The notes beneath the pieces are model-generated. The model did no database searches. It was not told the DNA's origin and saw only the letters and a list, made by a program, of their open reading frames with translations. A stretch of 64,000 bases of DNA. Origin: Laetmonice hystrix. Lineage: Eukaryota. Positions 1 through 64,000 of the stretch are shown one piece after another. The DNA lies in the NCBI GenBank assembly GCA_965235115.1, contig OZ249436.1, positions 27,778,001 through 27,842,000 of the forward strand, given 5' to 3'. The stretch's first letter is position 1, and every line of letters starts with the position of its first letter. The position numbers and the translations under genes are program-made.

Positions 1-118
1 CAGGCAGCCCTTTGCCCACATTCTTATTCCATTATGGGCCATATACTTTACCCAGTATTCGGTATTCGGGCTCTACCCCCACTATTCAAAGTGATCTACT
101 CCTGCATGGTATCCTTAC

Positions 119-2816
119 CTTAGCCAAACTGCCAGCAGAACCTCCCTTCGTCTCGTACACAGACAGTTTGCACCGAATTATTGACGATATCTCCTGCCAG
201 GTAGCGCGCAACGTCACACAGGTGAGTGGCCTGTTCTACAATCGGCCCACCACTGCATCGGATGTCCCACCTTAGAAACAAGAAACACAAAGTTTGGAAT
301 ACCTCACAATCATACGGGCGGTGGGGGGGGGGGGGGACTAATTCTATCAGGTTGCCATAAATTACCAATAATGATAAACGTGCAGAATAGCAGACCTTCG
401 CAGACCTTCCCGGTAAATTAGCAGAAAAGGAGAAGGGCTTGTTTTGCGTTAGGGCAAGTCTTGACTGTCAAAAAGAGGCGAAAACCATCGACCTTACCAG
501 TAAGCCGTGTCTCCGTGTTCGTATGCAAAATCCGAGCTCGGCGCCAAAGAGCCGGGATCATTTATGGAGGAGAAACGAGGGGTTTGCGTAGGTATGATAT
601 TAGTATAGGTACTCGCACATAATATGTATCTAGGACCCATGTCGTGTGCTCAGTATGTATTGTCAAGGAAATGTAAACAATAGCTGTACTCCCGTTAACC
701 ACCATCTTGGTTCTCGCCTCTCGCGCGGTCTGGGTCGGAAGTGACGAAGGCGACTTGGGAGACGATCCGGAGGGTATAAATACAACCGAGCAGAAGAGTC
801 GAGTTCTCTACCTTTGGAAGCTTCGTGGCAATCAGACGGCCCACCTCCGCCCCGACTCCTCCATGTTTCATGTCGACTTGGGGGAATATTCTGTCTCAAC
901 GCCTTTGCCTGGGTTAAATTATGTTTTTATGTAGACCTACTGGGTTTGGCTCGGGGTCAGCATGGCTGCCCGAGTTCTTTTCTCAGTTTGGTTGGATGGG
1001 GATGTATTTGGGTTCCTGGATGTTGTGGGCATTGTCTCCACCTAATAAGGCATTACTATACCTATATCTATGTATTTTGGACTATGTATTTCCATATAAT
1101 GTATTATCGGTTATGTATTATATTACTATAGTATTTTATGTTATGTTACATATATCAGTTACACCTTATATAGATTTATCATTTACCATATTATAATGTT
1201 TGTAGAGTCCCCCATTGCATGGGGTGATCGACGGGTTACTATGTGAATAAAATGTAACCTACAGCAAAGCATTCCCGTTCTCCGAGTTTGACTGCATAAA
1301 ATATAACGCGCGTTGAGAGCCATCACGTGACCACCGTGCTGGTCAATCAGCTCCTTCATCTTCCTCACGGCTGCATGATACCTAGGAACGTAGAATTGCA
1401 ACCGGTGTCACATTTTGAAACTTCCACCATTGTAGAAGTTCCATGTTAATTTGGTACTTTGATTCCCGGATGGACTGTGTAGGGTTCCCAGTGGATTGAC
1501 GCCCACTGTGCCGTTCTGAAAGTTCTTTGGTAGACTTTGATACGTGATCAAATTTCGGAAGTTATATCCGTAAAACAAAGTTTTCCTTCCGCGAGGTTAA
1601 CTCCTTTTAAACTCTGGAGACTATTAGGCAAAATAGTGGTGAATGGGAGTAACTTTTACCACGAGATGATGTTTTTAAGTTGCCTCTTCCCCCCACAATA
1701 ATCTTCGATCTCGAATGAAAAATGCATGTTTTCCCACACACCGTGAAAACCAAGGTCTCTTGTCCCCCATAATAATATGCGGAATTGAAGCACAGAATTG
1801 ATCCCCGGACCCACACCCATTCTCATAGCGTAAAGTATCAACGTCCATACCCAGTCAGCCATCGCCACTTCCATAAACAAGGAAGCTTTGGTGGTCGAGC
1901 AGCTCAATGGACCCTCCCCCTAGACACATCTTCCGACATATGATTTCTACGGAACATTCCACTCTTACGGGGTTGTGTCAAAGGGGGTCAAAAGGACGCA
2001 GCAGGTTAAACATACTACTAGACCTATATGTGCAAGTAACCTGAACATGTAGCCTACGGATACGATGACCCCAGTCTCTGCCTGAGCAGACATCATTGCC
2101 TCAACATACGCCTTGAAGTTGTCACCCTTGGCCAACGACAGCGGCTTCTCAACGAATACATGGACGCCCTTACGGACACATTGTAATTCGAGATCTTTTC
2201 CATCTTCCAACGAACCTCTGCATGATTGAGTTTTCCTTGTTAGTATACAAAGAGACGTCAGTATGACAGGCTAGCCAGGTCGCCAGCAGCTATAGCCACA
2301 GTTATCTAGGCCATATCACAACTGATGGTCATGACAAAGTCGCTGGTAGATAAAGTGCCGCAGCCCGTATATATAGTGACCCTCTTCCCCTCTTCCCAAC
2401 CTGAGCTTCTTAACAACGTACTAATAATAAAATCAAATGTGATAAGAAAAATTGCAATCCGTCAAAGAGGTTTGACCCTCAATACCGAATGCAGTCAATG
2501 GTCAATAAGAAACTTGGAAACTTTCTGACCTTACGAACGGAGGTGTGCCGATGATAACCACATCGGGCCTGCTGTGTTGGAGCAGGTCATTGGTTGAGCT
2601 GTACACCTGACAACCCTCATATATCCTAGCATGGACCCCGGCCCTACGTCTGGTTAGTGCCGTGTGGGCGACTTCCGGCAGAGGGTCGACGATTGCCACT
2701 ATCTCCACATTGGGTAGTTGTTCTAGACGAGAGGCGTGGTCCCATGGCCCCTCACCGCCTCCAAAGTTCACCTTCCCGGCGCCTATAAACGCGACACGGA
2801 GGCAGCGCTCGGACAT
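119..2816 (-). pseudogene. Oxidoreductase copy A (Gfo/Idh/MocA-like), exons 1-4 in window, disrupted
   Basis: Exons 2816-2530, 2217-2041, 1381-498 (split by a 767-bp insertion at 531-1297) and 270-119. Exon 4 is 152 nt versus 154 in the other copies (agaacctcccttcg vs agaacctgccccttcg), a 2-nt frameshift. Exons 5-6 would lie left of the window. Confidence 0.85.
531..1297 (+). mobile_element. Solo A-spacer-B remnant of the split-direct-repeat (Ngaro/DIRS-like) element
   Basis: Reverse complement of 16712-17447 with a few SNPs and indels: A 531-839, spacer 840-1027, B 1028-1297. Interrupts exon 3 of copy A within codons ATT TTT. TATAAAT lies in A (~775) and AATAAA in B (~1246). Confidence 0.85.
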
Positions 2817-3277
2817 CGTCGTCTTCGTCGTCTCACCTCGGAGGCTGTAGTTTCTGAAATGGGACGGCGCGGGCAACATGCGCGAAGTCTTAGGGACAAC
2901 TGTGTCAAGTGCGTTATTCTTGGGTGATATCCGAGGTCCACAGATATGGTAAAGTTGACTTTGGCAGTTAAAAACGAGTGGAAAATAAAGGGACTTCTTT
3001 TCTGAAGGCTGGGAGGAGTATACCTTTTTAAAAGTATCAACTTTCTGCATTATATGTTATATGAGGAATATTAATAAACTATATTGAAGAGTGGCGGATC
3101 TTTGTCAGTTTGTGTCTCCCTAAAGACAGCCCGCTCCAGCCCGCTGACCAAGGACTTCGCCAAGGATAAGACACGTGGCTATGAGTAATTGATTGTCGTG
3201 CACCAGAATCACGGGCGCTGCTGAGAGTGACAGTGCTGCCGCCTGCTGGAGACCTCATACATTGCATGAGGATTAAA

Positions 3278-3620
3278 GTGAGTGAGTGAGTAGTTGGTGT
3301 TTAACGCCCAGTCAGCAGTATTTCAGCTATTTCAGGGCGAGAACAAGGTAACTAACTCAGTCGGTGAAATCCATTGGGTGATAATGAGATGATAGGAGGA
3401 AACCTGGCATCGGGGCGAACCCCTACTCTTATCGATAGGTGCCAAGGGATATTTAACGTGCCCCTCCACATAGACGTATCGTGACACGGCCGGCCTTTGA
3501 TAAAGCAGTCGGCAGCACTGCTTATGCAGGAAAGTCCGGCGCGGCCGCGGATCGAACCCAGAACCCTTGGATCAAAGGTCCCGTGCTCTAACCACTGCGC
3601 CACCCTGGTCCCCCCCCCCC
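3278..3620 (-). mobile_element. tRNA-derived SINE (central region resembles the Meta domain)
   Basis: Minus strand: A box TGGCGCAGTGG, B box GGTTCGATCC, central GCACGTTAAA..CCC..ATCGATAAGAGTAGGGGTTCGCCCCG, and an (ACTC)n tail. 12-bp TSD atgag(g/c)attaaa at 3266-3277 and 3621-3632. Confidence 0.85.
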
Positions 3621-4270
3621 ATGAGCATTAAACTCTCTGACGAGCGACGACCGAACAGTTTCAGTGAAAACTGAATAACTGAAGTCTGATCTTGTTTTAA
3701 TGCATAATAAAGAAACGTAAGTGCCTATTTTTCCATTGCGGAACTATCATCTATACTGTACATGAATAGTGTTGAATGAATTGTGTGGGGAAATTCTTCT
3801 ACATCACTGCTGTTTACTTATACACTGAAAACTTTAGGTCGTCAAGGATTCGTCACATGCTTGTCAAAGTAACAAATTTAGCCTCGTCAAGGACACTGAC
3901 ACACTATTGACAAGGTCATTGTCACAAACTCGTCATAAAGTGCGTTGTAACTGCTTAGAATGTCGCTTACTTGACACGTGTTTTACACTTTCGTAACGGA
4001 TGCCGACAGGAGTTAGGACACAAAAGAAGGTAAGCACTGCTTGCAGTAATCTAAATAATCTGGTATATAAATGGTGGTATATTGTGTCAGATTATCTGTA
4101 TATCGTAGCAGAATGTTCTTTAGACTTGGGTGGGATGTTAATTTTTGTAAAGAATAGAAGGATGCCCCTAAAATTTATTGATTGAAAATAGGCCTCTTGC
4201 AAAAAAACCGACAGTAGAGGCCTTTGTGTGGTATGACAGTTTTGGCGGGACGGAATAGGGGGAGGGCCTA

Positions 4271-6276
4271 AAGTGGTGTTTCCATTAACGCAGCTGCGGC
4301 CCGGCTGCGGCCCGGCGGGCACGGGTACGGCTGATATGGCACGTCGTTGTTTTTAAAGATCATATTCCAAGCTTTTCTCATTATTTTAGGGTTTTCAGCA
4401 TGCTGGCGATTAGGTATCCATGTATTATTACTGTTTTATCAGTTGCAAGCTGGGATAAATTGTTTTTATGTGATTTCTGAAAATATAACGCATTCCGAAG
4501 AGGCCCGCATCGCAGCTGATTTTGACATGTACACCGCAATGTGGCAGTGTGACGTCAAAAGTGCCTGGGCTTGTTGTTGGAGCTGGAAACACACCCTGAC
4601 ACAGCTCGGAAAATGTCGAGTAACGATGAGACAGGCCTAGACGGTACGGTTGATCTGAGCTTACATCTTCAGGGATATATGTATGGGCCAGGTAGGCCCC
4701 ACAATCATGTACAAGAAGAGAACAATTTTTCTAAATCGAGTCAATCGACTGAGGACTCGACTGAAGAAGAGCCAGCACCCGATGCCGAAGCAGAAGATGC
4801 TGGGTCGGAGCTCGGGGAAGCTGGTGTCTCGGCTGCTGCTATAAAGGCAGAGTAACCATAGAGGACTACCAACTGTATTTCGATTATCTTGGATACTACA
4901 GGTTATTCTATAAGCTAGTCTAGTGCTTTTATCAGGTCTACGAGTACCAGGGAATCTCCCCTGGGACAGGGACGGGTGTGACACACTGACCCCGCCGAGG
5001 GCTCAGCAGGCAGCAGTGACTGCTCGGTCCCCCGCTGACTGCTCCGTCCCACTACACACACAGGTGGTACGGGTGCCCTTCCCGGGCAGAAAACATGGGT
5101 GCATCCGCGCGGTATTTAATTCTAATATACATCAACAAATAACATTCCATCCTCATAATATGTTTACTGGTATGTAGTTTTCGGGGCCCTGCCTAAATAA
5201 TTTACTATTGACCAGGCAAACGCCATGCAACCTGACAGACTGCGACAGCTGCATCCTGTATGATGATAAGCTCTTACCTCGAGATTCTGGCGCTTTTGTT
5301 GGGCCAGACTTCGTCTGGGTTTCGGATTCTTCTGTGCAAACGTCAAGATGGTTGGCACAGCATCCTTTTTCAAGTAGATTTTTTCAGGCTTGAAGCCAAC
5401 TGACTTTAGAACTTGTGGATCAACTGAGAATGCATCCGCTGGAGTAAGATGTTGGTGTCCATGCCGCACGCTTACATTTCTCTATCCACACTTTGCGGAG
5501 CTTTGGATCCTCAGGAAATTTGAAAAAACTTCTTCCAGGGGACGACCTATTGCTGCAGCCAATTGCAGCACAACAAACCATCGCGGTAAACTCAAAAGTT
5601 TGTGGTAGAACGAAAAATAAACGAGGTAAGCGGGTGACAGCCAAGTAGAGCCAAGCATAAAGCCTATAGAGAACTAACTGATGCCAGGGCGGCTGCTGCT
5701 GCTGGTGGCACATTTGACGTCATGACCCAGTTGCAATCTGAAACCCCCCAGATGGAGGTTGGAGGAATTTTTATGGCCCTGCTGGGTTATAAAAGTCGCT
5801 TTTACAGGAAACTTCTAAATGTAGCCAGACTGAAACAATCGGGGACTGTTACAATCAGGGTCAGAGTTTATAGTCATCTAGGTTTTAAAAGCTTGGAATA
5901 TGATCTTTAAAGGTGCGGCCCGGCTGCGTCTCAATGCGGTTGGTATAGAGTCATAGGACAGCCACGTGCCGAATCGATAAGTTTTTCATTAAGTTTTTGG
6001 ATATCTTGCTTGCTGATCACGTGAGGCATGGTGCCATCCATTTTTTGAGTGAAGAACATGCACGTGACCACCTAGGATCAAGGGGATCCCTCATGCGGGT
6101 CATCTGCGGCTGTGCTCGAATCGCTCCATGACGCGATCGGGAACAGCCGCATGCGACGCCCGTACGGGTCCCGTACGGAGATCGCATTAATGGAAACACC
6201 TACATTAAAAACAACGACGTGCGATATCAGCCGTACCCGTGCCCGGACCGCAGCCGCGTTAATGGAAACACCGCTT
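4271..6276. mobile_element. MITE (PIF/Harbinger-like termini) hosting the Kolobok insertion
   Basis: ~75-85-bp imperfect TIRs: aagtggtgtttccattaacgc..gcacgtcgttgtttttaa and ttaaaaacaacgacgtgc..gcgttaatggaaacaccgctt. Confidence 0.7.
4357..5906 (-). mobile_element. Non-autonomous Kolobok-like DNA transposon with THAP-domain remnant
   Basis: TTAA on both sides and a perfect 20-bp TIR AGATCATATTCCAAGCTTTT. Minus-strand THAP start MVCCAAIGCSNR..FFKFP..RKVWI, then frameshifted LKKDAVPTI. A convergent acidic plus-strand ORF (MSSND..QGYMYGP..) fits a KolX remnant. Confidence 0.8.
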
Positions 6277-7261
6277 CACACTGATTAGACCTGGGCTAGG
6301 GTTTATGGAATTCTTGGATCCGCACCTGGTTATAGCCTAATGTAGGGAGGGGGGATAATAATCGAGCCCTCCTCACATTTCAGTTCCATCACCCCTGTTA
6401 AGTCCCCTGTCTCCTTTTCTTGTAACCAGAACCTTCCCGGTCATTTTTTCTGTTCTTTTAAAGTAATCTTCCAGTTTACCAAAAAATTAGATAGCCTCCT
6501 CGAATTAACAGGGTCGGCCAAGATAAGTAAGGCCAGTTTCTTTAAATGACATGACAATTGAAGGTCCAGAACATATACCGGTATTAACATTTTACTTGTG
6601 TATTTCAGGACTGAGAAAGCCGTGGAAGAACAAGCATGAGCAAATCGTGTGAAAAAAGCTGTAGAAGATCAGTGAGAGACTGTCGATGTATTGCAGTAAA
6701 AAAGAACTATTTCTTCACATCTACTATACAGTTAGTGAACTAATATGGACGTGTTTAACGTGGGAGGAGGGTTCTTTGATTTTATATTTCATGGAAAAAA
6801 GAGTAGTGTGAGACTGTTGATGATGTCTTAAAGTTAAAAAGACAAACTGGCTATTTTATTAGTTATAAAGTATATCCCAGCGTCAAAGCAGTGTATATGG
6901 AAAACGTGAAATATAGGCATTTTACTATCTACATCTGTCAAGTTGTTTGTTTTGTCTTAAAAACCTTTAAATAGTTTATTTGAATGTTTTTCTTCTCAGT
7001 GTGTTGCAGACGTTTTTTTTTCTTTTCAGACATTGGCATGGATAACAGGTCAATGATTTATGGAGTGCATCCAGTGTAGTTTTTGACAAGGTAGTGTTCT
7101 TGACGAGTTTTTGACAAGGTGACGAGTTAAAACTTGTTTTAGGCACCGTCAGATTGACAAGCCAAAACTTCTAAAAGTCTAAAAAAAAACTGGCATATGC
7201 TACTCTTATAATTTAGCAATACCATATTTTAACTTGTGTCTGTTTCCAAAGTAAAACCGCT

Positions 7262-10200
7262 CTATTTTTCAGCGTCACGGATAGCCCAGGTCATAAAGTA
7301 GGTTTTCGAGGCGTCGACGTAACTAGAACCGATGCCACTTCCATCTCTGGTGCGCACGGCCTGTAAGAAATGTTCCATTTCCGTCATGTACGGGTCGTCA
7401 TCCGGAAAGGTGAGCACTTCCTCCTCTTCACTCCCCGACCTGCGCACGCGCACGGTACAGGCGCTCGTGTACGGATCGTCCAGAACCAATCGCATACCGT
7501 CCATTATCACCTCAACCTGGGCTTCGTATCTGTGAAAGGGAAGGTCAAACACGGCAATGGTCAGAAATTTTGAAGAATACCTCTTATATGACCATCGTTT
7601 TCCAATATTATATAACAGTCATAAGTCTAAACTAGGTACAACTCTCATCATTTTCTTCCGAATAATGATCAAGAAAGCGGGGGAAAGGCGATAGTCTTTT
7701 TCAATTCAATGGTAATTGCGTGTATCTGATTTTCCCCGCAAATTTTACAAGGAAATATTTTAACATAGAGAAGATATCACGTCGTTTTGTTAAGTGCATG
7801 TATCTAGGCCAAACCCTTCTAAAAGTAGTCCACCAAATATTCCACCACGAATTTGAAACTTTAAGTTCTAGGCCCCTATATATTTGCATAATTTAAAGTA
7901 GGCCTGGATATGACCTGTAGGCAACAGGCGCGGATCCAGGAATTTTTGCAGGGGGGGGGGCGAAAGATGCGAGCCGCTGGAGGAGGGGGCAAAAAGTCTG
8001 GGGCCCTTCCCCGATAACATAGCAAAAACCTAAGTTGGTACTGAGCAGGGGGGGGGGGCGGACCCCCTGGACCACCACCCCCGGATCCGCGCCTGGGCAA
8101 ATCGGTATGTCAAATCAGAGAACGAGGGGCGGATCCATGGGTTTGATAAAGGATTTGATTAAATCAGCACACTGTTTCAAAAAAAATTCTGTTTAAAATC
8201 TGTTTAAGGGATTGTCAAACACGGCAATGGTCAGAAACTTTTGAAGAATACTTCTACCTCTTATGTGATCATCGTTTTCCAATATTATATAACAGATGAT
8301 CGCCATTCTTCTTATAATTCTAAACTAGGTACAACTCTCATCATTTTCTTCCGAATAATGACCAAGAAAGCGGGGGAAAGGCGATAGTCTTTTTCAATTC
8401 AATGGGAATTACGTGTATTGGATTTTCCCCGCAAATTTTACAAGGAAATATTTTAACATAGAGAAGATATCATGTCGTTTTGTTAAGTGACCGTATCTAT
8501 AGGCCAAACCCTTCTAAAAGTAGTCCACCAAATATTCCACTACGAATGTGAAACTTTAAGTTCTAGGCCCCTATATATTTGCATAATTCAAAGTAGGCCT
8601 GGATATGGTAAATCGGTATGTCAAATCGGAGAACGAGGGGCGGATCTATGGGTTTGATAAAGGAATTAAATCAGCACACTGTTTTAAAAAAAATTCGAGT
8701 CGTAATGAAATGTCGTAAACCAACAACTACTTCTTGTCGTGTAGTGCAACAGTGTGAAGAAGACAGCCGACCCCGCCACTTGTGAACTTCCACTGTGATA
8801 CGGTAACTCGGGGAGCACGGGCAGAATCGGGAAGACCCACGTCACAGCCGGCCGGAACCTTAGGAAAGACAATATCTGATCAAACCCAGCTATATATGAC
8901 ATTAAATGTAGTATAATACAGCTGGATTTATTTAGGCTGTATGCTTATATTCACTCCTGTCTTTTCAGTAACGAGGTTAGAAAAAAGAAAACTAGGAAGG
9001 GCGTGCGGAGGCCTTTCAAAGGAAGCAATTGTTAATCATGAAGATCAGCAGTGGTCTAAGACCCTACTCAAGTACGGAGGGTGCACAGGCAGCCCTTTGC
9101 CCACATTCTTATTCCATTATGGGCTATACTTTACCCAGTATTCGGTATTCGGGCTCTACCCTCACTATTCAAAGTGATCTAATCCTGCATGGTATCCTTA
9201 CCTTAGCCAAACTGCCAGCAGAACCTGCCCCATCGTCTCGTACACAGACAGTTTGCACCGAAGTATTGACGATATCTCCTGCCAGGTAGCGCGCAACGTC
9301 ACACAGGTGAGTGGCCTGTTCTACAATCGGCCCACCACTGCATCGGATGTCCCACCTTAGAAACAAGAAACGCAAAGTTTGGAATACCTCACAATCATAT
9401 GGGCGGTGGGGGGGGGGGGGGGCTAATTCTATCAGGTTGCCATAAATTACCAATAATGGTAAACGTGCAGAATAGCAGACCTTCGTTGTTGCCTCTGAAA
9501 ATTAGCACAAAAGAGGAGGGCGTGTCTTACGTTAGAGCACCTCTTGACTTACCAGTACGCATTGTCTGCGTGTTCGTATGCGAAAATATAACGCGCGTTG
9601 AGAGCCATCACGTGACCACCGTGCTGGTCAATCAGCTCCTTCATCTTCCTCACGGCTGCATGATACCTAGGAACGTAGAATTGCAACCGGTGTCACATTT
9701 TGAAACTTCCACCATTGTAGAAGTTCCATGTTAATTTGGTACTTTGATTCCCGGATGGACTGTGTAGGGTTCCCAGTGGATTGACGCCCACTGTGCCGTT
9801 CTGAAAGTTCTTTGGTAGACTTTGATACGTGATCAAATTTCGGAAGTTATATCCGTAAAACAAAGTTTTCCTTCCGCGAGGTTAACTCCTTTTAAACTCT
9901 GGAGACTATTAGGCAAAATAGTGGTGAATGGGAGTAACTTTTACCACGAGATGATGTTTTTAAGTTGCCTCTTCCCCCCACAATAATCTTCGATCTCGAA
10001 TGAAAAATGCATGTTTTCCCACACACCGTGAAAACCAAGGTCTCTTGTCCCCCATAATAATATGCGGAATTGAAGCACGGAATTGATCCCCGGACCCACA
10101 CCCATTCTCATAGCGTAAAGTATCAACGTCCATACCCAGTCAGCCATCGCCACTTCCATAAACAAGGAAGCTTTGGTGGTCGAGCAGCTCAATGGACCCT

Positions 10201-11101
10201 CCCCCTAGACACATCTTCCGACATATGATTTCTACGGAACATTCCACTCTTACGGGGTTGTGTCAAAGGGGGTCAAAAGGACGCAGCAGGTTAAACATAC
10301 CACTAGACCTATATGTGCAACTAACCTGAACATGTAGCCTACGGATACGATGACCCCAGTCTCTGCCTGAGCAGACATCATTGCCTCAACATACGCCTTG
10401 AAGTTGTCACCCTTGGCCAACGACAGCGGCTTCTCAACGAATACATGGACGCCCTTACGGACACATTGTAATTCGAGATCTTTTCCATCTTCCAACGAAC
10501 CTCTGCATGATTGAGTTTTCCTTGTTAGTATACAAAGAGACGTCAGTATGACAGGCTAGCCAGGTCGCCAGCAGCTATAGCCACAGTTATCTAGGCCATA
10601 TCACAACTGATGGTCATGACAAAGTCGCTGGTAGATAAAGTGCCGCAGCCCGTATATATAGTGACCCTCTTCCCCTCTTCCCAACCTGAGCTTCTTAACA
10701 ACGTACTAATAATAAAATCAAATGTGATAAGAAAAATTGCAATCCGTCAAAGAGGTTTGACCCTCAATACCGAATGCAGTCAATGGTCAATAAGAAACTT
10801 GGAAACTTTCTGACCTTACGAACGGAGGTGTGCCAATGATAACCACATCGGGCCTGCTGTGTTGGAGCAGGTCATTGGTTGAGCTGTACACCTGACAACC
10901 CTCATATATCCTAGCATGGACCCCGGCCCTACGTCTGGTTAGTGCCGTGTGGGCGACTTCCGGCAGAGGGTCGACGATTGCCACTATCTCCACATTGGGT
11001 AGTTGTTCTAGACGAGAGGCGTGGTCCCAAGGCCCCTCACCGCCTCCAAAGTTCACCTTCCCGGCGCCTATAAACGCGACACGGAGGCAGCGCTCGGACA
11101 T
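7262..11101 (-). CDS. Oxidoreductase copy B, 6 exons, 375 aa, Gfo/Idh/MocA NAD(P)-binding family
   Basis: Exons 11101-10815, 10502-10326, 9666-9553, 9355-9202, 8858-8731, 7529-7262. All introns are GT..AG and phases are consistent (1128 nt). Motifs: Rossmann RVAFIGAG, HVFVEKP, VSVGYMFRY, WWDIRCSGGPIVEQATH, and C-terminal DDDPY..E..HFLQAV. Confidence 0.9.
7925..8095. mobile_element. Poly-G/C MITE in intron 5, 5-bp TSD
   Basis: TIR caggcgcggatcc / ggatccgcgcctg with ggcaa on both sides. Absent from the paralogous segment at ~8605. Confidence 0.8.
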
Positions 11102-11562
11102 CGTCGTCTTCGTCGTCTTACCTCGGAGGCTGTAGTTTCTGAAATGGGACTGCGCGGGCAACATGCGCGAAGTCTTAGGGACAACTGTGTCAAGTGCGTT
11201 ATTCTTGGGTGATATCCGAGGTCCACAGATATGGTAAAGGTGACTTTGGCAGTTAAAAACGAGTGGAAAATAAAGGGACTTCTTTTCTGAAGGCTGGAAG
11301 GAGTATACCTTTTTAAAAGTATCAACTTTCTGCATTATATGTTATATGAGGAATATTAATAAACTATATTGAAGAGTGGCGGATCTTTGTCAGTTTGTGT
11401 CTCCCTAAAAACAGCCCGCTCCAGCCCGCTGACCAAGGACTTCGCCAAGGATAAGACACGTGGCTATGAGTAATTGATTGTCGTGCACCAGAATCACGGG
11501 CGCTGCTGAGAGTGACAGTGCTGCCGCCTGCTGGAGACCTCATACATTGCATGAGGATTAAA

Positions 11563-11916
11563 GTGAGTGAGTGAGTGAGTAGTTGGTGTTTAACGCACAG
11601 TCAGCAGTATTTCAGCTATTTCAGGGCGAGAACAAGGTAACTAACCCAGTCGGTGAAATCCATTGGGTGATAATGAGATGATAGGAGGAAACCTGGCATC
11701 GGGGCGAACCCCTACTCTTATCGATAGGTGCCAAGGGATCTTTAACGTGCCCCTCCACATAGACGTATCGTGACACGGCCGGCCTTTGATAAAGCAGTCG
11801 GCAGCACTGCTTATGCAGGAAAGTCCGGCGCGGCCGCGGATCGAACCCAGAACCCTTGGATCAAAGGTCCCGTGCTCTAACCACTGCGCCACCCTGGTCT
11901 CCCCCCCCCCCCCCCC
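11563..11916 (-). mobile_element. tRNA-derived SINE (duplicated with the unit)
   Basis: Same sequence and TSD as 3278-3620. Confidence 0.85.
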
Positions 11917-12566
11917 ATGAGCATTAAACTCTCTGACGAGCGACGACCGAACAGTTTCAGTGAAAACTGAATAACTGAAGTCTGATCTTGTTTTAATGCA
12001 TAATAAAGAAACGTAAGTGCCTAACTTTCCATTGCAGAACTATCATCTATACTGTACATGAATAGTGTTGAATGAATTGTGTGGGGAAATTCTTCTACAT
12101 CACTGCTGTTTACTTATACACTGAAAACTTTAGGTCGTCAAGGATTCGTCACATGCTTGTCAAAGTAACAAATTTAGCCTCGTCAAGGACACTGACACAC
12201 TATTGACAAGGTCATTGTCACAAACTCGTCATAAAGTGCGTTGTAACTGCTTAGAATGTCGCTTACTTGACACGTGTTTTACACTTTCGTAACGGATGCC
12301 GACAGGAGTTAGGACACAAAAGAAGGTAAGCACTGCTTGCAGTAATCTAAATAATCTGGTATATAAATGGTGGTATATTGTGTCAGATTATCTGTATATC
12401 GTAGCAGAATGTTCTTTAGACTTGGGTGGGATGTTAATTTTTGTAAAGAATAGAAGGATGCCCCTAAAATTTATTGATTGAAAATAGGCCTCTTGCAAAA
12501 AACCCGACAGTAAAGGCCTTTGTCTGGTATGACAGTTTTGGCGGGACGGAATAGGGGGAGGGCCTA

Positions 12567-14552
12567 AAGTGGTGTTTCCATTAACGCAGCTGCGGCCCGG
12601 CTGCGGCCCGGCGGGCACGGGTACGGCTGATATGGCACGTCGTTGTTTTTAAAGATCATATTCCAAGCTTTTCTCATTATTTTAGGGTTTTCAGCATGCT
12701 GGCGATTAGGTATCCATGTATTATTACTGTTTTATCAGTTGCAAGCTCGGATAAATTGTTTTTATGTGATTTCTGAAAACATAACGCGTTCCGAAGAGGC
12801 CCGCATCGCAGCTGATTTTCACATGTACACCGCAATGTGGCAGTGTGACGTCAAAAGTGCCTGGGCTTGTTGTTGGAGCTGGAAACACACCCTGACACAG
12901 CTCGGAAAATGTCGAGTAACGATGAGACAGGCCTAGACGGTACGGTTGATCTGAGCTTACATCTTCAGGGATATATGTATGGGCCAGGTAGGCCCCACAA
13001 TCATGTACAAGAAGAGAACAATTTTTCTGAATCGAGTCAATCGACTGAGGACTCGACTGAAGAAGAGCCAGCACCCGATGCCCAAGCAGAAGATGCTGGG
13101 TCGGAGCTCGGGGAAGCTGGTGTCTCGGCTGCTGCTATAAAGGCAGAGTAACCATAGAGGACTACCAACTGTATTTCGATTATCTTGGATACTACAGGTT
13201 ATTCTATAAGCTAGTCTAGTGCTTTTATCAGGTCTACGAGTACCAGGGAATCTCCCCTGGGACAGGGAGGGGTGTGACACACTGACCCCGCCGAGGGCTC
13301 AGCAGGCAGCAGTGACTGCTCGGTCCCCCGCTGACTGCTCCGTCCCACTACACACACAGGTGGTACGGGTGCCCTTCCCGGGCAGAAAACATGGGTGCAT
13401 CCGCGCGGTATTTAATTCTAATATACATCAACAAATAACATTCCATCCTCATAATATGTTTACTGGTATGTAGTTTTCGGGGCCCTGCCTAAATAATTTA
13501 CTATTGACCAGGCAAACGCCATGCAACCTGACAGACTGCGACAGCTGCATCCTGTATGATGATAAGCTCTTACCTCGAGATTGTTTTCGTCTGGGTTTCG
13601 GATTCTTCTGTGCAAACGTCAAGATGGTTGGCACAGCATCCTTTTTCAAGTAGATTTTTTCAGGCTTGAAGCCAACTGACTTTAGAACTTGTGGATCAAC
13701 TGAGAATGCATCCGCTGGAGTAAGATGTTGGTGTCCATGCCGCACGCTTACATTTCTCTATCCACACTTTGCGGAGCTTTGGATCCTCAGGAAATTTGAA
13801 AAAACTTCTTCCAGGGGACGACCTATTGCTGCAGCCAATTGCAGCACAACAAACCATCGCGGTAAACTCAAAAGTTTGTGGTAGAACGAAAAATAAACGA
13901 GGTAAGCGGGTGACAGCCAAGTAGAGCCAAGCATAAAGCCTATAGAGAACTAACTGATGCCAGGGCGGCTGCTGCTGCTGGTGGCACATTTGACGTCATG
14001 ACCCAGTTGCAATCTGAAACCCCCCAGATGGAGGTTGGGGGAATTTTTATGGCCCTGCTGGGTTATAAAAGTCGCTTTTACAGGAAACTTCTAAATGTAG
14101 CCAGACTGAAACAATCGGGGACTGTTACAATCAGGGTCAGAGTTTATAGTCATCTAGGTTTTAAAAGCTTGGAATATGATCTTTAAAGGTGCGGCCCGGC
14201 TGCGTCTCAATGCGGTTGGTATAGAGTCATAGGACAGCCACGTGCCGAATCGATAAGTTTTTAATTAAGTTTTTGGATATCTTGCTTGCTGATCACGTGA
14301 GGCATGGTGCCATCCATTTTTTGAGTGAAGAACATGCACGTGACCACCTAGGATCAAGGGGATCCCTCATGCGGGTCATCTGCGGCTGTGCTCGAATCGC
14401 TCCATGACGCGATCGGGAACAGCCGCATGCGACGCCCGTATGGGTCCCGTACGGAGATCGCATTAATGGAAACACCTACATTAAAAACAACGACGTGCGA
14501 TATCAGCCGTACCCGTGCCCGGACCGCAGCCGCGTTAATGGAAACACCGCTT
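12567..14552. mobile_element. Same MITE, second unit
   Basis: Same TIRs as 4271-6276. Confidence 0.7.
12653..14182 (-). mobile_element. Kolobok-like element, second unit
   Basis: Same TIR, TTAA and THAP remnant; 20 bp shorter than the first copy. Confidence 0.8.
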
Positions 14553-15543
14553 CACACTGATTAGGCCTGGGCTAGGGTTTATGGAATTCTTGGATCCGCA
14601 CCTGGTTATAGCCTAATGTAGGGAGGGGGGATAATAATCGAGCCCTCCTCACATTTCAGTTCCATCACCCCTGTTAATAAGTCCCCTGTCTCCTTTTCTT
14701 GTAACCAGAACCTTCCCGGTCATTTTTTTCTGTTCTTTTAAAGTAATCTTCCAGTTTACCAAAAAATTAGATAGCCTCCTCGAATTAACAGGGTCGGCCA
14801 AGATAAGTAAGGCCAGTTTCTTTAAATGACATGACAATTGAAGGTCCAGAACATATACCGGTATTAACATTTTACTTGTGTATTTCAGGACTGAGAAAGC
14901 CGTGGAAGAACAAGCATGAGCAAATCGTGTGAAAAAAGCTGTAGAAGATCAGTGAGAGACTGTCGATGTATTGCAGTAAAAAAGAACTATTTCTTCACAT
15001 CTACTATACAGTTAGTGAACTAATATGGACGTGTTTAACGTGGGAGGAGGGTTCTTTGATTTTATATTTCATGGAAAAAAAGAGTAGTGTGAGACTGTTG
15101 ATGATGTCTTAAAGTTAAAAAGACAAACTGGCTATTTTATTAGTTATAAAGTATGTCCCAGCGTCAAAGCAGTGTATATGGAAAACGTGAAATATAGGCA
15201 TTTTACTATCTACATCTGTCAAGTTGTTTGTTTTGTCTTAAAAACCTTTAAATAGTTTATTTGAATGTTTTTCTTCTCAGTGTGTTGCAGACGTTTTTTT
15301 TTTCTTTTCAGACATTGGCATGGATAACAGGTCAATGATTTATGGAGTGCATCCAGTGTAGTTTTTGACAAGGTAGTGTTCTTGACGAGTTTTTGACAAG
15401 GTGACAAGTTAAAACTTGTTTTAGCCACCGTCAGATTGACAAGCCAAAACTGCTAAAAGTCTAAAAAAAAACTGGCATATGCTACTCTTATAATTTAGCA
15501 ATACCATATTTTAACTTGTGTCTGTTTCCAAAGTAAAACCGCT

Positions 15544-18500
15544 CTATTTTTCAGCGTTACGAATAGCCCAGGTCATAAAGTAGGTTTTCGAGGCGTCGAC
15601 GTAACTAGAAGCGATGCCACTTCCATCTCTGGTGCGCACGGCCTGTAAGAAATGTTCCACTTCCGTCATGTACGGGTCGTCATCCGGAAAGGTGAGCACT
15701 TCCTCCTCTTCACTCCCCGACCTGCGCACGCGCACGGTACAGGCGCTCGTGTACGGATCGTCCAGAACCAATCGCATACCGTCCATTATCACCTCAACCT
15801 GGGCTTCGTATCTGTTTAAAGGAAGGTCAAACACGGCAATGGTCTGAAACTTTTGAAGAATACCTCTTATATGACCATCGTTTTCCAATATTATATAACA
15901 GTCATGAGTCTAAACTAGGTACAACTCTCATCATTTTCTTCCGAATAATGATCAAGAAAGCGGGGGAAAGGCGATAGTCTTTTTCAATTCAATGGTAATT
16001 GCGTGTATCTGATTTTCCCCGCAAATTTTACAAGGAAATATTTTAACATAGAGAAGATATCACGTCGTTTTGTTAAGTGCATGTATCTAGGCCAAACCCT
16101 TCTAAAAGTAGTCCACCAAATATTCCACCACGAATTTGAAACTTTAAGTTCTAGGCCCCTATATATTTGCATAATTTAAAGTAGGCCTGGATATGACCTG
16201 TAGGCAACAGGCGCGGATCCAGGAATTTTTGCAGGGGGGGGGGGGCGAAAGATGCGAGCCGCTGGAGGAGGGGGCAAAAAGTCTGGGGCCCTTCCCCGAT
16301 AACATAGCAAAAACCTAAGTTGGTACTGAGCAGGGGGGGGGGGGCGGACCCCCTGGACCACCCCCCCGGATCCGCGCCTGGGCAAATCGGTATGTCAAAT
16401 CAGAGAACGAGGGGCGGATCCATGGGTTTGATAAAGGATTTGATTAAATCAGCACACTGTTTCAAAAAAAATTCTGTTTAAAATCTGTTTAAGGGATTGT
16501 CAAACACGGCAATGGTCAGAAACTTTTGAAGAATACTTCTACCTCTTATGTGATCATCGTTTTCCAATATTATATAACAGATGATCGCCATTCTTCTTAT
16601 AATTCTAAACTAGGTACAACTCTCATCATTTTCTTCCGAATAATGACCAAGAAAGCGGGGGAAAGGCGATAGTCTTTTTCAATTCAATGGGAATTACGTG
16701 TATTGGATTTTATGCAGTCAAACTCGGAGAACGGGAATGCTTTGCTGTAGGTTACATTTTATTCACATACATAGTAACCCGTTGATCACCCCATGCAATG
16801 GGGGACTCTACAAACATTATAATATGGTAAATGATAAATCTATATAAGGTGTAACTGATATATGTAACAACATAACAATACTATAGTAATATAATACATA
16901 ACCGATAATACATTATATGGAAATACATAGTCCAAAATACATAGATATAGGTATAGTAATGCCTTATTAGGTGGAGACAATGCCCACAACATCCAGGAAC
17001 CCAAATACATCCCTATCCAACCAAACTGAGAAAAGAACTCGGGCAGCCATGCTGACCCCAAGCCAAACCCAGTAGGTCTACATAAAAACATAATTTAAAC
17101 CAGGCAAAGGCGTTGAAACATGGAGGAGTCGGGGCGGAGGTGGGCCGTCTGATTGCCACGAAGCTTCCAAAGGTAGAGAACTCGACTCTTCTGCTCGGTT
17201 GTATTTATACCCTCCGGATCGTCTCCCAAGTCGCCTTCGTCATTTCCGACCCAGACCGCGCGAGAGGCGAGAACCAAGATGGTGGTTAACGGGAGTACAG
17301 CTATTGTTTACATTACCTCGACAATACATACTGAGCACATGACATGGGTCCTAGATACATATGTGCGAGTACCTATACTAATATACCTACGCAAACCCCT
17401 CGTTTCTCCTCCATAAATGATCCCGGCTCTTTGGCGCCGAGCTCGGATTTATGCAGTCAAACTCGGAGAACGGGAATGCTTTGCTGTAGGTTACATTTTA
17501 TTCACATACATAGTAACCCGTTGATCACCCCATGCAATGGGGGACTCTACAAACATTATAATATGGTAAATGATAAATCTATATAAGGTGTAACTGATAT
17601 ATGTAACAACATAACAATACTATAGTAATATAATACATAACCGATAATACATTATATGGAAATACATAGTCCAAAATACATAGATATAGGTATAGTAATG
17701 CCTTATTAGGTGGAGACAATGCCACTAAGCGGAATCGAAGATGAAGCTGGAGCCACCAAAGAAGGCAGGAGAAAAGACTCCTAACGCGACCCGCTGACAC
17801 CGCCCCAGGAGCCAAATCTACGCATCACCGTCAGACACAACTTGGAAATTAGGCACAGATCATCTCCTGGCCTAAACGAACGGATAGCGGAACCCATCAT
17901 CATCCAGTCCGATTAGGGGCATCTGGTGTACCTGCAACAAGCATATCAAGGCTTTGAATCATAAGACATACGGAAGAAGACCTTAGATCCTTGGAGTCAA
18001 CATCATAACGTCAGGTTAACAAGTTATAACACCCAGCTGCTTGACCAAACAGGAAGCACCCACCATTAAACTCCATTACACCATACTTACTTATCCTGGG
18101 AAATTGTGATAGACTGAGAAACTGGTGGAAAAACGTGACGGTATCCCATTCTACCACCTGGGACCATACTATAAATATTTAATAATAAATAACCGAACCG
18201 GGCAACAATCCAAACTTCCTCGTCATTGAACCGGGCGACAAAGCTGCCTCGTCACTGCACCGGACAACATTCCAATTAAAGCTTACTTCATCCACCTCCT
18301 TCAACGCGTCGTCTATCTAGCCGCCCCCGAGCACTTACCTACCACTTTGTACGGTACCAAACTAGTACCCACCAGACAGCTACAGAGCCCAACATTTAAT
18401 GATACACGGATCGTAACGTAAGCATAAGGTAACGTAAAAAGGGAAGACTACTGGAATAACAAATACTGGAGGTGAAGGACGCGCAAACGTAGCAGGAACC

Positions 18501-21500
18501 ATGAAAGTCGTAGTCAAAAACCGTGGAATCTGTTCACGCTTGGGAGTCCAACATACATCCAACATCGGATCTCTTGGGCCCGGGAGGTTTCCCAAAACTT
18601 AAAAAGATAACTGATCTTCGTATATACACATACACATAATAACCACATAACCACATCACATACACATAATAACCACAGGATCACATGAACAAGTTAAAGG
18701 CCTTGATATCCGAGACCAACCACAAACATGGGTTAAGCCTATACGCGGCAAGTATTCCACATACCTACAAGAAATACATTCCATAGAGATGGTAACTAAA
18801 GGAACCACTAAACCAAAACAACCTCTGAACCATACCGAACCCTGAATAATATAATTCGACACTCAGCCCTTCGAACAACATCACAGGTTCAAAACACGGG
18901 GAATTGACCTACCCACATCAGTAAACCTCCAAAGTCAACCGAAGACACATACTCAGCCAAACGTATCAGGAACCCTGAAAGTCGTAGTCAAAAACCGTGG
19001 AAACGCTTCACGCTTGGGAGTCCAACATACATCCAACATCGGATCTCTTGGGCCCGGGAGGGTTCCCAAAACTTAAAAAGATAACTGATCTCCGTATATA
19101 CACATACACATAATAACCACATAACCACATCACATACACATAATAACCACAGGATCATATGAACAAGTTAAAGGCCTTGATATCCGAGACCAACCACAAA
19201 CATGGGTTAAGCCTATACACATAATAACCACATATCCACATCACATACACATAATAACCACAGGATCACATGAACAAGTTAAAGGCCTTGATATCCGAGA
19301 CCAACCACAAACATGGGTTAAGCCTCTACGCGGCAAGTATTCCACATACCTACAAGAAAGACATTCCATAGAGATGGTAACTAAAGGAACCTCTAAACCA
19401 AAACAACCTCTGAACCATACCGAACCTTGAATAATATAAATCAACACTCAGCCTTCGAACAACATCACAGGTTCAAAACACGGGGAATTGACCTTACCCA
19501 CATCAGTAAACCTCCAAAGTCTACCAAAGACACATACTCAGCCTTCCATCAGCTCTTATCAGTACAAATGAATGTGTAAATATAGAATACGTCCCACGAC
19601 CCATGCACCAAAGCCATATGCTCAGCCTGTCGTCCACCTAAAATGGAAAATAACAAAAGACCGAAGAAACATCTGGCAGAGGAATAATAGTTACTGCCCT
19701 ATGACAAATACAATCAACTCAATATAAAAAAAATTGCATAAATTCCGCTTATACATTATGACAAATCAAATTAACCACCCAATAATACGATAATACTTAT
19801 TACCTTTATAGTTAACATTGAAATTATATAGTTAGACGAAATTACGATAAATATATAATATAATTATAGCCCTCAACACAAAGTAAAAACTAAATAGGCA
19901 ACATTTAACTAAGGTGACAACCCTGACTGACATTGTTAATAATTTTATCGAAGATACCTAATATTACCAAATTAACAAAATAGTACATTGAAAATTTGAC
20001 AGATAATTTACAAAGTTAATGAACAAGATATTTAAGTGCAGGCGGTCCCACCATAGCCTGAAGGCGAGGCAGATCCAAAAAGCGTAAACACATAGTACAC
20101 ACTAAAATACAGTAGAAGTGACCTGACTTACTAACACAACCTACCGACCTAAAATGACTTCTTGAACAACTTTAAAACAAGAAAATAAAGATTCAGCCCT
20201 AATCCTCGAAAAAGGCAGAGCGGAGGGGACATCCCCTCGCATCCATATACATAGGTACCCATCGATCACCCATCATGGGGACTAGAAGTACAATGCACCA
20301 AAGGATGTGGCAGCCTGCGGAAACCAGGCACATCTGCCGTAAAACAACTTGTAATATAACGGGGATGACGGAACCGAAGGGACCACACCGTCGACCCCAA
20401 GGTAATCCTATCAAGGGAGGACAGAACCCCACGGAACACGACACCACCCCCCCCCCCAACCAAGTTAACACAACCACAAGGGAAGGCGGAACCGAAGGGA
20501 CCACACACCGTCAACCCCACGGAACACGGCCCCATCCCCCAACCAAGTTAACACAACCACAAGGGAAAGCGGAACCGAAGGGACCACACACCGTCAACCC
20601 CACGGAACACGACACCACCCCCCAACCAAGTTAACACAACCACAAGGGAAAGCGGAACCGAAGGGACCACACACCGTCAACCCCACGGAACACGGCCCCA
20701 TCCCCCAACCAAGTTAACACAACCACAAGGGAAGGCGGAACCGAAGGGACCACACACCGTCAACCCCACGGAACACGGCCCCATCCCCCAACCAAGTTAA
20801 CACAACCACAAGGGAAAGCGGAACCGAAGGGACCACACACCGTCAACCCCACGGAACACGGCCCCATCCCCCAACCAAGTTAACACCACCACAAGGGAAG
20901 GCGGAACCGAAGGGACCACACACCGTCAACCCCACGGAACACGGCCCCATCCCCCAACCAAGTTAACACAACCACAAGGGAAAGCGGAACCGAAGGGACC
21001 ACACACCGTCAACCCCACGGAACACGGCCCCATCCCCCAACCAAGTTAACACAACCACAAGGGAAGGCGGAACCGAAGGGACCACACACCGTATGTTATA
21101 CCACATTAAGCCCACATCAGCAGAGCCCCGTTATTCGTAAACACAACACCCCCCCCCCACACCCCCCTCCTCCAACACACACACACACACCTCACTAACA
21201 CGAGGAAGGGTGGGGTGGGGTGGGTCTACAAACTATTGGCAAAATACTTAAACGACAAAACCTTTCAGATGAGGTGGTAGCTAAATCTACACGCCTATTA
21301 ATCAGGGGCAATTAGATTAAATGATGTAAATCCTGAAACAGAGGGACAGGTAGTCTGCCTAGTAAGGTTCAGGGGACAACTAAACTCAAAAATACAAAAT
21401 CAAATACTTACAAATGGATAGACTCAAAACAAAGCAACCACAAGGAGTGAATACCAAACTACTACATAGAAAATAACATTGACGAAATCCCCCCTACCAT

Positions 21501-24500
21501 GCGACTGCATCAATGAACCACACTGAACAGTGAGGGGCACCTGTCCAGATCCAGATATAATATCAGGGATAAGCCACTCGTTGGCTACAAGAGAAAGAAA
21601 ATTATCAGCGACACTAAATTAGAGTCCAACAAGTCAGGTAAAATTACATTCATCAAACCATCTCCAAAGCTTATCAGGTTAAAGCTGGTGCCAATACATC
21701 CAGATTAATCTGTCCACCGTAAATAAATACTTCTACCCGAATAACAGCACCACGTACCGCTCGAATACCAGCGCAGCATACCCACGTCCAAAAAGCACCC
21801 CAAGCAAACGGCAAGAAGCATTGCCGCCAAGCGATAAACACTGTATTTAACATAATCTAGGGAGGGCACTTCGAAAACCATACCAACTGTTGCAATTAGG
21901 AGCAGCAGTAAACGCCTATATAAGACGGGACTAGAAAAATTAAAGAACACCCGGCGTGTCAAGTTACAGCAGTTCACTGGTCAAGTCCCAAACCACCGAA
22001 GGACACAACATAACTTCTACCAACCTTCAACCCCACATAGTGAGGACTAGCGAAAAACACCAACTCCACGACAATGTAGGCCTACCTCACACTTTTACGA
22101 GCCTACCCCCACCATGATACACCACGTGGCAGGACAAACCGTTGTATAAGCTCAACCTTGGTACCGAACGCTATTACCCTACTCAACACGGAGTAAACCA
22201 CGGTAAAACAAAACTGAAATTATCGTACCCCCACTACCATTCTGGGACAAATACGTACACAAAATTACACAACATAGCACCGCCGACGTCGTCAGTCGCC
22301 CTCAATGTGTGGTGAACTAAAATAACTACAAACTCGTAACACAAATTGTCTACCAGGAGCTTCAAGTAGGCTAGCCGAGCCCGAACCACAAAGGTCAGGT
22401 CGACCACGTGGAAGCGACTGTGCGTCCTGCAACACTGCATGTGACTATTTCAGACACACATAAATACTGGGTACCGGTCTATAATACAGCCTCGAAAGAC
22501 GAATAACTGGAACTGTTTTAGACATAACACCTGCATATAGCCATTATAGGTGTCAAACACAAGGCAAATATAAGAAACAGTCGACAAACCACGTTCCACC
22601 GTATACTTGAAACGAAGTCCCAACCATAGAACGAACTCACCCGATGTGTGGGGAACGAATCCGTCTGATTGCCACGAAGCTTCCAAAGGTAGAGAACTCG
22701 ACTCTTCTGCTCGGTTGTATTTATACCCTCCGGATCATCTCCCAAGTCGCCTTCGTCATTTCCGACCCAGACCGCGCGAGAGGCGAGAACCAAGATGGTG
22801 GTTAACGGGAGTACAGCTATTGTTTACATTACCTCGACAATACATACTGAGCACATGACATGGGTCCTAGATACATATGTGCGAGTACCTATACTAATAT
22901 ACCTACGCAAACCCCTCGTTTCTCCTCCATAAATGATCCCGGCTCTTTGGCGCCGAGCTCGGATTTCCCCGCAAATTTTACAAGGAAATATTTTAACATA
23001 GAGAAGATATCATGTCGTTTTGTTAAGTGACCGTATCTATAGGCCAAACCCTTCTAAAAGTAGTCCACCAAATATTCCACTACGAATGTGAAACTTTAAG
23101 TTCTAGGCCCCTATATATTTGCATAATTCAAAGTAGGCCTGGATATGGTAAATCGGTATGTCAAATCGGAGAACGAGGGGCGGATCTATGGGTTTGATAA
23201 AGGAATTAAATCAGCACACTGTTTTAAAAAAAATTCGAGTCGTAATGAAATGTCGTAAACCAACAACTACTTCTTGTCGTGTAGTGCAACAGTGTGAAGA
23301 AGACAGCCGACCCCGCCACTTGTGAACTTCCACTGTGATACGGTAACTCGGGGAGCACGGGCAGAATCGGGAAGACCCACGTCACAGCCGGCCGGAACCT
23401 TAGGAAAGACAATATCTGATCAAACCCAGCTATATATGACATTAAATGTAGTATAATACAGCTGGATTTATTTAGGCTGTATGCTTATATTCACTCCTGT
23501 CTTTTCAGTAACGAGGTTAGAAAAAAGAAAACTAGGAAGGGCGTGCGGAGGCCTTTCAAAGGAAGCAATTGTTAATCATGAAGATCAGCAGTGGTCTAAG
23601 ACCCTACTCAAGTACGGAGGGTGCACAGGCAGCCCTTTGCCCACATTCTTATTCCATTATGGGCTATACTTTACCCAGTATTCGGTATTCGGGCTCTACC
23701 CTCACTATTCAAAGTGATCTAATCCTGCATGGTATCCTTACCTTAGCCAAACTGCCAGCAGAACCTGCCCCATCGTCTCGTACACAGACAGTTTGCACCG
23801 AATTATTGACGATATCTCCTGCCAGGTAGCGCGCAACGTCACACAGGTGAGTGGCCTGTTCTACAATCGGCCCACCACTGCATCGGATGTCCCACCTTAG
23901 AAACAAGAAACGCAAAGTTTGGAATACCTCACAATCATATGGGCGGTGGGGGGGGGGGGGGCTAATTCTATCAGGTTGCCATAAATTACCAATAATGGTA
24001 AACGTGCAGAATAGCAGACCTTCGTTGTTGCCTCTGAAAATTAGCACAAAAGAGGAGGGCGTGTCTTACGTTAGAGCACCTCTTGACTTACCAGTACGCA
24101 TTGTCTGCGTGTTCGTATGCGAAAATATAACGCGCGTTGAGAGCCATCACGTGACCACCGTGCTGGTCAATCAGCTCCTTCATCTTCCTCACGGCTGCAT
24201 GATACCTAGGAACGTAGAATTGCAACCGGTGTCACATTTTGAAACTTCCACCATTGTAGAAGTTCCATGTTAATTTGGTACTTTGATTCCCGGATGGACT
24301 GTGTAGGGTTCCCAGTGGATTGACGCCCACTGTGCCGTTCTGAAAGTTCTTTGGTAGACTTTGATACGTGATCAAATTTCGGAAGTTATATCCGTAAAAC
24401 AAAGTTTTCCTTCCGCGAGGTTAACTCCTTTTAAACTCTGGAGACTATTAGGCAAATAGTGGTGAATGGGAGTAACTTTTACCACGAGATGATGTTTTTA

Positions 24501-25639
24501 AGTTGCCTCTTCCCCCCACAATAATCTTCGATCTCGAATGAAAAATGCATGTTTTCCCACACACCGTGAAAACCAAGGTCTCTTGTCCCCCATAATAATA
24601 TGCGGAATTGAAGCACGGAATTGATCCCCGGACCCACACCCATTCTCATAGCGTAAAGTATCAACGTCCATACCCAGTCAGCCATCGCCACTTCCATAAA
24701 CAAGGAAGCTTTGGTGGTCGAGCAGCTCAATGGACCCTCCCCCTAGACACATCTTCCGACATATGATTTCTACGGAACATTCCACTCTTACGGGGTTGTG
24801 TCAAAGGGGGTCAAAAGGACGCAGCAGGTTAAACATACCACTAGACCTATATGTGCAACTAACCTGAACATGTAGCCTACGGATACGATGACCCCAGTCT
24901 CTGCCTGAGCAGACATCATTGCCTCAACATACGCCTTGAAGTTGTCACCCTTGGCCAACGACAGCGGCTTCTCAACGAATACATGGACGCCCTTACGGAC
25001 ACATTGTAATTCGAGATCTTTTCCATCTTCCAACGAACCTCTGCATGATTGAGTTTTCCTTGTTAGTATACAAAGAGACGTCAGTATGACAGGCTAGCCA
25101 GGTCGCCAGCAGCTATAGCCACAGTTATCTAGGCCATATCACAACTGATGGTCATGACAAAGTCGCTGGTAGATAAAGTGCCGCAGCCCGTATATATAGT
25201 GACCCTCTTCCCCTCTTCCCAACCTGAGCTTCTTAACAACGTACTAATAATAAAATCAAATGTGATAAGAAAAATTGCAATCCGTCAAAGAGGTTTGACC
25301 CTCAATACCGAATGCAGTCAATGGTCAATAAGAAACTTGGAAACTTTCTGACCTTACGAACGGAGGTGTGCCGATGATAACCACATCGGGCCTGCTGTGT
25401 TGGAGCAGGTCATTGGTTGAGCTGTACACCTGACAACCCTCATATATCCTAGCATGGACCCCGGCCCTACGTCTGGTTAGTGCCGTGTGGGCGACTTCCG
25501 GCAGAGGGTCGACGATTGCCACTATCTCCACATTGGGTAGTTGTTCTAGACGAGAGGCGTGGTCCCAAGGCCCCTCACCGCCTCCAAAGTTCACCTTCCC
25601 GGCGCCTATAAACGCGACACGGAGGCAGCGCTCGGACAT
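15544..25639 (-). CDS. Oxidoreductase copy C, 6 exons; intron 5 holds the 6.25-kb split-repeat element
   Basis: Exons 25639-25353, 25040-24864, 24205-24092, 23895-23742, 23398-23271, 15811-15544. Exon lengths and splice sites match copy B. Confidence 0.85.
16208..16380. mobile_element. Poly-G/C MITE (duplicate of 7925-8095)
   Basis: Same TIR and GGCAA TSD. Confidence 0.8.
18480..19545. repeat. Internal tandem duplication (~475-bp unit, second copy with extra ~110-bp sub-duplication)
   Basis: gaaagtcgtagtcaaaaaccgtgg at ~18503 and ~18978. cacataataaccacaggatca occurs three times. Near-identical ORFs 18656-18862 and 19241-19447. Confidence 0.85.
20370..21091. repeat. 83-bp minisatellite inside the split-repeat element
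   Basis: ggaaccgaagggaccacacaccgtc starts at 20488, 20571, 20654, 20737, 20820, 20903, 20986 and 21069 (period 83), with a degenerate lead-in at 20370. Confidence 0.95.
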
Positions 25640-26100
25640 CGTCGTCTTCGTCGTCTTACCTCGGAGGCTGTAGTTTCTGAAATGGGACTGCGCGGGCAAC
25701 ATGCGCGAAGTCTTAGGGACAACTGTGTCAAGTGCGTTATTCTTGGGTGATATCCGAGGTCCACAGATATGGTAAAGGTGACTTTGGCAGTTAAAAACGA
25801 GTGGAAAATAAAGGGACTTCTTTTCTGAAGGCTGGAAGGAGTATACCTTTTTAAAAGTATCAACTTTCTGCATTATATGTTATATGAGGAATATTAATAA
25901 ACTATATTGAAGAGTGGCGGATCTTTGTCAGTTTGTGTCTCCCTAAAGACAGCCCGCTCCAGCCCGCTGACCAAGGACTTCGCCAAGGATAAGACACGTG
26001 GCTATGAGTAATTGATTGTCGTGCACCAGAATCACGGGCGCTGCTGAGAGTGACAGTGCTGCCGCCTGCTGGAGACCTCATACATTGCATGAGGATTAAA

Positions 26101-26458
26101 GTGAGTGAGTGAGTGAGTAGTTGGTGTTTAACGCACAGTCAGCAGTATTTCAGCTATTTCAGGGCGAGAACAAGGTAACTAACCCAGTCGGTGAAATCCA
26201 TTGGGTGATAATGAGATGATAGGAGGAAACCTGGCATCGGGGCGAACCCCTACTCTTATCGATAGGTGCCAAGGGATCTTTAACGTGCCCCTCCACATAG
26301 ACGTATCGTGACACGGCCGGCCTTTGATAAAGCAGTCGGCAGCACTGCTTATGCAGGAAAGTCCGGCGCGGCCGCGGATCGAACCCAGAACCCTTGGATC
26401 AAAGGTCCCGTGCTCTAACCACTGCGCCACCCTGGTCTCCCCCCCCCCCCCCCCCCCC
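26101..26458 (-). mobile_element. tRNA-derived SINE (duplicated with the unit)
   Basis: Same sequence and TSD as 3278-3620. Confidence 0.85.
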
Positions 26459-27108
26459 ATGAGCATTAAACTCTCTGACGAGCGACGACCGAACAGTTTC
26501 AGTGAAAACTGAATAACTGAAGTCTGATCTTGTTTTAATGCATAATAAAGAAACGTAAGTGCCTAACTTTCCATTGCAGAACTATCATCTATACTGTACA
26601 TGAATAGTGTTGAATGAATTGTGTGGGGAAATTCTTCTACATCACTGCTGTTTACTTATACACTGAAAACTTTAGGTCGTCAAGGATTCGTCACATGCTT
26701 GTCAAAGTAACAAATTTAGCCTCGTCAAGGACACTGACACACTATTGACAAGGTCATTGTCACAAACTCGTCATAAAGTGCGTTGTAACTGCTTAGAATG
26801 TCGCTTACTTGACACGTGTTTTACACTTTCGTAACGGATGCCGACAGGAGTTAGGACACAAAAGAAGGTAAGCACTGCTTGCAGTAATCTAAATAATCTG
26901 GTATATAAATGGTGGTATATTGTGTCAGATTATCTGTATATCGTAGCAGAATGTTCTTTAGACTTGGGTGGGATGTTAATTTTTGTAAAGAATAGAAGGA
27001 TGCCCCTAAAATTTATTGATTGAAAATAGGCCTCTTGCAAAAAACCCGACAGTAAAGGCCTTTGTCTGGTATGACAGTTTTGGCGGGACGGAATAGGGGG
27101 AGGGCCTA

Positions 27109-29094
27109 AAGTGGTGTTTCCATTAACGCAGCTGCGGCCCGGCTGCGGCCCGGCGGGCACGGGTACGGCTGATATGGCACGTCGTTGTTTTTAAAGATCA
27201 TATTCCAAGCTTTTCTCATTATTTTAGGGTTTTCAGCATGCTGGCGATTAGGTATCCATGTATTATTACTGTTTTATCAGTTGCAAGCTCGGATAAATTG
27301 TTTTTATGTGATTTCTGAAAATATAACGCGTTCCGAAGAGGCCCGCATCGCAGCTGATTTTCACATGTACACCGCAATGTGGCAGTGTGACGTCAAAAGT
27401 GCCTGGGCTTGTTGTTGGAGCTGGAAACACACCCTGACACAGCTCGGAAAATGTCGAGTAACGATGAGACAGGCCTAGACGGTACGGTTGATCTGAGCTT
27501 ACATCTTCAGGGATATATGTATGGGCCAGGTAGGCCCCACAATCATGTACAAGAAGAGAACAATTTTTCTGAATCGAGTCAATCGACTGAGGACTCGACT
27601 GAAGAAGAGCCAGCACCCGATGCCCAAGCAGAAGATGCTGGGTCGGAGCTCGGGGAAGCTGGTGTCTCGGCTGCTGCTATAAAGGCAGAGTAACCATAGA
27701 GGACTACCAACTGTATTTCGATTATCTTGGATACTACAGGTTATTCTATAAGCTAGTCTAGTGCTTTTATCAGGTCTACGAGTACCAGGGAATCTCCCCT
27801 GGGACAGGGAGGGGTGTGACACACTGACCCCGCCGAGGGCTCAGCAGGCAGCAGTGACTGCTCGGTCCCCCGCTGACTGCTCCGTCCCACTACACACACA
27901 GGTGGTACGGGTGCCCTTCCCGGGCAGAAAACATGGGTGCATCCGCGCGGTATTTAATTCTAATATACATCAACAAATAACATTCCATCCTCATAATATG
28001 TTTACTGGTATGTAGTTTTCGGGGCCCTGCCTAAATAATTTACTATTGACCAGGCAAACGCCATGCAACCTGACAGACTGCGACAGCTGCATCCTGTATG
28101 ATGATAAGCTCTTACCTCGAGATTGTTTTCGTCTGGGTTTCGGATTCTTCTGTGCAAACGTCAAGATGGTTGGCACAGCATCCTTTTTCAAGTAGATTTT
28201 TTCAGGCTTGAAGCCAACTGACTTTAGAACTTGTGGATCAACTGAGAATGCATCCGCTGGAGTAAGATGTTGGTGTCCATGCCGCACGCTTACATTTCTC
28301 TATCCACACTTTGCGGAGCTTTGGATCCTCAGGAAATTTGAAAAAACTTCTTCCAGGGGACGACCTATTGCTGCAGCCAATTGCAGCACAACAAACCATC
28401 GCGGTAAACTCAAAAGTTTGTGGTAGAACGAAAAATAAACGAGGTAAGCGGGTGACAGCCAAGTAGAGCCAAGCATAAAGCCTATAGAGAACTAACTGAT
28501 GCCAGGGCGGCTGCTGCTGCTGGTGGCACATTTGACGTCATGACCCAGTTGCAATCTGAAACCCCCCAGATGGAGGTTGGAGGAATTTTTATGGCCCTGC
28601 TGGGTTATAAAAGTCGCTTTTACAGGAAACTTCTAAATGTAGCCAGACTGAAACAATCGGGGACTGTTACAATCAGGGTCAGAGTTTATAGTCATCTAGG
28701 TTTTAAAAGCTTGGAATATGATCTTTAAAGGTGCGGCCCGGCTGCGTCTCAATGCGGTTGGTATAGAGTCATAGGACAGCCACGTGCCGAATCGATAAGT
28801 TTTTCATTAAGTTTTTGGATATCTTGCTTGCTGATCACGTGAGGCATGGTGCCATCCATTTTTTGAGTGAAGAACATGCACGTGACCACCTAGGATCAAG
28901 GGGATCCCTCATGCGGGTCATCTGCGGCTGTGCTCGAATCGCTCCATGACGCGATCGGGAACAGCCGCATGCGACGCCCGTATGGGTCCCGTACGGAGAT
29001 CGCATTAATGGAAACACCTACATTAAAAACAACGACGTGCGATATCAGCCGTACCCGTGCCCGGACCGCAGCCGCGTTAATGGAAACACCGCTT
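27109..29094. mobile_element. Same MITE, third unit
   Basis: Same TIRs as 4271-6276. Confidence 0.7.
27195..28724 (-). mobile_element. Kolobok-like element, third unit
   Basis: Same TIR, TTAA and THAP remnant. Confidence 0.8.
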
Positions 29095-30085
29095 CACACT
29101 GATTAGGCCTGGGCTAGGGTTTATGGAATTCTTGGATCCGCACCTGGTTATAGCCTAATGTAGGGAGGGGGGATAATAATCGAGCCCTCCTCACATTTCA
29201 GTTCCATCACCCCTGTTAATAAGTCCCCTGTCTCCTTTTCTTGTAACCAGAACCTTCCCGGTCATTTTTTTCTGTTCTTTTAAAGTAATCTTCCAGTTTA
29301 CCAAAAAATTAGATAGCCTCCTCGAATTAACAGGGTCGGCCAAGATAAGTAAGGCCAGTTTCTTTAAATGACATGACAATTGAAGGTCCAGAACATATAC
29401 CGGTATTAACATTTTACTTGTGTATTTCAGGACTGAGAAAGCCGTGGAAGAACAAGCATGAGCAAATCGTGTGAAAAAAGCTGTAGAAGATCAGTGAGAG
29501 ACTGTCGATGTATTGCAGTAAAAAAGAACTATTTCTTCACATCTACTATACAGTTAGTGAACTAATATGGACGTGTTTAACGTGGGAGGAGGGTTCTTTG
29601 ATTTTATATTTCATGGAAAAAAAGAGTAGTGTGAGACTGTTGATGATGTCTTAAAGTTAAAAAGACAAACTGGCTATTTTATTAGTTATAAAGTATGTCC
29701 CAGCGTCAAAGCAGTGTATATGGAAAACGTGAAATATAGGCATTTTACTATCTACATCTGTCAAGTTGTTTGTTTTGTCTTAAAAACCTTTAAATAGTTT
29801 ATTTGAATGTTTTTCTTCTCAGTGTGTTGCAGACGTTTTTTTTTTCTTTTCAGACATTGGCATGGATAACAGGTCAATGATTTATGGAGTGCATCCAGTG
29901 TAGTTTTTGACAAGGTAGTGTTCTTGACGAGTTTTTGACAAGGTGACAAGTTAAAACTTGTTTTAGCCACCGTCAGATTGACAAGCCAAAACTTCTAAAA
30001 GTCTAAAAAAAAACTGGCATATGCTACTCTTATAATTTAGCAATACCATATTTTAACTTGTGTCTGTTTCCAAAGTAAAACCGCT

Positions 30086-33000
30086 CTATTTTTCAGCGTT
30101 ACGAATAGCCCAGGTCATAAAGTAGGTTTTCGAGGCGTCGACGTAACTAGAAGCGATGCCACTTCCATCTCTGGTGCGCACGGCCTGTAAGAAATGTTCC
30201 ACTTCCGTCATGTACGGGTCGTCATCCGGAAAGGTGAGCACTTCCTCCTCTTCACTCCCCGACCTGCGCACGCGCACGGTACAGGCGCTCGTGTACGGAT
30301 CGTCCAGAACCAATCGCATACCGTCCATTATCACCTCAACCTGGGCTTCGTATCTGTTTAAAGGAAGGTCAAACACGGCAATGGTCTGAAACTTTTGAAG
30401 AATACCTCTTATATGACCATCGTTTTCCAATATTATATAACAGTCATGAGTCTAAACTAGGTACAACTCTCATCATTTTCTTCCGAATAATGATCAAGAA
30501 AGCGGGGGAAAGGCGATAGTCTTTTTCAATTCAATGGTAATTGCGTGTATCTGATTTTCCCCGCAAATTTTACAAGGAAATATTTTAACATAGAGAAGAT
30601 ATCACGTCGTTTTGTTAAGTGCATGTATCTAGGCCGAACCCTTCTAAAAGTAGTCCACCAAATATTCCACCACGAATTTGAAACTTTAAGTTCTAGGCCC
30701 CTATATATTTGCATAATTTAAAGTAGGCCTGGATATGACCTGTAGGCAACAGGCGCGGATCCAGGAATTTTTGCAAGGGGGGGGGGGCGAAAGATGCGAG
30801 CCGCTGGAGGAGGGGGCAAAAAGTCTGGGGCCCTTCCCCGATAACATAGCAAAAACCTAAGTTGGTCCTGAGCAGGGGGGGGGGGGGGTCGGGGCCCCCT
30901 GGACCCCCCCCGGATCCGCGCCTGGGCAAATCGGTATGTCAAATCAGAGAACGAGGGGCGGATCCATGGGTTTGATAAAGGATTTGATTAAATCAGTACA
31001 CCGTTTCAAAAAAAATTCGAGTCGTAATGTAATGTCGTAAACCAACAACTACTTCTTGTCGTGTAGTGCAACAGTGTGAAGAAGACAGCCGACCCCGCCA
31101 CTTGTGAACCTCCACTGTGATACGGTAACTCGGGGAGCACGGGCAGAATCGGGAAGACCCACGTCACAGCCGGCCGGAACCTTAGGAAAGACAATATCTG
31201 ATCAAACCCAGCTATATATGACATTAAATGTAGTATAATACAGCTGGATTTATTTAGGCTGTATGCTTATATTCACTCCTGTCTTTTCAGTAACGAGTTT
31301 AGAAAAAAGAAAACTAGGAAGGGGGCGCGGAGGCCTTTCAAAGGAAGCAATTGTTAATCATGAAGATCAGCAGTGGTCTAAGACCCTACTCAAGTACGGA
31401 GGGTGCACAGGCAGCCCTTTGCCCACATTCTTATTCCATTATGGGCTATACTTTAACCAGTATTCGGTATTCGGGCTCTACCCTCACTATTCAAAGTTAT
31501 CTAATCCTGCATGGTATCCTTACCTTAGCCAAACTGCCAGCAGAACCTGCCCCTTCGTCTCGTACACAGACAGTTTGCACCGAATTATTGACGATATCTC
31601 CTGCCAGGTAGCGCGCAACGTCACACAGGTGAGTGGCCTGTTCTACAATCGGCCCACCACTGCATCGGATGTCCCACCTTAGAAACAAGAAACGCAAAGT
31701 TTGGAATACCTCACAATCATACGGGCGGTGGGGGGGGGGGGGGGGGGCTAATTCTATCAGGTTGCCATAAATTACCAATAATGATAAACGTGCAGAATAG
31801 CAGACCTTCGTTGTTGCCCCTGAAAATTAGCAGAAAATGAGGAGGGCGTGTCTTGCGTTAGAGCTTGACTCTTGACTTTGAAAAGGAGACGAAAACCAAC
31901 GACCTTACCAGTACGCGTTGTCTGAGTGTTCGTATGCGAAAATATAACGCGCGGTGAGAGCCATCACTTGCGAACCGTGCTGGTCAATCAGCTCCTTCAT
32001 CTTCCTCACGGCTGCATGATACCTAGGAACGTAGAATTGCAACCGGTGTCACATTTTGAAACTTCCACCATTTTTTGTAGAAGTTCCATGTTAATTTGAT
32101 ACTTTAATTCCCTGATGGATTGTGTAGGGTTCCCAGTGGATTAACGCTCAGAGTGTCGTTCTGAAGGTCCGCGAGGTTAACTCCTTTTAAACTCTGGAGA
32201 CTATTAGGCAAAATAGTGGTGAATGGGAGTAACTTTTACCACGAGATGATGTTTTTAAGTTGCCTCCTCCCCCCACAATAATCTTCGATCTCGAATGAAA
32301 AATGCATGTTTTTCCACACACCGTGAAAACCAAGGTCTCTTGTCCCCCATAATAATTTGCGGAATTGAAGCACGGAATTGATCCCCGGACCCACACCCAT
32401 TCTCATAGCGTAAAGTATCAACGTCCATACCCAGTCAGCCATCGCCACTTCCATAAACAAGGAAGCTTTGGTGGTCGCAGCAGCAGGTTAAACATACCAC
32501 TAGACCTATATGTGCACCTAACCTGAACATGTAGCCTACGGATACGATGACCCTAGTCTCTGCCTGAGCAGACATCATTGCCTCAACATACGCCTTGAAG
32601 TTGTCACCCTTGGCCAACGACAGTGGCTTCTCAACGAATACATGGACGCCCTTACGGACACATTGTAATTCGAGGTCTTTCCCATCTTCCAACGAACCTC
32701 TGCATGAATGAGTTTTCCTTGTTAGTATACAACGAGGCTTCAGTATGGCAGGCTAGCTAGGTCGCCAGCAGCTATAGCGACAATTATTTAGGCCATATCA
32801 CAACTGATGGTCATGACAAAGTTGCCAGTACTGCAGTAGATAAAGTGCTGCAGCCCGTATATATAGTGACCCTATTCTCCTCTTCCCAGCCTGAGCTTCT
32901 TAACAACGTACTAATAATAAAATCAAATGTGATAAGAAAAATTGCAATCCGTCAAAGAGGCTTGACCCTCAATACCGAATGCAGTCAATGGTCAATAAGA

Positions 33001-33306
33001 AACTTGGAAACTTTCTGACCTTACGAACGGAGGTGTGCCGATGATAACCACATCGGGCCTGCTGTGTTGAAGCAGGTCTTTGGTTGAGCTGTACACCTGA
33101 CAACCATCATATATCCTAGCATTGACCCCGGCCCTACGTCTGGTTAGTGCCATGTGGGCGACTTCCGTCAGAGGGTCGACGATTGCCACTATCTCCACAT
33201 TGGGTAGTTGTTCTAGACGAGAGGCGTGGTCCCAAGGCCCCTCACCGCCTCCAAAGTTCACCTTCCCGGCGCCTATAAACGCGACACGGAGGCAGCGCTC
33301 CGACAT
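30086..33306 (-). CDS. Oxidoreductase copy D, 6 exons
   Basis: Exons 33306-33020, 32699-32523, 32022-31909, 31677-31524, 31180-31053, 30353-30086. GT-AG introns and exon lengths conserved. Confidence 0.9.
30750..30924. mobile_element. Poly-G/C MITE (duplicate of 7925-8095)
   Basis: Same TIR and GGCAA TSD. Confidence 0.8.
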
Positions 33307-33744
33307 CGTCGTCTTACCTCGGAGGCTGTAGTTTCTGAAATGGGACTGCGCGGGCAACATGCGCGAAGTCTTAGGGACAACTGTGTCAAGTGCGTTATTC
33401 TCGGGTGATATCCGAGGTCCACAGATATGGTAAAGGTGACTTTGGCAGTTAAAAACGAGTCGAAAATAAAGGGACTTCTTTTCTGAAGGATGGGAGGAGT
33501 AGCATTATATGTTATATCAGGAATATTATTAAACTATATTGAAGAGTGGCGGATCTTTGTCAGTTCGTGCCTCCCTATACCGACCCGATCCAGCCCGCTG
33601 ACCAAGAACTTCGCCAAGGATAAGACACGAGGCTATGAGTCAATGAGAGTGACAGTGCATAATGCATAATAAAGAAAGGTAAGTGCCTAACTTTCTGTCG
33701 CTGAAGTATCATACTATAGCCTACATGAATAGTGTATCAAATAA

Positions 33745-36020
33745 TATTTTTTATTCAAATAAATCAGCTTATAATTACAGAGTCGATACAATTTTTTGGA
33801 GCTGGATGACAACCTTAGGCCTATATGACCTATGTCGGAGTCTACATCTCATTCTGGTTTACAAAAATAATTTTTTTAAGCGATGAGATCTATATCAAAA
33901 AAGCTGAATATTCAAATAAATTGGCGTGGAAAATGTATGAAACACAAATCTAAATAAACCATATCACTGAAATAAAGTAGTATGTATGAATAATATTATA
34001 GAATTAACAACGGCATAGGCAACAGTAGAAAACAGTAGAAAACTAATTATGAGAAAAATGTGAATATATAACGGTTGCCAATCAGGATTCTTCAGAAAGT
34101 AGAACATGCTTTACATGTCTTTAAAAACCTCAATACAACAGTTATTCTCAAAAAGTTCAGAGTATTCATTACCTAGACGAGGAAGCTGTACAAATCTTGA
34201 TTTCTCCATATATGAGGTTCTAAATTTAGGTATATGCCAATCATTATCCTGCCTAGTTTCTCGAAGTTTCATTTGTTTATTTTTCTGAAATAGAACTGAA
34301 AAGGTAGAGGGCAAAAATTCATTTCTAATTTTATAAATTAAAATTAGGATACTATATTTATACAGTAAATTTAAAGGTAGAATACCTAAAGATTTAGAAA
34401 GAGGAATTGTATGGTCTAACTAACCACTACCAGACAGTAACCTAATGATTTTTTCTGTAATAAAACTAATGGTGACAGTGCAGTATCCCCTGCAGACCCC
34501 CAAACTATTATACCATTTATGAGACATGGGTATATAAAGCTATAGTATAAATTTCTTAGGTTTTCCCTAGATATAGTTTTAACAAATTTTTTTATAATTG
34601 CAAAGTTTTTGCTGATTTTCAGAAAAATATAATTAATATGTGATTTCCAATTTAACTTTTCATCTATAATATATCCTAGAAACTTAATTTTATTAATTCT
34701 TTCAATTTGATGATTATTCATAACTGAAGATTTGCCAATAATAGGATCCGTTCCCTTTCTAGAAAATAAAATAAATTTAGACTTTTTTATGTTTAAGGTC
34801 AATATTACAAACTTTTTGTCTAAAGCTGTTTTGGTTTACATTACTAAAGACTCTTGAAACTTTACCATTTGTTGACTGACAATTTTCCATGCAACAAATA
34901 TCTGAGAATAATAAAAAGTGGTCACTGATATCCAGTGATATTACCCCAGACTCATATACAACTCTTATTTCTAACAAAAATATTATCAATTAATGTTTTG
35001 CTTCCAGCTTTGGACCATCTGGTAGGAACATTAATCATTGGAACATAATCATATTCTGCCAAGATATTCACAAATGTGCCTATTTGTTTATCTCTATGAC
35101 TATGAAGGAGATTTAAATTATAATCTCCGCAAATATATATTATGTCTTTACTCTCACCTAAAAATTCCAAAAATCTTGAAAATTCTTCCAAGAAAAGTTT
35201 TATGTCCCCACTTGGGGGTCAATACACCGAACCTACAATCATCCCTTGAGTTTTAACAAGAGTATCACTAGGAATCCTAATAAATATAGATTCGATATTT
35301 TCATTGTTAATCTTTAAAGCATCCAAGGTTATCACCGAAATATAAGGTCTGGTGTAAATAGACACACCTCCTCCTTTTTTCTTTCTGGACCTTACAGAGT
35401 GATGACCTTGAAAATTTCCAATGCTATACAGATCCAATGTAGTTGCATCAAGCCAAGTCTCTGATAAGGTAATAATTGGATATTGACTCAGAAATATTTC
35501 TAAATTTTCTAAGTTCTTTGGGACACTCCTAATATTTAATGACAGAATTTTTTGAGTTTGGTTGGAAGAATTTCTATCATTAAAATCTTCTGGTGTATAC
35601 GTAGCACATGAGATTTGAGTGTTAAAATGTAAATTATAGTCTGGGTCATAGGGTAAATGTTGTTTTGGGATTTCCAAAATATCCTCAAAAAATTCAAATA
35701 GTTCTTGGTTCCGCGACTGATTCCAATCTCCTTCAAAGTCCAGGGAATTAATTGGGAGAATTCTTTCTAAACATGACAGACACATGGCTGGATCAGTTAT
35801 ACAATCACAGACAAAATCTATGTGTAATCGTAAGAAAACACGTTCATTTCAAAGGCAAAATTGGACTCCAACTCTTCCATATCAATCATAAGTGCATAAT
35901 AGTATATATAAATAGATATGTATACAAAAAAAGACATCTGTTACCTTCTGGTGTAGAAAGAAGTGATAATATACCTAGGCTTATATATTATATAAGCCTA
36001 GGTAAGATCTCCGGAGTTAT
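33745..36020 (-). mobile_element. Decayed CR1-clade LINE ORF2 with the RT core deleted
   Basis: AP-endonuclease motifs LNIRS, LSETWL, GGGVSIY, CGDYN, PTR..TLIDNIF and ISDH. These join at ~34800 directly to post-RT motifs LNIKKSKFILF and IKFLGYIIDEKLNWKSHI. Stops and frameshifts present; outer boundaries approximate. Confidence 0.85.
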
Positions 36021-36374
36021 ATGAAAATGCAACTCCATATAAGATGGTAGGATGGGAAATGTCAGTTTCACATTCGTATAAACATCTTGAACCAATTGCA
36101 ATTGCAAATAATAACGCCAGGAATCAATTCCTCGTGTGAGATTTAGTGGAAAAAGTGCTATTATTCATGCTTTTATGACAAGGGAATCGAAACATCCAAT
36201 TTTAATGTGGTGACTGGCAGCCATTTTGGATTTCGCGCTTTACCGGAAGTAGCCGCCGTAGATTGCCAACAAGTTTTTTTTTGTATTATTTGGGACCTCC
36301 TAAAGATATCTAGGGGTCGCTTGCTTTCATCACAAAATTCCCACGGGATTACACATGCTCCCTGACTATAACCA

Positions 36375-37560
36375 TCGATAAGAAACTACAATTTAATGAT
36401 CATATTAAGAGTAATATTAAGAAAGCCAGCCATAAGGTATATATGTTATCACGAATCAGGAAATGTATTAACCAGAAAACTGCACTCATCATATTTAAAT
36501 CGATGATTTTCCCGTATCTAGAATATGGAAATATATTTAATGGGACATTACAGGTCGTGCGAAATAATGGTTTAAGAATTGCCCTTAACAAAAATGCCCG
36601 ATATATCGGGTGGATAAAAAAAACCGCTCCGAACTTTAAACTTTAATATTTCAAAAACTATGCATTATAATTCAATAATATCATGCAGCTGCCATGTGTC
36701 CAATTTGATACCTGTTTGATGCACCGCGTTGTACCTTGGGTAAAAACATTTTCAATATTTAGTTTTTGCATGTTTTACAATATGTATAATGTTGTGGACC
36801 ACTAGATATAATAAATTATGTGCTATTCCTAGTACTTCTAGAGAAAAACAGATGTTTAATGTGCCAAACCCTACAGAAAAACTGCAACATTAGGACGATA
36901 TGACTGTAACCAGAAGTTCAAGGGAAATCGTATCATTATCACGTTTAGCAACACATTCAGAACGTTGCATATTTCCCAATGGTGGGAAGATATTTCCTAT
37001 CAGAGACCAGGAAGTGCATTGGCTCATGGAAAAAGAGACTGAGAGCAGGATGAAGTGAAAACGGGGGACCGATTGACCACCTACTCGAGTGTGAGGCCAG
37101 GCACTCTGGGTGCAAAGTAGTTCTACACCTCGCTTTAGCACGGCATTGCGCTTTTGTACAATGATTTTTGTTTTTAGCGCCACGGAAATATTATCCAAGC
37201 TATTGACTTGTAACATAAACAACTAAGAGACAACATCATGACGTGATATGAAGAAAAATTTCATTGAATTACAATCATTACTTTTTGAAATATTGAAGTT
37301 TAAAGTTCGGGGCGTTTTTTTTTATCCACCCGATAGTACTGTTAACTTGCATATCGAAGCTAAGTTTTTGCCATGTAAATACCGACAATGGATAATGTTA
37401 CAAAAATTAACTTTAATGAGTTATGCAAGGATGAGTTAATGATTGATCACAGAGACGTGAGAACCAGATTACATGATAGTATATTGTTAACAGTACCTAT
37501 GCCCAAAACTGAACTGTTATGCTAGAGCTGTGCAGTGGAATAATTTACCGGTTTATTTAA
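36375..37560 (+). mobile_element. LINE (CR1/L2-like) ORF2 C-terminal fragment split by a MITE
   Basis: LSRIRKCINQKTALIIFKSMIFPYLEYGN is typical post-RT LINE sequence. It appears to continue after 37335. Confidence 0.55.
36604..37335. mobile_element. Tc1/mariner-like MITE
   Basis: ~53-bp TIRs tatcgggtggataaaaaaaaccgctccgaactttaaactt..atatttcaaaa and its reverse complement at 37283-37335, in a TA context. Confidence 0.75.
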
Positions 37561-39240
37561 ACCTACAGCAAAAGTTCCTCACTAACGTACCTTTAAAGAC
37601 CAGTAACACCATATAAAGTGTCTAAGGTCACACCGATAAGTGGAACACTGTCAACGGCGACTTTTAAAAAAAAAACCACCCGGCTCATTTGCTATTTCCC
37701 ACGAGAGACAGCGGGAGCTATATCTATTAATAGATTGAGATAAGGGCCAAATAGGGTAAACAAACCGACGAAGCCAGCGGGAGAATGTCTCTACATTTCG
37801 GTTGATTATTCCATTATTAAAGATCAGATAATCACAGAATTGTAGGTAAGAACAAGCTTGTTCATGCTGAACACCCTTATATTGATAGTTTGAACTTTTC
37901 TATTCCGTTTAAGATGTATTGTTGATAAGAATGAATTCAAACAAGAACTTAAGCTATATTACAGGCGAATGTTCTTTTTGGACAACAACATTGAAAGAGT
38001 CTACTGGTGATTGTTTATGTTTAATATAATTATTCATTATTATATTAATATATAGATCACACAGGGGTTCTAGCTTATTGTGAAATACCTTAATAGTCTA
38101 TTAGGACAAGGTCACGTGATCTGACCAACTATTACGCAGGTATTCTGGTCAGCCGGCTGTACCGAGGTTGTCACACCTGAGCCACCGACCACCACAGACG
38201 TGGTCAACAGATGGTCATTTGGCGGGGTTTTTTTCCTTTTCATTATTATTATTACATGTTATTTATAAGATTGTTAATAAAAGGGCTGGTTATTAAGTTG
38301 TCCTAACCGGCAAGTACGGCACTTCATTGTATGTTGATAGTATCCTATATTTATGTAGTAGTTATCAATGTTTAAGCATGCTGTATAGTTGTGAGACGTC
38401 ACGGGAAGGATGATGTATATTTACAGGACACCACATCTGTTACGGCATTTAAGCTGAGTGGTATTTTCCTGAATAAAGATGATTAACAAAAAAAACTGCT
38501 GTCTACTCATAGCATCACATTTTGTTGTTAAGTAGGTATTATGATAACCAATCAGTGCCATAAAATACAATTGGGACGCCAATGGTGAGGTGTTATTGGG
38601 AGGAAATAAAACTTGAGTTTCAAGTTCCGACAGAGGGCGCTGGACATCCAAGTTTGCCATTTTCACTGTAGGCCACCTGGTGGAGTAGACCTATGTGGCA
38701 TTCGGAAATAGCGGAAAGAGACGGACAGACAAAACAGACACACAACGAGACAGAGATAACATAAACCCGGCTGGGAATGGAATAATTGGTCTAAGTTGTA
38801 AATTAGACCCCACCCCCGGTGACTTTATCCTCTTTTCCCGCATTCGTACGTGAACAGGCATCTTTATGTGATTTAAGGTAAAAAAAATATGGTTATGACA
38901 TATAGTCAAATATACGGACAATATTATAACGTGCTTTTTGTTTGGCATTCCTGGCAACGGGACCTGTGGAGCACCTTTAAAGGCCCATAATTATGAACCT
39001 TTGGAAATAAAAACGCAAAAATGAAGCACACGATGGAATTACCAATATATTTGAAAAAGCAATGACAATAACATTAAATGAATTAATGTTGTTCGTGCAG
39101 ATAAGACAGGAAATCACACTGACAAATAGATACGTTTCTTTTTAATATAATGATTCAGTCTAAAAAACTGGCAGATGCTACTCTGATAATCTAGGAATAC
39201 CGTATTTTAACTTGTGTCTGTTTCTAAAAGTAGAACCGCT

Positions 39241-42200
39241 CTATTTTTCAGCGTTACGGATAGCCCAGGTCATAAAGTAGGTTTTCGAGGCGTCGACGTA
39301 ACTAGAAGCGATGCCACTTCCGTCTCCGGTGCGCACGGCCTGTAAGAAATGTTCCATTTCCGTCATGTACGGGTCGTCATCCGGAAAGGTGAGCACTTCC
39401 TCCTCTTCACTCCCCGACCTGCGCACGCGCACGGTACAGGCGCTCGTGTACGGATCGTCCAGAACCAATCGCATACCGTCCATTATCACCTCAACCTGAA
39501 CGTCGTATCTGTGAAAGGGATTGTCAAACACGGCAATGTGCAGAAACTGTTAAAGAAGTACTTTTTTTATTCCCATCTGGTTGTTTTCCGATATGATGAT
39601 TCATTCTTCTTATAAGTCTAACCTAGGTACAACTGTCATCATTTTCTTCCGAATAATGACCGAGAACACTGTTTCAAAAAAGAGTGAGAGTCGTAATGTA
39701 ATGTCGTAAAGCAACAACTACTTCTTTCCATGTAGTGCAACAATGCGAAGAAGACAGCCGACCCCGCCACTTGTGAACCTCCACTGTGATACGGTAACTC
39801 GGGGAGCACGGGCAGAATCGGGAAGACCCACGTCACAGCCGGCCGGAACCTTAGGAAAGACAATATCTGATCAAACCCAGCTATATATGACATTAAATGT
39901 AGTATAATACAGCTGGATTTATTTAGGCTGTATGCTTAGATTCACTCCTGTCTTTTCAGTAACGAGTTTAGAAAAAAGAAAACTAGGAAGGGGGTGCGGA
40001 GGCCTTTCAAATGAATCAATTGTTAATCATGAAGATCGGCAGTGGTCTAAGACCCTAAGTACGGAGGGTGCACAGGCAGCCCTTTGCCCACATCGTCAAT
40101 CGGTCACTTTACCCAGTATGATATGATGGAGATTCGGGATGCCGGCTCTACCCGACTATTCAAAGTGATCTACTCCTGCATGGTATCCTTACCTTAGCCA
40201 AACTGCCAGCAGAACCTGCCCCTTCGTCTCGTACACAGACAGTCTGCACCGAATTATTGACGATATCTCCTGCCAGGTAGCGCGCAACGTCACACAGGTG
40301 AGTGGCCTGTTCTACAATCGGCCCACCACTGCATCGGCTGTCCCACCTTAGAAACAAGAAACGCATATGGGCGGTGGGGGGGGGGGGGGGCTAATTCTAT
40401 CAATGCCAATAGGTTTCCCCTCTTTGATTTTCTATAGTGTACGGGCCTAATAATGATAAACGTGCAGAATAGCGGGCCTAATAATGATAAACGTGCAGAA
40501 TAGCAGGCCTTCGCAGACCTTTCCGGTAAATTGGCACAAAAGGAAGAGGGTGTGTCTTGCGTTTGGGCAAGTCTTGACTGTCAAAAAGAGGCGAAAACCA
40601 TCGACCTTACCAGTGTGGGTTGTCTGCGTGTTCGTATGCTAATGTATAACGCGCGGTGAGAGCCATCACGTGACCACCGTGCTGGTCAATCAGCTCCTTC
40701 ATCTTCCTCACGGCTGCATGATACCTAGGAACGTAGAATTACAACCGGTGCCACATTTTGAAACTTCCACCATTGTAGAAGTTCCATGTTAATTTGATAC
40801 TTTGATTCCCTGATGGACTGTGTAGGATTCCCAGTGGATTAACGCTCAGAGTGTCGTTCTGAAGGTTCTTTGGTAGACTTTGATACGTGCTCAAAGTTCC
40901 TGAAGTTATAGGGGGGGGGGGGGGGTGGTCAAAAGGACGCAGCGAGTTAAACATACCTATATGTGCAACTAACCTGAACATGTAGCCTACGGATACGATG
41001 ACCCCAGCCTCTGCCTGAGCAGACATCATTGCCTCAACATACGCCTTGAAGTTGTCACCCTTGGCCAACGACAGCGGCTTCTCAACGAATACATGGACGC
41101 CCTTACGGACATATTGTAATTCGAGATCTTTCCCATCTTCTAGCGAACCTCTGCATTGAGCATGGGTTTTTATTGTTAGTATACAACGAGGCTTCAGTAT
41201 AGCAGGCCACCTAAGGCCCGTTTCATGACTCGTTAAGAAAATGCGTTAATTACTGCGCGCTAGTTGATAGCGCGAAGTTTAATGCATTTTGCTGAGAGTC
41301 ACTCGGCTCACCATTGACTGACTTCGTCATGTCTCGGCTGTACAACGCAGACAACAACAAACTCGCGTGGTGCCGCCGTCCAAAACATGGCAAACCCCCC
41401 ACTAAACCTGTGTCGACTTTACAGAGTTAAAATATGTGATTTGCTTTGTTATCGCGACCCGAGACCCGCGATAAATCTCGACCCGAGAAATCTCGACCTG
41501 CGATTGATCAGCACGATAGGCCTACTTTTGGGCCACCATAGGTGAACCTGACCTAGAAGCAGCCACGATGTTCCTAGTGTGTTGAGAGTGTGAGTGTACA
41601 TCCGTTGACGTTATACAGCAACTTTTTAGGCCGACAGTGGATGTATTTTTACAAAAAAGTCGAAGATTATGTGTAATAACATAATAATATGCGGTAGACC
41701 TACCAGCACGTGCTGTATATTTGTATACAGTACCGCGCTCTGTTAATTTACAGCAAATTGTATTGTAGATTTTATTACATGCAGGAAAAGATCTGGACTG
41801 TTGTCTGACTGAGCCCGCAACTTAAACATGTGATTGAACGGGTTAATTTTACAGTTCCCGCCAAAAGGGGGTTACTCCGACCCCCTCGAGGCCCCCTGGC
41901 TAAAATCACAACTTATAGTCAGTGGATAAAGTACGGGAGCCCGTATATATATTTATTTTATGGCTGCCGCACTTTCCCTGTCCTGATTGGTCAGTTCCCT
42001 GTCACGTGATCACAGATAAAAACTAATATTGCACGGAAAAAGTAATATTGACCAGTCAATATTACTTTTGCATTGCCGTCAAGTGTTTTCACCCCCTCGT
42101 GCAAATAGGCTCCTAGGCATTCTTAACGTAAGTTTAATAGAACAGCCTGGGGGTGACAGCGTATGATAGCAAAGCGGAAACTACGCGAGGCTGAGTTCAG

Positions 42201-43083
42201 AATCTTATATAGCCTCTAGTTTAGGCTAGCTCTAGGCCTAGCTAGATAAAGCAGTCGTGAACACGATGGATCCCTGTAGCCTATCTAATTTCCCGACATG
42301 AGAAGTTTATGTGGTGACTGATTGTTAATTGGTCATGGTTTTGATCATGAATTGTGAGTACTGACGCACTGAGGCTCAGCACCGGTAGGCCTAGGTCTAG
42401 ATGATGAGTCTTATGAAGTAAAGTTAAACTGACTGTGCAGTCGTCGATGGGTCCTGGCATAGACAGGAAAAGTGCGGCAGTCATAAAATAAAACAAATAT
42501 GGCACTTGGTATCGTGCAGTATGAAAATTTATGGCACTCTGGAAACTGATATTGCACTCCGCTTCGCGTCGTGCAATATCAGTTGCCATCGTGCCATAAA
42601 TTTTCATATTGCACTCAACCAAGTGCCATATTTGTATAATAGTGACCCTATTCTCCTCTTCCCAGCCTGAGCTTCTTAACAACGTACTAATAATAAAATC
42701 AAATGCGATTAAGAAAAATTGCAATCCGTCAAAGAGGTTTGACCCTCAATACCGAATGCAGTCAATGGTCAATAAGAAACTTGGAAACTTTCTGACCTTA
42801 CGAACGGAGGTGTGCCGATGATAACCACATCGGGCCTGCTGTGTTGGAGCAGGTCTTTGGTTGAGCTGTACACCTGACAACCCTCATATATCCTAGCATG
42901 GACCCCGGCCCTACGTCTGGTTAGTGCCGTGTGGGCTACTTCCGTCAGAGGGTCGACGATTGCCACTATCTCCACATTGGGTATTTGTTCTAGACGAGAG
43001 GCGTGGTCCCAAGGCCCCTCACTGTTTCCAAAGTTAACCCTCCCGGCGCCTATAAACGCGACACGGAGGCAGCGCTCAGACAT
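39241..43083 (-). CDS. Oxidoreductase copy E (most divergent), 6 exons
   Basis: Exons 43083-42797, 41150-40974, 40724-40611, 40346-40193, 39849-39722, 39508-39241. Exon lengths are conserved while introns diverge. N-terminus MSERCLRVAFIGAGRVNFGNSEGPW. Confidence 0.9.
41950..42638. mobile_element. Insertion in intron 1 of copy E with subterminal IR and terminal long hairpin (Crypton-like non-autonomous)
   Basis: Inserted in cccgtatatatagtgaccc, a site that is empty in A-D. IR tatggctgccgcactttccctgtc / gacaggaaaagtgcggcagtcata. Hairpin with ~65-bp arms at ~42493-42635. Confidence 0.55.
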
Positions 43084-43201
43084 CGTCGTCTTCGTCGTCT
43101 TACCTCGGAGGCTTCAGTTTGTGAAATGGGACTGCGCGGGCAACAAGCGCGAAGTCTTGTGTGTCAAGTGCGTTATCGTAAGATTTCACCGCTAGGGGGC
43201 T

Positions 43202-43240
43202 TAGTAGTAGTAGTAGTGGTAGTAGTAGTAGTAGTAGTAG
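43202..43240. repeat. (TAG)n microsatellite
   Basis: Seen directly, just upstream of copy E. Confidence 0.9.
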
Positions 43241-44049
43241 TTTTATTGACATATTATGGAGCGCAGGTGATGTATTATTGTATACAATATACAATGAGTT
43301 TATACCAACGTACGCGCAAGGAAATGTCCATTAATTAAGCAACACGAGGTAGGGGTAACAATACTAGGATGCAAGTTTCTTCGAAATCAAACGAGGTAAG
43401 AGAACGTCACTGAGAGAAGTCTGAGTTTGCGAAAATACCCCCGGTCTGCTAACCGAGGGTGTACATAACTTTGAGTGCTTTGTGGCAATAGCCTGCCACG
43501 GGCTTCGGGTCACCACTCATTAGGCCTTGCATGGAGGCAAAGTTTAGGCTGCTGCGAGCACTCCTTAGCGGGCGGGTTACGCAATAAAAGTAACCTACAA
43601 CACTTTACATACATGTAAGTCAGACCTCTCTAATCCGGATATATTGGTGGCCTATTAATTTTGTCCGGATGTCGAGTTGTCCGGATTAGAGAATGACCTA
43701 CTTTATGCCGACTAGTGGCCAGGTGCATTACCGACTAAACTGCCACCTAATGGCAGAAGCATTGCAGGTAGCTCCACCTCATAATATGAAGAACAACGTG
43801 ATACCACTATCACAATTGTAGCTAAAAGTACATGATACCACTTCAAAGTATTCTTAAGTGGCTTAATCCACTAAGAAGATACTTAAGAATGGCTTGCATG
43901 CAGTTGGGATGTCACTGGGAATATTTCCTGCAAGTTTTATAAATGTACTCAACATGCTGATTGAAACCCTGAAATGACCAGTTGTGGGGTCAATGAGTGC
44001 ACTTAGACCTATCACTTGTTCTAAAGTAACTTTGTCCAAACTTTTGACA

Positions 44050-45470
44050 CTTAAGAATGATTGATCTTTATTCTGGGTTGCCAAAGGAGTAGTAGTAGTG
44101 GTGGTGATTTTCCGCCGTGTCGGCATCGGGGGCCATATTCACGGCGAAAACAGTGTTCTTCCACTTGTCTAACAATGCCAGCGTTCATTACTGGAGACCC
44201 CAAGTAAATATACCTGTCCATGACGCTGATGGTTACGCCATCTAGTTCAAAAGGGTCTCGGTCCTCAGTGTTAACTGCGATGTACTGCGATTTCATAGGA
44301 TGAATTTGCGTGCCAAAGTCGCGGGCGGCTTGGTGGAGTCCGCGTAACTTCTCGGTCATGCGCTGGCGCGAGGTTGCAAGTATGGCGGTGTCGTCAATGG
44401 CTGTATGCCGCTAGTTGTCTGGTTTTTGCAATGGTGTGGTCGATCAGTAGCGTAAACAGAGAGCAGCTCGTACGTCCTCCTTGACGTACGCCCATCGTGG
44501 AGGTTATACTCTCAACACCCAAGATGCTAAGTGATCGTTTCATCGATTGGCCTATTGCTTGCAGGAAATGCCTCCCGCATCCCTTTCTCGCCTGAGTAGT
44601 ACACTGAGTAGTACACTGCGGTTCACTTTATCATAAGCCTTTACGTAGTCGACAAAAACCACATATAACGTCTGTTTTTTGTGTCTAGCAATCTCTAGGC
44701 CTATTAGTAGTCGAATAGTGAGTATTTGTTCGATGCACCCACGGCCGCGCTGGGCCCCGACTTGCTCCACGTTTGGAGTGTAGGAAGGTGGGGTAAAATG
44801 GCCACCTTAAGCTCCAGGGTGATTTTTACATAAGTTAATGCACTATGAAGAGGAGCTGACTATATGCAATTGAAACATGACCTTATCAGCAGCAACATAG
44901 ATGAAGTGAACATGAATCCTACAAGCCATTTCCAGGAAAATCTGCCAAGAAATATTTTGCCAAAGTGGGCCATTTTGTCCAATGGGTTGTACAAAATGGC
45001 CCACCTATATGGGGTAAAATTAATATTGCCCCACCTGCCAACTCACATGTTCTGTCAATGTCATACAAGAGGTACGCATGAGAGAGTTGGATTCTTTTAT
45101 CCTATAAATTAGTTCACTAACTGACTTATCAATGGGTACAATCACTCCAGGCTGTCTTGATTACAAGTGATGACATCTAGTCTGCCATACTTAGGCCTAT
45201 CCTAGGTCAGAGACGTCACTTTTTGACTTCGATCATCTGTCGGCCACTGGATGAACTGACGTCGTCTGCATGGCTTGTTCCAAGACGTACATCACATAGA
45301 CTAACAGTACATATAGTCAACGCTAGATGGCAGCAGCTAACAGCTCAGATAATGGGGTGGGCCATATGACCCGCATAGGCCATTTTACCCCACCTTCCTA
45401 CCATAAAGTCAAGCGACTGTTTAGAATGCTGTCATAGAACTTTGCAAGGGCATTTAACAGCATGTGCTGG
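44050..45470 (-). mobile_element. Decayed non-LTR retrotransposon RT fragment
   Basis: EQVGAQRGRGCIEQILTIR, FVDYVKAYDKVNR, GVRQG, DDTAIL and YIYLGS motifs with frameshifts. Confidence 0.85.
44783..45398. mobile_element. TA-targeting (pogo/Tc1-mariner-like) MITE inserted in the RT fragment
   Basis: TIR ggaaggtggggtaaaatggcc / ggccattttaccccaccttcc with a TA TSD. Removing it restores LWYTPNVEQVG. Confidence 0.8.
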
Positions 45471-46880
45471 AAGACGGTGGAGTGCTATAATTAATGACCA
45501 CTGGGTTGGAGAATCCAGAACAGTATCGACATAGACATCATTATCCTTTCTTATATACATAAAGTTTCGGAGGTGCACAAGTCTTCTGGTTTACCTTTAA
45601 AACTGGAAAAATTATTTAGAAGCTAGCTGCAGCATTTCCTGAAATTCTGACGAGGGGTCAGGGGCCTAGGCCCCCAGTGATTCACCCCCGCAAGTATAGA
45701 TGTCCAGGGGCAAAAGTTCAGGGGAGCAGAATGTTTGCATTATCTGTTGGTTCTGACGAGCTCAGTGACGACCCAACAGTTTCAGTGAAAACCGAATAAC
45801 TGAAGTCTAGTAGACTAGGTAGACTAGTCCCCAATAGATTATTTCCAAGAATGGCCGCCGTCCCCAGCAACGCCTAGCAACCAGCCGAGGTCTGGGAAGC
45901 GAGCAGCCTATGTCCATTAACTAGCATTACACGCTACGGTACGGGCAACCTTAAAATTGTACAAGGTAGCTTCTGTATAAAACACAACCACTATCACCAA
46001 CAGGTCAAGGATTACTCTAGGAACACGTACAGTTTGTTAGAACAGTGGTTTGCATAGAGCCGAGGAGAAAATTACCACATTTTGTCGACCGTATGAGACA
46101 AACAGCGGGCGACAATAGCAGAACATGCCAACGTGTTCGTGGGGACTTTGCAACAGTAACTCACAATATGGGCCGCAAGAAAAGCGGCTACGGCAAGAAA
46201 TAAATAATAACAGAATGCCCTCCAAAAGAAGGATTTTTCTCTGTTCTGGGACTGCTCGCTGTGTTAAGTCAATCTTGTAACACATCTCAATGTGTCATTG
46301 TGTGCGCCACACTTAACAAGTCATGCACCCGACCCTCCTCCTTGTATGGTTCACACCTCCCCTCATTGTTTGGCTCAGGGGGCTCATTTGAGTAATAACC
46401 AAACAGTAATGTTCTTTTAACAACAACTATATAGACGCCACACCCTGTCTCAACAGAACGAAGGGTTGTTATAACTTTAAAGGTCTGCTTCCAGTGCCTC
46501 TCTGGGTTGATCTGTCTCCCCTCTAGACATCAAGCATGACTGGGATATCTGAATGCAACTAGGATACAGTTTCTCTGATTAGTGTTATTTTCTTTAAATA
46601 CCATGAATGAGTACCATTACTCTAGTCCGCAAACGTGCCATCAACTGTCAGACAGCGATCACCGAAGCTCTTTTGATAGGCATTCAAGTTCTCTCCATCA
46701 TAGTGATCAGCCAGACTGCAGATCAGATAGGCTAGTTAAAAATATCACGAACTGTGAGTAGTGGCGCACTGCTGAGGTCATCCGTGAATCCTTGAATCCT
46801 TGATCCCCAGTGAACTCAACCTTTTGGATATCTCATCAGCCTCATTTCAAGTATAGGCCTACTGAAGTCTAGATCCACGT

Positions 46881-47057
46881 CAGGGCCGTGCCCAGAGATT
46901 GGTGCAAGGGGGGGGGGGGGGGGGGGGGTATTCGTGCAGGAGGGTTACAGTGGACGGATCCAAGTGTTAGTTAGGACCTAAAAAAAACAAAAAGAAAAAA
47001 ATCTTTAGCACCCAGGGGGGTTACAGACACCCAAAACCCCCCTTGGGCACGGCCATG
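46881..47057. mobile_element. Poly-G MITE, 5-bp TSD
   Basis: cagggccgtgccca / tgggcacggccatg flanked by cacgt on both sides. Confidence 0.75.
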
Positions 47058-49121
47058 CACGTCCAAGTTCTGTTCTGAAAAAACTCTTGCAAGGAGAAAC
47101 TAAAGTTCCCTTCCTCAAGTTCTTGTGCACTGTGACGGCAACTCCACGCTCCTGTAGGTACTTTTTTCAACCCAGGGATAGTCCATTTATCGAACTTATC
47201 CATTTGGCTTAAGATTGTATCTCACAATGCACAAAACCCAACAAAATCTGTACTTAATCTGGACAATAAGTCTAACTGACACACACAGTAAGAACGCGTT
47301 GCTAGGGTGCGCTTCCCAGACCTAGCAACAACAGCGCCACCACCGGGCGTCTTGGGAGTTACTTGGAAACTGTGTCAACGGTGAACCTACAATACCATAA
47401 CCATGCAGCCCCATACCGCTGTACATGGCGGCGTCAACATGCACGTGGCGCCATCATAGTTTATAAGGTTACTAGGAGACCTAGTGCAACAGGCGGTCTC
47501 CCTTGAATAAATGTTTTCATACGGTCCAGCAATGTTGGCACTGCGTCCCATCAGGCCACAACACAAATCGTGCACTTCTGCTGCACCTTTCCAATTCTAA
47601 TAACACGGGAGAGTATCTAAAGAGCTTCCTGGGAAACATTCTTCATATATTGAGACATCCGCAGTAATAGGCCTATCAGGGATGTCTCTTCTTTTCTCTC
47701 TTTTTTCATTCATATATTTTGCCATGAGGTTCTACAGAAGGCTCTACTCCTGACAAGCAGGCCAAGACGCGAAGTGGGAGAGTGATTACCAAACCAGCAC
47801 GATTCAGAGACTATTAACCTTGTGAATGGGTGTGTTTTTTGTTTTATATCAAGTGCTACCAGCTACATCCGGGTCGCGGCGCATGCCCAGAGGCGAGCGC
47901 ATATCATTACAGACTTCTTACCTAGCCAGTATTACCCACTCTAGTGTTTCTCGCTTTGGCTTGAAAGAAATATTAGACTAGCTTCCAAAGTAAATAGGCT
48001 GGGAGGAAGTTCATTTTTGTAGCTTTGCCAAAATCAACGCTGAGGGCGACTGATAGATCATTCCGTTCGACATTGGTCAGACTGTGTAAATTTCACCTTT
48101 TCCCACGTGGCGGCACCACTAGAGACGTCTGGGTGCCGACCGTGCTACCACCTGTCGGTGGTAGTCAGCGCTACTGACTGCTGTACAAACTCCGGCGTGA
48201 TTCATATGGGGGCAAGCCACATGTTACGTCGGGGAGGCCTCCTGGAAAAGGATCTCACTTCCGCATCCACACTATCACAAGTGTCAAACAAATATCTTTT
48301 AAACTAATCACGATGTGTTGAGATGAAGACCAAAATGAATGAGGTCAACAGACAATGAACTAGGATATATAGGAAGTATAGAGTTAAGTATAGGCCGAGA
48401 GACGAGGTAACGGAACGGATGCTACACGTCTGTGCACCTCCTGACAAAAACGATAGGTAAGCCGGCGATAGTTTTGATTGTTTGGTTTAAAAAAAACATG
48501 GCTAGCCGTACAGCTAGCCTACATATCTGATATGGGCCTAGTAGGCGTGCATTTACGTCTCACGGGTGAGGGCAAGAATAAAATCCTCAGTCAACTTCAA
48601 GCCTCTCTTATGACAGCTCAACTATATGTCTATGATACAGTGGAGTTGCAACACCCCTGTGAAATTTTGATTTGTGGAGTCCTGCCACTAGAGGCTAAAT
48701 CCCCCTATAGATTTCGGCGCTAAACCCCCATACTTGATTAGTATCGACGAGAGTGTAAGTATAATAGAATTCTGAGAAACCAGGCCAAGTTCGACAAGGC
48801 CGTCTCCGATGGCGCCGTCGGTGCAGGTCCAAACGTTTTTTTTAACAGTCCAAGTTTTCAACAGGAGGTGATCCTTGCCCGTCAGTGGTGTTAGGCGGCT
48901 GGCCCTGCCCGGCAGGTGGTAGCTATAGGTAATCGACCCTTGCTGGATGAAGGCATTCGTACGTCTCTGCCCATTGCACACACCCAAGCAGGTGGTCTGT
49001 GTTGGCGGGCCTTCCGGAGGTTTGAAGAGAGCCCTAATGAAGCGTCGAAAGTTCGAAATGGGAGCACAAAGAAGCTCAAACTCGTTGCCCCCCTTTTTAC
49101 TTGGTAAAATATTGTTTTACA

Positions 49122-49124
<3 letters not shown>

Positions 49125-49162
<38 letters not shown>

Positions 49163-49250
49163 TCGAGAGACAGAGAGAGAGGGAGAAAGAGAAAGGGAGA
49201 GAGTGAGACCGAGAAAGAGAGACAGAGAGACAGAGAGAGGAGAGAGAGAC
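49125..49250. repeat. (GA)n microsatellite
   Basis: Seen directly. Confidence 0.95.
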
Positions 49251-49490
49251 TCCTCCGCAGCCTGCATGTGGGATCATTTTACCTAAAACGTTCTGGAAAA
49301 TGATGCCAAACGGGCTCAAACTGGATGCGAACAGAGTGAACGTAGTAGCAACTGTTTACGATCTGTTTAAGAACTTTATGGACGGGCTCGGACTGGTTTG
49401 GACGGGAATGGTGCTCTAGAACTTTGAGCATGTTCAAAATTTTTCCCGTCCTGCAATTAGACGTCGTGACAACGGACTTAAAACGCGATG

Positions 49491-49577
49491 GACGTACTAC
49501 GAACGGAATTGCCGCACTACGAACGGAATTGCCGCACTACGAACGGAATTGCCGTACTATGAACGGAATTGACGTAC
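49491..49577. repeat. 20-bp tandem repeat, ~4 copies
   Basis: g(a/c)cg(t/c)actacgaacggaatt repeated. Confidence 0.9.
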
Positions 49578-49912
49578 TTCGATCCTACTATAGAGACGTG
49601 TTACAACGTGACGTAGTCGGGCATCAATTAGCAGTACGACCGGATCAGTTTGTAGCTCGGCCGGGTCCGTTTGCTTGTTCATCCCGTTTGAAGCGTTGAA
49701 CGGGAGTGAGGAATGGCAAGCACGCGCTGGGTTTTTATAGCCCTCGAGCCAGGACGGGATTGCACGCACTGGAGGCACGTTCGAACGCACTAAGAACGAG
49801 ATGAGACGGGTTGAACTGTCTCTGAACGGGTTGGTCGGGTTACAAACTAGTTTGAACACGTTGTGAACTATAATGGGTTTGGACGTATTGGGAACGAGGT
49901 AGAACTAGTTAA

Positions 49913-50575
49913 AGGGAAATGTGAGTGTTCAAAGTGCCGCGTAGTGAGTCGCGTTGGTACTACTGGGGAAATGTGAGTGTTCAAAGCGCCGCGTAGTGAG
50001 CTTTAAAGGGAAATGTGAGTGTTCAAAGCGCCACCTAGTGAGTCACGTTGGTACCACGGGGAAAATGCGAGTATTCAAAGCGCCGCGTATGAGCTTTAAC
50101 AGAAAAACGTTTGGCTTATTTATGCAGTCAATTAGTTTGATGTGGAAATCAGTAGTATTTTTTAAACCATATACTGTGTGCCAGAACCTGTCTACTCCAT
50201 TGAATGCTATAGTTAAGACCCGTGTTTTACCAAGGCACTGTCTGTTTGGCAGGCTGTACCTTTTTTTGGATTAGTTGACCCCCATTTTGTTTTAAACTAT
50301 TAGTCCTGATCCACTTTATCTTGTCACCGAGTTTTAGGAGAAAATTGGTGGTCATTTTTTAACTATTAGTCAAAATGTCTGAAAAGAAAACGTTTTTCCC
50401 ATTGAAACCTATAGTAAAGACCCATTTTTTACGGAGGCCTGTATAAATAAATCTAATTCGTTGACATAATATTTTTTTGTTTCTTTGTACTCCTAAGGAC
50501 AAAGGTTATCCCCCATAAACATATTTTGAAAATTATAGTGGTCAATAAAATTCCGTCGAACACTCACATTTCCCT
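49913..50575. mobile_element. Kolobok-like MITE with reiterated left end
   Basis: TTAA TSD and TIR agggaaatgtgagtgttc / gaacactcacatttccct. The left-end motif recurs at ~49966, ~50007 and, degenerate, ~50060. Confidence 0.75.
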
Positions 50576-52229
50576 TTAAGAAGGGGTTTAAACTGATGGC
50601 AAATTTACCCAATCTGAACTTGATATTCATGAACTGACTGTGGACGGCATGCAGACGAGATGGACGTATTGAGGACTGTTTATGAACGAACTATTTGTAA
50701 GATCGTATTATAGACATTATTTGGCCAAGTTACACATTCTACCCCGACCACAACCCGTTTTACTGTTTTCTAGGACGGGGTAGGGCGTTTTGAGAACTTG
50801 TTTAGTATGATGGGGGCTTAAAGGAAAGCAATATGTGCCGTTGGACAGACTGGTTTAACAGACTGCTTTAACATGCTGGTTGAACATCTCACTGTCAAGT
50901 AATCTGACAAGTAGAGGAAGCCAAGTCATGTAGTCGCTGTTTCACGGCGACTGATGAAAAATCTCAAGGACAATATGGTAGCATATTGCACTACACCGTC
51001 TCTGCTGAGTAAGTGTACTAATTAATTAAACTTACATTGCTCATCCACTTCTATTGAGTATAAGCGACACTTTATGCACTCACTCTATACTGCTTCAGGT
51101 TGATTACATATAGGAAAAGAGTACTTTAATCTGACACTGTAATTAGGCAACAATCTGATTGACCCTTTCTACAAGCTGTGGGGAAAATCTCAATCAGGAA
51201 GTAGTGACGCAATATGCGAAAGAGCAGAATTGCCAAGTTATGTTTCCAGTCATTCATACTGACCCCATTCTATAAAGGTCATTTAACATTTTGTATCTGA
51301 ACTATAAAGAGCCGACCATTCTCAAATAGTAAATGTTGTGCAGCGTCACCTGTAGCCTACTACATCACCCGTATCATTCCATTGTGATTGGTGGGTCATT
51401 AGGACGTGACCTGTGTCCGATCTGATGGTCTCTCAACCATACAAAAAAATCAAGCCTGGAATTTTATGGACCTGTAAAAAGTAACGAAGGCAGGTGTTAT
51501 AACACCTGCTCAGTGGTATCGAAATGGGCTGCCAGGCTCCTATGACCTGGATGTTTAATTGGGTTCCACGGGTACAAGGTACGTCCATTCCCGGTTACAG
51601 GCCTTCTGCCTTTACGAAGTTGTAGAAAGGAAAAGTAACCCCTAAAAGCCGCACCGTTCTCTAACCCTGTTGTACTTTACAGTAACTGGTAAGGTAAGAT
51701 TGAAAATGCTGAGCTCACTCTTATGTGAAAGAATTACTATTTGGGTTAACTGTCAAAGTTAATTATTTTCTCTTAGAGTGTTATGTCTAAATGTACATTT
51801 GTGAGTTGTGTATGTCCAAAAAATATTTTCCTTGGAAAGACGGTAAATCTAGAAATTGAAGCGTCCGGCAAAATACTCCCCCAATGCCGCCATTGTGCAT
51901 CTTAAACAACCAGTATCCAAAGAGGGCGAAGTGCGGATGACTAAAATAAAAAAAAGTCGACACCCGACCTTTGGAACTACCCATAAATAGGGCGTTCAAT
52001 TTCCGTGAATTTCCCGAGAAATGATGTCAAGGTGTTGAGCGGATAGGTAACATATTTTGAACCGAGGGGGCAAGGGGACCCCCCCCCCCCCCCCAACTCT
52101 ATAGACAAGTGGGGGGGGAGCATTAGCATTGGCCCAGCAGCAGTGGCTATCTTTCGACCCGCTGCTGACCCGTAGTGGCCGCATTGGTTGCAACCTCTCC
52201 ACCACTTAGTATCTTCCGGCGCCTATAGA

Positions 52230-52620
52230 TGCGTTTTGATGATGCTTCCTAATCACTTAATGTTTGCGAACCCTTTGAGTGCCTTTAAAAGTCACCGTGA
52301 AATTCTACTTCATGCTTCCTGATCATGAGAATTTTGTCGAAATCCTGGAAGTTGTTAGCGGAATGTTCTTTTTGAACCGCAAATCATACGAGGTTCCAAT
52401 CGGTATTTAGATAGTAATCCCTTTTTCATAGTATCTGGACGGTGCTCATGTTGAGGTCCCGGTCAAAGCACACAACCTACTTGTCTTGAATGTTCCCAAT
52501 CGTTGCATCAGCTACCCAACCTAATACGAGGTGAGGGATTCGATCTCACACGTGGGCCTGGCAGACCTATATGTGTTTGCGTCTCCCGAGATCCAAGCTA
52601 ATAAACCGACTGTACAGGCT
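52230..52620 (-). mobile_element. Highly decayed L2/CR1-like LINE fragment
   Basis: Minus-strand VADATIGNIQDK*VVCFDRDLNMST and LTTSRI resemble post-RT LINE motifs. Confidence 0.35.
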
Positions 52621-53607
52621 ACCCGTTACAGAACCACATTGCATTCCAAGGTAAATGTCAGTTTGCCGGAGAGTTGCAGTTTTGACAGAGAAATATGTGC
52701 TTCCTGTACGTCAGTATTGGATATAGTAGACTCCCGCTTTCCTTGAGAAGGTTGTTTTACCGTACCTTACATATACAGTGTTTCTGCAATGCTGTATAGA
52801 ATTAAACAATGACCTATCAACAGACACACCCTCAAAAAGAAAAATAGATAATCAAATAGAAACTCTGATTGCCAAGCAACAGGTAGAATCCCATTTCCCC
52901 AATATGTTTCTGTCATTTTCTCTCCTTTAATTTGACTGTCCTGTGATTCCGCCAACTGTTCCACAGTGCCGACATTACCTCTGGAGGTTATTTTTATTCA
53001 CATGGAATTTACTTAGTATCCCTTTGACATTATGAAATAGTCCTTAAACACGCTATCTGCATCATGAACAATTGACACAGATATCAAAAATCAATCTGCC
53101 AGGTCAGTGTCACACAAGGCGAATGGGTGTGCATGTCATCCACACCAGGCTTTTCGCTCAGGCTGAAACGAAGTGCAACTGGCGAAAATTATGTCATGTC
53201 ACTTCAACTTCACTTGAACCGTTACACATACAGTTCAAAACCAAAGCTAATGCAGTTATGTCAGTTCTGAACACACATATTCCTCCAATCCCACCCTGAC
53301 TGGGAGGAAAGGGGGAGTAGTCACGACCGACTGACCGACCCTAAATGTGAAAACTATTCACATCAATATGCTGGCTCACTAAACCATGGACAGCTGGCCA
53401 AGAGTTGTCTTGTAACTTCAAGAAGACAGCCTTCATCAGAGTTTTGTTTTATTGCTCTCCTCCAATATAATATTCAAAAAAATATGTATTAGACAGTTAC
53501 ACCTACAGCTCTAAAGCACCGCTAATTCAGTTGGGTTTGTCCTGGACCTACAGATTCCTTCAACCCCACCCTGACTGGGAGGACCAGGGGAGTCGACACC
53601 AGGGTTC

Positions 53608-53738
53608 AAGGTCCAGATACACAGACCAATTTACGGCCGATTTTAAGATACGGCCGATTTTTCTCCATAAGAAAACTATGGTGAAAAATCGGCCGTATCT
53701 CAAAATCGGTCGTAAATTGCTCTGTGTATCTGGGCCTT
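53608..53738. mobile_element. Palindromic MITE (fold-back, ~60-bp arms)
   Basis: aaggtccagatacacagaccaatttacggccgatttt.. pairs with ..aaaatcggtcgtaaattgctctgtgtatctgggcctt. Confidence 0.8.
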
Positions 53739-54593
53739 TATCAGCAGCAATTACACAACTCTCTGCCGACCCCCGCCAGAACCGGGCGGCGACCTCACAG
53801 TGGGCGGTCTGTGTGTGAGACCGCAAACATGCTAGTGACAAACATTTTATTGTGAAGACTATACCCATGAAAACCTATGATTGTGGCTTTCGAGAAAAAG
53901 AATTAAACAATCAGTGGTATACCCGACTCTATGCACTTTATAACAGTTGTCATCTTCATAAATCGTCATAACTAAAAAATTACTGATAAATGTATTAACA
54001 AAATTATGCAAAGTGATTAATATTCAATAGCGACACCCATCTAATGACCAAATATACGATTCCCATCTCCTTGAAACATGTAGCAAAAAACAAAAAGTAT
54101 CTTGGACCTTGGTCCTTCTGTTCTAGAAACTCAAGAAATGAGCCCTCCTCTGAGAAACTTTAACACGTCATAAGTCAGTGACATTACGTCACATGACGTA
54201 ATCAGTCAATATCTGTTCAGTTTAGATTATGAAAAAAAAAAGAGAATAGTGTAGGGGGAATGGGATAAATAGTGTAGACGAAACCCAGTAATTTCAAAAT
54301 CCCACTTCCCCCTAGGGGGGGGGGATAATAGTGTAGACGAACCCCAGTAACTTCAACCCAAAGGAGGAAATGGGATAATAATATAATATAACCTGTATAA
54401 ATAACACATACATAGTTCGGGACCAAGGCGGAGTTCATTTGCATGTGAGAAGTTTTAACTGTCCCTATCCCTGTTATAAAAAAATTAAGGAGGAAAAAAA
54501 ACAACAAACAAAAACACAGGGCGGCTCGACATTTTTTTTGGAGGGACTTCACACTCCTTGAGACGCATGCGCAACGGCACATTTCCAATCATA

Positions 54594-54880
54594 TCCGCGT
54601 GGCGGCAGCACTGTCGCCCGGTCCTCTTGGCTACACATTAGTATGACGTTAGATAGGACGACGAAATGCTAATCTGTGGCAGGATGTGTTTAGACTATTT
54701 GTTATGAAAAATAATAACTTGATAGGCTTCATCATGTCGTAGAACTCGTAAACGTACCATAATAGTTCATTGCAAATAGCACTACGGCACCTAGCGATAG
54801 ATTAGCATTTCGTCGACCTATCTAACGTCATAATAATGTGGCCCAAGGGGACCGGGTTGATAGTGCTGCCGCCACGCGGA
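54594..54880. repeat. ~90-bp imperfect inverted repeat, probably a MITE interior
   Basis: tccgcgtggcggcagcact..gacgaaatgctaatct versus agattagcatttcgtc..agtgctgccgccacgcgga. Confidence 0.75.
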
Positions 54881-55830
54881 AAAGACGGTAACAAAGTCCC
54901 TCCGAAAATTCCCTGTTTCCACATTCAGTGGAAGTATTCCCAGTCTAAGTTGTGTCAGTAAAGACCTCTGACTTCCTGTTAGAAATATCTTCAGGTATGT
55001 TCTAATGACACATAATGAGGTAGATCGTTGTAATATGATATATTTCTGTCCAGACGGACAGGACGTTTATCGATGGCAAAGTTGATGCAATTGGTTCATA
55101 TTAAAAGATAAGTACTGGAAGATTTGTACCCATGAGATAAGTACCCATATTTGGGTAAACCCTTACGGGGTGTTGTTGGCAAGTCAAGCTCAATTAGATG
55201 TAATAATATCGTTATAGTGGTGTCATGTCAGTACTTGGTGTAGATGATCAGATCTGGGGGTAATTTGGGGAGGGAGGGGGGGGGGGGGGAGCAGTGAAAG
55301 TTTAAAGAAGAGCAAAGGAAGGTGGGAAAAGATTGGATAGTCATTTTCAAGGGGGAGGATCACCTCCACCCATCTGGATCTGCCCCTGCGTGGGCATTAG
55401 GGCGCAGGGGGGGGGGTGAAGCCTATTAAATCCCACCACGCACACTTTTCATTGCGAGGTTGCCGCTCCCCTACCCCCCCCCCCCCCCCCCGGTTCCGCC
55501 GCCTATGGATAAGTCCCCACGGGCACAAACGAGACGACCAAGGTGTTTTTATATGCATCTTATGCCTGGTCTCCGGGAGCGCGAAGATGTCTATGTGTCA
55601 CCTGATAAATTTGATTTAAGAGTATAGGCTACTGGGTTTGGTGTCACCCATCAAGGCACTCATGCATCCATAGGATGTCACGTGACAAAATTTCTGCTCA
55701 GTGATTGGACCAAGTGTTCCCGACGATCGAGTCGCGTCGGGAATAGCGCGTACACTGACAACTACAATCGTAGAAGTGGTGCACACTACACGACTGTTGT
55801 TGGGCCCGATTCATTTTTTGAATCGTATAA

Positions 55831-58481
55831 AGGGCGCGGTCCACTGTCCCGATCATCGGGCCCGATCTCGACCTACGATCTGATCGGGGGCGATCGTTTG
55901 TTACCCCCGATCGATCGTTATAGTGGACGTAAGGATCGTTCCCGATGTAAGATGATCGGATCCGATGATTTCACAGGCCCGATCGCTTTAACACGGTTTA
56001 ATGTGGTCGGGGCTGATCCTGCAATCGGGCCCGATCGATGGTAGACTATAGGCCTACGTCGCTGGCTCAGTGGTCTGACGTACGGCAGGCCCGTAGCCAA
56101 TTTTCTTTTTTTTAGGGGGGGAGGGGGTGCGTATCAGGGGCGGATCTAGGATCTATATTCAGGGGGGGGGGGGTCCTAGGGGGGTCCAGCATAAAAAGGG
56201 CAAATCGAGGGGGGGGGGGGTCCGTTGTAAAAACAAAAGGCATTTTGGTTATAAAAAATTAAATTTGGCAAATTTGAGGGGGGGGGGGGGGGGAGGTCCG
56301 GACCATTCGGGACTCCCTTGGGCATATGACGTCACTTCCTGCTATTCGAATATACCTACTTTCGAAGATATGGCCGAGGGAATCCCGAATGGGTCCGGAC
56401 GTCGCCGACACCCCACCCCCCCCCCCCCTGGATCCGCCACTGCGTATTATGGAGAAGAAGGGGTATTTTTGCCATCGGTTTTCTCTGTCTAGGTGGCCTA
56501 ATTTGGGCGGTAAAGGTGCTTACCAACGTCGCCAAAACAATGGGGAAGGGAGGGAGCAAGAGGTTCGCAAACGAAAACCAAGGCCCTCTTCGCGGCGTAT
56601 GCCTGCAGAGGGCCTTGATGATCAAGGCTGAATCATAGCCTACCCAGCTTCGAACTTTCTAAGTATAGGGCAGTCAGGGGCGGATTCAGGATTTTGGGGA
56701 AGCCCCCCCCCCCCCCGATGCGAGTGCCGAAGACGCGAAGCATTGAGTGGGGGAGAGGGGTCTGAAAAAAAAGAAAGAAAATTAAAGTGCCGCGTTTCCC
56801 TGGAATCTGAGAACGAAATGCAAGGTGTTATCTTAGTTAGGCCGAGGGCCTATAGCTGAAAAAAAGTTTTTTAATGAACAGGGGAGCGTGCTGTCACCCC
56901 CTCCCGCTAAATGCGCCCGGTAAAAATCTGTTGAAGACGTTTTTTGCACGTAATAGAACATGCAAGCAGCATTTATCTTATATGTATTTATATGAGAATC
57001 AGTGGCCGATCCAGTGGGTGGTGGAGGGGTTGCAAGCCCCCCCCCCCCCCCCCATGACGTAAGGTTCAAACCAAGCATAGAGTCTACACCCCTTCTTGGC
57101 AGTCACAACCCTCCCCCCCCCCCCCCCCCCAATTTGGAGCCAACCTGGATCCGTCCCTGCATGGGATTTGAAATACTCTGCAACCCTAACGACTGAGGAG
57201 GCCCGTTGGAGGGCCAAAGGGGGGCCGACAGGAAGCCCGGCGTCGGGGGTCGGAGGGAAGGTGAACATGCAGCGCAAACATACGCAGGGGTCTCGGGGAC
57301 CTCCCCCAGAAATTTTTTGATTTTAGAAGGCAATCCCCCTGCTATTTTCTGGCATTTGGAGATATATAAATCGTGAAGTTTCTCACAACATTTCGGCCTA
57401 TAGCTAGCAGGGGCGGATCCAGCTTTTTCAAGTAGGGGGGGGGGGGTTCTAGGGGCGCAGGCGCGACTGTACGACCGCCGAAGTCGCAAAGTCTGCGAGC
57501 GGCGATGGCGCGAATCCTTGCTAGGGGGGTCCGGGGGCATACCCCCGGAAAATGTTGAAATTCAAGGGGTAATTTGGTGAAATCTGATGCATTTTGGAGC
57601 ACAAAATAAGCTCTTCAATGACCAGTGTCCGAAGTCATGATCGGCAGGAAGGGCGGCATAAAATTTTAGGGGGGGGGGGGCAATAACATGTGCAGTGAGA
57701 CCCCAGAAATTTTTTTTATTCAGAAGGCCAAAAAAAACGCGATTTCCTGGCATCTGGGGATAGAATTTTTGAAGTTCCTCAAAGCATAATTTAGAGGTCT
57801 GAGCCTAGCTTACCAATAACATGGGGGAGGGGGGTTCTGGGGGTCCTTGCCAGGACATTGTTAAATTTAGAAAACATAAAAATGCTATTCCTGGCATCGG
57901 GAGATTTTGAACTTTTCATAGGGGGGACTATGGGTCGGGGGCTTATTCGAACACCCCGAACACCCCCTGGTTACGGGCCTGACTGTCAGATCCCCCTCTC
58001 AGGGGGGAATATGGGTCCAGGGGGTGGTTCGGTCGAACACCCCGAACACTCTCTACGGGCCTGCTATCACGTACACTATAGGAGGCTTTTTAAAAGCATT
58101 TTGTTGTAATCATGGTTTCAGGGTCCGAATAATGCATCTTCATAAAAAAGGGGGAGGGAAAGGAAAATTTAAGGGGGGCCGGGCCCCTTGACCACCCTGG
58201 ATCCCCCAGTGAACTATGATCATATTTATCATATATTTTAGGCCTTTACTGCCATGGCTTTAGAATAGGCAATAGTCTATGTTTTTGGCCGATGGTTAGC
58301 CCCCCTAAAAAATTCCCGGATCCGCCCATGGATTGGTACCGATTTCAATTGGTCGGTACCGATCACTCGGGACAGTGGACGTTAGGATCGGTTTCAAGTA
58401 ATCGGGTACGATTTGGGGGCCGATTTTGCAGTGATCGGTGCCGATCCGATCGGGCACGATCGGGACAGTGGACCGCGCCCT
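55831..58481. mobile_element. Harbinger-like MITE stretched by stacked nested poly-G MITEs
   Basis: TIR agggcgcggtccactgtcccgatc / gatcgggacagtggaccgcgccct flanked by TAA/TTA. It lies inside an outer pair ggtgcacactacacga (55777) / tcgtgtagtgtgcacc (58617). Confidence 0.7.
56135..56442. mobile_element. Poly-G MITE, 5-bp TSD
   Basis: caggggcggatc / gatccgccactg flanked by cgtat on both sides. Confidence 0.75.
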
Positions 58482-58899
58482 TTAAGACTGCGGGTCGCCG
58501 ACTCGAAACCCGTCGTAACTCGTCTTATCTAGTCAGCAATTACATGCACACTACACGACTTTCAGTCGGCGATTGCTAAGACTGCCGATCGCCAACTGGA
58601 ATCGTGTAGTGTGCACCGGGTTTTATCGGTGTATTCCCTTTTCACAGCTAGCCTGCAGTGGTAACACGACTCGAATCTACACCAACAGCAGGAACAATCG
58701 CATCCAACGCAGCATCCGTACAATCCTATCTGTTTAAATACAATTTTGGTCTACTTTCCCCATCCCATTGGGACCATGACGAGTTTACCGAGAAAGTATT
58801 TTAAGCAGGCGCCCAAGGAAACATCCCGAAAGAATATCGTGAATTGACTCATTCCATCGAGATAGCAAGACGACCGGATGGTCTGAGGCAAGTCGGCAT

Positions 58900-60760
58900 C
58901 CAATCGTCTGCCCCCGAGGTCTCATTGAGAACATTTTACTCCATCTTTTCCATTATTGGTCTTGTACGATCTGCAAGTAGATGATCTGGTTTAAGCAGGG
59001 CCCTTGGAGTATTTAAAGGCCAGATGTTCATATAGAAAGCCCAGTGTATTTAAGATGGTTCAAGATTTTCGGCACATAACTTACGAGTTGTTAAAATCTC
59101 AAGCACAAGATGCAGACCATGTGTAAGATACCTGAGTTGCCGTTATACAGTCCCTTCATTTTTTACATTTTATTGTGGAAACGTGACGCCAAAATGCCAG
59201 TTTTATGACAGTGCCAAACCGCACATTATGTTCACATTCCAGGATATTGTCATGGTGGCAATAAGAATGATTGAAAGCCATCATCAGGCATGGACGAATC
59301 GGATTTTGAAGCAGAGAAAATTAAAGCAATTAACCGGCATAAAGAGTGCAAACGATCCAGCGTCAAAGTTTTAAAATCTTTTGGTACAAAAGAACTTGAG
59401 GCGACACTTTTATCTCCTCTTTAGGGTTCCCTCAAAAGATGAAAAAGTATTCCCCATATAATACTCTGTCGTCCATCAAAGTTTAAATAGGATAAATCAA
59501 ATTTCTGAAAACATCATAAAACATTTATGATTCGCCTAAACGATTTGGTGAATCTCTTAAAGAATCTACTTTATATGGCTTGAAAAAGAAATTCTTGCTT
59601 GAGGCGTCATCAAACCACGACGAGGAACTTTAGCTCTTTGCATGTTGACCTTTATCTCAAACTGCAGTAACGATTCAGTGGAAAGTTTGGGGGTTTTACT
59701 GTAGGTACTGCAGTAACGATTCAGTGGAAAGTTTGGGGTTTTACTGTAAGTACTGCAGTAACGATTCAGTGGAAAGTTTGGGGGTTTTACTGTAGGTACT
59801 GCAGTAACGATTCAGTGGAAAGTTTAGGGGTTTTACTGTAGGTACTGCAGTAACGATTCAGTGGAAGGTTTGGGAGTTTTATTGTAGGTAATGTCCACTA
59901 CATTCATCCAGAAAACACACAGTCGCCAAAAGAACGTGCAGGTTTATGTCCCTGTGCGGGTTATATTTAACAAAGGCATCAGCGTTGTTGTAACCTCCTC
60001 CAAATGGGCAGGTTATCACATTGCCCGTTATTACGACCAATGCCGATGGATTTATATCATACGACCATGTTTTTGGCTTTCTGCGGTTCAGAGAATTGCG
60101 AAGCATAGTCGCTTAGCGGAATTAAGGAATGACTGTATCCGATGCGGAAATGATTTGTGCATCTTAACATCGCTCGTATATTTGCGTTCATATTCAGTAG
60201 TTTTGACACCCTGCTGACTATGTCAAACTGCTACATTGCTTTGCATTCATTAAAAAGATGGCAGTGGGGCATATGCAAACGCCTGGTTTGGAGTCTTTAC
60301 AGTGAGTGATGTAAAAAGAACGCTTTCCAATTAATGATTCATAACAAATGAATTTGCTGCTTGGCCATCCAACGTCAGCTGTAACATAATCAATTATTAA
60401 GAGCGTTTTTTTTACCGCGTAAAGATTAGCGGCATGGGAATTACGAGGACAGACTAATTTGCATAATGACGTTTGCGCCAGACGAACTGTTGAAAATTGG
60501 TCGGTTGTTCGTGGTAGTGTGAACACCTTGAGGCAAGCAGTTCCACCAAGTAGCACTTTTCATACGGTTTGCAGGATACAATGTCGGAACTACGCTGTTC
60601 TGAGCTATACGAAGCCATGTTGTCAGTAGAGTTTTCATTTTCAAATAAAATCGTGATTATGGATGCATAGTCATGCGATATTTTGGAAGTGTCATTTTGC
60701 CAGATGGGAAGATTGAAAATCTGTTCATTTTGAGGTAGAAACGAAGAAAATCGCTGTTGG
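58900..60760 (-). pseudogene. Possible fossil P-element/THAP9-like transposase
   Basis: Broken motifs in the expected order: FSIFP, LRIAQNSVVPTLYP (THAP-like), DDASSKN, ATQV, and FKY..LNQ/DHL. Many stops and frameshifts. Confidence 0.3.
59661..59889. repeat. 45-46-bp minisatellite, ~5 copies
   Basis: actgcagtaacgattcagtggaaagtttgggggttttactgtaggt starting at 59661, 59707, 59752, 59798 and 59844. Confidence 0.95.
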
Positions 60761-60773
60761 CTTCAAGCGATGA

Positions 60774-60774
<1 letters not shown>

Positions 60775-60828
<54 letters not shown>

Positions 60829-60868
60829 CTGAGAGAGAGAGACAGAGAGAGAGAGACAGAGAGAGAGA
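60775..60868. repeat. (GA)n microsatellite
   Basis: Seen directly. Confidence 0.95.
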
Positions 60869-62260
60869 ATAGGAAATTCATTTCAAACCTGGAATTGTAT
60901 GCATTTCATTGTGGTATTGAAAACAAAAAATATTGTTGACCATGAGGTTGGGAATGTGTCTGTCATGGCCTCAAGATCTGAAAACGTTTTAATGGAAAGA
61001 GTATCCCCAAATATTGAAAAAGAAGAATAACATATATTAGAAATTTTAGAAAAGAGGGGTGGCCACGTAGTTCAAAAAGTATAGGGTCATCCTTTTGCTA
61101 CGGCTACTCCCATGCTTCTATAATAAACATTTCATTTTATTTTGGGACTTATTGATTTTCATCACTTTCCGCCACGGAGAAAAGTATAATTCCACAGAGA
61201 AAAGAATATTTCCACGAAGACAAGTATATTCCGCGGAATTATACTTTCCTACACGAAGAAAAGAATATTCCGCTGAGAAAAGGCTGTCGGTTAGATGACT
61301 TTAAATAATATGTGGCCGCTCACCTAAATATGATCTGCATAGCGCTTTTCAGATATACAAAGTATGTTCCTACCTGTCCTGCCATGATAATTAGATAGGT
61401 AGATAGGTATTACGTAAAAAGATATTTTAAAACACCAAAAGTAGTATACCGGCCGCCCGTATACTACTACCAAATCATCTTTCATAGCACTAAAAGCAAA
61501 GAGTGTAAATAGATTTCGAGGTGTGTAGCTGGCACAAGTAGCCTGCAGCCAGCGTTCATCATATTTTTGTGCAGGTTTTTTTCCTGCCTTCAGCGTAGGG
61601 GATGATATCACTGCTTTCTACAAACAACCTGTGTTAATAGAATCAAGTATTTAGGATCATAAACACGTCAGTTGTGAGGAGGTAAGCATAAATCTTATGA
61701 TTCCGATCGACTCCGTATGTGAGAGATATTGTGAGGTATCGCTGCGGTGGACGAGTACCCATCCCACACGAGGATCAATGTGTTTTGTGGGCGTGCGGTA
61801 ATCCTACTATAATGAAATTCCAGATCATTATTAAACGTGATCCAGAATAGTACTATGGCTTGCCCATTTCATTCAACACTTGACTATAGTGCAGACAGTG
61901 CCCGTTATAGAACCACCACAATTTATGGCACACCAAGAACGGTTCTAGAACGCCGCCGGCGATGTCTTGGAAAGGCACACCGATTATCCATAGGTTGGCG
62001 ATATCCACGACGGCGGACAAATATTCAGGAGTCGGGACTGGTTTAGGATTAACATTATATTACGTGCCTGTGACTCTGAGATCTTAACTATACTGACACT
62101 GGCACACCACTCATACATTGAAACTATAAGGTACAAGTAAAGGTATGGATGAGCAGTAATAATCAGAAAAGTGTGTGAACATGTTTCACAATTTTCCTGT
62201 TACAGCCACTGCCGCCGATCGGATCGTATTGGGTGTGCTGCTGCCGAAACCGCCCGCGCG

Positions 62261-62291
<31 letters not shown>

Positions 62292-64000
62292 CGCTTGTGA
62301 TGATGGCACAACGTTCCCACATGCCATGATAACATTAAACCAATAATTAACCCGAGGGCTCGTTTGGAAATCGCTTCTCGACAAGACATTCCTATTACAA
62401 ATACGATGGATTAAGTTTACACTGTATCATCTCCATGTGGTGGCAAGAACCCACGGGTGACGGGTTTTGTGTATTATCATAAACCAGTCGCAGGGACAAT
62501 ATGAGAATCTGTTGAGTAACCCTGTCACGGCACGTGCAGACCATTCGCTCCCAGAGGCGTGGTTCGGGGTGATTCGGCAGAAGTGGTTGGGTTAGGGGAC
62601 AGATTGATGTAGGGGGACTATAGAACGATACGCGATGGACTCATGGCACTGTCGGTTGAGGGATCGGGTCGTGATGTATAAATTGCCTCACACTGGTCTT
62701 CAATTAATTCTATCTATTGGAACTATGAACATGACCTGCTATATCTTGTTCTCATTGTTGTATTCGGTTAGCTTGGTTAACCAATGACGCCGAGTGCAAG
62801 TTCACAAGGCCACGCGTTATTTGCTGAAGGCAATCAAATACAGCTTCAGGCGGTGGCTTGTGCTAGTGCAATAAACTCGAGAAGAGCATGCAGTCGCTCC
62901 AGTCGCAAATATAACCGTAAAACGATGATCGCTATTGGCTGGAGGATGGCAATGATAAAATCCATAACCCGATCAATAACCAAATGGTCAAAACCACTAA
63001 TTAGCGAAAGGAATGGAAAGAATCAATGTAACACTCAAGCAACACGTTAGTCGTTCCTGTTATCCATCGAGGATTGTTGTAGCCAAACCTAGTGGATGGA
63101 CTTTAGATACCGAATCAGTTGGTCAGCCTGCGTGTTTCAATCCGTAACCTAGTTTCATTGATCCGTTACAATCACGGGAAATTTTCAAGGCACTTCAGGT
63201 CGGAGAGAGAGACTCTCTTGTGCGCCTGATTACACAAAGGTCAGAGCCCTGAGGTGGCAGCCATCTTGGCTTCCCGGGGTAAGAGCATACCATGGTTCCC
63301 GTTCAATCAGAGTAGTGCACTTCGCTAAGAAGCCAAGTCAACCGGGAAAATGCCCATTTACCGTACAGGTTCTTCCTACGGTAAGGTTATGCCGACTAAA
63401 CATACCGCATACCAGGGCCCTAGCGCAGCCTAAAATTGCCAGTGGGCAGAACGAAGCGGAAGAGTACTTGTCTTGAAGGAAACATTGCAGTATCAACTGA
63501 AAAGGGCACATGCAAAGACTGTATCCCATACCGTTCTGTTATACGCATTCGGCGGAATGATATTGCACTGATCTGGACGGTCCTTTGTTTCCTAGAGGGG
63601 TGGCCTAATAAAGGGACATAATCTGTGAGACATACAGAAGGGCAGACACATTAATCTCCCTTCTATCTCATTCGTTAAGGAAAAGTTGGCCAATTTACTA
63701 TTCCTGTGTCTGGAAGCCAATGGCCGATACTTCACCCAAGCGTGCTGGAAACTGGCGTGTGGTGACGTCACGGGATGCGAAGGTTGATGCATGCTCCTCC
63801 AATCAGTGATGCATGTTCTTTTCCTGAAAAGTAATGAGAAATGTTTCCAAGACATTTAATCCGATCGGCTTTGCTGCCTGTCCAGTGCACAGGGGTTGGG
63901 TTATAAATCCTCGAGGTGGGGGGAGGGGTGCGGGCACTCGATGACCTGGCGATTTGCAAGATACACATTCCCAGTTTGTGAAACATCCTACCGAATACAG

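Follow-up and report, generated by a model that had tools for sequence, protein, structure and literature searches.

TOC1 of the alga Chlamydomonas reinhardtii is approximately 5.7 kb long; it lacks a long ORF, contains a tandem array in its interior and carries split repeats accompanied by a short spacer. It is described as a non-autonomous, DIRS-order version of TOC3, which encodes a tyrosine recombinase (YR) (PMC9940879, PMC5613634), and is the only element to which a description of this kind was attached in a literature search. For animals, the search turned up no account of a large element that combines split repeats with a lack of genes; Repbase, Dfam and Goodwin and Poulter 2004 lay outside its scope and may hold entries, and the name 'DIRS-N1' does appear in a zebrafish paper. 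The split-direct-repeat layout itself is reported to be shared by PAT-like, Toc and VIPER elements, which are separated by their proteins and not by structure alone; Ngaro elements are distinguished from PAT-like ones by the absence of a methyltransferase domain and by RT and YR phylogeny (PMC4157794). Ngaro elements such as Xenopus DIRS-53_XT and Cafeteria Ngaro1-4 are described with the order A1-[interior]-B1A2B2, identical repeat pairs (236 and 152 bp in DIRS-53_XT) and a length of ~6 kb, and solo AB repeats are on record for the group (PMC8547959). Echinoderm-form Pat1-like elements, reported from sea urchin, limpet and sea anemone, also carry split direct repeats in the order A1-B1-A2-B2 (PMC4157794). 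In Trypanosoma cruzi, SIRE corresponds to the A2-B2 stretch of VIPER alone, and its independent movement is called open in the same source (PMC6681497).

Here, an element of 6,252 bp with this architecture is described from an animal, Laetmonice hystrix. It occupies 16712..22963 on the minus strand of the window, the whole 64,000-nucleotide stretch that was analysed, and reads A1 (303 bp, 22661..22963), a G+T-rich, non-coding interior of 4,937 bp (17724..22660), B1 (273 bp, 17451..17723), an AAA core (17448..17450), A2 (303 bp, 17145..17447), a 160-bp spacer with no match to the interior (16985..17144) and B2 (273 bp, 16712..16984). A1 lies at the 5' end, while B1, A2 and B2 lie together at the 3' end. 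Every coordinate agrees with the arrangement proposed in an earlier, sequence-only reading, and a recount returned the same repeat differences: one mismatch and no gaps between A1 and A2 (1/303) and none between B1 and B2 (0/273), as against 4-5 substitutions plus gaps relative to a solo copy elsewhere in the window. The single difference is a CpG-to-TpG change in A1 at 22737, seen against both A2 and the solo copy. The element is very young, multi-copy and non-coding. Its termini are TCC...CAT, with neither terminal nor subterminal inverted repeats found at the ends and no terminal hairpins above chance. The TATA box of A and the AATAAA of B noted previously were both located on the minus strand: TATAAATA, a predicted TATA promoter motif, lies at position 239 of A (22718..22725 in A1, 17202-17209 in A2) and AATAAA at position 222 of B (17497-17502 in B1, 16758-16763 in B2). 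Each motif also arises in ~5% of 2,000 shuffles. In B, a TATA-like match additionally occurs on the opposite (plus) strand. Twenty nucleotides past A1, GGTGAGT (22635..22641, minus strand) matches the splice-donor consensus and is a predicted donor, spotted post hoc and with a ~1.4% chance per 60 nt at interior composition.

The insertion can be read against an intact target. On the minus strand the element is preceded by AAA at 22964..22966 (TTT on the plus strand) and followed by AAA at 16709..16711, after which the target continues with ATCC; the filled site reads GGGG-AAA-TCCGAG at the 5' end of the element, whereas the empty site in the sister gene copy (8424..8426, minus strand) reads GGGG-AAA-ATCC, with no substitutions relative to the flanks of the filled copy over 7624-9262. 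The sequence-only reading had the element in one of three near-identical tandem units; a single unit is indeed filled, but the exact site exists in only two of them, since the match of the third ends at 31018, ahead of the insertion point. Older paralogous sites at 7721, 16004 and 30546 are all empty. At both insertions in the window, the only two with an empty counterpart there, one AAA in the empty site becomes an AAA at each end when filled, with no variable duplication. The same AAA stands at the B1-A2 junction, and the number of Ts, once the target is subtracted, is exactly three at 5/5 junctions examined. Both targets are AAAAT, a motif that begins at 0.28% of the other positions of the window. 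DIRS elements are described as flanked at either end by a junction trinucleotide (PMC7192593), and the AAA that bounds the element on either side and joins B1 to A2 agrees with DIRS-order integration as set out in that source.

The full element lies in the last intron of a host Gfo/Idh/MocA oxidoreductase gene copy (15544..25639, minus strand; six exon blocks placed by tblastn, with Pfam PF01408 on paralogous frames), in the same orientation as the gene. The second insertion is a solo A-spacer-B copy of another subfamily at 531..1297 on the plus strand (A 531-839, spacer 840-1027, B 1028-1297), flanked by the identical AAA core at 528-530 and 1298-1300; this second family member and the shared core are additions to the sequence-only reading. 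The solo interrupts the third exon of a paralogous host gene in antisense orientation, and its counterpart sites at 9572, 24111 and 31928 are empty, its left flank differing from them at the core-adjacent base. Its position also coincides exactly with a switch between two oxidoreductase paralogs. To its left are 31 substitutions in 495 bp, five of them within the last 27 bp, and to its right none for 490 bp; a triplicated 8.3-kb block starts at its B end.

The interior is compositionally distinct, with minus-strand base frequencies of A 0.177, C 0.173, G 0.279 and T 0.371. Its strand bias, correctly called strong beforehand, amounts to a plus-strand (A+C-G-T)/n of 0.298, or 0.233 once the repeats are removed; the values for 106 windows taken elsewhere range from -0.040 to 0.034. 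The tandem-repeat padding is equally real: tandem or duplicated sequence makes up 35% of the interior, including an 83-bp tandem repeat of 7.7 copies with 97% matches (20453..21092) and overlapping duplications of 260-330 bp, ~3% diverged and with 111-bp and 30-bp sub-repeats (18484..19543). No long ORF is present, as the sequence-only reading had held; the longest stop-to-stop frame of the element is 143 aa and extends into the 83-bp repeat, and the three segments of the interior that are free of repeats resemble shuffles in their longest ORF, number of stops and codon periodicity (p 0.15-0.97). Two of 30 coding tests gave borderline values (p 0.035-0.05) in the duplicated block 18484-19543, which repeats can cause. 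Pfam searches of 154 stop-to-stop frames of at least 30 aa (82 minus, 72 plus) gave nothing at cut-off among scattered weak matches (best E 0.0039), and six frames of the interior, read through with each stop written as X, likewise gave nothing at cut-off. RVT_N (E 0.049, plus strand) and FRG (E 0.035) surfaced in read-through frames far below cut-off and were taken as chance. The six interior read-through frames matched no PHROG family. Two large protein searches covered one minus frame each: that of 19063-22659 had no matches among 1.84 billion proteins, and another, of 21200-22658, matched none of 5,193 candidates. Rfam returned no matches at E up to 1, no tRNA genes were found, and the failure to see any AATAAA on the minus strand of the interior is uninformative (0.4 expected). 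The gag, RT/RNase H and YR frames of an autonomous Ngaro are not found by Pfam, PHROG or either protein search, and the element has no detectable coding relic of YR, RT, RNase H or gag.

The element is probably a non-autonomous, split-direct-repeat YR retrotransposon of the DIRS order, TOC1-like and with the Ngaro/PAT layout, moved in trans by a putative partner. The earlier label 'Ngaro-type' survives as a description of the A1..B1A2B2 layout but not as an identity, since PAT-like, Toc and VIPER elements share that layout and the distinguishing proteins are missing from the element. Its likeness to TOC1, both being non-autonomous DIRS-order elements on this reading, is one of description without a sequence link, and TOC1 is algal with a named partner (TOC3) whereas the present element sits in an animal host. 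Ngaro elements have repeat pairs of similar size to those seen here, but they encode gag, RT/RNase H and YR, and even the Cafeteria deletion forms are described as partly coding, unlike this element, whose repetitive interior also departs from the Ngaro examples. Pat1-like elements are defined by a methyltransferase, a gag zinc finger and phylogeny, features that are unreadable here. The solo at 531-1297 resembles SIRE, whereas VIPER itself is coding and limited to kinetoplastids. Against the DIRS-order reading stand the lack of any remnant of YR, RT, RNase H or gag linking the element to a partner, the chance frequency of the promoter and poly(A) motifs together with the plus-strand TATA-like match in B, the small number (two) of insertions with an empty counterpart, the base difference in the left flank of the solo, and an allele ratio in one sequencing run that departs from expectation.

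Contigs from four runs (X1-X4) of one sample, which may be that used for the assembly, provide evidence of a wider family. All 30 bins of 16985-18620 are covered in 4/4 runs, and the contig depth of the element is very high, although contig depth is not copy number. Among the contigs listed, three end their match exactly at 17448 and continue into different sequence (two possibly represent one locus), and the flank of a loose end from run X4 is absent from the window. A second interior type, ~90% identical, is present, and a diverged contig spans the B-A junction (17383-17556) with 15 letters different. The differing flanks, the additional interior subfamily and the very high depth together indicate a family; with the solo at 531-1297, they exclude the case of an element with no other copies and uphold the family first proposed from the letters alone. 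End motifs had no matches among viral or metagenome contigs, collections not expected to include the genome of an animal. The alleles of the window are in the minority, at 11-20% for A site 17243 (three runs), 13% for spacer 17060 and 21% for B 17522 (both X1), and such minority alleles are carried by both A copies and both B copies of the element. This sharing across all four repeats is expected if the repeats are rebuilt from one template; the argument alone would leave two independent units a low but appreciable chance. The depth of the window-type A allele relative to exact interior is 2.3 (X1), 2.0 (X2) and 3.1 (X3), where 2 is expected, and A and B as a whole have ~4-5 times the interior depth in X3 and X4.

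In the proposed cycle, transcription would begin just past the TATA, in the last part of A1, continue across B1 and stop close to the B2 copy of AATAAA; the TATA at the end of A and the AATAAA at the end of B are on one strand, as such a cycle needs. The reverse transcriptase of the partner would copy this RNA, with the internal B1-AAA-A2 block serving as the template from which the absent beginning of A1 and tail of B2 are rebuilt, a step that would reset A1=A2 and B1=B2 at every jump. The cDNA product may then close as a circle with the junction GCAT-AAA-TCC, the predicted sequence that the B1-A2 core copies, and the partner's recombinase would cross the AAA of the circle with a genomic AAA preceding AT or AAT. 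Later recombination between A1 and A2 could yield solo A-spacer-B copies. One point against an RNA cycle is that transcription would have to pass the AATAAA of B1, although B1 is identical to B2.

Less probable, and on balance improbable, is a DNA-only, Crypton-like family in which a YR integrates A-interior-B and A-spacer-B circles at AAA and one circle landed in the left junction of the other, mimicking split repeats. Cryptons are reported to recombine a short terminal motif with a matching target (bioRxiv 10.1101/2022.05.23.493040), the left junction holds the whole right arm of the circle junction and would therefore be a good target, and both the short unit standing alone at 531-1297 and the excess depth of A and B in X3 and X4 are in keeping with such an origin. 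However, the same minority alleles occur in all four repeats, the ratio of window-type A to interior is close to 2 in 2/3 runs, the B-A junction recurs in a diverged copy, and the TATA and AATAAA positions fit an RNA cycle. Moreover, the core is 3 bp and accompanies split repeats of 273-303 bp, whereas Cryptons are described with terminal direct repeats of 4-6 bp (PMC13465315) and would lack long split repeats.

It is very unlikely that A-spacer-B is the long terminal repeat of an LTR-type or KolobokP-type element whose 5' copy was rearranged, or that the layout is a local assembly error. The order of A-spacer-B, promoter then poly(A), and its occurrence as a solo would suit a terminal repeat; 3-bp duplications are reported for Troyka LTR elements (PMC12440569), and solos and multimers for KolobokP (PMC9587614). 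Against this, the ends TCC...CAT are not TG..CA or CG..CG and form no terminal inverted repeat, the two complete terminal repeats and target-derived duplication that define such elements are not seen together, and the AAA is identical at two unrelated sites and within the element; furthermore, an LTR pair would not place A1 before the interior and B1 after it. An assembly error is opposed by contigs containing the A-interior junction (loose end 17147, X2), the B-A junction and exact interior pieces, no listed piece covering the whole stretch. Least probable of all is a tandem composite of non-autonomous rolling-circle elements of Helentron/HINE type, a group that carries internal tandem repeats: HINEs are reported to insert in T runs (PMC4067079), and the T-rich target with Ts at both ends, the internal tandem repeats, the strand bias and a 10-bp palindrome at the A end, CCGAGCTCGG, would fit, but the 11-15 bp subterminal inverted repeats of such elements are lacking (comparison of the terminal 60 bp at either end gave none of 11-13 bp at <=2 mismatches, and exact matches reach 6 bp at most), the only stem is a loop-less one of 5 bp at the A end with none at the B end (at least 5 bp in 28% of shuffles), the ends fold no better than shuffles (z -0.51 to 0.74) and the number of Ts is three at every junction examined.

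The kind of element is already known from TOC1, to which the present one adds a clean new example. Most surveys of YR retrotransposons work from proteins, a fungal survey for instance being described as confined to elements with a detectable domain (PMC3783388), and gene-less families would therefore be missed or labelled as unknown repeats. It is unlikely, though conceivable, that the AAA-core junctions are live sites at which the partner YR recombines host DNA, that a gene-less YR retroelement thereby seeded rearrangement of the host gene array, and that gene-less elements of 6-9 kb form a widespread class in marine invertebrates overlooked by protein-based surveys. Within the array, one host paralog has been broken by the family and another carries two sense AATAAA signals in its last intron. 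The locus provides a tidy test case: full and solo copies are both present, each has an empty counterpart, and the core is three bases long. The specificity of DIRS-order recombinases is described as untested (PMC7192593), and if the partner were found, the locus could reveal the cis sequences that such a recombinase requires.

The long element (16712-22963, minus strand) is real, young, multi-copy and gene-less. Self-comparison and exact comparisons bear out the split-repeat order put forward in the sequence-only reading, i.e. A1 (22661-22963), interior (17724-22660), B1 (17451-17723), A2 (17145-17447), spacer (16985-17144) and B2 (16712-16984), all on the minus strand; a three-base AAA core joins B1 to A2. 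The near-identity claimed for the repeats also holds: the 303 bases of A1 and A2 show one mismatch, where A1 has changed from CpG to TpG, and the 273 of B1 and B2 show none. By exact comparison the spacer has no match to the interior, and the interior matches no other part of the window. On the minus strand the interior is rich in G+T, with a strand bias of 0.298 where 106 windows elsewhere range from -0.040 to 0.034, and tandem or duplicated sequence makes up 35% of it, in agreement with the strand bias and repeat padding first described. The TATA box and AATAAA proposed for A and B are present (TATAAATA, 65 bases upstream of the A end, and AATAAA, 52 bases upstream of the B end), but either motif also turns up in ~5% of shuffles, and the opposite strand of B holds a TATA-like match as well. 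The minus strand of the element has two perfect matches to the splice-donor consensus, the plus strand none; one of the two (22635-22641), 20 nt past A1 and in sense within the host intron, was spotted post hoc and might matter.

Lack of coding capacity, also claimed at the outset, was confirmed. Pfam scans of 154 stop-to-stop frames of at least 30 aa and of six interior frames read through stops gave no family at its cut-off, and PHROGs gave 0 matches. Searches of large protein collections covered two frames, one of 1,199 residues (0 matches among 1.84 billion proteins) and one from the 5' part of the interior (0 matches). In the non-repetitive interior parts, longest ORF, stop counts and periodicity are all as in shuffles. 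By these nulls, the interior did not arise by recent deletion from a coding element. An RVT_N match in a plus-strand read-through frame of the interior (E 0.049) was treated as chance.

In the host locus (1-43100), five minus-strand paralogs of a six-exon Gfo/Idh/MocA oxidoreductase gene (PF01408) stand in tandem, with first exons placed by exon blocks at 43080, 33303, 25636-25639, 11098 and 2813; three 8.3-kb units of the array are 98.6-99.7% identical. The copy starting at ~25636-25639 carries the long element in its last intron, in the orientation of the gene, and the empty counterpart of the filled site is at 8424-8426 in a sister copy. Between the two copies there are 2 differences in 2,672 bases on one flank and 9 in 1,164 on the other, with 0 substitutions across 7624-9262. 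Insertion into one of three units after triplication had been suggested; the site is indeed filled in one unit and empty in its sister, but only these two contain it, as the third near-identical unit stops short. At three older paralogous sites, too, the element is missing, so insertion is likelier than precise loss. The landing place is inside a diverged ~500-bp duplication of last intron and exon start (84-95%; 7528-8696 and 15810-16711), seen in two gene copies only. Elsewhere, an AT-rich stretch carries a LINE-type endonuclease frame fragment (35219-35848, minus strand; PF03372, E 0.00035, below cut-off).

At the empty site of the long element the sequence is GGGG-AAA-ATCC; at the filled site it is GGGG-AAA-[TCCGAG...GCAT]-AAA-ATCC, and B1 meets A2 at GCAT-AAA-TCC. 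A solo copy that the sequence-only reading had not seen, consisting of A, spacer and B only (531-1297, plus strand), carries 4-5 substitutions and some gaps in each repeat relative to the long element. It interrupts exon 3 of the paralog with its first exon at 2813 and is flanked at both ends by AAA, its empty counterparts reading GCG-AAA-ATAT. AAAAT is present in both targets; elsewhere in the window 0.28% of positions start such a pentamer. PMC7192593 describes DIRS elements as bordered on each side by a junction trinucleotide. For Ngaro in Cafeteria, PMC8547959 reports solo AB repeats, and PMC6681497 describes SIRE as the A2-B2 part of VIPER.

The triplicated block starts at the B end of the solo. 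To the left, 31 of 495 bases differ from the neighbouring gene copy, five of them within the last 27, and this flank (to 530; ~6% diverged) partly resembles the copy at 40400-40640. To the right (1298-1800), ~490 bases match the neighbouring copies without a single difference, even at a position 16 bases in that distinguishes the two older paralogs. Ordinary unequal exchange stalling at the insertion is the best explanation of this paralog switch; that a recombinase acted at the AAA junction, in the manner that bioRxiv 10.1101/2022.05.23.493040 reports for Crypton targets in Chlamydomonas, is unlikely.

Family evidence comes from contigs of four sequencing runs of one sample (X1-X4), compared with 16985-18620, which holds spacer, A, B and 900 bp of interior, each once. 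All 30 bins were covered in all four runs, albeit with none of the pieces listed (of 1,432, with 272 loose ends) spanning the whole. In X1, depth was 1,937 for an exact interior piece and 1,027 for a second, ~90% identical interior type; set against ten rare variants hand-picked from tables (32-92), this would give roughly 20-60 copies of the window's interior type, depth not being copy number. At least three contigs leave the match exactly at 17448 and run into other sequence (two may be one locus), and at least one diverged contig crosses the B-A junction. An internal deletion form (17145-17790), seen in X1 and X2 at a depth like that of a single copy, has the A end fused, at a 3-bp microhomology, to a point 67 bp before B. 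Window alleles are a minority in the sample (11-21% at sites checked), yet are carried by both A and both B copies. Window-type A has 2.3 (X1), 2.0 (X2) and 3.1 (X3) times the depth of the exact interior. In X3 and X4 the depth of B is 4-5 times that of the interior, and the full form with the window's interior is therefore probably less numerous than solos, or copies with other interiors. In one of the three contigs that leave the match at 17448 (X4; 1,402 bp, mean depth 327, ~5x interior), the B end runs into ~1,170 other bases with a flank motif absent from the window; a solo may sit within another high-copy repeat, which could account for the dominance of that subfamily.

We consider it probable that the long element is copied via RNA and that a borrowed tyrosine recombinase (YR) integrates it. 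What is established is its layout, the identity of its repeats, the three-base core, the solo, the many copies and the absence of genes. Transcription would begin at the TATA box of A1, read through B1 and stop at the poly(A) signal of B2, the internal B1-AAA-A2 block would be used to rebuild both ends during reverse transcription, and a circle would then form and cross at AAA; solos would arise by A1 x A2 recombination. How the poly(A) signal of B1 is passed is unexplained within this cycle. The main rival, a DNA-only YR family of which two units landed in tandem, draws on Crypton integration via a shared short motif, described in the same bioRxiv paper, and is rather improbable. An LTR element, Troyka (PMC12440569), KolobokP (PMC9587614) or an assembly error are very improbable even jointly, as the ends and order of the long element do not fit. 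A Helentron composite is also very improbable: the T-rich target suits it, but it fails the subterminal-repeat test as defined in PMC4067079.

In this reading the long element works like TOC1 of Chlamydomonas, a non-autonomous DIRS-order element according to PMC9940879 and PMC5613634; the kind itself is already known. The label Ngaro-type fits the layout but fails as a classification, because coding features are absent and the layout is, according to bioRxiv 10.1101/2021.08.05.455354, PMC4157794 and PMC13465315, common to Ngaro, PAT, Toc and VIPER. No large gene-less split-repeat element was found described for animals in the literature, with Repbase, Dfam and supplements outside that scope; PMC12477816 contributed nothing on gene-less forms, and a 'DIRS-N1' is named for zebrafish in one literature listing. 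DIRS and Ngaro families are reported to be diverse in some polychaetes (bioRxiv 10.64898/2026.02.25.703748), so an autonomous partner supplying the enzymes is plausible if the host is an annelid.
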